The notes under the pieces were generated by a model. That model worked only from the letters and a program-made list of their open reading frames with translations, made no database searches and was not told the origin of the DNA. A DNA stretch of 61,353 nucleotides from Bdellovibrionota bacterium (GTDB lineage: Bacteria; Bdellovibrionota_C; UBA2361; OMIW01). Below are positions 1-61,353 of this stretch, piece after piece. The stretch lies in contig JBIJBT010000003.1 of the NCBI GenBank assembly GCA_044345055.1, positions 1 to 61,353 of the forward strand. The letters run 5' to 3'. Position numbers and translations under genes: made by a program. Each line of letters opens with the position of its first letter. The stretch's first letter is position 1.

Positions 1-515
1 TCTCGACACTGAACCCCTCGTACAAGAACCCTAGCAGGTTCAAGGTTTTTCCTATCCCGAACCGAAAGGCTTCGACCATCACAGTACGGGCCTAAACCAC
101 TAGTTGACTCTATCAAACAATCAATTGCGGGGAAATAGAGCCAACCCCCAACAACCTCACCTCTCCAACAACAGGCAAGCTGAACCGCAAAATCGGGGGT
201 GCCACTCAAAAATTCGCGCGTTCCATCAAGAGGATCAAGGATCCAGCTTCGCTCTGATTTTCCATCATTATTGAGAACACCCTCTTCTGATAGCACAGGC
301 TCCTCGGGAAATCTCGCCGACATCTCGCTAAAAAAGAGATCCTGAGCAGCGTGATCAGCGGCGGAGACAAGCGAGCCATCTATCTTCTGCGAAATTTCCA
401 AATCAATAGCGCCATCTCGATTCGGTCGCCATCTGAGAAGCTCAGCCCCCACCTTTCTAACAAGAGCACCAACGAACTGTGCATCTTCCGTCGACAATCT
501 CCCTGAATCCGTCAT
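1..515 (-). CDS. Inositol monophosphatase family / CysQ-like 3'(2'),5'-bisphosphate nucleotidase, runs off the left edge
   Basis: Not in the ORF track. Manual translation from ATG at 515 (GAGGAG RBS upstream) gives MTDSGRLSTEDAQ...DGSLVSAADHAAQ...VLSEEG...WILDPLDGTREF, containing the IMPase/CysQ motifs. Confidence 0.85.
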   Translation of the reverse strand, partial: MTDSGRLSTEDAQFVGALVRKVGAELLRWRPNRDGAIDLEISQKIDGSLVSAADHAAQDLFFSEMSARFPEEPVLSEEGVLNNDGKSERSWILDPLDGTREFLSGTPDFAVQLACCWRGEVVGGWLYFPAIDCLIESTSGLGPYCDGRSLSVRDRKNLEPARVLVRGVQCR

Positions 516-563
516 AAGTCGATACTCCTCATCTTTCTTATCTCGTTACCCGAATAACTCAAA

Positions 564-1376
564 TTAAACCAAATTGCTTTTGTGATCCTCACGCTCCAGC
601 AACCTAATCAATGCGTTCTTGATCAAACATTTTGTCTGAAAAAAAGAACTACCGGTTATTTCGTGTAATGAAATAAACCGCTCCTGCAAATTAAGAAATC
701 GTTCGGCGATACTTACTTGCGTGGCAGATTGTAGATCACCATCATCGTAGTCATCCTGGAGCTGAAACAACACCCCAAAGTCCCTGCCAATCCCCCTCAA
801 TAGTCCTCCAAGTAGCTCAAGATCTCCACTCCATGAAGTTCCCCCAAGCCGAAGAGCTGTCGCGAAAAGCGCACCTGTTTTTAATTCTGCAATTCTAGCC
901 GATTGCGTTGAATCTATTAACTCCTGATGCTGCCCTAAACATAGCTCTGAAAATGCCTCAGCGAGTGTAAAAATCGCGAGATTTGGCCTCGGAACATCAG
1001 CGATCAACTCAAAAGCCCACCCAATCAGCGCATCTCCCGCTAAAAGGGCCGACGCCTCACCAAAAGCAATATGGCAGCTCGGCATTCCACGTCGAACTGC
1101 ATCATTATCGAGGCAGGGCAGATCATCATGGATCAACGAGGAGATATGGATACATTCTAATGCAGCCGCTCCTGGTAGAACTTCTTTCACTTCTAACCCT
1201 AAATCCGTAGCAACAGCACAGGTAAGAAGAGGCCGAAGCCGTTTTCCGCCGGGAAAAAGAGCATATTCTATCATCGGGAACAGCGATAATCCGGCCCATC
1301 GGGCGATCATTCGCTCTTGTAAGAAACTATTGAAGCGACTTTTATTATCCGTGGAGATATTTTCTGCCTTACCCAT
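564..1376 (-). CDS. ispA: Polyprenyl diphosphate synthase (farnesyl/geranylgeranyl diphosphate synthase)
   Basis: GGKRLRP; first Asp-rich motif LIHDDLPCLDNDAVRRG; KTGALF; second motif FQLQDD. Confidence 0.9.
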   Translation of the reverse strand: MGKAENISTDNKSRFNSFLQERMIARWAGLSLFPMIEYALFPGGKRLRPLLTCAVATDLGLEVKEVLPGAAALECIHISSLIHDDLPCLDNDAVRRGMPSCHIAFGEASALLAGDALIGWAFELIADVPRPNLAIFTLAEAFSELCLGQHQELIDSTQSARIAELKTGALFATALRLGGTSWSGDLELLGGLLRGIGRDFGVLFQLQDDYDDGDLQSATQVSIAERFLNLQERFISLHEITGSSFFQTKCLIKNALIRLLEREDHKSNLV

Positions 1377-1423
1377 AGCACTACCCTAAAGATTCACGAA
1401 AAACTTATTCATTCGAGCAGCCT

Positions 1424-2767
1424 CTAAGTGCTTCCCACTTTCCAATAAGGCTTTTCAGGTAGAGCCAACGCCTTCCGAATAGAACCGATTAGATACATCG
1501 ATCCAAGCACAACGAGGGGGGGTGTCTGTGTTTTGTCCCCGATTGGCCCTTTCAATAACTGCTCAAAAAGTTCTTCTTCATCCCTTAATAGGTAAGAAGT
1601 TATTCCAAAACCCGAGAGATATTCAGATATCATCTCCGATGGAACCGCACTCTCCCCGGGTGGCGATAAGAGGTACCAGTGTCGGGTAATGGGGTAAAGA
1701 ATATCAATCATTGACCGCCAATCTTTTGTATTGAGTGACCCAAAGACGCAGTCTATTGATTGATTGAAGGTATTTTTTACGAAAGTTGCGACCTGTTTTA
1801 CTCCATCTGGGTTGTGCGCCGAGTCTAAAATCACAGTTCTTGTTTCAAAACACGATAACTGTTCAAGTCGAGCAGGCCAGGATACCTGAGAAAGTCCTTT
1901 TGCAGATAACATCGGATCAAGGCCCTCTACAATCGCTGCAACCAGGGCTAAAGCTGCATTATGGACCTGATGCGCTCCAGCTAATGGAGGTGAGAAGGGG
2001 TAAGTCTTATTATTAAAGTGTAGAGTATAGCTGCCATCTACCTCGTCATGCACCCAAAAGTCCCTGCCGAAGGCAATCACCGGAACTCCAGCAGCTTCTG
2101 CTTGCAATTCAATCACTAATCTAACACTTTCGAACACGGCTCCAACAACAACCGCTTTCATCGTTTTCTTTATGATCCCTGCTTTCTCTCTGGCTATTAA
2201 CTCGAGCTGGTTTCCGAGTAGCTCAGTATGGTCAAACGAGACCGAAGTTATAACCCCAACGGCCGGATTTGCGGCAATATTTGTTGTATCAAGCCGTCCT
2301 CCTACACCAACCTCCAGAACCCCATAATCGACCTCTTCCGATTGCCCCTCCAGAAGCGCGACAACTGTCATAGCCTCATGAAGACTGAGGACAACACCAA
2401 TTGACTCAGATGCAGCTTCAATTAGCCTCAGATGACGAGCCAAAATAGCATCCTCAATCGGAATACCATCAAGAATTACCCGCTCATTAACCCTGACGAG
2501 ATGAGGCGATATTGTTAGGACAACCTTTTTCTGATTAGCACCCAACATCGCCGCGATCGCGCAAGACACTGAGCCTTTTCCGTTTGTACCTGCTATGTGA
2601 AAAACAGGAAATGCCTCGTGCGGTCTCCCGATTAACCCCACTAGCCGACGTACCTTATCCAGCGAAAACTCTTTCGATCCGCGATTGCTGACAAATTTCT
2701 CGATGATATCAGCATCTTCGTGGATGTTACTCGCCGTCCCACCGTGGGACATACTCGGTTCTCTCAT
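1424..2767 (-). CDS. folC: Bifunctional folylpolyglutamate synthase/dihydrofolate synthase
   Basis: HIAGTNGKGS P-loop, SPHL..VNER, EVGVGGRLDTTN, DHTELLG...IAREKAGIIK, WPARLE, LDSAHNP, GSMYLIG. Exact start uncertain. Confidence 0.93.
   Translation of the reverse strand: MREPSMSHGGTASNIHEDADIIEKFVSNRGSKEFSLDKVRRLVGLIGRPHEAFPVFHIAGTNGKGSVSCAIAAMLGANQKKVVLTISPHLVRVNERVILDGIPIEDAILARHLRLIEAASESIGVVLSLHEAMTVVALLEGQSEEVDYGVLEVGVGGRLDTTNIAANPAVGVITSVSFDHTELLGNQLELIAREKAGIIKKTMKAVVVGAVFESVRLVIELQAEAAGVPVIAFGRDFWVHDEVDGSYTLHFNNKTYPFSPPLAGAHQVHNAALALVAAIVEGLDPMLSAKGLSQVSWPARLEQLSCFETRTVILDSAHNPDGVKQVATFVKNTFNQSIDCVFGSLNTKDWRSMIDILYPITRHWYLLSPPGESAVPSEMISEYLSGFGITSYLLRDEEELFEQLLKGPIGDKTQTPPLVVLGSMYLIGSIRKALALPEKPYWKVGST
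2735..2751. promoter_or_regulatory. parS-like palindrome, copy 1 (CGTCCCAC-C-GTGGGACA)
   Basis: Perfect 7-1-7 palindrome GTCCCAC-C-GTGGGAC. The identical 17-mer recurs at 2854-2870, next to parB. Confidence 0.7.
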
Positions 2768-2853
2768 AGTTTATCTCACAGCACGATACTTTTTTATTAC
2801 AACAATTAGACGGCTATCTTCAGAGCAACAACCTAGGTGAGGGAGGCTCTAAT

Positions 2854-2870
2854 CGTCCCACCGTGGGACA
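2854..2870. promoter_or_regulatory. parS-like palindrome, copy 2 (CGTCCCAC-C-GTGGGACA)
   Basis: Identical to 2735-2751 and about 20 bp downstream of the parB stop. Enclosed by an outer inverted repeat GAGGGAGG (2839-2846) / CCTCCCTC (2871-2878). Confidence 0.7.
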
Positions 2871-2889
2871 CCTCCCTCTGAAACAACAA

Positions 2890-3813
2890 TCAGCCCTCCG
2901 CTACTAGCTTACGAAAAATCTCCTGCAGATCGTCTTCCGAATAGAACTCGAGAACTAATCGTCCTCGGTTGCTATTCCTAGACTCTCGTTGCAGCCGAAC
3001 TCGAACCCCAACAGCCCTTTGAATTTCATCAGCGATCCGCTGATCCTCAGGATCCATCGGATCATCTTTTTCAGAATCAGTTCTCTCCTGTTGAGTTCGA
3101 ATCGTCCGCTGAGATCTTCCTTTTAAATGAGCCTCGATATCGCTTCGGGTAATTTCCTCAATTTCCCGCAGATACGTTGCACGGAGATCTTCATCATCGA
3201 TCTTTGCCAAAAGAAGGATCTTTGATTCAGATGCCCCACCTTGTAGTGCGACTATTAAATCAGGAGGAAGAAGCAACAATTCGAGACTTCGATGGACAAG
3301 GCTCTTGGAAACCCCCAACTTTTCAGCGATATCTCGAATCGATAATGAAAAAGAATCTCTCAACATGCCCATCGCCTGAGCCCGCTCCAGGGGCGACAAA
3401 TCCGCACGTTGAAGATTCTCTACCAACTGAATCGCTAAGGTCTTCTCCTTATCTCCTTCAAGGCTCCGGTCGATTATTGCCGGAACAGAGGCCAAACCAG
3501 CCTGTGTCGCGGCTCGCAACCGCCTCTCACCCGCTACAACAAGAAAGCGGCCTACTATCTTACTCGGGCGGACCAATAGCGGACTCAGCACTCCATATCG
3601 ACTAATCGATTGGGTTAACTCATCTAATTGATCCTCATCAAAGACACTTCTGGGCTGATTCGGATCGGGATCGATGAAGTTTATTGGAATCTCTCGAAAG
3701 GGACCCACCGAAATAGATGGTGGTTGAGGTGCATCCGTCTGCTCATTTCGCTCTCGCAGTGCCGGACCACTCAAAAGAGGGTTATTTGCCAGAATTAACT
3801 TACGCTTACTCAT
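2890..3813 (-). CDS. parB: ParB/Spo0J family partition protein
   Basis: PDPNQPR box I, AGERRLRA CTP-binding box II, LVENLQRADL, HTH (LSIRDIAEKLGVSKSLVHRSL), C-terminal GRLVLEFYSEDDL dimerisation domain. Overlaps the parA stop. Confidence 0.95.
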   Translation of the reverse strand: MSKRKLILANNPLLSGPALRERNEQTDAPQPPSISVGPFREIPINFIDPDPNQPRSVFDEDQLDELTQSISRYGVLSPLLVRPSKIVGRFLVVAGERRLRAATQAGLASVPAIIDRSLEGDKEKTLAIQLVENLQRADLSPLERAQAMGMLRDSFSLSIRDIAEKLGVSKSLVHRSLELLLLPPDLIVALQGGASESKILLLAKIDDEDLRATYLREIEEITRSDIEAHLKGRSQRTIRTQQERTDSEKDDPMDPEDQRIADEIQRAVGVRVRLQRESRNSNRGRLVLEFYSEDDLQEIFRKLVAEG

Positions 3814-4600
3814 TCATCACCTCCGCTGCTAATGATTGATAATCCTCTGCTCCCGAGGATTTTTCAGCATATTCGAAGATTGTCTTACCCTGAGCGGGAG
3901 CTTCTGCTAGAGCAACATTCGTTCGAATGACTGTCTTGAAGACAAGATCCCCGAAATAGGAGTGAATAGTCTCTGCAACAGCCCGAGCTAAACGCCTCCT
4001 TGAGTCGTGTAAGCAGATAAGAACTCCTCCAACAACTAGCTCAGGATTGTAGATCGCCCTTACCTGATCGATCGTATCGAGGAGCTGACGCACTCCATGA
4101 AGAGCCAAATACTCGCTCTGAACTGGCACTATAACTTTCTGAACCGCTGCCAGAGCATTAAGCGACAAAAGCCCCAATGCAGGAGGACAGTCGACCACGA
4201 TGACGTCATATTCATCGGAAACCTTCGAGAGTGCCCTCTTAAGAAGCAATTCTCGACCGACAACCCCTCCTAACTCGAGATCCGCCGCACTCAAAAGAAG
4301 ACTTGAAGGTATAACATCAAGATTTTGCGAACGCTTTAACGCAACTTCTCCTACCGTCTTCGATCCTTTAAGGACATCGTAGCTTGTAAATGCCGGAATC
4401 AATCGATCTTCCGAGCTCTCGACCGTCTCCTCTTCATCTCCTGTAGCGATACCAAGATGCGTCGAGGCATTTGCCTGTGCATCAATATCAATTAGCAATA
4501 CTCGCTTACCCCGTACCGCGAGAGCTGCTCCTAAATTAACGCTTGTCGTCGTTTTACCGACGCCCCCCTTTTGATTTACCACTCCGAGTACTAATGCCAT
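3806..4600 (-). CDS. parA: ParA/Soj family ATPase
   Basis: NQKGGVGKTTT deviant Walker A, LLIDIDAQANAS, IVVDCPPALG, PVQSEYLALHG, IRTNVALAEAP. Confidence 0.95.
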   Translation of the reverse strand: MALVLGVVNQKGGVGKTTTSVNLGAALAVRGKRVLLIDIDAQANASTHLGIATGDEEETVESSEDRLIPAFTSYDVLKGSKTVGEVALKRSQNLDVIPSSLLLSAADLELGGVVGRELLLKRALSKVSDEYDVIVVDCPPALGLLSLNALAAVQKVIVPVQSEYLALHGVRQLLDTIDQVRAIYNPELVVGGVLICLHDSRRRLARAVAETIHSYFGDLVFKTVIRTNVALAEAPAQGKTIFEYAEKSSGAEDYQSLAAEVMNE

Positions 4601-4815
4601 ACCAGTTACCGTGCTTTGAAATAATAGAAAGTCGACAGATTAATGGAGAAGGGGAGCGTAGCTGTTTGAGGTCCGTAGCAATAACCTTTCAGAAATCAAT
4701 AAAAGCTCCAGAACTACAACCAGCTATTTCCCACTAATTCCCCACATCATGTCTGCATAATGCGACGCTCTTTATACGACTTTTCGTCGAAGCACGATAC
4801 CCTTATCGCCGCTTG

Positions 4816-4909
4816 TTATTTCAATTCCCGTCATCCACCGTGAAACGATATAAATTAAGCTGAAGATTAAACGGAGAGCAGAAATTAATTTGATTATTTC
4901 AATACCCGT
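4816..4909 (-). repeat. Two inverted iteron-like copies (TTATTTCAATWCCCGT at 4816-4831 and 4894-4909)
   Basis: The two 16-mers differ at one base. 4819-4830 is the exact reverse complement of CGGGAATTGAAA at 5015-5026. Confidence 0.65.
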
Positions 4910-4923
4910 GCAGTTGAAAATAG

Positions 4924-5047
4924 TTCGTGATTTGAACGTAATTTCTTTCGTGACCTGAATTAATTAACATCGGGCAACGAAAAAAATACGCCCGTGAACT
5001 CTCATAAATACTATCGGGAATTGAAAGATTTTTTATCGTGATCTTAG
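4924..5047 (+). repeat. Phased array of six degenerate iteron-like motifs (consensus about YCGKGAnnYGAA) with AT-rich spacers; putative replication origin
   Basis: CG(T/G)G cores start at 4926, 4949, 4971, 4993, 5015 and 5037 (spacings 23, 22, 22, 22, 22), directly upstream of the Rep gene. Confidence 0.75.
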
Positions 5048-5179
5048 ATAAAAATATCCTTCTAACATATTGGTTTCATTAGCTTTATTGCTCGCTCACA
5101 ACATAAATAAGTGAATAAAAATCTAATTGTTTAACTTACTAAAAGTCAGTACTCTCACCACATCACCGCCTCTCTTCAT

Positions 5180-6472
5180 GTGAGCACCATGAGCGAAATT
5201 CCCAGAAAAATAATCTCCCGCGACGAAATGAATTTGGCAGAGTTTCCTCTGACGGTTCTCTCTACCCGCGCGAATCCTAATTTAAAAACTCTTGAATTCA
5301 GCGATTCAATCAGAACAAAAAATGGCGATCTCGTTGAGCGAAAATGGCTCATAACGGGAGCGGATAAATTCGGTCTTCCTACATCATCGGACGACGAGGT
5401 ACTGCTCGGGCTCTTGAAACTTACAGTTGACGATGGCATCACAAGAAGAAAAGTTCATTTCACACGGTATGAACTTCTTAGAACTCTACGCTGGAGTACC
5501 GAGGGACGGAGCTACACCCGACTACAAAAAGCTCTGGATAGGCTTGCAGGTCTCAGAATCAAAGCAACAAATGCATTTTTTGATAACGATGCAAAAAGTC
5601 ACAGCACGAAGGTATTTGGATTAATCGATGCTTACGAAATAAACACATCCCGAGATACGGATCTGAAATCGAGCTATTTCACCTGGAGCGAAACCATTTT
5701 TAAATCCTTTCAGGTAGGCTTTATAAAAAAGCTTGATCTCGATTTTTACCTCTCCCTGAACTCGGCAGTATCAAAGCGACTATACAGATTCCTCGATAAG
5801 CATTTCTGGTATCGGTCCTGCGTTGATATAAACCTTTTCACCCTCTCTCATGAAAAACTAGGAATTTCTCGAAACTATAAATTCGCAAGCTCACTCCGAC
5901 AGCAGTTGGATCCAGCACTCAAGGAACTTTGCGAACATGGCTTTTTAGAAACATTTTCATTCTCAGGAAAAGGCTCAGAAACGCGATTAAGCATGATCGC
6001 AAAGCGTGGAGTACGATCAGTTGCAAAACAGGACGAGAAGCTCCCGAAACCCGCCTCAATCCCAGGAAGTACTTCGCTAGTGCAAGAGATAATGGGACAA
6101 CTTGTCACACGGGGCATTAAAGAGCGTCAAGTAATAAAGCTCCTTGCGGGACAAACTGAGGATTCGCTCCGGCATATTCAGAGAATCATCGCTTATTTCG
6201 ACGCTCTCGTTGAAACAGGTAGCCACCTCGTCAATAAAAGTCCTGTTGGATTTCTCTACCGCGCGATCGAAAATCACAAAACATTTACCGTGCCAAAACG
6301 AATTCCTCAAGCAGCCCGAGCGGTAAACGTCTCTCGTAGGACTCGACTTGATATTGAGAAAGAGATCGAAGCATCCCTTTCAAAGATTCGCCCCCATCTT
6401 TCGGCGAACAATTATCAAAAAGTTCTCGACCACGCAGTGAATGAGAGAATGCAAAAAGAGGGAATTGTTTAA
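5180..6472 (+). CDS. repA: Plasmid-type replication initiator protein A (RepA/RPA-like)
   Basis: N-terminal RDEMNLAEFPL..LS motif; GLPT..D.EVLLGLL, FTRYELLR.L.W...GRSY.RL..AL.RL, LD..FY.SL.S..SKRLYRFLDKHF resemble replication initiator A proteins as I recall the family. Divergent from parAB. Start GTG 5180 or ATG 5189. Confidence 0.8.
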   Translation: MSTMSEIPRKIISRDEMNLAEFPLTVLSTRANPNLKTLEFSDSIRTKNGDLVERKWLITGADKFGLPTSSDDEVLLGLLKLTVDDGITRRKVHFTRYELLRTLRWSTEGRSYTRLQKALDRLAGLRIKATNAFFDNDAKSHSTKVFGLIDAYEINTSRDTDLKSSYFTWSETIFKSFQVGFIKKLDLDFYLSLNSAVSKRLYRFLDKHFWYRSCVDINLFTLSHEKLGISRNYKFASSLRQQLDPALKELCEHGFLETFSFSGKGSETRLSMIAKRGVRSVAKQDEKLPKPASIPGSTSLVQEIMGQLVTRGIKERQVIKLLAGQTEDSLRHIQRIIAYFDALVETGSHLVNKSPVGFLYRAIENHKTFTVPKRIPQAARAVNVSRRTRLDIEKEIEASLSKIRPHLSANNYQKVLDHAVNERMQKEGIV

Positions 6473-6486
6473 AGCAACTCAATTAT

Positions 6487-6501
6487 TGGCGCGCTGCTTG
6501 C
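6487..6501 (+). promoter_or_regulatory. Sigma54 (-24/-12) promoter for the lytic transglycosylase gene
   Basis: TGGCGCGCTGCTTGC(T): GG-N10-GC with TTGC, intergenic, about 105 nt before the ATG. Confidence 0.65.
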
Positions 6502-6607
6502 TTCCATTGAGACTCCGCAGTGCCCAATTAGAAATAGACGTAAAAATAGAACATCGATTCATGGGCTCTGTGGTTTCCAACCAGCTACCTTTGGTACTCG
6601 GAGGCCC

Positions 6608-7561
6608 ATGAAGATAGACTTCCTTGGCAGCTTTAAAACAATTCAGCGAAGCTTGCACCAGGAATCCTCGAACGAAAAAGTTGCTGTAAGCAATGGGAAG
6701 ACCCCCTTTGCTAGGCTAATCGACGAGCAAATTAAACCGAAACAGATCGATCAGAAACCAAAACTAACGGTTAAAACTCGACCTAAAACAGTCCCATCCT
6801 TACCTACGGAAGCTGAAATTTCGGATGTAATGGCGCAAATATCCTCAAGACTCATAACCCCAAAGTTGAACCCTCCTCAACTATCCAATAGCCGTTTAGA
6901 GCCGGTAAATCCAGAGGATGTCAATAAACCATTACCAGCTCTTACTCCACCAACGATAGTGTCAATAAAACGTCATGACTCTGCGGATGTATTTGATCGA
7001 TTACCCCGAGATGAGCGGGTTGCCGCAGTCAGTAACCTAATCGGTCGCGCGAATGAGCTTCATGGAACCGATCTTCCTGTTCCGCTCGGATTGGCAGTTG
7101 TATCAACTGAATCTTCATTTCGTGCCAAAAGTATCAGTCGTGATGGACATGCAACCAAGGGACTTTTCCAATTTCTAGATTCCACGGGGAGGGAAATTCT
7201 TTCCCGCTCTGATTCATCTTCTGATTATAGCCCTCTTAATCCTGAGCAGAATGTGAGTCTCGGTGTTCGGTATCTGACGCACCTTCAGGATATTTTTTCC
7301 CGTCCGACAAAGCTTGCTAATGGCGTTGAAACAATACCTGCAACAACGACCCTTTCGAATAAAAAAATAGCACTTGCTGCATTTAATGCAGGCGAGGGAA
7401 GACTTGCATCGGCGCAGGCGCGAGCTCTTCGAGAGCAGCTAAATCCAGGCGATTACGACGACGTAAAATTATTTATACCTGCAAGCACGAGAAGATACGT
7501 TGAAAGTGTTCTCAAACAAGAGCAGGAATTTCAGCTTGCAACCAGTAGTAGAGAAGAGTAA
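6608..7561 (+). CDS. Lytic transglycosylase (SLT domain) with a long Pro/Lys-rich N-terminal region
   Basis: AVVSTESSF (catalytic Glu), KGLFQF, NPEQNVSLGVRYL, ALAAFNAGEG, TRRYVESV. Confidence 0.85.
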   Translation: MKIDFLGSFKTIQRSLHQESSNEKVAVSNGKTPFARLIDEQIKPKQIDQKPKLTVKTRPKTVPSLPTEAEISDVMAQISSRLITPKLNPPQLSNSRLEPVNPEDVNKPLPALTPPTIVSIKRHDSADVFDRLPRDERVAAVSNLIGRANELHGTDLPVPLGLAVVSTESSFRAKSISRDGHATKGLFQFLDSTGREILSRSDSSSDYSPLNPEQNVSLGVRYLTHLQDIFSRPTKLANGVETIPATTTLSNKKIALAAFNAGEGRLASAQARALREQLNPGDYDDVKLFIPASTRRYVESVLKQEQEFQLATSSREE

Positions 7562-7594
7562 CGACCACTGCTGTCTGTTCACTAATTCTACAGA

Positions 7595-7609
7595 TGGCAA
7601 CGTTCTTGC
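7595..7609 (+). promoter_or_regulatory. Sigma54 (-24/-12) promoter for flagellin
   Basis: TGGCAACGTTCTTGC(T) with correct GG-N10-GC spacing, about 125 nt before the flagellin ATG. Confidence 0.7.
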
Positions 7610-7625
7610 TTATCTCTTAACAGCC

Positions 7626-7639
7626 GGCAAAGGATTGCC
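7626..7639 (+). promoter_or_regulatory. CsrA/RsmA-type GGA hairpin in the flagellin leader
   Basis: GGCAA-AGGA-TTGCC perfect 5-bp stem with GGA in the loop. A further ACGGA (7722-7726) sits next to the AGGAG RBS. Confidence 0.55.
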
Positions 7640-7735
7640 ACTTAGCCCAGCACGAATGCTTTGGTATTAAAATGCACCCATTTGATCGGTGACCTTGTGA
7701 AACGCGACAGCGCCGTCTTACACGGATAGGAGACC

Positions 7736-8602
7736 ATGTCCATAAATATAGCGACCAACGTTTCGTCCATTCGCGCTCAAAGAAATCTTACATCGGTTTC
7801 TGAGCGTCTTGGTAAATCTTATGAAAGACTCTCATCTGGGTTTCGCATCAACGGCGCAGCTGATGATGCTGCTGGGTTATCGATAGCGGAAACTCTTAAA
7901 GCAGATGCTCGCGTAGCTGTCGTCGGTATACGAAATGCCAGCGACGGAATATCGCTCGTAACCATCGCCGATCAAACTATAAATGAGATTACGAACGTGC
8001 TTGGGCGATTAGCTGAATTGGCTCAGCAGTCGGCGAACGGAATCTACAGCAATGAGCAACGCTCCGCTCTCTCGGGTGAATTTGTCGCTCTATCAAGCGA
8101 AATTGAGCGTATCGCCCTTACGACTGAATATAATGGTCAGCGATTACTTAGTGGGTCGGAGGCGATTACTTTTCAGGTAGGTTTTGATGGAAGTTCTCTC
8201 TCGACCGTAACATACTCGGGTGTCGCTGCTACGTTACAGGCTTTAGGACTTGCACAGGCAGGATCCTCAATACAGACGTATTCGATTATCGATGGTTTGG
8301 GATCTGCGGCTTCAGCATCAGCTTCTCGGTTGGCCCTCGATGCTGTAAACAATGCGATCGGCTCTCTTTCGCGGAATAGAGCCACCTTGGGTGTTGCCGA
8401 ATCTCGATTAACCGCAACGATTAATAACCTAAGAGCCGCTCGGGAAAACTTCCTCGCAACAGAGAGCCGAATCCGAGATGTCGATGTTGCTTCAGAAGCA
8501 GCAGAGCTATCCCGCGTAAGCATTCTCCAGCAGGCCGGCACTGCAATGCTAGCTCAGGCGAACCAGCAGCCACAGCTTGCCCTTCAGCTCCTACAGGGAT
8601 AA
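7736..8602 (+). CDS. fliC: Flagellin
   Basis: INIATNVSS...ERLSSGFRINGAADDAAGL N-terminus; ENFLATESRIRDVDVA...ILQQAGTAMLAQANQQPQLALQLL C-terminus. Confidence 0.96.
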   Translation: MSINIATNVSSIRAQRNLTSVSERLGKSYERLSSGFRINGAADDAAGLSIAETLKADARVAVVGIRNASDGISLVTIADQTINEITNVLGRLAELAQQSANGIYSNEQRSALSGEFVALSSEIERIALTTEYNGQRLLSGSEAITFQVGFDGSSLSTVTYSGVAATLQALGLAQAGSSIQTYSIIDGLGSAASASASRLALDAVNNAIGSLSRNRATLGVAESRLTATINNLRAARENFLATESRIRDVDVASEAAELSRVSILQQAGTAMLAQANQQPQLALQLLQG

Positions 8603-8653
8603 TTTAGAGTGAATGATACCCTTGGGCTATTTACTCTCGGTGACGGGTAAGTT

Positions 8654-9817
8654 TTAGAAGAGACTAATCTGATTTGACAACCTAACAAACATCTCCTCAA
8701 CGAGCTGAATTCGATTGAAAAGACTTGGGATCGACATCCATTCACGCTCTGAGTGATCGTCACCTCCGATAGGACCAAGACCATCGATCACCGTGGCCCC
8801 CGCGTCGGCCCAAAGATTAGCATTTGAGCTACCGCCGCGAGTTTGGAAACCAACGGTAAAACCTAACTCTTCGCCAACGCGTTGACACAGCTGAGCAAGA
8901 GATAATGATTTTTCAGTCACTGGCATCGCAGGTGACGCGGATTCTTGCCAGGTCAACTTTGTCGTGGTTCCCGGAATGTGAGGATTTTCTGCTATATCCG
9001 AGAACAACTTGGCAAGTCTTCCGAACAAAGGGGCGGATGTAAATCGAATGTTGATGAGACATGATGCGGCATCAGCAATTACATTATGGGCAATGCCTCC
9101 TTTGACCAGACCAACTGAGAAAAGGATTCCCTCCTCTTGCATCTCGTAAGCAGCCTCCCGCAACGCGCATACTTTGTATGCAAGCTCCTCAATTGCGTTA
9201 CGACGAATTCCTTTGACGTTACCCGCGTGTCCTGCGACACCAAAAACTCTGAGGTCGGCAACCTGAATACCGGACCGACCTATAACCACTTCTCCCTCTT
9301 GTCCCGCCTCCTCAAAGACGAGCACAACGTCTGATTGTGGCGCGAGCTCTCGGATAAGGCTTCGCGATGATGGGCTTCCTACCTCCTCATCTGCTACCAG
9401 CAATACCCGAACACTGAGTTGGTCGAGCATTCCGGAGCGGTATAATCGGCGCAGAGCACCGATCATGCATACATTACCCCCCTTCATATCGATGACTCCT
9501 TGACCAAGACAACGATCACCATCGATTCGAAAAGAGGGCTCTGAATCTGGCGGGAATACGGTATCCATGTGGCCGTCAAGCGTCACTGAGGGACGATTAC
9601 TCCGCAGTCTTTCTGCAACTAGATGAGGACCAAAACCCTCCGCTTCAATGAGCCGAGTCGTAAAACCCATTGCCTCAAGCTCACGAGAAGCGATGGACTG
9701 AACCTTGCGGATACCTTCAGGGTTCGAGGTACCACTTTGAATGGATACAATCTCTCCCAGAAGTTCAAGAAGTGAAAGGTCTGGGGAATAAGGGGAGGGT
9801 AGCGAAGTAGAGTCCAT
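8654..9817 (-). CDS. M20/M25/M40 family metallopeptidase (carboxypeptidase G2-like)
   Basis: GHMDTVFP, GQGVIDMKGG, DEEVGS, VFEEA, GVAGHAG, DGLGPIGGDDHSERE. Confidence 0.88.
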   Translation of the reverse strand: MDSTSLPSPYSPDLSLLELLGEIVSIQSGTSNPEGIRKVQSIASRELEAMGFTTRLIEAEGFGPHLVAERLRSNRPSVTLDGHMDTVFPPDSEPSFRIDGDRCLGQGVIDMKGGNVCMIGALRRLYRSGMLDQLSVRVLLVADEEVGSPSSRSLIRELAPQSDVVLVFEEAGQEGEVVIGRSGIQVADLRVFGVAGHAGNVKGIRRNAIEELAYKVCALREAAYEMQEEGILFSVGLVKGGIAHNVIADAASCLINIRFTSAPLFGRLAKLFSDIAENPHIPGTTTKLTWQESASPAMPVTEKSLSLAQLCQRVGEELGFTVGFQTRGGSSNANLWADAGATVIDGLGPIGGDDHSEREWMSIPSLFNRIQLVEEMFVRLSNQISLF

Positions 9818-9898
9818 AATGAGATTGATTCAGAGTGTTCTAACCTCTCACGGCTGAGTATTTTCACCGCCCTGCTGATGTATTCAGTTTGAGACGTT

Positions 9899-10123
9899 TC
9901 AATTTTTTGCATCGCTCTCATCCTCTTGGCTTTGCGGCGATTGCCATAGGCTGAAGAGAGTGCCGCACGCAACCAAAACGGTATGAAATACCGATATGAT
10001 ACATCCCCAATAATTTGAAAATTCAACGGCAGCTGCCACAAGACGAAGGACAATGATTGCCACAACTAAGGTGGTGATAAAGAGGAGGCGGCGGTTAGCA
10101 GGTAGGGACAGCGATTGAAGCAC
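9899..10123 (-). CDS. Small hypothetical membrane protein with two hydrophobic segments
   Basis: GTG start preceded by GGGAG; two TM-like stretches; acidic tail. Confidence 0.45.
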   Translation of the reverse strand: MLQSLSLPANRRLLFITTLVVAIIVLRLVAAAVEFSNYWGCIISVFHTVLVACGTLFSLWQSPQSQEDESDAKN

Positions 10124-10461
10124 AAGGGCTCCCGTAGAAGTAATTTTTTGTACCTAACGATATATCTCGGATGGTGTAAAAATGCAGTATAGGTACCGCC
10201 GTACAATCTTGGCGAAAAACCACTTCAAAGTAAACCTCAACCCTCTTGGTCGTTAAAGAGCGCTTATAAATACCTCATGGCGGCTCCACTCTAAATCGCT
10301 CTCTCATACCTTTTTTGCTGTGAGGGGAAGCTGTAGAAACTTTTCTCAGCTTGACGGTTTTTCCCTCACAGCATTAGGCGATCCAGATTGTTGGCGCGGA
10401 GTGCCATCGAATCTTTTGTCAAGCTTAGGATATTAAATCCCGCTTTATTACCTGCACACAA

Positions 10462-10788
10462 TCAGCGAAGAAGTGCCAATCTATCCTGTAGACCGTTGGG
10501 GTCTCCCTCGTAGTTTCGAAGAAAATCTTGAAGCGCGAGAGGATCAAGATCTAGATGAGTGGCGACCCAAGAGAAGCTGAAAGGTTGCTTGGGCATCAAC
10601 TTGCCGAATAACCACTGACGCGCGCTGCGAATTATATGTCGCTCACAGTGAGCGGTTCCGAAAGCGTCACAAATTGCCCGAGAGAGTACGGCTGCAAGCA
10701 GATTTCTCTCTGATTTAACGGGGCAATGAGATTCGTAATCGTCATCTCGCTCTGAGGTGAACTTTCCTACGGCTGGTGAATTGCTCAT
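10462..10788 (-). CDS. Conserved-looking hypothetical protein
   Basis: ERNLLAAVL.RAI.D...AR.W.F......FSF.WV...L.LDP..L pattern resembles a small uncharacterised family I recall from deltaproteobacteria-like genomes. Purine-rich RBS. Confidence 0.7.
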   Translation of the reverse strand: MSNSPAVGKFTSERDDDYESHCPVKSERNLLAAVLSRAICDAFGTAHCERHIIRSARQWLFGKLMPKQPFSFSWVATHLDLDPLALQDFLRNYEGDPNGLQDRLALLR

Positions 10789-11660
10789 ATGCTGCTTCCC
10801 TGTTCTAATTTATCCCACACTCGTGTTTACCTGCAGATGCAGGATAAACCCCTCTGTGGGCGGGTTTGGGCTGAAAACAACATCCAATGACATCCAGTGA
10901 AACTTGCGAACAACACTTAGCGCACTGCGCTGTTGTAAACCAGAAATCAGAATGTCAACGACGATTACAAGAGAATAGGTTCTAACTGTTCGTTCCTTAC
11001 CTATTCTTGCATTCTTCGTTTTTACCGCGTGAAGAAGTACCTATAAACCGAATTGTCATAACCAACCTGAAAAACCAACCAGGCAATGACTACAGACTTA
11101 CTTTTAGTTATTTAAAGTAAAGTAGTCAAGCAGCGTAAGAGGTCAAAAGTAACTGAAATATGTAATTTTTTTGTACCAGAAAATTTTCTGAATACTCATC
11201 CATCGTTACTGCATCAACCCCAGCTGATAGCCGCACCATAGCATAAGATGAGTGTCAAGCAATAAAGTTTCGCTGTCTTTTCGGCAATTTCAGAAGATTT
11301 TCGATTCTATGTGTTCTGGCTTTTCAAAAACTGTTCTAGTTGCATTTCGGAGAATCCAGATCGCTATTTCAAGAAAGGTTTTTGAGGCTGCGAAATAAGG
11401 CGACTACAGATGCAAAGAGGCGGCTCATCCAAATTCGACTCGGTACTACTTTCAATCAATAGAGGGAAGAATTGATCATTACCTAGATCGAGGAATTTCT
11501 CTCGTTCATTTATTGGTCGTCCGATGATCGATTTCACTTTTCTAATCAGTTGGCCCTCTAAATGACGCATGGTATCGTCGTTTCTAAATCGCTTCTTTTC
11601 GAGAACTTTGGATCTACGCATTGATCTGTTTATTTTAAATTTCTAACAAAGGATTTCGAT

Positions 11661-12665
11661 ATGTTTCAGGCCTACGCTGCGACTGATCCAATGGGACGTC
11701 TTGTTCCTTTTTCGTACGATCCCGGTCCTCTGAAAGATGATGAAGTGCAGATTCGGATCGAGTTCTGCGGCATTTGTCACAGTGATCTGAGTATGCTCAA
11801 CAACGACTGGGGCTCGACCTCATATCCATTTGTTCCCGGTCACGAAGTGGTGGGTATTATCGAAGATAAAGGTCCACTTGTTCCGGACCTTGCTCTCGGT
11901 CAGCGAGTCGGAGTTGGATGGTTTTCGCGATCATGCCTTACCTGTGAATCATGCCTTGGCGGGCATCAAAATCTCTGCGCTCGCTCTGAAGGAATAATCG
12001 TTGGCCGCCATGGAGGATTCGCCGATCGAGTCCGTTGTCACTTCAGTTGGGCGACACCTGTACCCGATTCAATACCACCTGAAACGGTAGGTCCCCTTTT
12101 TTGCGGAGGTCTGACCGTTTTCGGACCAATTCTCGATAATGTTAGGCCGGTGGATAGAGTTGGTGTTATTGGAATTGGAGGACTCGGTCACCTCGCCGTT
12201 AAATTTCTTCGAGCATGGGGTTGCGAGGTGACCGCATTCTCGTCGAGCACTGACAAAACGGCAGAGGCTATGGCGATGGGAGCTCATCGAGTAGTCGGAT
12301 CTTTCGATGCTAAAAAGCTCACCGAACTGAAGGGATACTTTAACTTCATCATATCAACGGTGAACGTACCACTTGATTGGACTGCCTACATCAACGCTCT
12401 TGGACCTAACGGGAAACTTCATTTTGTCGGAGCAGTCCTAGAACCGTTGTCATTCGGTGTTTTCTCGCTGCTTGGCGCGAATAAGTCGATAAGCGCAAGC
12501 CCGCTTGGCTCAATTCGACAAATGCGCTATCTCCTTGAGTTTGTTGCTCGCCACGAACTCTTCCCGACTGTGGAGGTCCACAAGCTTCAGGACGTCAACG
12601 TAGCTCTAAATGAGCTTAAAGAGGGGAAGGTTCGGTATCGGAAGGTGCTCGATTGTCGGGAATAG
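11661..12665 (+). CDS. NAD(P)-dependent zinc alcohol dehydrogenase / aldehyde reductase (Ahr/YjgB-like)
   Basis: CGICHSD, GHEVVG, structural Zn CxxCxxC...C, PLFCGGLTVF, GIGGLGHLA. Confidence 0.92.
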   Translation: MFQAYAATDPMGRLVPFSYDPGPLKDDEVQIRIEFCGICHSDLSMLNNDWGSTSYPFVPGHEVVGIIEDKGPLVPDLALGQRVGVGWFSRSCLTCESCLGGHQNLCARSEGIIVGRHGGFADRVRCHFSWATPVPDSIPPETVGPLFCGGLTVFGPILDNVRPVDRVGVIGIGGLGHLAVKFLRAWGCEVTAFSSSTDKTAEAMAMGAHRVVGSFDAKKLTELKGYFNFIISTVNVPLDWTAYINALGPNGKLHFVGAVLEPLSFGVFSLLGANKSISASPLGSIRQMRYLLEFVARHELFPTVEVHKLQDVNVALNELKEGKVRYRKVLDCRE

Positions 12666-12732
12666 GGCGAAGGTTTATCGCTGTGTGCACTGGGGCGAGA
12701 AGGGGCGCAGAGAATTCTTTACGCCGTAACAA

Positions 12733-12753
12733 AAAAACTAGTAGTTTTTGACA
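12733..12753 (+). promoter_or_regulatory. Palindrome AAAAACTA-G-TAGTTTTT overlapping a TTGACA -35 box upstream of the transposase
   Basis: 8-1-8 palindrome at 12733-12749; TTGACA at 12748-12753. Confidence 0.4.
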
Positions 12754-12819
12754 ACATTTTCTCCTTCGTGTCGATCACAGAGAGAAACTTTTTTTTTTCT
12801 CTCTTGGAGGACGACACCA

Positions 12820-13746
12820 ATGGGCTGCCACCCGCGTATAGAAACAAACGAACACTCAGACTTTATCACCAGTCGAACCAGAGATTCTCGCCTCTGGTTC
12901 GTCAACAACGAATCGCTCGAGCACCGGATTCTTGGACTAACCGCAAAATACGCCACTCGTCGCATGATTACCCTCTACGGCTTTGCGATCGAGGGGAATC
13001 ATCTGCATATCGTTGCGCACAACAATAAGAAAAATCGAGCTCACTTTTTGCGGGACCTGAAATCAACAATAGCCCGAGCCGTTCCTCAACACACACCCTC
13101 ATATTCGGGCGGTGGAGTCTGGGGAAGGAGATACTCAAACGAGTTTCTTGGCGATCACTCCGATATCGAAAACTACTTCTTTTACACCGTCCTTCAGCCA
13201 GTAAAAGATGGTCTTGTTGAAAAAATATCCGACTACCCGGGCTACAACTGCTTCCACGACGCAGTGTGGGGAATAAAGCGAAAATTTAAGGTAATGAACT
13301 GGACCGCCTACTACAAAGCTACTCGGTGGGGTCAAAAGGTAAACAAGAAAGACTTCCTCGAGGAGTTCACCCTCGAATACGCAAGACTCCCCGGCTATGA
13401 ACATCTCTCCCAAAGAGAGTACGCCCTATTGATGACTCGTCGCCTAGAAGAGCGTCGTCAAGAGATTCTCAAAGCCAGAGACGCTGAAGGAAAGAAATTT
13501 CTCGGCCCAACCGCTCTCAAACGAGTTGAGCCGGGCTCGCTCCCAAAATCCACAAAAACCTCAACCCTAACCACCCATCGCCCCCGCGTCCTATCGAAGT
13601 GCGACGTTCGTCGCGCTGAAATGAATGATTGGTATTACGATATCTACTTCCGCTTCAAAGTCGCCTCTGAGGAATATCGAAGTGGCAATCTCTCTGTCGA
13701 GTTCCCCGAGGGCACTTATCGTCCCTACGTCGGACCAGTGACCTGA
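12820..13746 (+). mobile_element. HUH (Y1) transposase, REP-associated tyrosine transposase (RAYT)/IS200-like
   Basis: FITSRT, FAIEGNHLHIV (HUH), VWGRRY, YTVLQPVKDGLV (catalytic Tyr region), C-terminal VEFPEGTY. ATG 12820 follows GGAGG (the ORF track starts at 12748). Confidence 0.82.
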
Positions 13747-13961
13747 GGCGCCTTTTCGGTAATCGGTTTCCTTAAAATCCCCCCCCACCCGCGACTTTCA
13801 GCCGCATTCGCAGAGCTACGACTAAAAAGCAATTTTCGCGAGAAAAAAGAGGGAGAAATCAGTATTCCCACCCCGAGAATGCACCGTTTCCACCCCGATC
13901 TCCGACCATTTTTAGCTAAAAACTCCCGAAACCCACCCCCAGCAGCTGTGCTTGTTTGGTG

Positions 13962-14783
13962 GAACCTCTATAAGTCTGAGAAAAGGAGGCTCTTCGGTCC
14001 GCTGAATAGTTACAGTTCCTGTTATAAGCAGCTGCCTTGAAGCTCCTCTGTAATTCAAAACAGCGTAAAAAATCTTAACAGAAAACCATCCTTCGTTCGA
14101 AAAAAAACTAGCATATCACTTAGTCGGGTGGGTGATATGGTTAGGCTGAGAGACTGCAGAGGAATCTGTCCGTTATTGCTGGTGTATTGCACTTTTTGGA
14201 GGATAGTATGAAACCATATCCATCAGAATTCTCCACCCGTTTTCACTCACGAGATGAGCTTGACGTCGCTATTGCTCATCTACAAGCGGCTGGTTTTCCA
14301 CCAGAAGCTCTTCATCAATCGATCCTTGAGCATACTGCCGATAGTTTGCCATTCTCCGGAGCAGGTCTCACGCACGGAGCAGTACTTGGTTGCCTTATTG
14401 GGATGATACTCGGCTGGGTGAGTTGCTCATCGATCATCGGCATGAAACTACTTGAATCAGGCTCCGGAGAGGTTCACAGCTCTGCTGTGCTCCCGACGAT
14501 TGAATGCATCACCATCGGAGGTATGGAGGGAATGATAGTCGGGTTGTTAATCTCGGCCGCCTTAGGAACGGGACCAGATCACCGGAAACCTGGTGAACGT
14601 AACGCAGTTATCTACCGTTTGCTCATAAAGTGCAGAGATAAGAAAGATAAGGCTCGTGCCAAAGCAATTATTATTGCTAATTGCCATCGAAAGAACATGC
14701 AGCAGCATACGCCGACACATACGGTAAGCGACGCTACTTAAATGATGGGAGGCATGCCGTGAACCTCCATAAGTCTGAGAAAA
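13962..14783 (+). repeat. 23-bp direct repeat pair GAACCTCYATAAGTCTGAGAAAA at 13962-13984 and 14761-14783
   Basis: One mismatch in 23 nt. Both copies are intergenic and bracket the 14208-14741 gene. Confidence 0.8.
14208..14741 (+). CDS. Hypothetical membrane protein with Gly-zipper-like hydrophobic segments (general-stress-protein-like)
   Basis: F.SR.E...AI..L..AGF N-terminus; GAVLGCLIG and GGMEGMIVGLL segments; ATG 14208 follows GGAGGA. Confidence 0.6.
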   Translation: MKPYPSEFSTRFHSRDELDVAIAHLQAAGFPPEALHQSILEHTADSLPFSGAGLTHGAVLGCLIGMILGWVSCSSIIGMKLLESGSGEVHSSAVLPTIECITIGGMEGMIVGLLISAALGTGPDHRKPGERNAVIYRLLIKCRDKKDKARAKAIIIANCHRKNMQQHTPTHTVSDAT

Positions 14784-15014
14784 AGAGAGGACGGTAATGC
14801 GTTTTTGCTCATGAGCACACCTTAACTTTGAGGCAATTCAGCTATATCTCTTCCGGTTTTTAGCCAACTTGAGCCTCAATGCAACTTATCTGATCAGAAT
14901 CGAAGAAAGGAAAGGATCGGTGCAAGCGTCAGGCCGCTTTGTATGTTGGAGAGTGGCGTGAGGGCTGCTTTGGAGGAGGACTCTGCCACTCCATCTCTTT
15001 AGCTTGGGGCTCTT

Positions 15015-15094
15015 AAAACCGCAGTGTATTGAAGGTAAACGAGGTGTCTTTGAAGTAAACGAGGTGTCTTTGAAGTAAACGCGGTGTCTTGAAA
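15015..15094. repeat. 20-bp tandem repeat, about 4 copies (GTAAACGAGGTGTCTTTGAA), abutting the tRNA-Pro 3' end
   Basis: Exact copies at 15035-15054 and 15055-15074, a variant at 15075-15094 and a degenerate copy at 15015-15034. No spacers. Confidence 0.9.
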
Positions 15095-15100
15095 GTAACA

Positions 15101-15174
15101 TCGGGCCGAGAGGATTTGAACCTCCGACCTCTCCCACCCCAAGGGAACGCGCTACCAGTCTGCGCCACGGCCCG
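15101..15174 (-). tRNA. tRNA-Pro(GGG)
   Basis: CGGGCCG acceptor stem, TGGCGCAGACTGGTAGCGC D arm, anticodon loop TT-GGG-GT, GGTTCAAATCC T arm. CCA not encoded. Confidence 0.95.
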
Positions 15175-15326
15175 ATTGCAGCGATGGTACTTGCTTGAGG
15201 GGATATTGTAAACAGTCCTGCAGGGGGCGACAGTCGCGGGGCGGGGTTGTGGGAATGACGTAGGAAAAACGCTATTGGGGGCCTGTACAATGGCTCGGTC
15301 CTAGCTTAGAGTAGGGAGCGTTGTGA

Positions 15327-15399
15327 GGGCCCATAGCTCAGCTGGGAGAGCGCCACACTGGCAGTGTGGAGGTCAGCGGTTCGATCCCGCTTGGGTCCA
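15327..15399 (+). tRNA. tRNA-Ala(GGC)
   Basis: GGGCCCA/TGGGTCC acceptor stem with G3:U70, CCACA-CT-GGC-AG-TGTGG anticodon arm, GGTTCGATCCC. CCA not encoded. Confidence 0.96.
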
Positions 15400-15413
15400 T
15401 TCGATTCGCTTTT

Positions 15414-15434
15414 CTCGCTCATAGCGAGCCTTTT
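15414..15434 (+). terminator. Possible intrinsic terminator after tRNA-Ala
   Basis: CTCGCT-CAT-AGCGAG stem followed by CCTTTT. Confidence 0.45.
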
Positions 15435-15559
15435 CGATTTCTGGGCGAGTCAAATGTTCTGAGCAACTAACGAGATTCGCGGGAACCGTTACCAAATCAA
15501 CAACTGCCGAATCAACGACTGGCGAATAAACAACTGCCGATAAGTTCTCTAAAGTTAGA

Positions 15560-16372
15560 CTATTCGCCCACCGCTTCTTTTGCACCCCACATTGATTCTT
15601 CCGGTGCAAAAACTATATCAGTAATCATCCGAGCTGAATCGTTGATAAAGCTTTTATGTTCCTCGGCTAAATCCATGATCTGCCGTCCTAGCTTGTGACG
15701 GGCACCATCAATTGCATCGGAAATCATCGTCGCTACCTGATGGGGAACATCAGAGACAACAAATGAGGTCGTTCGCTGAACGATGCGTGCCGACAGATTG
15801 GCAAATGCGCGAGCCTCATTTTGTGCTGTCTTGATGACGTTTTTAGAGTATTGCTCGGCCTGTGAGGATAGTTGGAGAGCTGGTTCAATTACATGAGTAG
15901 TAAATTGATCGCGAGTGAGATGAGGTGATGCGGATATCGCTCGCATGATTACATCTCCTGCTTCCACTATTGGTCGAACAAGAGAATCAGCGGCCCATTC
16001 ATTGAAATTAAACAAAATATTCTCCGCATCTTTTTGTAAAAACAACATGGCAACAGAGATGGTGAGAGAATCGTTTAGAGTTTGTCGGGCAAACGAATCT
16101 TCGGGTAACGTCGCTAGAATACGTGCATAGATTGTAGCGTAGCCTAGTTCGGGAGAATCGCTTTTAGCGAGCAATCGAGAAAAGGCATGAATTGTCTCTC
16201 GGAGAGATTCATTTAAATAGCTCGATGCCTCTGCATCTGCTGGTTGACTATTGGCGAATTTGCCGGAATTTCTCCACGAATAGGAGAGTCGATCAAGCTC
16301 CTGATTCCAAGCAACTGCTGGTGGTGGAGTTGAAAGAAAAGAAGAATAAGAGAGGTTGCTGACCTGAGTCAT
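15560..16372 (-). CDS. Hypothetical protein, helical, with Ser/Thr/Pro-rich N-terminus
   Basis: 270-aa ORF filling the gap; no recognisable motif. Confidence 0.6.
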   Translation of the reverse strand: MTQVSNLSYSSFLSTPPPAVAWNQELDRLSYSWRNSGKFANSQPADAEASSYLNESLRETIHAFSRLLAKSDSPELGYATIYARILATLPEDSFARQTLNDSLTISVAMLFLQKDAENILFNFNEWAADSLVRPIVEAGDVIMRAISASPHLTRDQFTTHVIEPALQLSSQAEQYSKNVIKTAQNEARAFANLSARIVQRTTSFVVSDVPHQVATMISDAIDGARHKLGRQIMDLAEEHKSFINDSARMITDIVFAPEESMWGAKEAVGE

Positions 16373-16891
16373 AAATATTCCACGAGAGGAAAGGCTTTGT
16401 TACAAAAAGTAATAACGGTAAAGCCGTATAAATATCGATTACAACTCTATTGTCATAATAACCACCAGTTCACAGCTTTCCAGTGGTGCATCAAATCAAT
16501 CGTTAAGTGATAGTTTGATAGAGGAAATTTTACTCGCCTTATGTAGCATCGCACTATAATTAATCTTATTACGCCTAGAATTGTTTTAACCTAACTAAAG
16601 TAAAAATTGCTAGGTTCCTTTAAGTGAGAAAAAGTTCTAGTGCTAATAAGCTGGACGATCTCTAAATAAATGCAATAAACACAATGGATTATAGCCTCTC
16701 AACTCACTATTTACATTTTATCTGCTTTCCAGATGCATTTTTATAAGAGTCAAGCGTTTTAGGAAAAAATTTAACAAACAGTATCTTAAATGCGAGCTTG
16801 AGAGACAAAGTTGTTACAAAAGAGTTCGATTGAAGGTGGTTATCGATTGAGATAGGCTAATCGTAAGGTTAGAAAAAACGGAGGATTAATT

Positions 16892-17698
16892 ATGAAGCAG
16901 CGCGTATATAGAAATCTGATTGGGAGGGCTTTGCTCTGCTCCATCCTCTTAATTGCCATTCCTGGTGCCAATGCTGAGGAGTCCGCCGACGTTGGTATGG
17001 ACGAGTTGGCTGATGACGAGGTTCCAACTCTCGAGGTTGATGACCCGATCGAATCGGTGAATCGTGGTGTGTTTTGGTTTAACGATACTTTAGATGTTTA
17101 CTTTTTAGAGCCGATCGCTCGTGGATACGATTACGTAGTACCTGACCGAGCTCAGGAGAGTGTAGGTAATTTTTTTGATACTCTTCGCTATCCGATATAT
17201 CTGTTTAGTGATCTTGTATCGGCCGATTTTGATAGAGCTTGGGAGGACTCAGCTCGCTTTGGAATAAATGCCACGATAGGTTGCCTTGGGCTTTTTGATG
17301 TTGCAGAGGACTTTGGGTTTGAGCGCCAAGCAACCGATGCGGGGGTTGCGTTTGGTCGATTAGGTATATCCGAGGGGCCGTACATCGTCCTTCCGGTGTT
17401 AGGTCCATCGAACGCGCGAGATGCTATTGGAGAGATTTTTAATTTTGCGCTCGACCCTTTCGCGGCAGTGCAGTTTACTCAGATAGCGAGCAATACCCAA
17501 ACGGCGATATCAACTGGAGTGGGAGTTGGACGGACGATTAATAGAAGGTCGCAGATGCTTTCGAATGTAAAGTCGGCAAAGGAAGCTTCGCTCGATTATT
17601 ATCTTTTCGTCCAGTCGGCGTATGCACAATATCGGCGTGGCCTTATTCGGGGTGAGACGAGTGAGGATCGAGCACTATTTGATACGCGAGTTGAATAA
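16892..17698 (+). CDS. mlaA: MlaA/VacJ family phospholipid-asymmetry outer-membrane protein
   Basis: DPIESVNRGVFWFND, RFGINATIGCLGLFDVA, GPYIVLPVLGPSNARD, DYYLFVQSAY.Q.R. Confidence 0.92.
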   Translation: MKQRVYRNLIGRALLCSILLIAIPGANAEESADVGMDELADDEVPTLEVDDPIESVNRGVFWFNDTLDVYFLEPIARGYDYVVPDRAQESVGNFFDTLRYPIYLFSDLVSADFDRAWEDSARFGINATIGCLGLFDVAEDFGFERQATDAGVAFGRLGISEGPYIVLPVLGPSNARDAIGEIFNFALDPFAAVQFTQIASNTQTAISTGVGVGRTINRRSQMLSNVKSAKEASLDYYLFVQSAYAQYRRGLIRGETSEDRALFDTRVE

Positions 17699-17759
17699 GT
17701 TTTTTTTATCCAATCCACTCTGTGATATTTACTCTGTAAGATAAACAAGGAGAGAGCTA

Positions 17760-18179
17760 ATGGTGACTTTTCGTGGATGGTATCGGGGAGCTAAGCGTTG
17801 CGAAGTTGAGCACATTGACTCAACGAGTAGATTGATGACGGCTGCACCGAAAGATAACAATGGAGATGGATCAACATTTTCGCCGACTGATCTATGCACT
17901 ACTTCTCTGGTCACCTGCATGATGACTGTGATGGGTATCGTCGCAGATAGAAACGGACTTGATTTGACAGGGAGCTGGTATTCATTTGAAAAAACGATGT
18001 CGGCTGATTCACCACGACGGATAGCGGTAATAGCGGCCGATTTCCACCTTCCTGCTCACCTTCTTTCTGATCAACGTCAGCTGTTGGAGGGGGCCGCTCT
18101 TAATTGTCCGGTATATCACTCACTACATAGCGATATAGAGAAGAAAATATCATTTAGTTACGATGTCGCGGGTGTATAG
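17760..18179 (+). CDS. OsmC family protein
   Basis: APKDNNGDGSTFSPTDL...SL..CM and NCPVYHSL two-Cys motifs. Confidence 0.9.
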   Translation: MVTFRGWYRGAKRCEVEHIDSTSRLMTAAPKDNNGDGSTFSPTDLCTTSLVTCMMTVMGIVADRNGLDLTGSWYSFEKTMSADSPRRIAVIAADFHLPAHLLSDQRQLLEGAALNCPVYHSLHSDIEKKISFSYDVAGV

Positions 18180-18197
18180 TCTCGTTCACACATCCAA

Positions 18198-20195
18198 TCA
18201 ATTTTTTTCAGCTACTATCGTTGCAACTTCTCGCGCAAGATCGTGGAGTTTGTAAGGCTTTTGCAAAATTGAAACTCGGGCAGCTTTAGGAAGGTCACTG
18301 CTCGTTGTACCGTGGCTCGTAATCAGCAAAATCGGGGTAATTGGTGAATGTTGATGTATCGATGTAATTAGATCTGCCGAGCCGAACGGGCCTATATCGG
18401 AATTGCAGAGAATTGCGCGAACGGCAGTATCGCTTTTTGAAAGTAGTGAAAGTAGCTCGGACTCTGATGTCGCACCAATTGGACTGTAGCCGAGCTCATC
18501 AAACATTGCACCGATAATATCGCGGACCAGTGGATCCTCATCGGCAATAATAATTGTTCCCGAACCCCGAAATGTGTCGCTTATCGGAGAAACCGGAAAG
18601 GAGCGAGAAGATTCGGTGTAGTGGGCGGGTAAGAGAACGCGAAAGGTAGTGCCACAATGAAGCTCGGTCTCTACCTCTATGGCGCCCCCAAGATTGCGGA
18701 CAACTCCGTAAACAGTTGCTAGCCCGAGACCGGTTCCTTTTCCGACAGCTTTTGTTGTAAAGAAAGGTTCGAAAATTCTCCGTTTGGTTTCCTCCGTCAT
18801 ACCAATTCCGGAGTCTTTTACGCAAAGCTCAACAACATCGTTAGCCTCTTCACCTAGTGTTGCGCGAAGATGGTGCGGCGTTGTTCGTCGGGATAGAGAG
18901 ATAATTAGCTCTGGTCGAACTGGATCTTGATTATTGGCGGGGGATTGTAATCGCTTTTCGAGGACTGCATCGCGAGCATTCATGCAAAGATTCATGATCA
19001 GCTGATAAAGCTTAGAGGAGTTTCCAAGGACAGCTGGCAGATTGGAAGAAATCTGTAAATCGATCACGATATGCTGGGCTGATGCGGCGCGAAGTACTTC
19101 GATAACCTCGGTCAAGATGGGGGCTAAATGAATGGGTTTTTTTGATTCGGGCTCGTCCCGTCCAAATGAAAGCAGTTGACGCACGAGCTCGGCGGCGCGA
19201 AAGCACGCCTGCTCAGTTGCGGTAAGTAGTTTTTGTTGGTTAGGTAGCCCGATCTGCTGCAAGAGAGAGATGTTTCCCATTATCGCAGTGAGTAGGTTAT
19301 TGAAGTCGTGAGCAATACCTCCTGCGAGCTGTCCCAAAGATTCCATTTTTTGTACCTGGAACAATCTGTCTTCGAGCTGTAATCGAATTGCGTCGACACG
19401 AAGTTGCTCGGAGATATCGCGCATCACCAAAATGCTACCGATGGTGGTGCCCGATCCGTCCTCAAGCGGAACGCTCTGAATCTCGAGAGGCACCTCATCT
19501 TTGCCTCGGAGCAGAATTCCTTTCTGTGGTAATTGAGTGCCCTGATTTTTACTCTCGATTAGGTGAGATGTCGCCAAAATATCGGGCAGTAGGGAATGTC
19601 GCTCGTGAGGATGGATTAGGGCTAGAATAGACGATAGTGGGCAACCTATTCCGTTTTCTCTCGATATTTGCAAAAGTCGAAAAGATGATTCATTTAAAAA
19701 AGTAACCTTTGAATCCCGATCAACAACGATAACTGCATCTGAAAAACATCTGAGTGTTGTTGCAAGCCGCTGCTCACTCGCACGAAGTTTTCGCTCCGCC
19801 TCGTGCTTTACAAGTCCTAATTTTAGACCTGCAACGAGTTCAGGAATAACAACCGGCTTCATTACGAAACCAACTGGCTCGACCTTTTTTGCCCGTTCAA
19901 GATCGGACTCATTTGCATGAGCGGTGAGGAAGATTATGGGGATATTAAACTGAGTCCGAAGGGTGCTCGCAGTATCTATACCATCGATATTTCCCTTCAA
20001 TCTTATATCGACAATTGCGATATCTGGTCGACACTTGATGCAACTCTCAATTGCCTCCTTTGCTGATGATGGAGTACCGCTCACGATCAGCCCAGCCCGC
20101 TCGAGAGAATGGCGGATTTCCTCTGCAATAAGCGCCTCATCCTCGACAAGAAGAACGGTGATTGCAGGGGTATGGTTTGCTGAGGATGAAGTCAT
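18198..20195 (-). CDS. Hybrid sensor histidine kinase (REC-PAS-HisKA-HATPase-degenerate REC)
   Basis: N-terminal REC (LLVEDE..DI.L.G.IDG), [22 protein letters not shown] box, [31 protein letters not shown]. Confidence 0.92.
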
Positions 20196-20436
20196 GGAGT
20201 GGTTTATCCGAAGGGGTAGAAGCTTTTATGCTGTTAATGATATTGAATTAAAAGATGGTCTAATAATTCTCTGTGATTCATCAATTGAGAACAATTGGTC
20301 AAATTGTTAGCTGAAATGTTTTACCAACGAATTGACCGATGAACCCTCTTGCGTCCCGAGGCTATATTGGAGACCCTGTCCGGAGGCTTACTCTCCTGAG
20401 TAATTATGCCAGATGATGATTTGATGACTGCACGAC

Positions 20437-20901
20437 ATGTTTGATATAATTAAAGCTTGGTTCGGTTTTCGAAAAGAGCCCGATAATCTTGCGGTCGACA
20501 GAGATGGGGTAGCTGTCAACCCGGAGGTGTGTATTGCCGTCGTTCGGGTTTTGCGAGAGATAACGTGTTCCGATAGCGATGTTGCACACCTTGAAGCAAA
20601 AGCTATCTCCGATATCGTCCGTTCTCATTTTTTAGTCGATGAGAATCAGATGATAGCGTTTTTAACGAAAGCAGCGGAAGAAGTTCGGGCGAATCTGCCG
20701 ATTAATGCGGTGTATGCTCTCTTGAATCGAACTTACTGCGAACGACAAAAAGTTCTTTTACTGGCGGCTTGTTGGCGGATTGTACTTGCAGACGGTCAGA
20801 TTGAGCGGGCCGAGAAGAAGCTTGCAACGCAGTTGAGGTATCGGTTTCAGCTCTCAGAGGATCAAGAAGCAGAAGCGATTCGGATTGCTGAAGAAGGGTG
20901 A
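20437..20901 (+). CDS. TerB-like family protein
   Basis: SD..V...E...I and LL...WRIVLADGQIERAE motifs. Confidence 0.7.
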   Translation: MFDIIKAWFGFRKEPDNLAVDRDGVAVNPEVCIAVVRVLREITCSDSDVAHLEAKAISDIVRSHFLVDENQMIAFLTKAAEEVRANLPINAVYALLNRTYCERQKVLLLAACWRIVLADGQIERAEKKLATQLRYRFQLSEDQEAEAIRIAEEG

Positions 20902-21049
20902 GCTAAAGATGGGCTTATTGATTTGGAGGACGTAAATTAGACTCACCTCAAAAATTAGAAGCTCCTTATTGTCCCGTAATCATCACTGAAGAGTGCCGAT
21001 TCAGACGAGTACCGACTCAATAGTTCTTTAACTAGAGGAATAGAGCCCC

Positions 21050-21487
21050 ATGACAGAGCGAATTCAGTATGCTTCCGGTTCCCCGTGGGAGCCGCTTCGT
21101 GGGTTTTCCCGCGCCGTTCAGGTGGGTGATGTTCTCTATATATCAGGAACGACTGCGCAGGTTGCTTCTGGCGACATTGTGGGTGGTACCAGTGCTTATG
21201 GACAAACCCGCTTTGCTCTTGATCAGATTAAGCGAATCATTAATGAGGCTGGGTTTCGGCTGAGCGATGTTGTTCGCACCCGTTTGATGGTGACAAATAT
21301 CTCTGATTTTGGTGAATATGCGCGGGCTCATCACGAGGTATTCGAGGCGATTCGTCCTGCGAGCTCGATAGTACAGGTTGTTCGGCTTGTCGATCCTCGT
21401 CTTCTCGTTGAAATTGAGGTTGAGGCCGTTCGTGGAGTAACTGAGTGCTCTTCTCGCCGATTAAAATCGCTTGATGGTCAAGGGTAG
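21050..21487 (+). CDS. RidA/YjgF family protein
   Basis: SGSPWE...GFSRAV, ISGTTA, DVVRTR, IRPASS.V.V..LVDPRLLVEIEVEA. Confidence 0.9.
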   Translation: MTERIQYASGSPWEPLRGFSRAVQVGDVLYISGTTAQVASGDIVGGTSAYGQTRFALDQIKRIINEAGFRLSDVVRTRLMVTNISDFGEYARAHHEVFEAIRPASSIVQVVRLVDPRLLVEIEVEAVRGVTECSSRRLKSLDGQG

Positions 21488-21572
21488 GTGTGCAAGGTTC
21501 TGCCTAAGTGTGGGTAGTGGTATAGCGGTGTAGAGGTAGGCGTAGTTTCGTTCTGTAAAGAGGTAGTGAAGT

Positions 21573-23189
21573 ATGAGTAGTGAAGGTTTAGCAGGAGGTG
21601 ATGGGCACAGAGTTGCTCATGAGGTCGGTTTGCGTCGCACCTTTGCGATTATCAGCCACCCCGATGCAGGAAAGACCACATTGACAGAGAAGTTGCTTCT
21701 ATATTCAGGCATGGTGCGAACGGCGGGGATGGTTCGGGGCAGGAAGGGGAGCAAGGCCACAAGCTCCGATTGGATGGGGATGGAGCAAGAGCGAGGTATC
21801 TCGATTACTGCATCGGCGATGCAGTTCCCGTACAAAGGGAAAATTATCAATGTGCTCGATACTCCCGGCCACCAAGATTTTAGTGAGGACACCTATCGAA
21901 CGCTCACTGCGGCTGATAGCGCAATTATGGTGATAGACGCCGCAAAAGGGGTTGAGGAGCAGACGAAAAAGCTCTTTACGGTTTGTCGGATGCGAGCGAT
22001 TCCGATACTAACCTTCATCAACAAACTCGACCTTCCTGCGCGCGAGATGCTCGACCTTTTGCACGAGGTTGAATCGGTGCTCGGTATTCAGTCATCGCCT
22101 CTAAACTGGCCGATTGGATATGGCCGGGAGTTTTCAGGAGTTGTCGATCGGCAGCGGGGGGTTGCGCTCCTTTTTGAACGTTCTGAAAAGGGTGGGACCC
22201 TTAAAGCGGGGGTTCGGGAAGTTCCGATCGATCAACTAGCTTCTTTCGTTGATAAATCGGTCCTTGCGCAGCTTAACGAGGAGCTTGAACTTCTCGATAT
22301 AGCGGGCAACAGCTTCGAGCGAGAAAAATTTCTTGCCGGTGAGTTGACCCCCGTATTTTTTGGTTCAGCTCTTACAAACTTTGGGATTGAGCCATTCTTT
22401 GACGCGTTTCTTGATTTAGCTCCCTCTCCTCGCTCGTATCAGGCGAAAGATCTTCAGGGTGAATCTAGGGTGATTGATCCGGTAGAGACTCCATTTTCCG
22501 GATACGTCTTCAAGATTCAGGCGAACATGAATCCGAAACACCGCGATAGCATGGCTTTTTTGCGGGTCTGTTCGGGGCGTTTTGAGCGAGATATGGTGGT
22601 CAAACATCATCGAAGCAGCAAAGAGGTGCGGCTCTCGCGCTCGTACTCGATGGTCGCGCAGGATCGCGATACGGTTGAAGATGCATTCCCGGGAGATATC
22701 GTTGGGGTGATCAATCCAGGGCTTTATGGGATCGGTGATACGATCTCTGAATCTGGTGGGTTTAATTTTCTCCCGATGCCGCAATTTCCGCCCGAGGTTA
22801 TGGCTCAGGTCCGGCCCAAAGATGTTTTGCGGCTTAAAGCGTTTGAGAAGGGACTCGACCAACTCAGTAACGAAGGTGCGATTCAGATTATGCGGTCGTG
22901 GCAACATCCTAGCGATTCGCCGTTTGTCGCAGCTGTCGGAAAGCTCCAGTTTGAGGTGCTCGAGTATCGGTTACGTGAGGAGTACGGGGTCTCTGTCTCG
23001 ATAGATTTTTTACCGTATCGGTTGAGCTCGTATCTTAACGGTGATCCGAAAACTTTGCGAAAGACTCAAGGATCGTACCTTGCCCTCGATAAAGCAGGAA
23101 GAGTCGTGTTGCTCTGTTCGAGTGAATGGGAGTTGCGATTTGTTGCAGAGCAAAATCCAGAGCACTCTTTGGAGAGCTTTTTGGGTTAA
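21573..23189 (+). CDS. prfC: Peptide chain release factor 3
   Basis: RRTFAIISHPDAGKTTLTEKLLL, SDWM.MEQERGISIT, DTPGHQDFSEDTYRTL, FKIQANMNPKHRD. Confidence 0.97.
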   Translation: MSSEGLAGGDGHRVAHEVGLRRTFAIISHPDAGKTTLTEKLLLYSGMVRTAGMVRGRKGSKATSSDWMGMEQERGISITASAMQFPYKGKIINVLDTPGHQDFSEDTYRTLTAADSAIMVIDAAKGVEEQTKKLFTVCRMRAIPILTFINKLDLPAREMLDLLHEVESVLGIQSSPLNWPIGYGREFSGVVDRQRGVALLFERSEKGGTLKAGVREVPIDQLASFVDKSVLAQLNEELELLDIAGNSFEREKFLAGELTPVFFGSALTNFGIEPFFDAFLDLAPSPRSYQAKDLQGESRVIDPVETPFSGYVFKIQANMNPKHRDSMAFLRVCSGRFERDMVVKHHRSSKEVRLSRSYSMVAQDRDTVEDAFPGDIVGVINPGLYGIGDTISESGGFNFLPMPQFPPEVMAQVRPKDVLRLKAFEKGLDQLSNEGAIQIMRSWQHPSDSPFVAAVGKLQFEVLEYRLREEYGVSVSIDFLPYRLSSYLNGDPKTLRKTQGSYLALDKAGRVVLLCSSEWELRFVAEQNPEHSLESFLG

Positions 23190-23251
23190 AGCTTTTTGGC
23201 GCTATGAAGTGGGGGCCAGATTAGCGACCCCCGAAACGAAACGCTGGATAT

Positions 23252-25336
23252 TTAGCGAGCTCGTCGTCCATCGGTGTGCGTTCCCCCGCGTCTCCCGTTT
23301 TTGCCCAGTTTCGTTGAGCGGTGGGGATCGTGATTAATATTCAGTCTCTCCTTTACGGCGGCTTTCCTAATACCCCTTCCTAACTCGCTCCCATGGTGAA
23401 GGTGTCGAGCATACGGATTATACCAGGCGGAATCGATCTCTGTCGCAAAAAACAGAAACGGCTTCAACTTAGATTCCTCAGGCGTGCTCCCTGAACCAAT
23501 ACTGAAGGGTACCCCAACGACAAGTTCAACGGAGCTGTTGATGAGAGAATCCTTCGGTAACCGACGCACTCCATCCCCATTTGTCCATCCTGCTCGGACC
23601 CGCTTGAAAGCAGAATCGATCATGCCTCTCCACACGCACTCAAGAACCTGTCGCCGATAGTCACGGCTCCAGAGATGGGGCGGTATTCGGTCCGGTGCCA
23701 AAGTTTCATCAGGAAGATCGACGCGATCTCTCACCAGCTGGCGAACGGTTCGAGCTCGCTCCAGCTGAGCTTCTTTTATTCCGTGCGCCTGCAACCATTT
23801 TGAACTGCATCCCTCAGCGGCGTGCAATATCGCGAGCTGAGCCAGAAGATCAGATTGATTCTCCGACCCTATTAATTTCTTCCATTCCCGCTCCTTGCGA
23901 GAGTCCGTAAGTGAGCTAGTCTCGAAAAGTGCGACGATATCCACGATATCACGGGTAATTCCTGGAAACTCTTTTTCTCGTTTCAGTGCCTCGGAGATCA
24001 TTATCCCCGCTCGGACATCAACGGGCAGCTTGACGACCTCTTTTCCGAGCTGTGTCACCGTGAAGGACTTTCCATGTCGATGGATTAATCCCAGATCTTC
24101 GAGCGTCTCGTAGCTGTGATGAATCTGCTCGGGCGAAGGTTTAAAGAGGAGATCGATACTTTCAATAGGTCGGCCCGCATTAAGCGTTCGCAATGTAAGG
24201 GGCTCGATAGAGGTTCGCAACAGATCGGGAATTGGTTCAGCTCGGAGCTCATGGATGGGTGTATTACCGTAATATACATACCTCCCATCTTTGTCGCGAC
24301 CGGCACGGCCTCTTCGCTGGGATACATCGAACTGGGATATGGGTTCTACATCGAGAGCCTCGGCATTGTCCACCAGTGATATCCTTCGCATCAGACCGCT
24401 ATCGATCACCGTATCGACTGAAAGGGTAAGACCAGTCTGACCGATGTCCGTGGATAAAATGACGCGGGGACGCTCACCCTTGATGAGGGCTTTTGCTAAC
24501 TCATGACTCGGCAATTCGCTGTGGAAGGGGATAATGTCGGCACCAACTCCGAGTCGCTCCAAATTTTTACGCATCCCCTCAATCTCTCTCTTACCCGGAA
24601 GAAAGACGAGGATATCTTCACCATTTTCGACTCGCTCGGCGATATCTAACTCCATCGAATCTTTCGGCTCTTCCTCCTTTACCTCAAAGGTCCTTCCCGG
24701 CACCGAGAGTATTGGCGCACCACCCATATATTCGGAGAGGGCCTGCGCATTCATCGTTGCAGACATGATGATGAGCTTCGGAGGAGACTCTTCGTGACTA
24801 TGATTCTGAACGTGTTCACGCGCGAGAGCGAGCAGGAGAAGCATGTTCGAGTTCATCTCGTGGATTTCATCGAGCACAATCGCGTCGAATTGCCTTTTTG
24901 CCGAGCCGTTGTTGAGCTCTTGGATAAGCTTGTAGCCATCCGTCACAAAAAGAATTTTGGTGTCTTGGGAATAGCACTTCTCAAGGCCGTGGGCGAATCC
25001 GACGGCACCACCAAGTTCTACATCTATTTCCTCGGCAACTCGTCGGGCACCGGCCTCTGTCGTCACCCGTCTTGGTTGGGTTACGACGACTGAACGCCCA
25101 TTTTCGAGGAGAATCTGGGGAACCTGGGTTGTTTTACCTGACCCGGTTTCAGAGGTCATGATGATAATGTTGTGAGAAGCAAGAAGCGCCTCAAACTGAC
25201 TCTGGCATCGTCGAACTGGCAAATCACCCGGAACTATTGAAGGGGGCAGGACAGAGTCTGGTAGGTCGAGAGGGCGGGGAAACTGAAGCTGTTGTAAATC
25301 GTAGCTTTGCTGAAAATGGTTAGGGTCTAGGGACAC
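23252..25336 (-). CDS. DEAH-box RNA helicase (HrpA/HrpB/Prp-like core plus HA2 region)
   Basis: ETGSGKTTQVPQ, TQPRR, DEIHE, MSAT, LVFLPG, STDIGQTGLT, VIDSG, QRRGRAGR. Confidence 0.88.
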   Translation of the reverse strand: MSLDPNHFQQSYDLQQLQFPRPLDLPDSVLPPSIVPGDLPVRRCQSQFEALLASHNIIIMTSETGSGKTTQVPQILLENGRSVVVTQPRRVTTEAGARRVAEEIDVELGGAVGFAHGLEKCYSQDTKILFVTDGYKLIQELNNGSAKRQFDAIVLDEIHEMNSNMLLLLALAREHVQNHSHEESPPKLIIMSATMNAQALSEYMGGAPILSVPGRTFEVKEEEPKDSMELDIAERVENGEDILVFLPGKREIEGMRKNLERLGVGADIIPFHSELPSHELAKALIKGERPRVILSTDIGQTGLTLSVDTVIDSGLMRRISLVDNAEALDVEPISQFDVSQRRGRAGRDKDGRYVYYGNTPIHELRAEPIPDLLRTSIEPLTLRTLNAGRPIESIDLLFKPSPEQIHHSYETLEDLGLIHRHGKSFTVTQLGKEVVKLPVDVRAGIMISEALKREKEFPGITRDIVDIVALFETSSLTDSRKEREWKKLIGSENQSDLLAQLAILHAAEGCSSKWLQAHGIKEAQLERARTVRQLVRDRVDLPDETLAPDRIPPHLWSRDYRRQVLECVWRGMIDSAFKRVRAGWTNGDGVRRLPKDSLINSSVELVVGVPFSIGSGSTPEESKLKPFLFFATEIDSAWYNPYARHLHHGSELGRGIRKAAVKERLNINHDPHRSTKLGKNGRRGGTHTDGRRAR

Positions 25337-25503
25337 GGGCTCTCCAGAGTGACTTTAGACATTACGCCGATTTTGCTTGTTACTACCGAAATGTTTGAAA
25401 CAGACTCAAGCTAGGTCACTTTGAGAGCGAAAATCAATAGACTTATCGGTTAAAATAATAAAACTAACCTAATTTTCAATCAGCGAAATACAACCCTGTT
25501 ACC

Positions 25504-26409
25504 TCATGTTAACACCCATACGCCTGAATCATCCGCTCGGCCGTGGATCATCGCCTCGGCAGAAAAGCTTCTTCCCCAGTTGCCCTTGCTATCGACCGCA
25601 ATCACTCCACCGACTCCACCGATTCGTTCGCTAAGATACTTAATTGCTTCTGCTGTGGCCTCGGCTACTGAAAAGTTGCGATACTCCATATACTCGGCAA
25701 CCCGACGCGCAAAGACGGTTCGTATGAAGCCTTCGCCGTGACCTGTCGTTGAGACTGCGCACGTTTGGTTGTCGGCAAAGACCCCCGCACCGATTATCGG
25801 CGAGTCGCCGACCCGTCCGAACTTTTTGTTGGTAATTCCCCCAGTTGATGTAGCCGCTGCTACATTCCCGTCGAGATCGCAGGCAACCGCGCCGACCGTT
25901 CCAAATTTTTTCTCGACGCTTGGGGTGGGATCGTCGTGATCGAGGGTCGTTATCGCAGCTCCGTGAGCTCGTTGCCACTGCTCACGCCGCCTCTCAGTGA
26001 TAAAGAACTCTTCATCCTCAAACTGAGCTCCCTCAAGCCGAGCGAATTCAACGGCGCCTTCCCCAATTAGCATAACATGCTCCGAGCGCTGCATGACGAG
26101 GCGAGCGAGCGATATCGGATTTCGCACCCCCGATACACCGGCGACCGCACCCGCAGTGAGGTCACTTCCGTTCATAAGCGCTGCATCCATCTCTACTGCG
26201 CCGTGACAGTTAAGGACCGATCCTCGACCAGCGTTAAAGAGCGGGTCATCCTCAAGTAGCCGCACACAGTGCTCGACTACTGAGAGCGCGGATTCTCCCG
26301 CCATCAAGCGAGTTCGACCGGAAGCAAGCACCGAGGCGATACTTTCGTGGTAGTCCTGCTTGTGCAGCACTAGACCCGCGCCGCCGTGGACCATAAGTTG
26401 AAATGGCAT
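25504..26409 (-). CDS. iaaA: Isoaspartyl peptidase / plant-type L-asparaginase (Ntn hydrolase)
   Basis: VHGGAG, LEDDPLFNAGRGS, GTVGAVA autocleavage site, ATSTGG, GRVGDSP, TGHGE. Confidence 0.93.
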   Translation of the reverse strand: MPFQLMVHGGAGLVLHKQDYHESIASVLASGRTRLMAGESALSVVEHCVRLLEDDPLFNAGRGSVLNCHGAVEMDAALMNGSDLTAGAVAGVSGVRNPISLARLVMQRSEHVMLIGEGAVEFARLEGAQFEDEEFFITERRREQWQRAHGAAITTLDHDDPTPSVEKKFGTVGAVACDLDGNVAAATSTGGITNKKFGRVGDSPIIGAGVFADNQTCAVSTTGHGEGFIRTVFARRVAEYMEYRNFSVAEATAEAIKYLSERIGGVGGVIAVDSKGNWGRSFSAEAMIHGRADDSGVWVLT

Positions 26410-26615
26410 GATTAGGGCTCCTCGGAAAAAGAGTGCAAGTTTGGTTTAACCGTTTTTACCGAATGAGGGGAAAAAATCAAGAAAATAGCGATTTTTCACA
26501 TTTCCTTTTTGGCACAAACAGCAAATGGGGCTATACTAGCCTCGAAAAAGGCCATTTTCTCTCGAGGGCCGAGAGGTGCTTTTTGGGGAAGCGAGGATGG
26601 CGAGGAGTAGTAGTC

Positions 26616-28391
26616 GTGGGCCGAAAACAGTCACAAAGTATTTCAGCCGAGTGCATTACCGTGCTGAGTCTTATCCTCGGCGCACTCTTTTTTACTCTTC
26701 GACTTTCCCCTGCTTTTGCCACCGCTCAACTTCCCCCCGAGGCGTTGACTCCCCTCCACTCTGAACCCTCACCAATAGATCTCTTACTATCAAATCAGCT
26801 TTTTGCACTATTTTCCGTTGTCTCTTTGGGACTGTTGATCGGAAGAATTTCAATAGCAAATCTCTCTCTTGGTTCCTCAGGAGTTATTTTTTCCGCACTT
26901 TTGCTCGGCCATCTACACTATTCGGTGCCCAAAGGGGTTGGAGCATTGGGGCTGGTGCTCTTTATTTACAGCGTCGGTATCGGAGCAGGGCCCTCGTTTT
27001 TCGGCTCTTTTGCGCGATCGGGCGCTCAGCTAGCAAAGCTCACCGCAGTGGTTGTTTTCGGTGCTGTGATAACCGTAGCCACAGCATCAATCATCACTGG
27101 ATTACCGATTGAATTGGCGGCGGGTATCTTTGCTGGATCGTTGACCAGTACTCCGGCGTTGGCTGCAGCGCTTGATTCTATAGTTGGAGAAAAATCTCTT
27201 GTTTCGGTCGGTTACGGAATCGCATATCCGGCGGGTGTGCTCGGTATCGTGTTGTTCGTTCAATTGCTTCCTCGAATTCTGCGGCTCTCGCTTGGAGCTG
27301 ATGAGCGCTCAGCCCGACGAGATCCTAGTGCGTATCGGATTGTGCGATTGGGGGTTCGGGTTACAAATCCGGTTCTTTTCGGAAAGGCGATCGTCAGTCC
27401 GCAGGCGGAGGTACTTTCTGGATGGGGCTTTAAGGTTACCCGTCAGATGGTGGATGGAAAACTGGTTCCGATTACCCGAGATTGTCATTTTTCTGAGGGT
27501 CAGGTTCTCCTCGTTGTTGGCGATGCTCGACACGCTGAGACGGTTATCGAGTATTTCGGCGAATCGTTCGATGCTCAAGGGTGGCACGATGACGAGTTGG
27601 TGAGCACCCGAGAGAGTTTCGTTGTCACCTCGGCTATGGTCGTCGGAAAAACGCTTGCAGAGCTCGATCTCTTTCGGGTTCACGGAGTTCTCGTTACCAG
27701 AATTCGCCGAATTGCAGGGGAGTTTGTTCCATTTAGTGCGACACGGCTTGAGTATGCTGATCAGGTAACGGTCGTTGGGAGTGGTGAAGCGCTCGCTGCT
27801 TTTTCCCGCTTCGTCGGTCATCGCGAGAAAGCTCTGCAGGAAACCGACCTTTTTTCTTTGGCCGCTGGAGTATTATTAGGTATATTTGTTGGGTTAATTC
27901 CACTCAGTTTGCCGGGTACAAAGCCGATTCATCTTGGGCTTGCTGGAGGTACTTTGCTTGTGGCACTCATCCTCGGCCACTGTGGTCGAATTGGGAAGCT
28001 CGCGGGACGGGTGCCCCTTGCGGCGCAGCAGGTGATGCGGGAATTAGGTTTGCTTCTTTTTCTTGCAGAGGCTGGAGTTGACGCGGGTGGATCGTTTGTC
28101 TCGATAGTTCAACAATATGGGGTGTCGTTATTCTTGATTGCGGTTCTAACCTCGGTGATTCCGCTTATGATCGGATACACATTAGCGCGGATCTGGCTTC
28201 GTGTTCCTCCGCTTGAAACGCTCGGCGGGTTGTGTGGCGCAATGACCTCAACTCCGGCGTTAGGAGTGATGACCAACACGATCGACTCGACCGTTCCGAT
28301 GGTAAGTTACGCAACCGCTTATCCTGTGGCGTTGATTTTGAAAATAGCGGCCATTCAGCTTTTAGTTTTTTTGATTGGGTTGTTTTCCTAA
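26616..28391 (+). CDS. AspT/YidE/YbjL family transporter with two TrkA-C domains
   Basis: GLVLFIYSVGIGAGPSFF, AGSLTSTPAL, GYGIAYP.G, LGLAGG.L, CGAMTSTPAL. GTG 26616 follows GAGGAG (the ORF track starts at 26433). Confidence 0.88.
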   Translation: MGRKQSQSISAECITVLSLILGALFFTLRLSPAFATAQLPPEALTPLHSEPSPIDLLLSNQLFALFSVVSLGLLIGRISIANLSLGSSGVIFSALLLGHLHYSVPKGVGALGLVLFIYSVGIGAGPSFFGSFARSGAQLAKLTAVVVFGAVITVATASIITGLPIELAAGIFAGSLTSTPALAAALDSIVGEKSLVSVGYGIAYPAGVLGIVLFVQLLPRILRLSLGADERSARRDPSAYRIVRLGVRVTNPVLFGKAIVSPQAEVLSGWGFKVTRQMVDGKLVPITRDCHFSEGQVLLVVGDARHAETVIEYFGESFDAQGWHDDELVSTRESFVVTSAMVVGKTLAELDLFRVHGVLVTRIRRIAGEFVPFSATRLEYADQVTVVGSGEALAAFSRFVGHREKALQETDLFSLAAGVLLGIFVGLIPLSLPGTKPIHLGLAGGTLLVALILGHCGRIGKLAGRVPLAAQQVMRELGLLLFLAEAGVDAGGSFVSIVQQYGVSLFLIAVLTSVIPLMIGYTLARIWLRVPPLETLGGLCGAMTSTPALGVMTNTIDSTVPMVSYATAYPVALILKIAAIQLLVFLIGLFS

Positions 28392-28434
28392 ATAGTCCAC
28401 TTTGTCCTTATAAAACCTCTTTGGAGATGTTTTA

Positions 28435-29814
28435 GTGAAACAAGAATCTAGCAATCTTGATAAGCAGCTCTTTACTGCGTCTATTTCTTCGCCTAATCAA
28501 ACGATACTTCCCTCCTCAGCGCGGGTTGTCGATGGAGAGCTGTGGCTCGGAGATTTCTCAGTGAGAAGTTTAGTAGAGCAGTATGGATCACCTCTGTATC
28601 TTCTTGATGAAATGCATCTTCGATGGGGGTGTCAGAGCTTCGTTGATGCGATGCAGAGTGAATATCCAGCGCCATCTAGAGTACTTTTTGCGACTAAATC
28701 GCTTTGTACACGCGCAGTCTGCGCGATCGTTAGAGAGGAAGGGCTTGGACTTGATGTCGTCTCAGAGGGCGAGTTAGTTACAGCGCTAAACTCGGGCGCT
28801 CCGGGAGAGGATATTTATCTGCACGGAAATAATAAGTCGCGGAGTGAACTTACTCGAGCGATTCGTGCGGGTTGTACTATCATTCTTGATAATTGGTACG
28901 AGCTTTCGGTGATTCGTGAGATAGTTGCTGAATTTCCGGGTATTGTTGCTCGGGTTATGCCCCGCCTCTCACCGGAGGTAGAGAGCCATACTTACGATGA
29001 GGTTCGAACTGGACAGCTCGATAGTAAATTTGGCTTCTGTCTCTCCGATGCAGAGCGACTTTTTTCAGAGCTGGCGCAAGATAAATCCGTTGAGTTTGTG
29101 GGAATCCACGCGCACCTTGGGTCACAACTTCTCACTCTGGCACCATTTCGCGAGGGGGCGAGGGTGATGGTTGGGTGGTACGCGCGGGCGCGCGCAGCTT
29201 CGCCGAGTGTTCGCCAACTAAATATTGGTGGCGGACTTGGAGTCTCTTATGTTTCAGAGGATCATCCCCCCACGGTGGCTGAATATGCTCGGGTCGTTTC
29301 TGCAGAGGTTGTTGCGGCGTGTCAATCGGCGGGGGTTGAGCTTCCCGAGCTGCTGCTTGAGCCCGGCCGTGCCATAGCGGCCCCCGCGATGATGACGGCT
29401 TATACAGTGGGAAGTATCAAAGATATTCCCGATGTTCGTCGCTACGTCGCGGTAGATGGCGGTATGTCCGATAATCCACGGCCAGTAACTTATAAATCGC
29501 GACACTCCGTTTATCATGCGACCGCTGTTCTTGAAGTTAAAAGAGAGCTAATGACGATTGCGGGTCGCCACTGCGAATCGGGTGATATTTTGGTTAAAGA
29601 TGTGATGCTTCCCCCGATCTCGTCAGGCGATATTATCGTGATAGCGACAACAGGAGCTTACAATTACAGCCAGTCCTCGAATTATAACCGGACACCAAGA
29701 CCTGCGATGGTGCTCGTTGCGGAGAACCTCAGCGAAGTGATAGTTCGTCGTGAAGAGGTTGAAGATCTGCTCGCGAATGATGCAGTGCCGGAGCGTTTGA
29801 AGAGTGCGCGATAA
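28435..29814 (+). CDS. lysA: Diaminopimelate decarboxylase
   Basis: YGSPLY, ATK (PLP Lys), DVVSEGEL, HGNNKS, SKFG, HAHLGSQ, GGGLG, EPGR, HCESGD, GAY. Confidence 0.94.
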   Translation: MKQESSNLDKQLFTASISSPNQTILPSSARVVDGELWLGDFSVRSLVEQYGSPLYLLDEMHLRWGCQSFVDAMQSEYPAPSRVLFATKSLCTRAVCAIVREEGLGLDVVSEGELVTALNSGAPGEDIYLHGNNKSRSELTRAIRAGCTIILDNWYELSVIREIVAEFPGIVARVMPRLSPEVESHTYDEVRTGQLDSKFGFCLSDAERLFSELAQDKSVEFVGIHAHLGSQLLTLAPFREGARVMVGWYARARAASPSVRQLNIGGGLGVSYVSEDHPPTVAEYARVVSAEVVAACQSAGVELPELLLEPGRAIAAPAMMTAYTVGSIKDIPDVRRYVAVDGGMSDNPRPVTYKSRHSVYHATAVLEVKRELMTIAGRHCESGDILVKDVMLPPISSGDIIVIATTGAYNYSQSSNYNRTPRPAMVLVAENLSEVIVRREEVEDLLANDAVPERLKSAR

Positions 29815-29903
29815 TGGGCACTAAGTGAGAAGTCAGTCGATTAGTGGTCAGCGCTCTTGATCCCAGCTTAATTTTCGGGTAAAAGATTCTTCGTTGTGAT
29901 TGT

Positions 29904-29990
29904 GCCCAGGTGGTGGAATTGGTAGACACACCAGCTTGAGGGGCTGGCGGATGCAAGTCCATGGAGGTTCGAGTCCTCTCTTGGGCACCA
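29904..29990 (+). tRNA. tRNA-Leu(GAG)
   Basis: GCCCAGG...CTTGGGC-ACCA, GGTGGAATTGGTAGACAC D arm, CCAGC-TT-GAG-GG-GCTGG anticodon arm, long variable arm. CCA encoded. Confidence 0.96.
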
Positions 29991-30091
29991 CTCGCTTCTT
30001 ATTAGAGGAGAGGGGTGAGATAGATCAGCACAACGAAGAGGTTTTGAAAGAGGGGGTTAGAGGCACCAACATCTTTTCTTGTTGAGACCAT

Positions 30092-30853
30092 TTGCAAATC
30101 TTAAGCTTAGACACCGATATTTTTGTTTTTGAGCAAAAATTTTCGGATACCGATGTTCGAGGAGTTCTCATTCTTGGGCAGAGGCGCGCGGTAATTTTTG
30201 ATTCGCTCGTCGACCCAACCGCAACTGCCCAACTCCTTCCAATGATTGGGGCGCGGGAACTGTCGCTTGTTTATAGCCATGCCGATTGGGATCATGTCTG
30301 GGGGAGCTGTCTTCTCGGCGATATACCGATTATAGGCCATAAGATGTGTGGGGACCGATTTGCGGATCCACTAGATGTAGCATCTACTCTGAAATCTTAT
30401 CAATCATCATTTCCACATCTTCATACAATTCGCCTCTGTCCACCGACGAAGCTCTTTGAAGAAACAGTGGCTATAGACCTTGGCGGTATTACCTTAGAGT
30501 TGATTCACTGCCCTGGACATACTAGCGACAGCATCATCGCTTTGATTCCCGAACGAGGCATTCTTCTTGCAGCTGATTGCGTTGAAACACCTCTTCCACT
30601 GATTGATGAAAATTGTGCAGCGGTCCCTGAGTGGATCGAAGTATTAAGGCGCTATGAGTCAGATTCCTCTATTTCGACGGTGATCCCGAGTCACGGTGAT
30701 ATCGGCGGAAGAAGATTATTAAGCCAGACGCGGGAATATCTGGAGGCTGTTTTTCAGGGGGATTGTAAACTAAGCGGTGAGCTTGATCCTTTCTACGCAG
30801 AAGCTCATAAGAGCAATCTAAGAATTGTTGCCAAATATAATAGCGTTAGTTAG
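30092..30853 (+). CDS. MBL-fold metallo-hydrolase
   Basis: SHADWDHVWG, PGHTSDS, AADC, IPSHG. Confidence 0.88.
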   Translation: MQILSLDTDIFVFEQKFSDTDVRGVLILGQRRAVIFDSLVDPTATAQLLPMIGARELSLVYSHADWDHVWGSCLLGDIPIIGHKMCGDRFADPLDVASTLKSYQSSFPHLHTIRLCPPTKLFEETVAIDLGGITLELIHCPGHTSDSIIALIPERGILLAADCVETPLPLIDENCAAVPEWIEVLRRYESDSSISTVIPSHGDIGGRRLLSQTREYLEAVFQGDCKLSGELDPFYAEAHKSNLRIVAKYNSVS

Positions 30854-31001
30854 TTCTGAACCTTCGGAGATCTTTAACGCATCTCACTTCTATTCTTGTC
30901 CGCATCGAGAGGAACTAATTTTGTTGATTGGTTTGTTGAGGGTGTTTCTTGGGCAGAGATAGAGTCTTTTAAGTAGAAAGAGTTTGCGATTTTAGAAGAT
31001 T

Positions 31002-31832
31002 ATGGCGAAGAAGGGGAAACGCTCAGGAAAGAAGGTTGCGGGGCTGCTGATTGGGCTTGTGGGAGTTGTTCAGCTTGGTTTTTGGTATCTTGCGGGAGAG
31101 GAATCTGAGGTTGATGAACCTGCTTCTATGATTGATACGGCGGTGGCTGGGATTAAAGACCCTCGTAAGCGTTTGCAGCGTCGAGTGGTGATGTCCGTTG
31201 AACAGTTTCGGAAAAAGCAGGGAAGATTGCCGACTCGATTGGAGGAGCTGATACCCGAATGGTTTGATAAGATTCCTGTTGACCCGCAAAGCGGTAAACC
31301 GTTTTCGTATTTAATCAATGGCCAGCGATTTTCAGTTGGAGAGGTAGTAAAAGATAGCGGTAAGACCGGAGACGCAGATAAGTTGGAGTTTTCTGAAGCT
31401 CAAAAAGATGCGCTGCTCGCATCCCTCAATGAATCTGGCACGGATGGTGAATATCGGTACGATGCAACAGGACGTCGAGATCCATTCACACCGATCGATT
31501 TTTCGGTGAAGGTGTCGGTTGATACTACAGTCCCACCTCTTCAACGATTTACCCTCGGACAGCTTAAGCTCTCAGCGATTCTGCGAGGCGGTGGTGAACC
31601 CTCGGCGATGGTTGAAACGCAAGAGGGTATGGGATATCCCGTAAAACGGGGAACGAAAATCGGGCTCGATAATGGCGAAGTCGTGGAGATTCTGGAGAAT
31701 AAAATTGTCATTCGTGAGACGCAATCAGATTTCTCTGGGGCGGTTACTGAACGGCTGGTAGAGATGAGCTTGCGAGCTCAAGATGAGAAAGGTGGATTCT
31801 CGCGACCAACCGTTCGGTCAAAAGATGAGTAG
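31002..31832 (+). CDS. PilP-like protein with an N-terminal TM helix and a GspG-like segment
   Basis: C-terminal Y...GRRDPF.P...PLQRF.L.QLKL.AI...AMVE...G.GY.VK.G..IG...G.V..I matches PilP. N-terminal GRLP..LEEL.P.....IP.DP..G.PF.Y resembles pseudopilin GspG. Confidence 0.7.
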   Translation: MAKKGKRSGKKVAGLLIGLVGVVQLGFWYLAGEESEVDEPASMIDTAVAGIKDPRKRLQRRVVMSVEQFRKKQGRLPTRLEELIPEWFDKIPVDPQSGKPFSYLINGQRFSVGEVVKDSGKTGDADKLEFSEAQKDALLASLNESGTDGEYRYDATGRRDPFTPIDFSVKVSVDTTVPPLQRFTLGQLKLSAILRGGGEPSAMVETQEGMGYPVKRGTKIGLDNGEVVEILENKIVIRETQSDFSGAVTERLVEMSLRAQDEKGGFSRPTVRSKDE

Positions 31833-31892
31833 AAGAGAAGAAGGCTAATAGAGAACTAAGGCTAATAAAGCGGTCGGGATTGCAAGAATATC

Positions 31893-32798
31893 CTAAAGAA
31901 TACTCTTCCCCATAGCTGATTCGATAAGGCCGATCGCAAATTCTGCAGTTGTACCCTGATGATCAGAATCGGGATTATACTCAACGAGCTCTACCGACAA
32001 GAGATTAGGGGTTTGGGCAGCGAACTCCATGATGAGATGAGACTCGCGGTAGGTGAGGCCTCCTCGGACGGGGGTGCCTACACCCGGAGCGACAACAGGA
32101 TCGCAGACATCGAGATCGAATGAGACCACAAACCCGCCAAATGAGCTAAGGCGGGCGAATACCTTTTCACAAATGGGCCCGATGCCGTGCCGATCTATAT
32201 CGTGCATAGTGTAGGCGGTAATGCCGAGCTCTTTGATTGTCTCTACCTCGGGAGGATCTATCGACCGCAATCCGAGATAAATAATCTGCTCGGGTTTGAG
32301 CTTAGGAGAAAATCCGCACAGAGAGGTGAGGGCTGGTTCCCCTTTCCCGAGAAGATGTGCCACTGACATGCCGTGAATATTGCCAGAGGGGGTAGTTTCA
32401 GGAGTGTTTATATCGGGGTGGGCGTCGACCCACAAAAGAGCTACATCTCCGAGAGCGTTTTGCCGGGCGTGTTCAACGGCTGCCGAAACCGTTGCAATCG
32501 ATATTGAGTGGTCGCCTCCGATGACGATTGGTGTCCGTCCATCGCGATAGAGGGCTCGCATCGCGTTGATGAGTTGGTCGGAGTAGACGATAACTTCAGG
32601 AAGATGCTTTTTTTTCGGATCGATCGGTTCAACCGCTACTGGCTCAGGTAGAGATGCGCTTTCGACGATATCGAACCCGAGCTCCTGAGTACGCGACAAT
32701 AACCCGGCATCGCTGAGAGCTGATGGTCCACGCACGGCTCCTCTGCGACGAGAGGCGAGGCCAAAACATGCGTTAATAAGGCCGTAACGTTTATTCAT
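31893..32798 (-). CDS. rocF: Arginase
   Basis: GGDHS, WVDAHPDINTP, SGNIHGM, SFDLDVCDP..APGVGTPVRGG, VEYNP. Confidence 0.93.
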   Translation of the reverse strand: MNKRYGLINACFGLASRRRGAVRGPSALSDAGLLSRTQELGFDIVESASLPEPVAVEPIDPKKKHLPEVIVYSDQLINAMRALYRDGRTPIVIGGDHSISIATVSAAVEHARQNALGDVALLWVDAHPDINTPETTPSGNIHGMSVAHLLGKGEPALTSLCGFSPKLKPEQIIYLGLRSIDPPEVETIKELGITAYTMHDIDRHGIGPICEKVFARLSSFGGFVVSFDLDVCDPVVAPGVGTPVRGGLTYRESHLIMEFAAQTPNLLSVELVEYNPDSDHQGTTAEFAIGLIESAMGKSIL

Positions 32799-32827
32799 GG
32801 CGATTAGGCTCAGCGTTTTCGGTTACC

Positions 32828-34504
32828 CTATTCGTCTGTTACACACCCTTCGCTCGCGCTCTTCACATTCTTTATATATTTGTACAACGTTCCCCGCGAT
32901 GCTTTGAGGGGAGGCGCTTGCCACTTAGCGCGACGGTCGGCAAATTCGTCCTCAGATAATTCAGCGGTGATAGTGTTGCCGATGGCATCAATAGTCACTA
33001 TGTCGCCATTTTTCACCAACGCGATTGGGCCGCCCTCTTGCGCTTCGGGAGCGATGTGTCCCACGATAAATCCGTGGGAGCCGCCCGAAAAGCGTCCATC
33101 AGTCAGAAGAGCGACAGAGTCGCCAAGTCCAGCGCCGATAATTGCCGAGGTGGGGGTGAGCATTTCTGGCATTCCGGGTCCACCTTTGGGGCCTTCATAC
33201 CGTATAATCACGACATCTCCCGCAGAGATTCCACCCTGCTCCAGGCTTCCGAGCATCTCTTCCTCAGAGTCATAAACGCGGGCAGGACCAGAGAAGTGGT
33301 TTCCTTCTTTGCCCGTTATCTTTGCTACGGCGCCTTCCGGAGCGAGATTGCCGGTGAGGATCCGGATGTGGCCGGTTGATTTGAGCGGATTTGAAAGGGG
33401 ACGGATTATCTGTTGCCCCTCAGCGAGATCTGGAAGTTCCGCAAGGTTTTCACCGATGGTTTTCCCGGTAACTGTTAGACAATCGGGGTGAATTAGACCC
33501 TCTGAAAGAAGTAGTTTCATAACGGCTGGAACACCACCAACCGCGTGGAGATCTTCCATAACGTAGGAACCGCTCGGTTTAAGATCCGCAAGATACGGTA
33601 CCGAGTTGCTCAATCGCTGAAAGTCTCCGAGTGCCAATTCAACATTAACTGCTCGAGCCATCGCGATAAGGTGAAGGACTGCGTTGGTTGATCCACCTAA
33701 TGCGAGGATAACTGTGATAGCGTTCTCAAACGCCTGTCGCGTCATGATATCGCGAGGTTTTATGTCACGCTCAAGGAGTAGCTTGACCGTGTGGCCTGCC
33801 TGAATACACTCGGCGCGCTTTGCTGGGTCATTTGCGGGAATCGACGCAGAGTAGGGTAATGCCATCCCCATCGCTTCGATCGCGCTAGCCATTGTGTTGG
33901 CGGTATACATTCCTCCGCACGCGCCTGGTCCCGGGCAGGAGCTGCGTAATATGTCCTGTCGCTCCTCTTCGGAGATTCGTCCCCCGATAAACTCTCCGAA
34001 GCTCTGAAACGCCGAAACCACGTCGAGTTTTTTGCCGCGAGCAGAACAGCCAGCGCGGATGGTGCCCCCGTACACCATTAGGGCAGGCCGATTTAGCCGT
34101 CCCATCGCGATAAGACAGCCGGGCATATTTTTGTCGCAACCCGGAATTGCGATGAGCCCGTCATACCACTGAGCCCCCATAACCGTTTCGATCGAATCAG
34201 CGATAAGATCTCGGGATTGCAGCGAATAGCTCATCCCGTCGGTACCCATCGAGATCCCGTCGCTTACTCCGATGGTGTTGAAGCGGAATCCGATGAGCCC
34301 CTCCTGCTGAACTCCCTCTTTCACGGCCGCGCCGAGATCTAGGAGGTGCATATTGCACGGATTCCCCTCAAACCAGACGCTACAGATCCCGACCTGGGCT
34401 TTCGACAGATCCTCAGGGCGAAGCCCTGTTGCATGAAGCATCGCCTGTGAAGCTCCCTGCGATTTTGGTTCGGTTATGCGACGGCTGTAACGATTGAGGG
34501 GCAT
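32828..34504 (-). CDS. ilvD: Dihydroxy-acid dehydratase
   Basis: [64 protein letters not shown]. Confidence 0.97.
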
Positions 34505-34548
34505 GAGATTCAGCTCTTAAAACGTACAATTTGGGGGCCGATTTTGCT

Positions 34549-35211
34549 CTAATTTGCCTGATGCTCAATCGGGTTTTCAGGTGCAAGGACGAGGAGATTG
34601 TCGCGCCGATCGAGTCGTACCGACAGATCGTCGGAGTAGCGAGAAAATCCGTATCTAACAGCGCCTCCGTTGTCACGCAAAAGGTCGCGACACGCCTTAT
34701 CTTTACCGCCGAACCAGAGGTGTTGATACTTCTCGAGCAACGAGGTGTCATCGAGCAGTTCACGATCGATCATCGCGAGGCAACGGGTATTTATATATAA
34801 AGTTCCGGCTGCTTCTCCATCCTCAATTGAGGCCTCAGCTCCCTGAATATGCTCGGGATGTATCACGATTGAGTAGCGGTACGGATCGCGATCGATCCGG
34901 TATGTCCCGGGCGCAACATCGACAATCAATCCTCCGAATCGCTGGATAAGGCTAACTTTTTTAGCTAATGGCTCATCAACAATCTCGGCATAGGCAGCGA
35001 CAAATTCGGGATTTGCAAGCATGAACTGGTCTATCATGACCAAGCTGCCGCTCTCTACAGCGATTCGTTCTCGCTGATTGCCCGTATCAAATCCGGGCCG
35101 TCGTCGGAATCCGCGGTTACCTCGGTTGTGATCGGGTCTACCCCCTTCCTGCCGATATCCTTGACCCGAGTGACCGCGAGGTCCTCTTCTTCGGTTAAAT
35201 CTCTTTTCCAT
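34549..35211 (-). CDS. Hypothetical protein with an Arg/Gly-rich disordered N-terminus
   Basis: ATG 35211 follows GGAG (the ORF track starts at 35256). MEKRFNRRRGPRG...RGNRGFRRR precedes a globular domain. Confidence 0.7.
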   Translation of the reverse strand: MEKRFNRRRGPRGHSGQGYRQEGGRPDHNRGNRGFRRRPGFDTGNQRERIAVESGSLVMIDQFMLANPEFVAAYAEIVDEPLAKKVSLIQRFGGLIVDVAPGTYRIDRDPYRYSIVIHPEHIQGAEASIEDGEAAGTLYINTRCLAMIDRELLDDTSLLEKYQHLWFGGKDKACRDLLRDNGGAVRYGFSRYSDDLSVRLDRRDNLLVLAPENPIEHQAN

Positions 35212-35792
35212 AAAACTCCAAATCAGAAATGAGCTGAAAAAATTGAGCTCTTTCAATGCTACCTGAGCGTGGAGGGATTTGTTCGCTTCGCTGGTAATTT
35301 ATACAGACCCGGAACTCAAATAACCTCCCACACCTCCTCGGCGCTCGCTGCTATTAAATCGGCGATTTCGAGACCTTACCGGCCTGATGCTGGGCAACTG
35401 CCCAAAAAACACCGAACATGACTGATGATTACACGGTAAATCGACCGGTCCGTCAACCGCCTGAGCGCAGAATAGAATGAGATGGCGGAGCATGGTTTTT
35501 GAAAAAAGTCGCTGTTGGGTTCAGGTGCTCCTCAAGCTCAGAAACGATGTAACCGATACAATGGTTGAATCGATTGTGAGTAGCTCAGAGAGAAAAGAGG
35601 GTGGAGCCCTCTATTATATCAATACTTAATGGGCTAGGGGCTCGCAGGGATGGGATGAGGTAACTATTCAAGGAGGAATAGGGCTTTCGACGGTGGTGAC
35701 TGCTGGGACGCTTTTTGGGGATTTGTTGACGGGCGTGAGTGCAGCGGACTGTTGGGGTTTATTTTGGTGGTTGTACAAATAGGGCGGGTTTC

Positions 35793-36320
35793 ATGCAGAA
35801 GTCAGAGCTTGAAGCGCCGGTGGTCGCTCTTATGGCGGGCGTTGAGTTCCGGGGGGAGGTCTTTTTCGACCCGGACATCATCATGCTTGAGGGTCGATAT
35901 TCGGACGAACTGAGTGCGCACAGAGCGCGTCGGAGTTGGGTGAAGATTTTTGAGGCGAGTTTTTTACTTGAGCTAGAGCACGATTTTTTACTTACCGTCA
36001 GTTCGATGACGGATGAGGACGGTTTTGCACTGCGGTGCTCTTTTGTGTCGGCGTGCGGACGATATGCTTTTTGGCGCCTTACCCATGGTCAGGCTCAGGA
36101 TGCGCAGTATCTAATCGAGACGGCGCATGTTCCGAGCTCTTTTCATAACTCGGCGATGCTAGCGGGGGCACCTGACCTGCGTATAGTGCAGAGCCGGAGT
36201 GTCGTTGGTATTGAAAGTTCGGGGAGCTCGGAGTCGGCTCTGAAGCATGGGAGTATGCTACGGTGGATTTCGCGACCACGTCTTGCGCTGAAACGGTTTT
36301 TACGGCAGCTTTCGGGCTGA
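35793..36320 (+). CDS. Hypothetical protein
   Basis: Long ORF co-oriented with the cas4-like pair; ATG 35793 chosen over GTG 35739. Confidence 0.6.
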   Translation: MQKSELEAPVVALMAGVEFRGEVFFDPDIIMLEGRYSDELSAHRARRSWVKIFEASFLLELEHDFLLTVSSMTDEDGFALRCSFVSACGRYAFWRLTHGQAQDAQYLIETAHVPSSFHNSAMLAGAPDLRIVQSRSVVGIESSGSSESALKHGSMLRWISRPRLALKRFLRQLSG

Positions 36321-36373
36321 CCCGAGATTGAGTTCGGCGATAGAGCGAGAGGGAGCGATCTAACAGGACCGAT

Positions 36374-36694
36374 ATGGGAGCTCTCGGAAAAAAGGTGAAC
36401 GTGGACCGTATTTCTAGCGAACAAGAGACTATAGTAAAGGATAGGCGGCCTGCTGGGGGGTTAATTTCAGCCGGTGAAGTGGGGCAATTCGTTTTTTGCC
36501 CGGAAGCGTGGCATCTAAGGCGGATGATGGGACAAATCGGGGAGAAGTCTGAAAAGTCGGAATTTGGAAAAGTTGAGCACGACGATTGGGGTGGAGTAGT
36601 AGACCGGCTTGAGGCGGTTAGATTTGGACTCCGGGTGTTGTTCGGGCTGTGCGTTGCTGCGTGCGTTATACTTGAGTGGGGGATCGGTCGGTGA
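36374..36694 (+). CDS. Small membrane protein carrying the N-terminal Cas4-type motif
   Basis: ISAGEVGQFVFCPEAWHL resembles the Cas4 N-terminal Cys motif; G...H..W; C-terminal TM helix. Confidence 0.65.
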   Translation: MGALGKKVNVDRISSEQETIVKDRRPAGGLISAGEVGQFVFCPEAWHLRRMMGQIGEKSEKSEFGKVEHDDWGGVVDRLEAVRFGLRVLFGLCVAACVILEWGIGR

Positions 36695-37284
36695 GCTGGT
36701 TGTACGAACATGGAGGTCGCCGATTTATTGAGACCATTCGAGAGGCTGCCGGCGTCGATAGTCAGGTGACAGTCCTTCTTATCCTGTTTATCTGTTTTGC
36801 GGTTCTTGCTGATTCCCTGCTTGGATTTATGAAGTGGGCGCGAAGGCGAACGGGTTTAACGCGAGGTATGAAAGTTAGGGGGGTCGAGGGAGGTAGCTTC
36901 GTTGCGGGCAGAGAATATATGTCCGAGCGCCTTGGCCTGGTGGGCCGGCCTGACGCGGTAGTCGAGGAAAACGGTTATTTTGTACCGATCGAAAGGAAGG
37001 CTTTTGGCAAACGGCCGCGCGATAAGGATGTAGCGCAACTTCTGGTGTATTGCCGCCTTATCGAGGAAGAGTCCGGAGTGCGGCCCCCCCACGGTTATCT
37101 GATAATCGGCCCGCAAGCCAAGCGATTCAAAGTGATAAACAGCGCAGAAAAGCAGCTTTGGATCGACACAATTCTCGAACAGATGCGCTCAGTCCTTGTT
37201 GGGGGCTCATGTGTTGCTACGCCACAAAGGAAAAAATGTGAAGCCTGCGCGGTTCGGGTTAGTTGCGCGCAGCGAATTTGTTAG
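36691..37284 (+). CDS. Cas4-like PD-(D/E)xK nuclease with an N-terminal TM helix, no CRISPR context
   Basis: LVGRPDAV, PIERK, AQLLVYC.LIEE..G, C-terminal KCEAC.....C. GTG 36691 overlaps the upstream TGA (GTGA). Confidence 0.8.
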   Translation: MSWLYEHGGRRFIETIREAAGVDSQVTVLLILFICFAVLADSLLGFMKWARRRTGLTRGMKVRGVEGGSFVAGREYMSERLGLVGRPDAVVEENGYFVPIERKAFGKRPRDKDVAQLLVYCRLIEEESGVRPPHGYLIIGPQAKRFKVINSAEKQLWIDTILEQMRSVLVGGSCVATPQRKKCEACAVRVSCAQRIC

Positions 37285-37323
37285 GCAACCACGTTTAGAG
37301 GCTGAGAAATTTCGCTGACATCT

Positions 37324-37992
37324 TTAAGCTTGGATAGGAAGCTCGACCCGGAGTTGAGGCGGCCGGCGGGATATTAAATCAACCACTGCGGAGGTCTGGC
37401 GGATAAGGGCTGGACCAACCGGACCGAAATTTTGTGAGATCGTGAACTGATCTTCGTGAGATTCGATAGAGTCCCCATTTGTGCTCTCTTCGCTGTGAGG
37501 AGAAGCCTCGATCCCGACTGTAAGTATAACAGCAGATCCATCACTTATTCCCGATACAGTAAGCTCGGCGTCGGGACAATCGCCATTCAGGAGAGCAAGC
37601 TGTCCTACTAATTCGTTCAAAAGAAGCGCCCAAGCAGTAATCTGCTGCATCGGTATCGGTTCATCTGGCATTGCTAGATCCATCTTAGGGAGAGTGATTC
37701 CCCCGAAGTGGGCTGTTTTAATTCGCACCAGTGCTCGGTTGAGAAAGGAGGTGAGCGGTAAGAGCTCGCCAGGTTCTGATGGGGAGGGTGGGATCATGAG
37801 ATCGTAAGCATCTGAAAAGATCATCACGGCTGCCCTCATGCGAGCGAGTGCCGATGCGCCAGCTCGATCCTCGATATTGCGGCTGTGCAGAGAGCATAAG
37901 CTGTGCAGCACCTGCATACTATTTTTTACCGCGTGAAGGAGTGAACCGGTTGCCGTTGAGCGGGGTGGCGAGGGTGGTTGATCAGCGCACAT
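37324..37992 (-). CDS. Degenerate HisKA_2-type histidine-kinase-like protein
   Basis: LLHAVKNSMQVLHSL.SL resembles the HisKA_2 H box (HRVKNNLQ); ALLLNELV resembles the N box; G boxes not recognisable. Confidence 0.5.
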   Translation of the reverse strand: MCADQPPSPPRSTATGSLLHAVKNSMQVLHSLCSLHSRNIEDRAGASALARMRAAVMIFSDAYDLMIPPSPSEPGELLPLTSFLNRALVRIKTAHFGGITLPKMDLAMPDEPIPMQQITAWALLLNELVGQLALLNGDCPDAELTVSGISDGSAVILTVGIEASPHSEESTNGDSIESHEDQFTISQNFGPVGPALIRQTSAVVDLISRRPPQLRVELPIQA

Positions 37993-38031
37993 GCAGAGAA
38001 AAATGAGAGGTCCGGTTAAATTCGAGCAATC

Positions 38032-38847
38032 CTAATACCGTATCGTTGCTCCTGAAGAGAGCGGTGATTGTATTGCGGATCCATGAGTAGCGCCATCGCG
38101 CGGTACGACGATGGGCTGGCCGATATTGCTTCCAGGAGCCACTGTTGCATTCCCAATCTGGGATAGATTTCGCACCGGAACGCGCTCGAGGGTAAGCGGT
38201 ATTGAACCCCCTCGGAGCAGTTTACTGATCTCTTTTGTACGGCTCATCTCAACTGATGCCGCTGAGAGGACTCGAGATGAGGAGGGATCAACAAGCCGTA
38301 CATTTACATACACCCTTTCGGGGGATGCTGAATAGGTGCCAGCTAAAATAGCACCGAGTCGCTGTGAACGCCTAACAGCTGCCGCCTCGCGAGATAGGCT
38401 AAACTCACCATCGGGGTTGAGGAAAGTGATGGCATCGCCGTGACGGAGCTCGATGACATCGTACCCACGCATGGTTAACTCGCTCATCAACTGCTCTCCA
38501 CACAAACGACCAAATGGGGAGGTAGTATGGAGATCCTCAAGATTGACAAATGTAGTTATTCCCACGGGGCCCGGGTCGGTACCTCGGAAAAATTCATCTA
38601 TTTGATCGGCGATGTAAGAAGTTTTAAATCGTCCTACCGATTGGTTTTCATAGTCTGCTAGACCGAACGGGAAAAATGAGGGTAAGTCACTATACCGTTT
38701 GCTACAGCCTGCAAGGAGGAGCACAGTAAGAGAAAGGATGGCTCGACGGAGGAGAGGACGGATGATGATCTGGCGGAAAACCTTGGTGGAGGGTGATATC
38801 GTGATACAGCTTGGTCGAAAGGAGTTAGCGTTCATGGGTATGCTCAA
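38032..38847 (-). CDS. FlgO-domain outer-membrane lipoprotein
   Basis: LLAGC lipobox; TFVNL.DL..TS.FGRL..EQL..EL...GY.V.E, GEFSLSRE, GTY......YVNVRL. The true start may be later. Confidence 0.78.
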   Translation of the reverse strand: MSIPMNANSFRPSCITISPSTKVFRQIIIRPLLRRAILSLTVLLLAGCSKRYSDLPSFFPFGLADYENQSVGRFKTSYIADQIDEFFRGTDPGPVGITTFVNLEDLHTTSPFGRLCGEQLMSELTMRGYDVIELRHGDAITFLNPDGEFSLSREAAAVRRSQRLGAILAGTYSASPERVYVNVRLVDPSSSRVLSAASVEMSRTKEISKLLRGGSIPLTLERVPVRNLSQIGNATVAPGSNIGQPIVVPRDGATHGSAIQSPLSSGATIRY

Positions 38848-38866
38848 TCCTCGTATATCACCCGTT

Positions 38867-39523
38867 ATGGGGCGTTATTGTCGTTCGATAGCCACAGTAA
38901 CCCCTCGACGGTACGATTGGGGTTGGTGGCGCGTCAGCTCTTTGACGATATTTCTGCTGCTATTGTCTGGATGCAGTCTATTTGAGCGTCACCACCCTAC
39001 CTCGTGCAAAAGCCATGCCTATATCAAAGTTGCTGTAGAGAATTATATAAGGAATAACTACTCCAAACCCGATACAGTTAGAGCTGTTGTTTTACCTTTC
39101 TTCGCTCCTCTTAATTTGAAGCCTGCACGGTTTGATCAGGTTCCCGAGTCTTTCGGTTCGGAGATCGCCCGGATTGTTCATGCGCAACTTCTCGAGTCGC
39201 GAATTTTTCCGATAGTTGAGATTTCTTTTAATGGCCCAAGAACGGCGCCGTTTTCGGACTTTTTTGGTGGAAATCACGAGGTAATGGAGTGGGCTCGTAC
39301 GCAGGGATACGACTTAATCGTTATTGGTCAGGTCGAGCAATTTACGACACTTACTGAGATGGCGATTACCAGCAAGGTCATCGATGTGACGAAGGGGGTA
39401 ACGTTGTGGTACGGTCACGGCAAAACCTCTGCGAAAAAATCCACACTCCCAGAGTATCGGCTCTTAACTGAAGATGGGGTGCGTTGTTTGTTCTCAAGTC
39501 TGCTGCAATATGTGGACGATTAA
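38867..39523 (+). CDS. Hypothetical lipoprotein (CsgG/TolB-N-like pattern)
   Basis: LLSGC lipobox; AVVLPF, GYDLIVIG.V, KVIDV..G.TLWY. Start moved to ATG 38867 to avoid overlapping the FlgO-like gene. Confidence 0.6.
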   Translation: MGRYCRSIATVTPRRYDWGWWRVSSLTIFLLLLSGCSLFERHHPTSCKSHAYIKVAVENYIRNNYSKPDTVRAVVLPFFAPLNLKPARFDQVPESFGSEIARIVHAQLLESRIFPIVEISFNGPRTAPFSDFFGGNHEVMEWARTQGYDLIVIGQVEQFTTLTEMAITSKVIDVTKGVTLWYGHGKTSAKKSTLPEYRLLTEDGVRCLFSSLLQYVDD

Positions 39524-39682
39524 GAGGTGAGAGATGCCTCCGGTTTTTCGTGACTATTGTTGCGAGAAATTGAAAAGTTTTTGCTAGGTAACGAGCAAAA
39601 TTACTTCGAGCCGCTCTTCAGCAAAATAGGAGGCGAAATTTCGTCGAGCCTTACTCCCATCCGAATTGCGTTGAAAACCTAA

Positions 39683-40687
39683 ATGGTAATGGCTAGTACC
39701 TTGAGTCGCTTACTTTTTCGCATAGTCATTCCCTGGTGCTGCACTATTGGTGCGCTTTATGTCTGTTCGCAAGGAATGGAGTGGAGGCGGTTTACTGAGT
39801 GTCTGAGGGGAGTTAATATCCCGTTTCTAATCTTGCCGATAGTATTTACTGCGCTCTCGTATGTGCTCCGCTCGATGCGATGGCGTCTGCTTTTTCCCCG
39901 TGCAGCTCCTTCACTCAAGGTAACTTACAAGGCCTTGGTATTCGGATTTTTTATGAATAACGTGCTACCGGCGCGGGCTGGAGAATTGGTGCGGGCTCAT
40001 GTGGGAGCTCGTCTCTCGAGAGAGCCGCGCTCATTGGTACTGGCCACAATAGTAGCAGAACGAATTTTGGATGGTCTTGCGTTAAGTCTACTCCTGAGTG
40101 TCGCATCTTTATCCATTCACGGTGCAACCTATACACGCCAGCTCCAGTACGTCGGATTTGCCTTTGGTGGAGCCGCTCTTTTTATTGTGCTATTTCTCTC
40201 GCAACGGCAGATAATCGAACGTCTCCTTAATACTCTTGAGGCGAAAATCTCCTCTCGGACCGTTGTGCTTTTTGTAGGCAAAAGTCGCCATTTTATCGAT
40301 GGTCTAGCCCCCCTATTTTGCTATCGACGACTTCCCCTCATACTATTCTGGACCTCGGCGGTTTGGCTTCTAGAGCTCTCAGTCTTTTGGTTGGTTTCTT
40401 CCGCCTTCGCCGTCCAGATGTCTGCTCAGCAGGCGATATTTTTCCTGGTCAGTAGCAATTTTGCATCGTTGATACCTGCGGCTCCCGGTGGCATCGGTAT
40501 CGTTGAGGCGGTTTCGTCCGCAGTGTTGGTTTCGCTCGGTTTTGACAGAGAAATATCGATTGCCATGGCACTTTCTCAACATGTGATTCAATACGCAATG
40601 GTCGGTATTCCTGGTCTTTATCTAATGTTGAGGTTTCGTGAGCTTCGAAGCGGGCCGAGTTTAACGGACAGGTCAGACATCACTTAA
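39683..40687 (+). CDS. Lysylphosphatidylglycerol-synthase TM region / flippase-like membrane protein
   Basis: LRSMRWR.L, GFFMNNVLPARAGE..R, ERILDG, IPAAPGGIG..E. Confidence 0.85.
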   Translation: MVMASTLSRLLFRIVIPWCCTIGALYVCSQGMEWRRFTECLRGVNIPFLILPIVFTALSYVLRSMRWRLLFPRAAPSLKVTYKALVFGFFMNNVLPARAGELVRAHVGARLSREPRSLVLATIVAERILDGLALSLLLSVASLSIHGATYTRQLQYVGFAFGGAALFIVLFLSQRQIIERLLNTLEAKISSRTVVLFVGKSRHFIDGLAPLFCYRRLPLILFWTSAVWLLELSVFWLVSSAFAVQMSAQQAIFFLVSSNFASLIPAAPGGIGIVEAVSSAVLVSLGFDREISIAMALSQHVIQYAMVGIPGLYLMLRFRELRSGPSLTDRSDIT

Positions 40688-40717
40688 TGACCCAGTGTCT
40701 TGATAAAAGGATCTCTT

Positions 40718-41500
40718 ATGGATGTTCAGCCTCCATTTGTCATTGAGTGGTTATCTCAGCAATCAGAGGTTGAGCAGAGCTTGGTTGCAGTCTCTATTAT
40801 TATACCAGCCTACAATGAAGAGCTTCGTCTACCACCGACTTTGATTCAGGGGATAGATTTTCTTGAACAGCAGGGTTTCTCCTATGAAATAATCGTCATT
40901 GATGATGGTAGTCGCGATGGAACGGCGGAGATGGTGCGACGGTTTCAGCGAATTCGGCCCCAGATAGCGCTGATTCGGCTGGCCCGCAATAGAGGCAAAG
41001 GCCATGCGGTGAAAACGGGAGTTCTCAATTCTCGCGGCGATTTAGTGCTTATTGCTGATGCAGATGGATCTACTCCGTTCGAGGAGTTATTGCGCTTGAA
41101 GCAAGCAATTGAGGAGCGAGGAGTTGAGGTGGCGATTGGCTCTCGCGCAGTTGCTGATTCTGGAATCGTCGTGGCAGCGAAGTGGCACCGAATGATTATC
41201 GGCAGGATCTTTAATCTGATCGTCAACACCCTTGCAGTGCCAGATGTAAAAGACACGCAGTGCGGTTTTAAACTTTTCACCCGAAAAGCTGCGCGGGAGC
41301 TTTTTTCTCGTCAAACAGTTGATGGGTGGGCTTTTGATGTTGAGATTCTCTACCTAGCGAGGCGCCTCGGGATAAAGTTTGCGGAAATACCCGTAAATTG
41401 GCGCTCAATAGCGGGTTCAAAGGTCAATTTGCTAATTGATCCAATTAAAATGTTTCTACAAATTTTACTAATTGTTATTCGGCATCGCTCTACGAAGTAG
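40718..41500 (+). CDS. GT2 glycosyltransferase, dolichyl-phosphate beta-glucosyltransferase-like
   Basis: IIPAYNEE.RL, IDDGSRDGT, NRGKGHAV, ADADGSTP, DTQCGFKLF, WAFDVEIL. Confidence 0.9.
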   Translation: MDVQPPFVIEWLSQQSEVEQSLVAVSIIIPAYNEELRLPPTLIQGIDFLEQQGFSYEIIVIDDGSRDGTAEMVRRFQRIRPQIALIRLARNRGKGHAVKTGVLNSRGDLVLIADADGSTPFEELLRLKQAIEERGVEVAIGSRAVADSGIVVAAKWHRMIIGRIFNLIVNTLAVPDVKDTQCGFKLFTRKAARELFSRQTVDGWAFDVEILYLARRLGIKFAEIPVNWRSIAGSKVNLLIDPIKMFLQILLIVIRHRSTK

Positions 41501-41876
41501 TTGAAGTCGCTCATATTCCAAGGCCAATTATGGGCCGTTTTTCCGAAATGAAGGTTTATTTAGCCGCTCTTTTGGAAGTTTTTACGAAACAATTACAACT
41601 AAAGCGAATCCTCGGGACAAGTGACCCCATTTTTTGTGGCATACTAACTTGTGCGTTTCCTGGAAAGAGATCAAATTGCTAAGAGACGCAGGTTCTGACT
41701 GTAGGTTGTATCGGCAAACGTTTTGAGAAGATGAATTGTTGGACTTGCTGACGCAGAGTTTTTGACTCTGAGTTCACAACGCTGAGTTCATAAGTGGCTC
41801 GGTGAGTGGTCAGCTACTCTTTTCTTTAGCCAAATTGGTTATACAAAAAACGTCTCATTTCGTCAGGGAGCTCATA

Positions 41877-42521
41877 ATGCCTAAGGATAAACGGCTCAGT
41901 GATATCGCGCTGATAGATCAGGTTCGAGAGGGTTCGGTTGAAGCCTTCGAGGAGCTCGTCTCCCGATATGAATCAACAGTGTACAACCTTGCGCTTCGAT
42001 TTACTCGCAATCAAGAAGATGCAGAAGAGGTGCTCCAAGATGTTTTTTTTACAATCTTTACCAAAGTAAAGGGTTTTGAGGGTAAGTCAGCTTTTTCAAG
42101 CTGGTTGTACCGAGTAATTGTTAACTCCTCATTCATGAAGCTCAGAAAGCGAAGAAGCTCTCTAATCGTTGCGATAGAAGAAGATCAGGAGCATGGAGCT
42201 CAACGTACAGTTGAGAATGAGCGAAGTGGCGATGAGATGCTCGACGATCAATTACAAAATAAGCGGCTCCGAGAAATTCTCGGCGCGGCGGTTGATAAAT
42301 TACCCGAGCAATATCGGGCGGTTTTTCTGCTCCGAGACGTTGAAGGATTATCAAATACCGAAGTGGGTGAGGTACTCGATATCACCGTCCCAGCCGTAAA
42401 ATCGAGGTTACACAGAGCTCGTTTGATGTTACGTCGTAAACTCCACCGTCTGTTTGAAGATTACTCTAGCCGTCCGGTGCTAATACCGGTCGAGACAGAT
42501 CTGTTGCTGGCAGCAAATTAA
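41877..42521 (+). CDS. ECF-family RNA polymerase sigma factor
   Basis: AFEELV.RY, DAEEVLQDVF, FSSWLYRV, LPEQYRAVFLLRDVEGLS..E....L......VKSRLHRAR. ATG 41877 follows GGGAG. Confidence 0.92.
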   Translation: MPKDKRLSDIALIDQVREGSVEAFEELVSRYESTVYNLALRFTRNQEDAEEVLQDVFFTIFTKVKGFEGKSAFSSWLYRVIVNSSFMKLRKRRSSLIVAIEEDQEHGAQRTVENERSGDEMLDDQLQNKRLREILGAAVDKLPEQYRAVFLLRDVEGLSNTEVGEVLDITVPAVKSRLHRARLMLRRKLHRLFEDYSSRPVLIPVETDLLLAAN

Positions 42522-42550
42522 TGCTCTGACATCGCCGTGTTTATCGGCAG

Positions 42551-42583
42551 GTAACTAATAGGAGGAGCAATCCTATTAGTTAC
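42551..42583. terminator. Perfect 13-bp hairpin between convergent genes (terminator-like)
   Basis: GTAACTAATAGGA-ggagcaa-TCCTATTAGTTAC followed by ATTTT. Confidence 0.7.
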
Positions 42584-42602
42584 ATTTTGGGAGAAATTTG
42601 CA

Positions 42603-42929
42603 TTATTCGGCCTTTTTAGTTTTAACGAGTAACCGCTCAATCGTAGCGGAGAGAAGTGGATCGGTCTCGAATAAAAGTGCAAGAACTTCTCGGGTCTCTG
42701 GATCTACTGCCCCGCCATATTTATTGCCTGCTTCATTAATGATGCCATCGATCGCTTCCGAGATCGTTTCGAAGCCCTGTCCCTTTAACGATTCGATTGA
42801 TTCAGACCAGTCACTGGAGCTATTTTTTTCTGATAGCTGAGCTGAGCGATTGCTCTTGGCAAAAGATCGACCTCCTTTTCTTTTTTTCTCGGGCTCTGCT
42901 GCAGAGTTTTGTTTTAGCTTTGCATTCAT
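42603..42929 (-). CDS. Hypothetical protein, last gene of the T3SS-like cluster
   Basis: GAGGAG RBS; basic N-terminus and helical C-terminus (LLFETDPLL); directly follows sctV. Confidence 0.65.
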   Translation of the reverse strand: MNAKLKQNSAAEPEKKRKGGRSFAKSNRSAQLSEKNSSSDWSESIESLKGQGFETISEAIDGIINEAGNKYGGAVDPETREVLALLFETDPLLSATIERLLVKTKKAE

Positions 42930-42968
42930 ATCTTTTTCTCCTCAAAAAAATCTTATATTAATGACACA

Positions 42969-44891
42969 TTATTGCCATGCCGAAGTCATTTGATCGAAGC
43001 TGCTGGTATAATTGTTTGCCAAATCGGAGATATCATCAGCGGGCTCATCTTCGACTAGGGTTAGCATTTCCCCGATCTCGTAAGCGAACCCGACAAGCTC
43101 CTCGCGTGCATATATTGCGATCTCTATCCCATTGTGGCGCAGAATGTCACGCAGAATCGCCCGTGAACCCCGACCTACAACGATGCCATGAAGACGGTCT
43201 CGACGGGCATCAACCCACGAAGTAATCTCCTGAATGAGAGATAACGGCGGTACCCCTCCCGATCTCTCAGCGTGCATCAGAGCTCCATCAATAGGAGCCG
43301 ATACTGAACCGAAGAGCCTTTTTTCGGACGATAGAATAAACGGCTGTATGATCGCTCTTCGAAGCGCAATTCGACTCTCCTCAAGGAGCGGTCGACCTGT
43401 CCCCACGAGCGGCACCTTTTCGCTTACAACCTGCAATAATCGGTCGAATGATCGGACCGATACTCCTTCAGAAAGAAGATCCCGCAAGAGCTGGGTTAAT
43501 TGCGAAACAGTTATCTGGCCCGGTATAAGAGTTCCGATAAGCTCTCCTTGATGACTGTTGTGGAGATCGAGAAGGGCTCGAGTCATCGAATCGTTGATGA
43601 GGCCCGGCAGTTCGCTCTCGACTATCTCCTCGAGCTGGCGACCAAATACATCTAGAGGTTTTGACTCTTCCGGCTGAGGAGAGTAGGCGATAACAGTCGT
43701 TCCCTGTATCTCTGCGCGGAGTTCGGTTTGCTTATCGGGCGGTGCAGAGACCAAAGATAGCGAGAATACCGGTAAAATAATCCCCCATTTATCAAAGATT
43801 AATTGTCGAATTTTCTCTAATGGCTCTATCACGGAGATAGCAGGAAGAGGGACTGACGATCGACCGGCAGAGACAATAACTCCAATAGGTGCAAGGGGTG
43901 ATGGAGAAAAGGCGGCAGGGATTGGATCAATCGAGGACTTTTTTGCGGAGCTCCATAGAACCGAAAGTCCCAGAGGCAAACCGATGACCAGACAGGTTAC
44001 TGTCGGCATCCCGGGAATGAAAGAAAAAAGTATAGCACTCACCGCAGTGATTACCCGAGCTTTTGGCATCGAGCCAAGCTGACTTAAGATATCAGCCTCA
44101 GCAGACTTATCATCGCCCCGAGGCACCCGAGTTACAAGCACGCCAGCGGCAACACATGTGATAAGGGAGGGGATCTGACCAGCAAGACCATCTCCTATAG
44201 AGAGAACGGTGTAGGTATTTAACGCTTCTATTATCGGCTTCCCGTCACGAAGAGTGCCCGAAATGATTCCACCAACCATGTTGATAATAGTCACACAGAT
44301 CGTGGCGATTGTGTCACCTTTAATAAATTTCATCGCTCCATCGAGCGCCCCGTAAAGCCGCGATTCGACCTGTAAATCTTGCCGCCTTTGCTGAGCTGCT
44401 AATGGGTCGAGCAATCCTGCCCGAAGGTCGGCATCGAGCGACATTTGACGACCAGGTAAGGCGTCGAGAGCAAATCGTGCGGAAACCTCAGCAACTCGCT
44501 CAGAGCCTTTACTAACTACCATGAACTGAATTATCGAGATGATTATAAAGAGAATGCACCCAACAAGTAGGTCATCATTCACCATAATTGAACCGAATGC
44601 AGCAACTATTGCGCCAGAATCTCCGGTGGTCAAAATCGCTCTTGTCGTAGAGATTGTTACCAGAAGACGGGATACAACACCTAGAAGAAGAATAGCTGGA
44701 AGAGTTGAGAAATGTGTCGGGTCTGAAACTGAAAAGCTTCCGACGAGAAGGAAAAGAGCGAGCAAAATATTCGAAATTATTAGACCATCGAGCATCGCCG
44801 ATGGAAGTGGAACTACGGCGCTGCCGATGATAAGGACGAGTAAAAAGGGAACGATTATTCCTTTCATCGGTAAGTAGCTCCGAGTCACCAT
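42969..44891 (-). CDS. sctV: Type III secretion export gate (FHIPEP family, SctV/FlhA)
   Basis: FMVVSKGSERVAEVSARFALDALPGRQMSLDADLRAG, LYGALDGAMKFIKGD, IGDGL..QIP, LL.EGVSVR. Confidence 0.85.
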   Translation of the reverse strand: MVTRSYLPMKGIIVPFLLVLIIGSAVVPLPSAMLDGLIISNILLALFLLVGSFSVSDPTHFSTLPAILLLGVVSRLLVTISTTRAILTTGDSGAIVAAFGSIMVNDDLLVGCILFIIISIIQFMVVSKGSERVAEVSARFALDALPGRQMSLDADLRAGLLDPLAAQQRRQDLQVESRLYGALDGAMKFIKGDTIATICVTIINMVGGIISGTLRDGKPIIEALNTYTVLSIGDGLAGQIPSLITCVAAGVLVTRVPRGDDKSAEADILSQLGSMPKARVITAVSAILFSFIPGMPTVTCLVIGLPLGLSVLWSSAKKSSIDPIPAAFSPSPLAPIGVIVSAGRSSVPLPAISVIEPLEKIRQLIFDKWGIILPVFSLSLVSAPPDKQTELRAEIQGTTVIAYSPQPEESKPLDVFGRQLEEIVESELPGLINDSMTRALLDLHNSHQGELIGTLIPGQITVSQLTQLLRDLLSEGVSVRSFDRLLQVVSEKVPLVGTGRPLLEESRIALRRAIIQPFILSSEKRLFGSVSAPIDGALMHAERSGGVPPLSLIQEITSWVDARRDRLHGIVVGRGSRAILRDILRHNGIEIAIYAREELVGFAYEIGEMLTLVEDEPADDISDLANNYTSSFDQMTSAWQ

Positions 44892-45037
44892 AGCTCAGGA
44901 TCTAGTCGAGAGAGAGATATGGTCAGTAATTATTTGAGAAAATATGTGGTGAAAGATTTAGCTTATCTCTCACCACCAAGCTTTGTTTGCTAAACGATCG
45001 AACCAGTTGATTACTACTGGACGATTTTAGCGCGCCA

Positions 45038-45313
45038 TTATGCTACTCGTACGTTACGAACTACTGTCATCCGAGTTTCATGCTCGGTACGCGACGTGTT
45101 TGTTTCCATCGTAACGACCTGCATATCTCTTTGAAACGCCATCTGCTGTTCGAGTAGAGCCCGATATTGGGGGTCTATGCTGACGGAGCCTCCACCCGAG
45201 GCTACCGCGCTCATGGCGCTTGCAAATGGGGCAGCGCCCTGTGCTAATGACGATACCGCAGATGCGGCAAGCTTAATTGGTTCAGAAAATATGCGAACAC
45301 CAGTAACGTTCAT
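45038..45313 (-). CDS. Small T3SS needle/rod-like secreted protein
   Basis: Ala/Gly/Ser-rich N-terminus; C-terminal LL..Q...Q...Q.......N..RT.HET.M.VV.N resembles the needle/rod SN..K...D....I..N motif; GGAGGA RBS. Confidence 0.55.
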   Translation of the reverse strand: MNVTGVRIFSEPIKLAASAVSSLAQGAAPFASAMSAVASGGGSVSIDPQYRALLEQQMAFQRDMQVVTMETNTSRTEHETRMTVVRNVRVA

Positions 45314-45427
45314 AGTCCTCCTTCCGATTTAGATCAAAACCGCCCCTTTAATTGCTTGGCAGAACCAATTTTCGCGCGAATCTTCTGTTTGATGAGGATT
45401 CTGCAAATGGGCGTTTATTTTGTCTCT

Positions 45428-45456
45428 ATTATCGTATCGAAGCGGTGAAAGTTTCC
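45428..45456 (-). promoter_or_regulatory. Sigma28-like promoter GGAAACTTT-N11-TACGATAAT
   Basis: Spacing matches the TAAAGTTT-N11-GCCGATAA type. A near-identical copy lies at 47766-47794. Confidence 0.65.
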
Positions 45457-45472
45457 CGTATTGGATGGGGTT

Positions 45473-45865
45473 TTAGATATTTTCTCGAAAAGAAAATGAG
45501 ATAGGTTCACCACCGCAGAGAGCTAAAATCTCTTTGAGCTCGAGAAACAAAGTGCCAAATGTATATAAATGGTCTGAATTATTTTGAATTGAGTCTTTTC
45601 GATCGGAGCGATAGGCGCGAAGTGTGCCAGATGTTCCTGACTTAATTTCAACTGTGACAATCATTTCAGGAAGTAGGTTCTGCTCGAGAGGAACCTCTTC
45701 ATATAAAGGAAAAAATGGATTACCGTCGGGCTGTCTTAGGGTCAGGGGAAATGAGATCAGGGTCTGCTGCGCTGTATCTGATCGCAGGGGTGTTTTAGCA
45801 GAAGAGCTTTTAAACCGTTCTGTCCAGGCCGCAGGAATTGGAGGATGGGGTTCAGTTTGTGACAT
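45473..45865 (-). CDS. Hypothetical protein in the T3SS-like cluster
   Basis: AAGGA RBS, co-oriented between sctJ and the needle-like gene; no recognisable motif. Confidence 0.5.
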   Translation of the reverse strand: MSQTEPHPPIPAAWTERFKSSSAKTPLRSDTAQQTLISFPLTLRQPDGNPFFPLYEEVPLEQNLLPEMIVTVEIKSGTSGTLRAYRSDRKDSIQNNSDHLYTFGTLFLELKEILALCGGEPISFSFRENI

Positions 45866-45904
45866 CTTGAATCCTTTAGGTTTTTTAGATGACAGGTTTC
45901 GCCT

Positions 45905-46870
45905 TTAAAGCTTTCGATAGGCTGCTTTCAGAGAGCGTGAGCGTCTTCGTCGCACTAATAGCGTGCCGATAAAAAGTGCGATAGCTGTTCCCGCAATCGG
46001 TATGGCGATGAGCACTAGCCTTTCATGATTCCTCGTAATCCAACTCAACGGTGTCGAGGATGGCGCTACAAATTCTGGTGAAGACCCTTCAATCTTTTCT
46101 CCGAGGTTGTGAGGAGAAGCTGATATATCAGGAGAAGTTGTTGATGTTTGCTCGAGAGACAGCTGCTCGGTTTTAGCAGCTGGATCGGGTGTAAGGCGGG
46201 GACCATCTAGAAGCTTTTGCTGGTGGGAAGATAAGAATGTATCTGAGGTCTTTGGTAACTCTGAAATAATAACGTGAACCCGCTCTTGAGCTAACGCTGT
46301 TCCGTTTGCTATGAATTGAGCGATTGAATCACGAGATATATCGGCACCTGTAGAGCTGATTACAAGAACGCTCGCAGAGCCAAGACTAACAGCCTTTTTC
46401 TCCTGCTCGTTTACTCCTTGATTTGGGGGAAAAGCAATCGTTACACGAGCGGCGACTATCGAGGGAAGGATTCTCAAGGAATCCTCGAGCTGATGGGCAA
46501 GCTGTTGAGTTACGTAAAGCTTCTCCTGTTCTGGTCCAGAGAGAAAACCGGGAGGTTTATCCTCTTGTGAGCGATCTCTTAAGAGTGGACGAATTAAAGC
46601 CGCAATCTGTGAGGCTTCGGAAGATTGTTCGGTACTCACCTCGATTTTATGGAAATTCTTTCCGTTCTCTGATGAAGATGCATCGATGCCTCGAATTCGC
46701 ATCTCGTAGAGAATTTTACCTACTTCTTGCTCCGATAGATCGGAGAGAATCTCTGTGCGGCATCCGGTTAAGATCAAGAAAAAAGCGATAAGTAAAAAGG
46801 AATAGTTGAGCCGTTTCCCTTTATCTAGGTACGATCGGGTGAATAATTGTATTCGTTGAATTGTTGTCAT
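45905..46870 (-). CDS. sctJ: Type III secretion inner-ring lipoprotein (SctJ/YscJ/EscJ)
   Basis: LTGC lipobox then EILSDLSEQE...I...GI.A; EKL...LA.QLE.SL...P.IV.ARV.I, SASVLV, I..F.A......L....V.VI; C-terminal TM helix plus basic tail. Confidence 0.8.
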   Translation of the reverse strand: MTTIQRIQLFTRSYLDKGKRLNYSFLLIAFFLILTGCRTEILSDLSEQEVGKILYEMRIRGIDASSSENGKNFHKIEVSTEQSSEASQIAALIRPLLRDRSQEDKPPGFLSGPEQEKLYVTQQLAHQLEDSLRILPSIVAARVTIAFPPNQGVNEQEKKAVSLGSASVLVISSTGADISRDSIAQFIANGTALAQERVHVIISELPKTSDTFLSSHQQKLLDGPRLTPDPAAKTEQLSLEQTSTTSPDISASPHNLGEKIEGSSPEFVAPSSTPLSWITRNHERLVLIAIPIAGTAIALFIGTLLVRRRRSRSLKAAYRKL

Positions 46871-46931
46871 GGGAATTGTGGAATGTGATTCAAATATCGA
46901 CTTATGAAACAGTAGTGTCCGGCAATTTTCC

Positions 46932-47660
46932 TTATGTCGATCTTTCCTCTGTCAATCTCTCATACAGTCGTTGAATTGCTCTTGTATGTACCCGTGAAAC
47001 CCACGATTTTGAGGCACCAACGACCTCCTCGGCGGCTTCAACGAAGGAGAGATCTCGAAAATAATACGCCTCAATGATAAGCCGCTCCGTTTCAGGTAGC
47101 TCAGCAACGTATCGCCGTAACAGCTCGGACTCTTCTTGATTACCTAGCGCATCCTCTGGTGAGGGGGATTGATCGGCCGGATCGAGCGCGGAATCGGGGG
47201 TGCCTGAGAGCGATAATTTTTGTACTAGCAAGGCTTTTGAGGCAAAGTCGAGAAGAGCAACTAGCTCTTCATTGTCATCTTGCGGTTTAGGGGTGACGCC
47301 ACCGTATCCGTGGAAGCTCGATTCTTTTAGTGACTCGGCGGACTGAAGCACCTTTGCTAGCCGGTAGCGTCTACGACGTACTCCGGTAGAGTGCCGAATA
47401 CTATCAATCACGGCACCACGAATTCGATAAAAAGCATACGTTCGAAAGGTGGAGTCGCCATTACGATCGAATCGGTCGGCGGCGTCTATTAATCCCAAGT
47501 ATGCCGCTGATCGAAGCTCGTCATGGAGTTCTTCCGGAAGTGCCATCCGTTTCATTAAGATCCGAACAAGCCTCTCGGCGTAAGTTCGATACTCATCGAC
47601 GAGGAGGTTTCGCTCGTCAACGGACCGTTTCCTTGGAGAGTCTCCTACATCTAACTTCAT
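46932..47660 (-). CDS. FliA/WhiG-family (sigma28-like) sigma factor
   Basis: EL.SAAYLGLIDAADRFD...F.TYA.YRIRGAVID.IR; LPETERLII..YY..DLS..E......SKSWVSRVHTRAI. Confidence 0.88.
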   Translation of the reverse strand: MKLDVGDSPRKRSVDERNLLVDEYRTYAERLVRILMKRMALPEELHDELRSAAYLGLIDAADRFDRNGDSTFRTYAFYRIRGAVIDSIRHSTGVRRRRYRLAKVLQSAESLKESSFHGYGGVTPKPQDDNEELVALLDFASKALLVQKLSLSGTPDSALDPADQSPSPEDALGNQEESELLRRYVAELPETERLIIEAYYFRDLSFVEAAEEVVGASKSWVSRVHTRAIQRLYERLTEERST

Positions 47661-47765
47661 CCTTAGTCCTTGTCTCGTTGAGTAGTTCAGGGCTGTTTAA
47701 AATTTTTATCGGTATATCACCGAGCGTCCGGCCAGCTGAGGAGCGGGAACTGAAAGCACGAATTG

Positions 47766-47794
47766 ATTATCGAATCGTTCGAGAAAAAGTTTCC
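47766..47794 (-). promoter_or_regulatory. Sigma28-like promoter GGAAACTTT-N11-TTCGATAAT upstream of the sigma gene
   Basis: Same bipartite motif and spacing as 45428-45456. Confidence 0.65.
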
Positions 47795-48108
47795 TGTTCG
47801 ATTCATTTTTTTATCTGGGGTGGTCAAGGGAGTTGGCCTATTATAATACAAACGCTGGTATATTATAGCCTTGTTTGCGTAATTCCTCAGGTACACTCGT
47901 AAAGTGCTTAAAACAGCGGACAATCTAGAATTTAAGGTCGGCGCGTGAGGAGGGGGAGGTATTTGGAACGGTCCACCCACAGCCCCAAAAGCTAAACTAC
48001 TTATTCCTTGGAGAAGCTGCATCGGGCGGGTTAAGCTTGTTGTGGGGCGTTGGGAGGTTTTTTAACGGTAGAGGGCTTAAGTTTAGGATCGTTAAGAGGT
48101 GGGACAGA

Positions 48109-48492
48109 ATGAATCATCAGACCGAATATCAAGTAGTTATCGCGAGCGAGCCTCTGAGTCGATATAAGTATTTTCTCAATGTTGTTATCGATACCGCTGT
48201 TGTGTGGGTTGCTCGGTCATCGGGAGGGGTTCTTTTAAGCGATGATCTCGATGGTCGTCGAGTGATTCCTGTTTTTGCCCGCGAGATTTTTGCAGATGAG
48301 TGGGCCCGTCAACGTGTTGAAAATACTATAGAATCTGTGCCTCTTGATCTTCTTGTTGAGAAGCAAATGTGTTCGCCCGATGTTTTAGGCGCTTTCATTG
48401 CTGTAATGCCAACGGTTGAGGACTGGGGTTATATTGTTGAAATTCCTCGATTCATTCGTGATGTGCGGATGGAGTTAGATCTGATAACTTAG
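48109..48492 (+). CDS. DUF2750-like protein
   Basis: RY.YF...V.D...VW...G..L......IPV.....FA pattern; ATG 48109 follows GAGGTGG. Confidence 0.65.
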   Translation: MNHQTEYQVVIASEPLSRYKYFLNVVIDTAVVWVARSSGGVLLSDDLDGRRVIPVFAREIFADEWARQRVENTIESVPLDLLVEKQMCSPDVLGAFIAVMPTVEDWGYIVEIPRFIRDVRMELDLIT

Positions 48493-48514
48493 CGGTTCTG
48501 TTGAGGATTGATCT

Positions 48515-49585
48515 GTGCGTTTATCCGTGGGTTTTATCCGGCTTTATAGTATTTTTCGATCCCTAATCGCGCTACCTTCAATGATTAAATCCCGCGTCAA
48601 CTACTCCTCACTTTTCCCCAAAACGGTTCGCCTAGCCCTCGCGCTGCTTTCCATATTTTTGCTTTTGGGAGCTGTATTCAGATGCGAGCTTTGCCTTGCG
48701 CAATCGCGCGGGGAATCTCCTCACGCGACTAAAGAAGCCTCTCGATCAATTTTGGCGACTACCACTCTTGTTACTGAATTGTGCAAGATTGTTGGGGGGA
48801 ATCATGTGATCGTTGATTCCCTCATGAATTCGAACACAAATCCGCACACCTTCCGACTTGATTTTAAGGATGTCAGACGGCTCCGCGACGCAGATATCGT
48901 TGTTTCTGTTGGGCTAGGGTTCGAAGCCCAGATTGCTGAAACTCTCAATTCTCGTTCTCAGTCAAAACCGGTCATATTCCTCGCAAATTCGCTCCCTCCT
49001 TCAGTATCAACAGCGGCGGAGGGGGGAGGCGACGATGGACATTTTTGGGGGGATGTTTCGCTTTGGGCGCGAGCTGCTGAATATCTTGCCGCTGAGCTGG
49101 GCAATCTTGATTATCAGAATCGTCAGGCGTATTTGATGCGAGGCGAAGAGTATCGACGAAAACTGATGGCGTTACATCATGAAATGAGCGAAAAGCTCCG
49201 CGAGGTTAGGTCTAATAGACGGGTTTTAACGACTCCTCATCGGGCGTTTCGCTATTTTGGAGCGGCGTATGGGTGGGAAAATATCGGTTTTTGGGAGAGT
49301 TTTTTGCCGATTGATGGTGATGAAGCTGCGGAAAAAAAACGAGCGCTTGCTGTTTCAGATGAAATGCAAAAGCGTGGTACCTCAATTTTTTTCGGCGAAA
49401 CGACTGCGCCAACAGATTTGATTGACGCTCTAAGCGAGACTGCCAGCGGGCACGGTTTTTCGATTGTCTCGGGAGGTGCCCTTAGTATCGACACTCTCGG
49501 CGAACCCGATTCAGATAACGGAAGCTACGAGAAAATGATGCGGCGGAATCTTGAGACTATATTGAGGGCGGGGAAGCAAGATTAG
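48515..49585 (+). CDS. Mn/Zn/Fe ABC transporter substrate-binding protein (TroA-like)
   Basis: NPHTF, GL.FE, DGHFWGD, TPHRAFRYFG.AYG, SIDTLG metal-ligand motifs. Probable start ATG 48581. Confidence 0.85.
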   Translation: MRLSVGFIRLYSIFRSLIALPSMIKSRVNYSSLFPKTVRLALALLSIFLLLGAVFRCELCLAQSRGESPHATKEASRSILATTTLVTELCKIVGGNHVIVDSLMNSNTNPHTFRLDFKDVRRLRDADIVVSVGLGFEAQIAETLNSRSQSKPVIFLANSLPPSVSTAAEGGGDDGHFWGDVSLWARAAEYLAAELGNLDYQNRQAYLMRGEEYRRKLMALHHEMSEKLREVRSNRRVLTTPHRAFRYFGAAYGWENIGFWESFLPIDGDEAAEKKRALAVSDEMQKRGTSIFFGETTAPTDLIDALSETASGHGFSIVSGGALSIDTLGEPDSDNGSYEKMMRRNLETILRAGKQD

Positions 49586-49747
49586 GTTTTTGGAGCTTTT
49601 CTAAAGAGGCGAAACCTATCGGTGCGGACCCCCGATGATGTTTATATTGCTCATCCTAAACCCTGCCGTTGCGATTACCCCCGATTCTTGAGTACCATCT
49701 GGGTCACACCGCACACACACCCCACCGCAGCGGCCCGGAGTATCCTC

Positions 49748-50869
49748 ATGAACGACGCCCCGACAACATCTCTTAAAGAAACTCCTCTTGCTGATGAGCA
49801 TCGACGTATCGGGGCAAAAATGGTCCCGTTTGCGGGATACGAAATGCCGCTCCAATACTCGGGGATCGTTGCTGAGCATCTTGCAGTGCGGCGTAGCGCC
49901 GGCATATTTGATGTAAGTCATATGGGAGAGCTTCTGGTCTCCGGTCCGGAAGCAGAGCAGCTGCTCAACGGTTTGCTTTGTAACGATGTGACTCGCCTAA
50001 AAGATGGGCGGGCGCAATATAGCGCGATAACGACCGAGCAGGGGGGAGTTGTTGATGATGTGCTGGTGTACCGTTTCAACGAGCACCGCTTCCTCGTGTG
50101 TGTTAATGCGTCGAACCAAGATCGCGATTTTCGTTGGTTCGTTGAGCACAATAGGTGGGACGCAGTTGTTGAGGATATGGGCGAGGCATACGGTCAGCTC
50201 GCTATTCAGGGACCTTTGGCGATAGAAAAACTCGCTACAATCGATGGTCTGGAGAATCTCTCCGCAATCGGGCCGTTCTGCTTTGAAGAGCGGTCGGTTC
50301 TTGGCGCATCGGTTATCGTCGCGCGGACAGGTTACACCGGTGAGGACGGTGTTGAGCTTTTTATTCCAGCGGATCGAACCGTTGATGTATGGCGGGCGAT
50401 AATCGCTATTGAGGGTATCACTCCTTGTGGATTGGGGGCGCGCGATTCGTTGCGGCTCGAGGCTGCGTATCCGTTGCACGGGCACGAATTGGCGGAAAAT
50501 GTCTCGGCGCTTGAGTCGGGGCTTGCGTGGATCGTCAAGGTAGCGGGGCGAGATTTCATTGGCGCGGAGCTGTTTCGTGAAGAGCAGGCGCGGGGAGTTG
50601 CTCGATTGTTGGTTGGATTTCAGATAACCGATGCGGGAATCGCGCGGCAGGGTGACCTTGTTCAGAGTGAATACGGCGAGGTCATAGGAGAGGTCACGAG
50701 CGGCACGAAGACCCCCACACTCGAGCGAGCGATAGGACTAGCCAGAGTTTCGGCGCCGTTTAGTGCGGTGGGGACAAAGGTGGTGATGATTGTGCGGGGT
50801 CGCCCGATTAAGGCCGAAATCGTGAAAATCCCCTTTTATAGCCGACTTACCCGTTCGCGGCCGGCGTAG
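49748..50869 (+). CDS. gcvT: Glycine cleavage system aminomethyltransferase T
   Basis: TPL...H...GAKMVPFAGYEMPLQY, FDVSHMGE, RTGYTGEDG.E, GLGARDSLRLEA. ATG 49748 follows GGAG. Confidence 0.96.
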   Translation: MNDAPTTSLKETPLADEHRRIGAKMVPFAGYEMPLQYSGIVAEHLAVRRSAGIFDVSHMGELLVSGPEAEQLLNGLLCNDVTRLKDGRAQYSAITTEQGGVVDDVLVYRFNEHRFLVCVNASNQDRDFRWFVEHNRWDAVVEDMGEAYGQLAIQGPLAIEKLATIDGLENLSAIGPFCFEERSVLGASVIVARTGYTGEDGVELFIPADRTVDVWRAIIAIEGITPCGLGARDSLRLEAAYPLHGHELAENVSALESGLAWIVKVAGRDFIGAELFREEQARGVARLLVGFQITDAGIARQGDLVQSEYGEVIGEVTSGTKTPTLERAIGLARVSAPFSAVGTKVVMIVRGRPIKAEIVKIPFYSRLTRSRPA

Positions 50870-51036
50870 TGATTATAGTAGGCCCTTAATCGTAGCTCTC
50901 GAATCGTTGGGGATTACGGTTAAAAAAGATGAAGATAAAGTTCTAGCAGGGGTACGCGACAAACCGAGCCATATGGATGGCCCAACGATTTGGTGCAAAC
51001 CCCAAGAGTGACACAACGTAAGGGAGGAATCGGACG

Positions 51037-51417
51037 ATGGAATTTCCTGAGGGGTTAAGGTACACAAAGGATCACGAGTGGGTGCGAGTAACTGAAGAGG
51101 GTGCTGTGGTGGGAATCACCTCTTTCGCTCAGGATGAGCTCGGCGAAATCGTGTATGTAGATCCACCCGCAGTTGGGACAGCTCTCGCGCAGAAGGGTGT
51201 GCTTTGCGTTGTTGAATCAACAAAGGCAGCCTCCGACGTTTACGCGCCGATCTCCGGAAAGGTTATCGAGGTTAATGCTCGGCTTGCGCAGGAGCCTTCT
51301 CTTATTAACTCCGATCCGTATGGGGAGGGGTGGCTCGTGAAGCTCTCTAGCGTCGATGAAGCACAGGTTTCAGCGCTCCTTTCGGCAGCTGATTATCAGG
51401 CTCTTGTGCAGAAATAG
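51037..51417 (+). CDS. gcvH: Glycine cleavage system H protein
   Basis: YTKDHEW, GIT.FAQ.ELG, VESTKAASD (lipoyl Lys), IN.DPYGEGW. Confidence 0.97.
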   Translation: MEFPEGLRYTKDHEWVRVTEEGAVVGITSFAQDELGEIVYVDPPAVGTALAQKGVLCVVESTKAASDVYAPISGKVIEVNARLAQEPSLINSDPYGEGWLVKLSSVDEAQVSALLSAADYQALVQK

Positions 51418-51569
51418 CGCTATTACTCTCGTGCAGAAATTGCACTCCGACGGTGCTGCTTTATTCTTGGCTGCTCTATTTTTGGTGCTGATCAAAAAAG
51501 TGCCGACGAAGATCGTCGACGCGGCGCGCAACTCAATCCTCAACACTCTCTCTTAGTGGTAATTTAGTC

Positions 51570-54422
51570 ATGACCCGACCATTTAGCGAACGACACATCG
51601 GCCCGACCTCCTCCGAAATAGCAACGATGACCGAGCGTCTTGGTGTTGATTCGCTCGATGCTTTGATTGATTCGGTGATCCCCGCCTCAATTCGAGCAAA
51701 AGATCCGCTCGCTCTTCCGAGTGTGTCGGAGCCGCTCTCGGAAGATGGCGCTATTCGGAGGCTTGCAGAGCTTGCTGCGCGTAATGAGCTATTCAAAAGC
51801 TATATCGGTATGGGGTACTACGGTACGATTACCCCACCTGTCATAGCCCGCAATATTCTTGAAAATCCAGGCTGGTACACTCAATATACCCCTTATCAGC
51901 CCGAAATTTCGCAAGGACGGCTCGAGGCGCTGCTCAACTTTCAGACGATGATTACGAGCCTTACCGGATTGCCGATCGCAAATGCGTCGCTCCTCGATGA
52001 GGGGACGGCTGCGGCTGAGGCGATGAGTATTTGTCGAGCGGTTGCCAAGCGGTCAGATGGTGCTGCCACTGCGCGCTTTATCGTAAGCGAAGGGTGCCAC
52101 CCCCAGACAATCGCAGTCGTGATGACTCGTGCAAAGGCGCTTGGCATTGAGGTTGAGGTCGTCAATTGCGAGCGTCATCAATTTTCGAGCGACGATGTCG
52201 GCCTACTGCTTCAGTATCCGACCACATGGGGGAGTGTTGAGGACTATTGCGGCGTGATCGAGCGGGCAAAAGCGGCGGGGGTTCTCGTCGTTATGGCGAC
52301 CGATCTCCTCGCTCTTACCCTGCTAACACCTCCGGGAGAGCTTGGCGCAGATATCGCTGTTGGATCAGCGCAACGGCTCGGCGTGCCCCTCGGCTATGGT
52401 GGACCACACGCTGCCTTTTTTGCGTGTAAAGATGAGCAAAAGCGACTCATGCCCGGGCGATTAGTTGGAGTGACCCGCGATTCGGCTGGGCGACCTGCTC
52501 TTCGACTTTCTCTCCAAACCCGCGAGCAACATATTCGACGGGAAAAAGCGACGAGTAATATCTGCACCGCTCAGGTTCTTCTCGCGATTATGAGCGGTAT
52601 GTACGCCGTGTATCACGGGGCTGAGGGGCTGCGAAATATCGCTCTCTCAGTGCATAATCGGGCGCGACGCTTCGCAGCGGCGTGTCGCGATGCTGGGCTT
52701 TTGCTCGTTGGGGAATCGCTCTTTGATACCGTCACGATTGTTGTTTCGGGACGGCAGCGGGATGGAATAGTTGCGCGGGCCGAGGCTGCTCGTGTCAACC
52801 TGAGGGTTGATCATCCAGAGCGGCTCGCGGTATCTTTCGATGAAACGGTTACCGAGGATGAACTCGCAACTCTTGCGGCGATATTCGGTGTTCCGCGATT
52901 CGATCTTCTTCATACTCCAACCCCCGAAATAGCCGGCGATCTTCCCTCCTCGCTTCATCGACACTCCCAATTTCTTGGCTACTCCGTTTTTGAGCAATAC
53001 CATACCGAGACGGAATTTCTCCGTTATATAAAGCGGCTTGAGGCTCGCGATATGTCGCTCGCTAACAGCATGATTCCGCTTGGCTCGTGTACGATGAAGC
53101 TCAACGCGACGACCGAGATGATCCCTGTAACTTGGCCCGCGTTCTCCGAGATTCATCCATTCGCGCCTCGTAGTCAGGTTCGTGGATACGAAGTGCTCTT
53201 TTCGGAGCTCGAATCCTCTCTCGCGGCGATTACCGGATTTTCCGCCGTTTCGCTTCAACCAAATGCAGGATCTCAGGGCGAATACGCAGGTCTACTTGCG
53301 ATCCGTGGCTATCTCGAGTCTCGTGGCGAAGGGCACCGTACGATCTGTCTTATTCCCCGAAGTGCGCATGGAACCAACCCCGCCTCAGCGGTAATGGTCG
53401 GTTTTACCGTTGTGCCAGTTGAGTGTGATGAGGCGGGCAACATCGCGATAGATGATCTCCGTCGCAAAATATCTGACCATCGCGGAAAGGTTGGCGCAAT
53501 AATGATAACCTACCCCTCGACCCACGGCGTTTTCGAGCGTGGGGTTCAAGAGGTAACTGAGCTGATCCACGAAGAGGGCGGTCAGGTGTATATGGATGGA
53601 GCCAACCTCAACGCGCTCGTTGGGGTCTGCCGTCCAGTCGATCTCGGTATGGATGTGTGCCACATCAATCTTCACAAAACGTTCTGTATTCCGCACGGTG
53701 GCGGAGGCCCCGGAATGGGACCGATAGCGGTACGGCCGCATCTGGCGCCGTTCCTCCCGGGTGACCCATTGAACGCAACAGCAAGCCCCGTTGGTCCCGT
53801 ATCGGCGGCCCCATTTGGTAGCGCTAGTATCCTCCCGATCTCGTGGGCCTACATCGCGATGATGGGAGCAGAGGGTCTCACCCACGCCACCAAGGTCGCC
53901 ATCCTAAACGCAAACTACATTGCGCATCGGTTGCGGAGCGCCTTTCCCGTCGTATTTTCGGGCGAAGGAGGTTTTGTAGCTCACGAGTGCATTATTGATT
54001 TGCGCCCACTTAAAGATCTCGCCGGTATAGAGGTCGATGATGTCGCCAAGCGGTTGATGGATTACGGATTCCACGCCCCGACCGTGAGCTGGCCTGTCCC
54101 AGGCACCATGATGATTGAGCCAACCGAGAGCGAATCGCTAGTAGAGCTCGACCGATTCTGCGACGCGATGCTCTCGATAGCCGAGGAGGTCAGCCAAATA
54201 GCAGCCGGCACCCTAGATCGCGCCAACAACCCACTAAAAAACGCCCCCCATACAGCTCTCGATATCGCCTCCTCCGAGTGGAATCGCCCCTACCCCCGAG
54301 AACAGGGCGCCTTCCCATCAGCCAGGTCCCGCGAATCAAAGTTCTGGCCAGCTGTCGGCCGGGTCGATGCTGCGTACGGGGATAGGAATCTGATATGCTC
54401 GTGTCCGCCGATGGAGGGGTGA
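51570..54422 (+). CDS. gcvP: Glycine dehydrogenase (decarboxylating), single-chain P protein
   Basis: [58 protein letters not shown]. Confidence 0.97.
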
Positions 54423-54559
54423 GGTTTTTTTTGGGGGGGGGTGGTGGTGGAAAGTTCCGTTTCGCCGCCCTCAGCCATAAGTTACTCGGAGGGTGGGGGT
54501 TGGAATAACCTGTTTAGGGTTAGTCAAAGTTAAGATACCGACAAAGGAGCGTTTGCCGA

Positions 54560-55876
54560 ATGACAGCGAGTGTGGCCGAGGCACCATCAGCAGCAATAAC
54601 GACCTCATCGACGGGCGGACCGGGTACTATCGGGCAGCAAAGCGTTGAGACCAGCCAGCTCTTAGCGGCAATCGAAAGATCTAAAGTTCTTGATTCCGCT
54701 ACCTTTAAGCAACTTGAAAAACTTGTGAGTGAAGGAAAGTTCAATAAGGCCGATCTTGCTGTCTTTGCCAAGCTTGCAAGCAATGCACAGGCGGGCAGGG
54801 GAAGTCCCGCAGCTGAAATGGATAGTCAACAGCTAAAGGAGGCTATCTCGGGCCTTGTGATAAATGCAGCTGATCCAAATCAAATAAATCAGGGGATGCA
54901 CGCCTCCTGTACTGCTGTGGCGATGATGAGAGATCTTGCACGGAACGATACCGCTTCGTTTATACATATGGGACTCCAGTTGTTGGAACGGGGCCATATG
55001 TTGGCGAAAAATAACGAAAAAGTTGAGATAAATACGACCGCTCTAAAGTCATCCCTGGAAGATCCGACTCGAAAATTTGACAAGTGCGATATCTTCGAGC
55101 GCGTATTTGCTGCATCCCTTATAGGTCATGCAGTTGGTCCTGGCGCCAAATATGACCACCAGACGGGAAGCACCACCGGTACGATGGGAGGGGCGTTTAT
55201 AAATGGTCTCGTCGGTCTGACTCCTTCTCAGTACTGCAGGATATCGACCTTATTGAAGGGCGAACAACAAACCGTCGTTAATGGTGATGCGGCGAAGGAG
55301 GTATTGAATAAGGGTCAACAGCTTCCTCTCATAGTTGACATCCGATGGAATCAATCAGGTAAAGACGCTAATCACGCGATCTTGGTGACTAAAATTGAAA
55401 ATGGCCGAGTCTACTACGAAAATCCTCATGGTAGTGCTTCTTTGGATAAGGACGGGCCTCCAGGTCGGCGTTCGGAAGGCGGGAAAGGGCTCGAATCCAT
55501 GCCTGTTGCAGAGTTTATGTCCAGGGTTAATCGGGTAGTGGTGCCGGTTTCAGATAAAGCTCCTGCTCTAACAGCAAACTCGGATGAAGTTTTGCAGGGC
55601 ATTATAGCCAGCACTCGAGACGGCGGTGGAGCTACCGTTCAGATGGATCCTACGGTGCACTTAATCTCGGAAGGAAAAAAGAATGATATTCAAGATCTAA
55701 CAATTAAAGAGCTCTACGATCTAGCCGAGCAGTTTAATGACAAAATACCGCTTGTAATCCAGGAAAGGGAGCGTCGTAAAAGAGTCTCGATACTGCCTGT
55801 CGAACCTGAAGACAATTTAGGACGTGTTGCAAGAATAGAAGAATCCCCCCTGTTCAGGCCTCTTAAAACGACCTAA
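54560..55876 (+). CDS. Hypothetical protein with a papain-like (calpain/C39-like) cysteine-protease signature
   Basis: INQG..ASC (Gln and Cys), HAILVT (His), YYENPHG (Asn, NPWG-like); AAGGAG RBS. Confidence 0.6.
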   Translation: MTASVAEAPSAAITTSSTGGPGTIGQQSVETSQLLAAIERSKVLDSATFKQLEKLVSEGKFNKADLAVFAKLASNAQAGRGSPAAEMDSQQLKEAISGLVINAADPNQINQGMHASCTAVAMMRDLARNDTASFIHMGLQLLERGHMLAKNNEKVEINTTALKSSLEDPTRKFDKCDIFERVFAASLIGHAVGPGAKYDHQTGSTTGTMGGAFINGLVGLTPSQYCRISTLLKGEQQTVVNGDAAKEVLNKGQQLPLIVDIRWNQSGKDANHAILVTKIENGRVYYENPHGSASLDKDGPPGRRSEGGKGLESMPVAEFMSRVNRVVVPVSDKAPALTANSDEVLQGIIASTRDGGGATVQMDPTVHLISEGKKNDIQDLTIKELYDLAEQFNDKIPLVIQERERRKRVSILPVEPEDNLGRVARIEESPLFRPLKTT

Positions 55877-56082
55877 TGCCGCTCAAACTTATGTGCGCCG
55901 TATCCCCGGCGCCCCTCTCCACCTCGCCCGCGCCTCAATGCCCAAATTCCGCGACCACACCGCCCATTTCCAATTCGACGAACGCCTTGCGGCAGAAAAA
56001 TCCCAATACCCGGGTTATGCTTTTATCATCCACTGATAAACCGCTATAGATTAATCTTCTTGTGCGATAACCTTAGCCCCTA

Positions 56083-56721
56083 ATGTCAGAAAATTTTATC
56101 CCAACCCAAACCCGTGCTCTAATCTGCTTTGCCCCGCATCGTCCGCTGCACGATGCGGTGGTTCACCTTCCTCGGCTTACTTCACACGATCTCCTCCTAC
56201 AGGTTCTTGCCTGCGGTGTATGTCGCGCAGATCTTAAAATACATCGTGGCGAACTTGTACCGCCGCAATTGCCGATCGTTCTCGGTCAGCAGATCGTAGG
56301 TCTTGTGCTCGCGGTGGGTCGCGATGTACGCCAAGATCTCCTTAACAGCTGTGTTGGTATTCCGTGGCGCGGTTTGGGGTGTGGGTCATGCCGATTCTGC
56401 GTTAATAAGCTCGCTCAACTCTGCCTCAATCCGCAATCTATCGAGCCTTACCCATTTGGGGGCTTTGCTGATTATACTGTTGTTTATTCTCGTTTTGCGA
56501 TTCCACTTGATCGGAACGCAAACCCCGTCGAGGTTGTGCCGCTGCTCCGTGCCGCCAACCCGAACCCGTCGGCTGGCGAGCTTTTTTTGTCACCTACTCG
56601 TAATCTCGAAAGGGCCGCGGCTATTACGGTGCTGCCATTAGGCCGCGCGGAGGATGCGCTTGAACTAATCGCGCGATCGGATTTCGATGGCTCTGTTATT
56701 CTAGTTCCAGAACTAGAATAA
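56083..56721 (+). CDS. Zinc alcohol-dehydrogenase-like protein lacking the NAD-binding domain (possible pseudogene)
   Basis: ACGVCRADL, LGQQIVG, VGIPW, CGSCRFC......LC, GGFADY are joined directly to the ADH C-terminal ...PL..A..AL......G..+LVP; no GxGxxG. Confidence 0.7.
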   Translation: MSENFIPTQTRALICFAPHRPLHDAVVHLPRLTSHDLLLQVLACGVCRADLKIHRGELVPPQLPIVLGQQIVGLVLAVGRDVRQDLLNSCVGIPWRGLGCGSCRFCVNKLAQLCLNPQSIEPYPFGGFADYTVVYSRFAIPLDRNANPVEVVPLLRAANPNPSAGELFLSPTRNLERAAAITVLPLGRAEDALELIARSDFDGSVILVPELE

Positions 56722-56737
56722 CCAGCTTCGGATTATT

Positions 56738-57385
56738 CTACTCCTTCCCAAACTTCAAGCACTCAAGGGTTGATGCTAGGTCGCGCTCCTCTATGACCAT
56801 CAGAAGCTCAGTCCAGCAGCTCATCTCTTCGAGCACATTGACTCCGCGCTCTGCGAGTAGGCCGTAGACGTGAGCTACTACGCCGGAGGTAGTTTCGAGC
56901 CGCTTATCGAAGAGAAGCGAAACTAACGCAAGGCCAGTGCTTATTTTTTTTATCGAACCCTTAAAGGTCGCGCGAAGCAGGCCTACAAAACCGTCGTTCG
57001 TGATAATGGTGACCGCTTTTTCCCCCTCAATGAGATGAAAATCTCCCTCCTGAGATCTAATCTCCTCCTGAAGTCGTGCGAAGCGGGTGAACGAGTCCTC
57101 TTTGGCGACAATCGCAACGACGATCTGTGTTTTTACTCGCAAACGAGCCCGAGATAGTAGGCCAACGATCGGCCCCTCAAGAGGGGCTCGTTTCTGCATC
57201 CTATCCTGTTCTCGGCGACACGCTTTTAGCACAGCATCGAACTGCTCAAGAGCGCGATCTTGGCAGATTTCGCGCGCGAGCGCGGAATAGTTGATGAGTC
57301 CCCGTCTGAGACACTCCCGGACGTGGGGGCGGGTGACTAGGTAGTTTCGGATGACAGCAGAGACGGTTTGTTTTGGTGGCTCCAT
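56738..57385 (-). CDS. HTH-like plus ACT-domain protein (putative amino-acid-sensing regulator)
   Basis: RP.VRECL.RGLINYSALAR.I N-terminus; C-terminal ACT (TSGVVA.VY.LLAE.GVNV.E.MSC.TE). Confidence 0.75.
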   Translation of the reverse strand: MEPPKQTVSAVIRNYLVTRPHVRECLRRGLINYSALAREICQDRALEQFDAVLKACRREQDRMQKRAPLEGPIVGLLSRARLRVKTQIVVAIVAKEDSFTRFARLQEEIRSQEGDFHLIEGEKAVTIITNDGFVGLLRATFKGSIKKISTGLALVSLLFDKRLETTSGVVAHVYGLLAERGVNVLEEMSCWTELLMVIEERDLASTLECLKFGKE

Positions 57386-57519
57386 AAGGGTCTCGCAAAA
57401 ATGTGTATAGTCCTATTTTAGACTCAAGTGTCCGACCCTGTCGATGGGGTGACTCAAGGGGGTGTTTTGCCTGCTTGTAGGTCTCGCTTTGCGGGGCAAT
57501 CGAGCGCAAAATTTAGGGT

Positions 57520-58578
57520 ATGAATACTGTTGCCGCTCCCCTTCATGTCATCGCTCATCCGCTATCGACCCAATCTATTGGGTCTTTATCAGCTCGTTCA
57601 GATCGTCTAGCGGGGCCCTTCCTTCTTTCTAGTGAAACGGGATGTTCGTACCCCATCGCTGCGGGTATCTCCGCTCTCTTTGATAAAGTATATGGAGAGC
57701 AGTATCACCGCTCAGTAACGAAGAACCCACACTCCGTTCAGCGGTCTATAGAGGAAGGTTCTTGGGTTGCTTGTGTCTACACGGGGCAAAACGGCGATGT
57801 CGTGGCGCACGGAGCGTTGCTGCGCAATCAAGGGAGCGACCGTTTAGCACGGGTGCTCGTTGATGAATCAGCTCGAGGGCTTGGGCTAGGAGAGAAGTTG
57901 ACAGACACTTTACTCAGCCATGCAGATAGATTTTGCGATCAGGGCGAGGCGCCGATTGTTACAGAATCTGTGACTGCACATCACGGGACTCAGCGGATTT
58001 TTGCGAAAGCTGGATTTCGTCCGCTCGGATTGCTTGTCTCGAAGTTTAATGATTACTTTAATACTGGCTATCGCGAGTCTGCTGTTTTGATGGGACGAGC
58101 CGTTACAACGAGTGCAGAGGCTGTTTTTGTTTCCTCCGCGATTGCGCCGATAGTAAAAGAGATTTTTAAGTGGCACGGAATTACCACTCGGGTGAGAACT
58201 GGACGGGATCGGTGCGGAACTGCGCTGTCGTCTCACAAAAATAGTGGGGTCTCTTTTGCATTTGATGAACATATGAGAATCGCCCGACTTGCTCTTGGGG
58301 GTGGTGCGGATCTGAACAATCTAGAGGGACTCGTAAATCAGGCCCGAATCGCAACCCCCGCATTTATCGAGCTAAAAATCGAAATATCCACCCCTGATGG
58401 ATACGCTATTGCTAAAAAAGCACTAGATAACCAATTCACATTTGCAGGGGTTGAACCTCACCGTGATGGGGTATGGCTGCTCCTTCAGCAGGCTAGCAAT
58501 ATCGCTCAGCGAGCTGCTGCGCTTACTTTTGCCTCTGAAGAAGCAAATTATCTTCAATCGATCATCGCCAAAGGATAA
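57520..58578 (+). CDS. GNAT-family N-acetyltransferase
   Basis: VVAHGAL, LARVLVD..ARGLGLG..L acetyl-CoA motif, ESVT.H..TQ..F...GF.P.GL. Confidence 0.8.
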   Translation: MNTVAAPLHVIAHPLSTQSIGSLSARSDRLAGPFLLSSETGCSYPIAAGISALFDKVYGEQYHRSVTKNPHSVQRSIEEGSWVACVYTGQNGDVVAHGALLRNQGSDRLARVLVDESARGLGLGEKLTDTLLSHADRFCDQGEAPIVTESVTAHHGTQRIFAKAGFRPLGLLVSKFNDYFNTGYRESAVLMGRAVTTSAEAVFVSSAIAPIVKEIFKWHGITTRVRTGRDRCGTALSSHKNSGVSFAFDEHMRIARLALGGGADLNNLEGLVNQARIATPAFIELKIEISTPDGYAIAKKALDNQFTFAGVEPHRDGVWLLLQQASNIAQRAAALTFASEEANYLQSIIAKG

Positions 58579-58689
58579 TGCGCGCTAGTTGGCGGCAACG
58601 CCCCTCTTCCTGATACACTTGGTCGAACCTCTGATGGATAGGGCCAGTGTAGAGGCGGAGAGTACGGTGTTTTCAGGTGTGAGGGTTCC

Positions 58690-60471
58690 ATGGCGAGTGG
58701 TGGTGGGGGTATTGTTCTTCATAGTGTTTCAAAAGGGTTTGGCGAGCAGCAGCTTTTCGACGAGGTCTCGTTTACGATCGGCTCGGGGGAGCGGATAGGG
58801 TTGCTCGGACGAAATGGTCATGGCAAATCGACCCTGTTCAGATTGCTCCTTGGGCTCGAAACGCCCGATTCTGGGATGATCTCAATCCCGCGCGGTTATC
58901 GAATTGGACACCTCTCGCAACATATAGATCAGCGTCAGGAGACGGTTCTGGCTGAAGCCGCGTTAGGGCTTCCCGAGGATCAGCGGGACACCCCGTACGA
59001 GGCTGAGCGGGTGCTCGATGGTCTGGGATTTGACCAGGCACAGCTCTCGCTACGTCCGGATGCGCTATCCGGTGGTTATCGGTTGCGGCTTGAGCTTGCA
59101 AAACTTCTCGTCGCTCAACCGCATCTTCTTCTCCTCGATGAGCCGACCAACTACCTCGATATCGATGCTGTGCGGTGGCTTCGTACCGAGTTGCGCTCGT
59201 GGGAAGGCGAATTGATGCTTATCTCGCATGACCGCGATTTTCTCGATGCGGTAACAACTCACACAGCTGGGATTTATCGTCAGCGAATTCGTAAAAATGC
59301 AGGCTCAACTGGCGATCTCCTTGCGTTGTTGCGTCAGGAGGACGAGATATATGAACGAACTCGTGATGCACAGCTCAAAAGAAAGAAGGAGATAGAAGAG
59401 TTTGCGGCGCGTTATAGGGCGCAGGCCTCAAAGGCAAAACTTGTCCAGTCGCGACTTAAAGAGCTCGATAAACTAGATATCGGTGATTCCCTCTCGTCGG
59501 AGCAAGATCTGGCGTTTCGCTTCTCTGCGTGTGAGGCTCCGTCAAAGCGTGTTCTTGAAGCAGGAGAACTTGGGTTTCGATTTGGTGATGGGCCAGTTCT
59601 CTTTGATAAATTGTCGCTTTCAGTAAGAAATGGCGATCGCATCGCGGTGGTTGGGAGAAACGGAAAAGGAAAATCGACCTTGCTTCGATGTTTGATTGGT
59701 GAACTTGCTCCGGTGAACGGTTCGATTTCGCTCCACGAGAAGGTTAAAGTTGGTTATTTTGGACAATCGGCGATTGAATCGCTCAATCCGAATCTCACAG
59801 TCGAAGAGGCGGTCGGTGAGGCGAATTCGCAGCTCTCGCGAACAGCGGTGCGCTCTATCTGTGGTGCAGTGATGTTCTCGGGAAGTCGGGCTGAGCGGCG
59901 CGTAAAGGTGTTGTCGGGTGGCGAACGGAGCCGAGTATTGCTTGGGAAATTAATCGCGCAGCCGTCGAATCTTTTGGTTCTCGACGAACCAACAAACCAT
60001 CTTGATCTCGAGGCGGTTGAGGGATTGATTGAGGCGGTTCGGCAATTCCCAGGCGCCCTTATCGTTGTAACTCACAACGAATATATGTTGCGTCAGATTG
60101 CGACAACGATCGTGGCGTTTGGTCCTCAAGGTGTCGAGGTTTTTCCAGGAACATACGAAGAGTTTTGCGAGCAGCGAGGATTTCGGGATTCGCCCGGAGC
60201 GTTGCGGCGTTCGGGGGGATCCGGAAAACAGGAACGGGGAGGTGGAGGGTCATCCACTCCGCGACCAAAGAAGAAAAATGAGCATAAGGTGCGTCAGCTG
60301 CAGAACCGATTTGATCTTCTCGGAAAAGAGATAGAGTCCGCTGAGGTGGCGATTCAGGCTGCATCCGAGGGAGGCCGATTCAGCGAGGTGCAAAAGCTCG
60401 TTGCAGCAAGGGAGTCTCTCGAGGCGCAGCAGCTTTCCCTGTTGGAGCAGATTGAGGATGTTTCGGGGTGA
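58690..60471 (+). CDS. ABC-F family ATP-binding protein
   Basis: Two ABC domains (GRNGHGKST, LSGG, LLLDEPTNYLD; GRNGKGKST, LSGGE, LDEPTNHLD), linker and C-terminal coiled coil, no TM helices. Confidence 0.93.
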   Translation: MASGGGGIVLHSVSKGFGEQQLFDEVSFTIGSGERIGLLGRNGHGKSTLFRLLLGLETPDSGMISIPRGYRIGHLSQHIDQRQETVLAEAALGLPEDQRDTPYEAERVLDGLGFDQAQLSLRPDALSGGYRLRLELAKLLVAQPHLLLLDEPTNYLDIDAVRWLRTELRSWEGELMLISHDRDFLDAVTTHTAGIYRQRIRKNAGSTGDLLALLRQEDEIYERTRDAQLKRKKEIEEFAARYRAQASKAKLVQSRLKELDKLDIGDSLSSEQDLAFRFSACEAPSKRVLEAGELGFRFGDGPVLFDKLSLSVRNGDRIAVVGRNGKGKSTLLRCLIGELAPVNGSISLHEKVKVGYFGQSAIESLNPNLTVEEAVGEANSQLSRTAVRSICGAVMFSGSRAERRVKVLSGGERSRVLLGKLIAQPSNLLVLDEPTNHLDLEAVEGLIEAVRQFPGALIVVTHNEYMLRQIATTIVAFGPQGVEVFPGTYEEFCEQRGFRDSPGALRRSGGSGKQERGGGGSSTPRPKKKNEHKVRQLQNRFDLLGKEIESAEVAIQAASEGGRFSEVQKLVAARESLEAQQLSLLEQIEDVSG

Positions 60472-60565
60472 TTAAGGCCACGCAAAACATATTAAACGCC
60501 CCGTGTTGGGTTTGCGGTTTGTAAGCTAGACTTACTGGCACAGATTGCCATCATGGGGGGTGTGT

Positions 60566-61045
60566 ATGAAGATTAAAAACAGGACCGGAAAATTGTTCCG
60601 TGGAATGCTCGCTGCGCCTTTTCTTGTTTTTTTAGGGTGTATGCAAACAGCGGCACAACACGCATCACAGCTGCACTCTGAAGCAGATCGCCAACTCACG
60701 GTCGGTACGGTTCAGGCGAAAATTGTGCGTGGCATGTCATCAACCGAGGTGGCAGAGGTGCTCGGTTCTCCGAATATCGTGACCCGTGATCAGGGGGGAG
60801 ACGAGAGCTGGGTGTACGATAAAATAGCAACCGAAGCTTCGTATTCCAATGATGAAGGGGGCGGCGTTGGGCTGCTTGGTGCAGGAAGAAATCCAGGAGT
60901 ATCGCTCCTGCTTGGGGGATTGGTGGGTACCTATTCGCGCTCGGCGGGAGCATCAGCAACGCAGCAGAGAACCTTAACAGTTGTGATCAAGTTTGATTCA
61001 CGGAATCGAGTAAAAGACTTTTCGTATCACACCTCCCGTTTTTAG
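60566..61045 (+). CDS. SmpA/BamE-like outer-membrane lipoprotein
   Basis: FLGC lipobox, GMS..EV.EVLGSPNIV, E.WVY, C-terminal TLTV.IKFD...V..FSY. Confidence 0.7.
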   Translation: MKIKNRTGKLFRGMLAAPFLVFLGCMQTAAQHASQLHSEADRQLTVGTVQAKIVRGMSSTEVAEVLGSPNIVTRDQGGDESWVYDKIATEASYSNDEGGGVGLLGAGRNPGVSLLLGGLVGTYSRSAGASATQQRTLTVVIKFDSRNRVKDFSYHTSRF

Positions 61046-61075
61046 AAGCAGCTCTTTTGACACGGATGATTCGCC

Positions 61076-61353
61076 ATGGTGATGACTCGAACGTTGCGGA
61101 TATTTTGCGGAGCAGTTTTGGTGTTGGTTTCGGGGTGCGTTGTTGCGCCACCGCGACCACAAAAAACGCAGCTTGAGCTTCGCCAGCTTCAAACCCGCAC
61201 CTATCCAAATCGCAATATGAAGCAGGTGATGAAGGCCGTTATTAATGCGTTGCAAGATGATGGTTTTATTATTCGCAACGCCGACAAAGAGCTCGGGTTT
61301 GTAACGGCAGCAAAGGAAAAGGAGATCGGTGGTTTTGGTGGTGGCTTTCCGGT
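61076..61353 (+). CDS. Hypothetical lipoprotein, runs off the right edge
   Basis: Not in the ORF track. Manual translation: MVMTRTLRIFCGAVLVLVSGC...KTQLELRQLQTRTY...VMKAVINALQDDGFII.NADKELG; VSGC lipobox. Confidence 0.7.
   Translation, partial: MVMTRTLRIFCGAVLVLVSGCVVAPPRPQKTQLELRQLQTRTYPNRNMKQVMKAVINALQDDGFIIRNADKELGFVTAAKEKEIGGFGGGFP

What the first reader, a model, noticed from the sequence alone, without database searches (positions are those of the whole stretch)
1424..6472. Complete plasmid-type iteron replicon (rep, iterons, parABS) embedded among essential housekeeping genes: candidate chromid or Rep-initiated chromosome
Seen: a replication-initiator-A-like gene divergent from parA-parB; a 22-bp-phased repeat array and AT-rich tracts between them; two identical parS-like palindromes; parAB leading co-directionally into folC-ispA-cysQ. 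The rest of the window has tRNAs, prfC, lysA, ilvD and gcv. It has no dnaA/dnaN/gyrB/gidAB, no integrase, and no conjugation or phage genes. Established: rep + iterons + parABS is the architecture of iteron plasmids and of secondary chromosomes such as Vibrio ChrII, whereas primary chromosomes normally use DnaA at oriC. Inference: this replicon has been domesticated and may replicate a chromid or even the main chromosome in this lineage.
Basis: partly seen in the sequence, partly recalled or inferred. Interest (0 to 1): 0.93.

Follow-up and report, generated by a model that had tools for sequence, protein, structure and literature searches.

The report
Plasmid-type origin of a second chromosome
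This stretch is the replication origin and partition module of a plasmid-derived second chromosome that carries about half the genes of an uncultured Bdellovibrionota-like bacterium and is conserved across its lineage.

Summary
Window 2736-6472 carries a Rep gene of Pfam family RPA (5189-6472), six direct iterons in 22-bp phase (4923-5053), an AT-rich tract, a divergent parA-parB pair, and two identical 15-bp palindromes just beyond parB. The iteron cluster and the palindrome occur nowhere else in the 2.82-Mb genome.

The genome also has dnaA-dnaN and a second, canonical parAB on other contigs. Rep therefore does not replace DnaA.

Rep is found in 117 of 124 genomes of the whole phylum-level group, and in 73 of 73 high-quality ones. 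It is as conserved as DnaA.

In a five-contig relative (G015), cumulative GC skew bottoms out exactly in the parA-rep spacer and rises over at least 650 kb. The dnaA contig (1.25 Mb) has its own V-shaped skew and canonical parS sites.

In a three-contig relative (G041), dnaA lies on a 3.26-Mb contig and Rep on a 1.87-Mb contig.

Best reading: the origin of an ancient, essential chromid or second chromosome. Physical separateness of the two replicons is not proven. Two reduced genomes have lost or pseudogenised the module.

This is a new member of a known kind, unusual for its depth of conservation and its near-equal genome halves.

The parts
3..515 (-). Inositol-monophosphatase-family gene (cysQ/suhB-like), cut by the contig end. 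It is the last gene of the leftward co-directional block.
   Evidence: Pfam Inositol_P, E 1.9e-26.
564..1376 (-). Polyprenyl synthetase (ispA-like). It is a conserved left flank of the origin block.
   Evidence: Pfam polyprenyl_synt, E 1.3e-35. The orthologue sits next to folC-parB in G015 at C3:687,652-688,077 and is kept in G008.
1424..2767 (-). folC-like Mur-ligase-family gene directly downstream of parB.
   Evidence: Pfam Mur_ligase_M and Mur_ligase_C. Syntenic in G015 and G013. Not adjacent to Rep in G041 or G044.
2736..2750 (.). Candidate centromere parS2, copy 1: the 15-bp palindrome GTCCCACCGTGGGAC, lying in the first codons of folC.
   Evidence: Exact match. One of only two copies at 0-1 mismatch in the 2.82-Mb genome. 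The same 15-mer lies just beyond parB in 50 of 70 related loci. It is unique and next to parB2/Rep in G010, G015, G041, G044 and G055.
2855..2869 (.). Candidate centromere parS2, copy 2: the identical palindrome, between the parB stop and the folC start.
2890..3813 (-). parB2, the partition protein of the Rep replicon.
   Evidence: Pfam ParB_N 6.3e-26, HTH_ParB 1.8e-9; ParB_C scores 21.6 bits, below its 23.8-bit cut-off (E 1.5e-4). 30% identical to the genome's other ParB on contig C15. 54% identical to the G015 orthologue.
3806..4600 (-). parA2, a Walker-type partition ATPase, divergent from rep.
   Evidence: Pfam AAA_31 2.7e-55 and CbiA. 68.7% identical to the G015 orthologue, against about 40% to ParA1. 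Divergent parA next to rep in 70 of 70 loci that had enough upstream DNA.
4601..5188 (.). Origin region (ori2): the parA-rep spacer holding all iterons and the AT-rich tract.
   Evidence: The iteron core TCGTGA occurs at 6.23 per kb in 70 orthologous spacers against 0.69 per kb in their flanks. This is the only place in the genome with four or more iteron hits per 300 bp. No DnaA box at up to 1 mismatch lies between 3500 and 7000.
4780..4855 (.). Outlying iterons: two inverted (4780-4799 and 4814-4833, minus strand) and one direct (4836-4855). A further direct site lies at 4607-4626.
   Evidence: Weight-matrix scores of 16.6, 12.4, 15.0 and 13.5 bits. The inverted pair was also reported as exact 12-nt inverted repeats, arms 4819-4830 and 5015-5026.
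4923..5053 (+). Array of six direct iterons in helical phase, with starts at 4923, 4946, 4968, 4990, 5012 and 5034. The unit is about YCGKGA-N7/8-TAAAT. All point towards rep.
   Evidence: Weight matrix from 68 loci of other genera. The family consensus is tATCGTGAATTGAnaTAAAa, with a modal spacing of 22 bp (53 spacings), then 44-45 bp (27) and 60 bp (18).
5021..5140 (.). AT-rich tract between the last iteron and rep, the likely DNA-unwinding element. It includes a conserved single-copy element at about 5127-5150.
   Evidence: 70-82% A+T in most 40-bp windows, with one window at 65%. 9-mers of the element occur once per locus in 35-43 of 71 spacers. TTGTTTAAC is present in 42 of 70.
5189..6472 (+). 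rep, an RPA-family replication initiator of 427 aa. A GTG at 5180 is an alternative start.
   Evidence: Pfam RPA, 73.5 bits. Single copy in the genome. 56-80% identical orthologues in 30 of 31 relatives and matches in 117 of 124 genomes of the phylum. The predicted fold best matches RctB domains 2-3.
6608..8602 (+). Conserved right flank: an SLT-domain lytic transglycosylase (6608-7561) and a flagellin (7736-8602).
   Evidence: Pfam. Same order in G015 at C3:693,982-695,874. Flagellins lie next to Rep in G013.

Best explanation
Window 2736-6472 is the working origin and partition module of a second, essential replicon (a chromid or second chromosome). This replicon coexists with a DnaA-oriC chromosome in an uncultured Bdellovibrionota-like lineage.

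Proposed mechanism, all inferred from anatomy and from the biology of iteron replicons:
1. Monomers of the RPA-family Rep bind the six in-phase 22-bp iterons at 4923-5053.
2. The bound DNA bends and opens the adjacent AT-rich tract at 5021-5140.
3. The host helicase and replisome load there, and bidirectional theta replication starts.
4. The outlying and inverted iterons at 4607-4855 would serve autorepression and/or handcuffing, and so control copy number.
5. ParB2 binds the two 15-bp palindromes just beyond its own gene. Together with ParA2 it segregates this replicon independently of the ParAB1/canonical-parS system on the DnaA replicon.

Shown: the family and fold of Rep, the iteron array, and the conservation and genome-wide uniqueness of the iterons and the palindrome.

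Also shown: phylum-wide conservation of the module and core genes on the contig. In a near-complete relative, the replication-strand asymmetry over at least 650 kb starts exactly at this spacer.

Inferred: binding, firing, copy-number control, and the physical separateness of the two replicons.
For: **Initiator**
- Pfam RPA at 73.5 bits against a cut-off of 27.
- The AlphaFold model (pLDDT 72.6) best matches Vibrio RctB domains 2-3: 5ubf_A, E 2.6e-7, TM 0.57 on the target.
- The nearest plasmid genes are annotated 'replication initiator protein A' on Isosphaeraceae and other Planctomycetes plasmids (32-36% identity) and on Deinococcus/Thermus megaplasmids (22-25%).

**Origin anatomy**
- Six in-phase iterons, four outliers and an AT-rich tract.
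- The iteron core is enriched 9-fold in 70 orthologous spacers, with a 22-bp modal spacing.
- These are the only clusters of four or more hits in G000, and likewise in G015.

**Partition**
- ParB2 is 30% identical to ParB1.
- The palindrome occurs at 0-1 mismatch only beside parB2 in G000 and G015.
- It also occurs only beside parB2/Rep in G010, G041, G044 and G055, with 0 hits for the reversed control.
- It is present in 50 of 70 loci.
- Canonical parS (five copies) lies instead at the skew minimum of the dnaA contig of G015.

**Function as an origin**
- In G015:C3 the cumulative GC skew falls from about 40 kb to a minimum in the 690-692 kb bin and then rises. The parA-rep spacer is 691.5-692.2 kb.
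- Contig C1, which synteny with the window places after C3, is positive throughout.
- The dnaA contig C2 (1.25 Mb) has its own V with its minimum at about 600-620 kb (the single lowest bin at 620 kb), with dnaA at 599 kb; skew is flat and noisy from about 570 to 625 kb.
- In the window the skew is negative over 1-7 kb and positive after 14 kb.

**Essentiality and age**
- Rep is in 30 of 31 relatives and in 117 of 124 genomes of the phylum, including 73 of 73 high-quality genomes.
- G000-G015 identities: Rep 51.6%, ParA2 68.7% and ParB2 54.0%, against DnaA 55.8%, ParA1 59.7% and ParB1 48.3%.
- In G015, tRNA-Glu, -Gln, -Phe, -His and all tRNA-Leu lie only on non-dnaA contigs. One of the two 16S genes lies on C1.
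- The window carries prfC, lysA, ilvD and gcvP.
- Contig GC is 49.4% against a genome mean of 49.5%.

**Separate replicons**
- G041 is three contigs. The 3,256,849-bp contig has dnaA and ParB1. The 1,866,914-bp contig has Rep, ParB2 and parS2. The third is 21,428 bp.

**Dispensable only after change**
- In G008, rep, parA and parB are pseudogenes: 9 stops, 2 frameshifts and 13 stops respectively.
Against: - No assembly examined is shown to be closed, so two circles are not proven.
- In G015 four contig ends (C1 right, C2 right, C3 left, C4 right) stop in copies of one repetitive gene. The skew pattern therefore also fits a single circle with two origins and two termini.
- No dif-like site was found at either skew maximum.
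- Replicon membership of genes is poorly conserved between G000 and G015. Of 26 G000 contigs with five or more orthologue-like hits, 15 are mixed and 11 pure. That is more exchange than is usual for well-separated chromosomes, although paralogues may inflate it.
- In the window the formal skew minimum is at 13-14 kb, about 8 kb right of the iterons, with a flat stretch from 7 to 13 kb.
- The structure model is only moderately confident (pTM 0.43), and no solved structure matches by sequence.
- No DnaA box, which many iteron plasmids have, was found near the iterons.
- G074 is a single 2.28-Mb contig. It and six other genomes of 77-87% completeness lack Rep.
- No binding or replication has been measured.
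Confidence: 0.8

Rival explanations
1. The genome is one circular chromosome with two active, unrelated origins. DnaA-oriC and the Rep/iteron origin each replicate about half of the molecule, and each has its own ParABS set marking its origin domain.
For: - The G015 skew shows two minima and two maxima. The contig ends that would decide the joins all lie in one repeated gene, so the join of C2's right end to C3's left end is as possible as the join of C1's right end to C3's left end.
- Genes move readily between the two halves across families: 15 of 26 contigs are mixed.
- No dif site was found at either terminus.
- G074, a single 2.28-Mb contig, shows that one-molecule genomes exist in the group.
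Against: - G041 assembles into a 3.26-Mb dnaA contig and a 1.87-Mb Rep contig, with only 21 kb left over. One circle would need exactly two breaks.
- A dedicated, divergent ParAB with a private centromere is the hallmark of a separately segregated replicon.
- From established knowledge, no natural bacterial chromosome with two heterologous active origins is known, and fused Vibrio chromosomes silence one origin.
- G074 lacks Rep, ParB2 and parS2 altogether. Where one molecule is seen, the second origin is gone.
Confidence: 0.09
2. The Rep replicon is a separate but dispensable megaplasmid, or the contig is a mis-binned plasmid of another organism.
For: - The Rep family is a plasmid family.
- The genomes are metagenome bins.
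- Some bins lack Rep.
Against: - Rep is present in 73 of 73 high-quality genomes of 36 families.
- Contig GC equals the genome mean.
- Unique tRNA species, a 16S operon and biosynthetic and translation genes lie on the Rep-side contigs.
- Rep diverges in step with DnaA.
- The replichore is at least 650 kb.
- No plasmid in PLSDB carries a Rep more than 37% identical.
Confidence: 0.04
3. The module is an integrated plasmid remnant that no longer fires. Its genes persist for another reason, and the skew switch reflects gene orientation only.
For: - Genes diverge from the spacer in both directions, which alone gives some skew.
- In G008 the local skew still flips at a dead rep.
Against: - All parts of an origin are under selection together across the phylum: Rep, iteron sequence and 22-bp phasing, and ParAB plus palindrome.
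- The skew trend runs monotonically for 650 kb from the spacer.
- When the module does decay, all three genes decay together, as in G008.
Confidence: 0.03

Closest known systems
Vibrio cholerae chromosome 2 (RctB, ori2 iterons, ParAB2/parS2)
   Same: - A plasmid-derived initiator with iterons next to its gene.
- Its own ParAB with a private centromere.
- Core genes on the replicon, and conservation across a whole taxon.
- The predicted Rep fold best matches RctB domains 2-3.
- Natural loss of origin function in some lineages is reminiscent of fused-chromosome Vibrio strains. The Vibrio case is recalled; the paper PMC4480378 was seen only in a search listing.
   Different: - The initiator belongs to a different sequence family, Pfam RPA, and has no sequence match to any PDB chain.
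- The iterons are 22-bp units with a YCGTGA core.
- No DnaA box was found.
- No 39-mer-type or crtS-type sites were shown; only unexplored 3-hit clusters were seen.
- Conservation is at phylum or class level, not family level.
- The two replicons are near-equal in G015 (1.25 Mb against up to 1.39 Mb).
RPA-family replicons of Deinococcus-Thermus (chromosome II and megaplasmids) and Planctomycetes plasmids
   Same: - The same Pfam family.
- The genes under the matches are annotated 'replication initiator protein A'.
- In Deinococcus the family also serves large secondary replicons (recalled).
   Different: - Only 22-25% identity to Deinococcus/Thermus and 32-36% to Isosphaeraceae and other Planctomycetes plasmids.
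- Those replicons range from about 25 kb to about 580 kb among the listed hits.
- Here the replichore alone is at least 650 kb.
Classical iteron plasmids (RK2 TrfA, F RepE, R6K pi, pPS10 RepA)
   Same: - Direct repeats in helical phase beside an AT-rich tract and the rep gene.
- Inverted partial repeats nearby.
- A winged-helix Rep fold.
- A weak TrfA Pfam match at 21.7 bits.
- Fold hits ranked 4-5 are co-crystal scaffolds that I recall are built on RepE54 (the identification is recalled).
   Different: - The replicon is chromosome-sized and carries core genes.
- The TrfA score is below its cut-off.
- No DnaA box was found.
- The Rep carries a conserved C-terminal extension (residues about 296-427) with no counterpart identified.
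Chromids in general (Burkholderia chromosomes 2 and 3, repABC chromids, Pseudoalteromonas, Leptospira)
   Same: A plasmid-type replication and partition system, chromosome-like composition, and core genes.
   Different: - The lineage is a Bdellovibrionota-like phylum with no cultured member among the 80 loci listed.
- The initiator family is different.
- A 2026 survey of 43,074 complete RefSeq genomes excluded metagenome bins and does not mention Bdellovibrio or Oligoflexia (PMC13342612, passages read).

Membership tests
Pfam RPA (PF10134, replication initiator protein A) | Match to the family model above its gathering score | tested here: met
   73.5 bits against a cut-off of 27, covering residues 14-241 and model positions 1-216 of 228. 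Confirmed by the whole-genome scan.
Iteron-type theta replicon | Initiator with a tandem winged-helix fold | tested here: met
   The AlphaFold model (mean pLDDT 72.6, pTM 0.43) has as its best PDB fold matches RctB domains 2-3: E 2.6e-7, TM 0.57 on the target. This is a prediction, not a solved structure.
Iteron-type theta replicon | Several direct repeats of about 17-22 bp in helical phase next to rep | tested here: met
   Six sites at 23/22/22/22/22-bp spacing. The family-wide modal spacing is 22 bp. The cluster is unique in the genome.
Iteron-type theta replicon | AT-rich unwinding region adjoining the iterons | tested here: met
   5021-5140 is 70-82% A+T in most 40-bp windows, with one at 65%. 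This is composition only; unwinding was not tested.
Iteron-type theta replicon | DnaA box in the origin (common, but not universal) | tested here: not met
   No match to the recalled 9-mer consensus at up to 1 mismatch between 3500 and 7000. There are three in the whole window.
Iteron-type theta replicon | Rep binds the iterons and the fragment replicates autonomously | not testable with these tools
   Needs EMSA or ChIP and a minireplicon assay.
Chromid (criteria recalled from Harrison et al. 2010) | Plasmid-type replication and partition system | tested here: met
Chromid (criteria recalled from Harrison et al. 2010) | Base composition close to that of the chromosome | tested here: met
   Contig C35 is 49.4% GC against a per-contig mean of 49.5% (sd 1.7). 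In G015, C1, C3 and C5 are 40.0-40.1% and C4 is 41.5%, against 40.7% for C2.
Chromid (criteria recalled from Harrison et al. 2010) | Carries core genes that are chromosomal elsewhere | tested here: met
   prfC, lysA, ilvD, gcvP and three tRNAs lie in the window. In G015, five tRNA identities lie only on non-dnaA contigs, and a 16S gene lies on C1.
Chromid (criteria recalled from Harrison et al. 2010) | A replicon physically separate from the main chromosome | tested here: inconclusive
   Supported by G041, where dnaA is on a 3.26-Mb contig and Rep on a 1.87-Mb contig. Rep and dnaA are on different contigs in 6 of 6 genomes examined (G001, G008, G010, G015, G020, G041). The G015 ends are ambiguous, and no end overlap was found in G041:C2.
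ParABS partition system | Walker ParA, plus a ParB with N-terminal, HTH and dimerisation domains | tested here: met
   ParA (AAA_31, CbiA) and the ParB_N and HTH_ParB domains score above their cut-offs; the ParB_C dimerisation match is below its cut-off, 21.6 against 23.8 bits.
ParABS partition system | Palindromic centromere near the operon that is specific to this ParB | tested here: met
   A 15-bp palindrome in two copies, unique in the genome at 0-1 mismatch, and conserved beside parB2 across orders. It differs from the canonical parS found on the dnaA replicon. Binding was not tested.

The most novel reading that the evidence does not exclude
The lineage keeps one circular chromosome that is replicated from two unrelated origins at once. 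One is a DnaA-oriC and the other a plasmid-type Rep/iteron origin. Each has its own ParABS and its own terminus. This would be a natural bacterial counterpart of multi-origin archaeal chromosomes. The G015 skew pattern and its ambiguous contig ends do not exclude it.
Probability: 0.08. Interest if true: 0.95.

Novelty: new member of a known kind. Interest (0 to 1): 0.7.

Why it matters
Secondary chromosomes of plasmid origin are known, but mostly at genus to family depth and almost entirely from cultured Pseudomonadota. Here the same Rep/iteron/ParABS module is found in 73 of 73 high-quality genomes spanning 36 families of a phylum-level, uncultured Bdellovibrionota-like group.

It appears to govern about half of a small (2-5 Mb) genome, including an rRNA operon and tRNA species that occur nowhere else. 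If confirmed, this would be among the deepest-rooted and most evenly split bipartite genomes known.

It would add an RPA-family initiator to the short list of domesticated chromosome initiators, alongside RctB and RepC. The two lineages that have lost or are losing the module (G074, G008) would serve as natural experiments on fusion and origin loss.

There is also a practical point. Bins of this group that keep only 'the circular contig' will be systematically incomplete.

Tried and rejected
**dif sites.** I scanned G015 with a recalled E. coli-type dif consensus and compared the two skew-maximum regions with blastn-short. No convincing shared 28-mer was found at either terminus. This planned test of 'two circles need two dif sites' therefore gave nothing.

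**Contig-end joining in G015.** I joined every pair of contig ends in silico and looked for spanning ORFs. Four ends lie in one repetitive gene, so no join can be trusted.

**Circularity of G041:C2.** I searched for an end overlap. Only the self-match came back, which is uninformative.

**Canonical parS in the window.** One 3-mismatch hit against 0.17 expected, so the site is absent. None was found in the whole of G000 at up to 2 mismatches. The region may be unassembled or the site may be variant.

**Even-length palindrome scans.** These missed the true 15-bp palindrome. It was found by eye.

**Promoter and terminator scan of the spacer.** One promoter-like site against 1.8 expected, which is no signal.

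**PDB sequence search with the Rep profile.** 0 hits.

**Replicon assignment of G000 contigs by best hits to G015.** This was too mixed to size the G000 replicon.

**Marker-frequency analysis.** Not attempted with the look-up of sequencing runs or read laying, because one 20-kb stretch and one call cannot give a genome-wide profile.

**Literature.** Five full-text searches found no description of a bipartite genome or Rep origin in this lineage. The terms included Bdellovibrionota, Oligoflexia, Silvanigrella and Fluviispira, combined with chromid, second or secondary chromosome, multipartite, replicons, iteron and RepA.
- PMC13342612: passages read.
- PMC12321486: passages read.
- All other papers were seen as search listings only.
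- Supplementary files were not opened and might list such replicons.

**Rejected reading.** 'Rep replaces DnaA on the main chromosome' is rejected because dnaA-dnaN and parAB1 are present.

**Taxon name.** The GTDB name of the group could not be established. 'Bdellovibrionota-like' comes from the record titles.

Full report
**What is in the window**

The window is the whole of contig C35 of a 2.82-Mb draft genome in 162 contigs, 96% complete.

Between 1 and 8.6 kb the genes diverge from one spacer.
- Leftwards, on the minus strand: parA (3806-4600), parB (2890-3813), a folC-like ligase (1424-2767), a polyprenyl synthetase (564-1376) and an inositol-monophosphatase-family gene (3-515).
- Rightwards, on the plus strand: a 427-aa protein (5189-6472), then an SLT-domain transglycosylase and a flagellin.

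The 427-aa protein matches Pfam RPA, 'replication initiator protein A', at 73.5 bits against a cut-off of 27. It also scores 21.7 bits against TrfA.

The rest of the contig holds ordinary chromosomal genes. I confirmed prfC, lysA, ilvD and gcvP and three tRNAs. Contig GC (49.4%) equals the genome mean of 49.5%.

**The origin anatomy is real and specific**

I took the parA-rep spacers of 70 related loci found by a scan of one genome per species. In them the core TCGTGA occurs at 6.23 per kb against 0.69 per kb in the flanks. The consensus is tATCGTGAATTGAnaTAAAa. The commonest spacing is 22 bp (53 cases), then 44-45 bp (27) and 60 bp (18).

A weight matrix from the 68 loci of other genera was then run over the window.
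- It finds six same-strand sites at 4923, 4946, 4968, 4990, 5012 and 5034, spaced 23, 22, 22, 22 and 22 bp.
- It finds four more in the same spacer, two of them inverted.
- Ten of its 68 hits of at least 8 bits fall in these 588 bp.

Over the whole genome, the only clusters of four or more hits per 300 bp are these. The same holds for relative G015, whose only such clusters are in its own parA-rep spacer.

Between the last iteron and rep lies a tract of 70-82% A+T in most windows. No DnaA box was found near it.

- At 0-1 mismatch they are the only copies in G000, and the only two copies in G015 lie beside its parB2.
- The exact 15-mer lies just distal to parB in 50 of 70 loci. Four of the 20 without it have too little upstream DNA to judge.
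- In four genomes, three of them from other orders of the class, it occurs only beside parB2/Rep. The reversed control pattern gives zero hits.
- It is unlike canonical parS. In G015, canonical parS sits as five copies at the skew minimum of the dnaA contig.

**The initiator**

No PDB chain matches the Rep profile by sequence.

An AlphaFold model from an 11-sequence alignment is moderately confident (pLDDT 72.6, pTM 0.43). Its best fold matches are domains 2-3 of RctB, the initiator of Vibrio chromosome 2 (E 2.6e-7, target TM 0.57). Next come co-crystal scaffolds that I recall are built on RepE54.

The nearest plasmid genes are annotated RPA. They lie on Isosphaeraceae and other Planctomycetes plasmids (32-36% identity), and on Deinococcus/Thermus megaplasmids (22-25%).

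**Rep does not replace DnaA**

The same genome has dnaA-dnaN on contig C128 and a canonical parA-parB on C15. ParB2 and ParB1 share 30% identity. Rep is single-copy.

**Conservation**

- Rep orthologues of 56-80% identity occur in 30 of 31 sampled relatives.
- They occur in 117 of 124 genomes of the whole phylum-level group, which is one class with 36 families. That includes 73 of 73 genomes of at least 90% completeness.
- Record titles call these bins Bdellovibrionota, Bdellovibrionales, Oligoflexia or Deltaproteobacteria. Seventy-seven of the 80 listed records are labelled MAG or 'uncultured', and none is named as a cultured strain.
- Between G000 and G015, which belong to different families, the identities are Rep 51.6%, ParA2 68.7% and ParB2 54.0%. 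For comparison, DnaA is 55.8%, ParA1 59.7% and ParB1 48.3%.
- The block from ispA to the flagellin is syntenic between the two genomes.

**Does it act as an origin?**

I fetched all five contigs of G015 (2.64 Mb).
- On C3 (709 kb), cumulative GC skew peaks at about 40 kb, falls steadily to a minimum in the 690-692 kb bin, and then rises. The parA-rep spacer is at 691.5-692.2 kb.
- C1 (544 kb) follows C3 by synteny with the window. Its skew is positive throughout.
- C2 (1.25 Mb) has a separate V. Its minimum is at about 600-620 kb (the lowest bin at 620 kb), with dnaA at 599 kb and parS1 at 620 kb; skew is flat and noisy from about 570 to 625 kb. It turns again about 10-20 kb from its left end.

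Two regions of about 1.25-1.4 Mb each are therefore replicated from dnaA and from Rep respectively.

The non-dnaA contigs carry 21 of the 46 tRNAs, including all tRNA-Glu, -Gln, -Phe, -His and -Leu. They also carry one of the two 16S genes.

In the window itself the skew is negative to about 7 kb, flat to 13 kb and positive beyond 14 kb. The flat part holds minus-strand genes and a transposase-like ORF, which suggests a local rearrangement.

**One molecule or two?**

For two molecules:
- G041 belongs to another order and is assembled in three contigs. It has dnaA and ParB1 on 3,256,849 bp, Rep, ParB2 and parS2 on 1,866,914 bp, and a 21-kb remainder.
- Rep and dnaA were on different contigs in 6 of 6 genomes examined: G001, G008, G010, G015, G020 and G041.
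- The second ParABS has a private centromere.

Against certainty:
- No assembly is shown to be closed.
- Four G015 contig ends lie in one repeated gene, so its skew also fits one circle with two origins.
- No dif site was found.
- Gene membership of the two halves is much mixed between families. Orthologue-like hits split 185 against 183, and 15 of 26 contigs are mixed.

I put two replicons at about 0.8 and a two-origin single chromosome at about 0.08-0.09.

**Losses**

- In G008 (1.9 Mb, 29% GC locally), rep has 9 in-frame stops, parB has 13, parA has two frameshifts, and folC is gone. The neighbouring genes are intact.
- G074 is a single 2,283,970-bp contig, 82% complete. It has dnaA and ParB1 but no Rep, ParB2 or palindrome.
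- In G074 the two flanks of the lost origin are 705 kb apart, with dnaA between them: folC at 679 kb and the orthologous flagellins at 1,385-1,389 kb.
- Both cases look like fusion followed by loss of the second origin. This is inference, because I could not fetch more sequence.

**Verdict**

The chromid or second-chromosome reading is supported, and the reading in which Rep replaces DnaA is not.

This is a new member of a known kind. Its depth of conservation, the near-equal split of the genome and the initiator family make it worth following up. Five literature searches found no description of it.

Noticed in passing
L234 (G008:C17:343,001-357,000), about 4.7-8.6 kb of the locus: In this reduced, AT-rich relative the whole module is decaying. 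rep has 9 in-frame stops, parB has 13, parA has two frameshifts, and folC is missing, while the neighbouring genes are intact. The local GC skew still flips at the dead rep.
   Followed up: partly
G074:C1 (single contig, 2,283,970 bp): No Rep, ParB2 or 15-bp palindrome is present. The orthologues of the two origin flanks lie 705 kb apart: folC at 679 kb and three tandem flagellins at 1,385-1,389 kb. ParB1 (701 kb) and dnaA (865 kb) lie between them. This looks like a fused, single-origin derivative.
   Followed up: partly
window 1598-1838 and 2769; G015:C2:914,688-914,888: Apart from the origin itself, the only 3-hit iteron-like cluster in G000 lies inside folC, and a strong single site lies at 2769(-) beside the palindromes. 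In G015 the only such cluster outside the origin lies on the dnaA contig, about 300 kb from oriC. These are possible Rep control or timing sites.
   Followed up: no
G015 contig ends: C1 right, C2 right, C3 left, C4 right: All four ends stop inside copies of one large, internally repetitive gene that resembles G000:C112. Copies lie near both skew maxima. This is a likely cause of the assembly breaks and a possible substrate for recombination between the two halves.
   Followed up: partly
window about 5127-5150: A single-copy element (ATTGTTTAACTTACTAAAAGT in the window) just upstream of rep is conserved. Its 9-mers occur once per locus in 35-43 of 71 spacers, and TTGTTTAAC occurs in 42 of 70. 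It may be the rep promoter or operator, or part of the unwinding element.
   Followed up: partly
window 5189-6472, Rep residues about 296-427: Rep has a second conserved region after a variable linker, including the invariant stretch around SPVGFLYRA(V/I)E (residues about 351-361). It has no Pfam match and no identified counterpart. In the genus of the window the C-terminal tail is about 70-100 residues shorter than in other families.
   Followed up: no
window 7000-14000: The GC skew is flat here rather than positive. The stretch holds minus-strand genes (8654-9817, 10462-10788) and an ORF resembling a REP-associated tyrosine transposase (12748-13746, 55 bits against a cut-off of 80). The orthologue of 10462-10788 lies on the other side of the origin in G015, at C3:668 kb. 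This suggests a local rearrangement next to the origin.
   Followed up: partly
G000 contigs compared with G015 contigs: Orthologue-like hits split 185 to the dnaA contig and 183 to the others. However, 15 of 26 G000 contigs with five or more hits mix both. Genes have therefore moved often between the two halves since the families diverged, or paralogues confuse the assignment.
   Followed up: partly
window 42969-44891: A 640-aa protein matches the N-terminal membrane half (about 310 residues) of SctV/FlhA-type export-gate proteins, well below the family cut-offs. Its orthologue lies on G015:C1 near the contig start.
   Followed up: no
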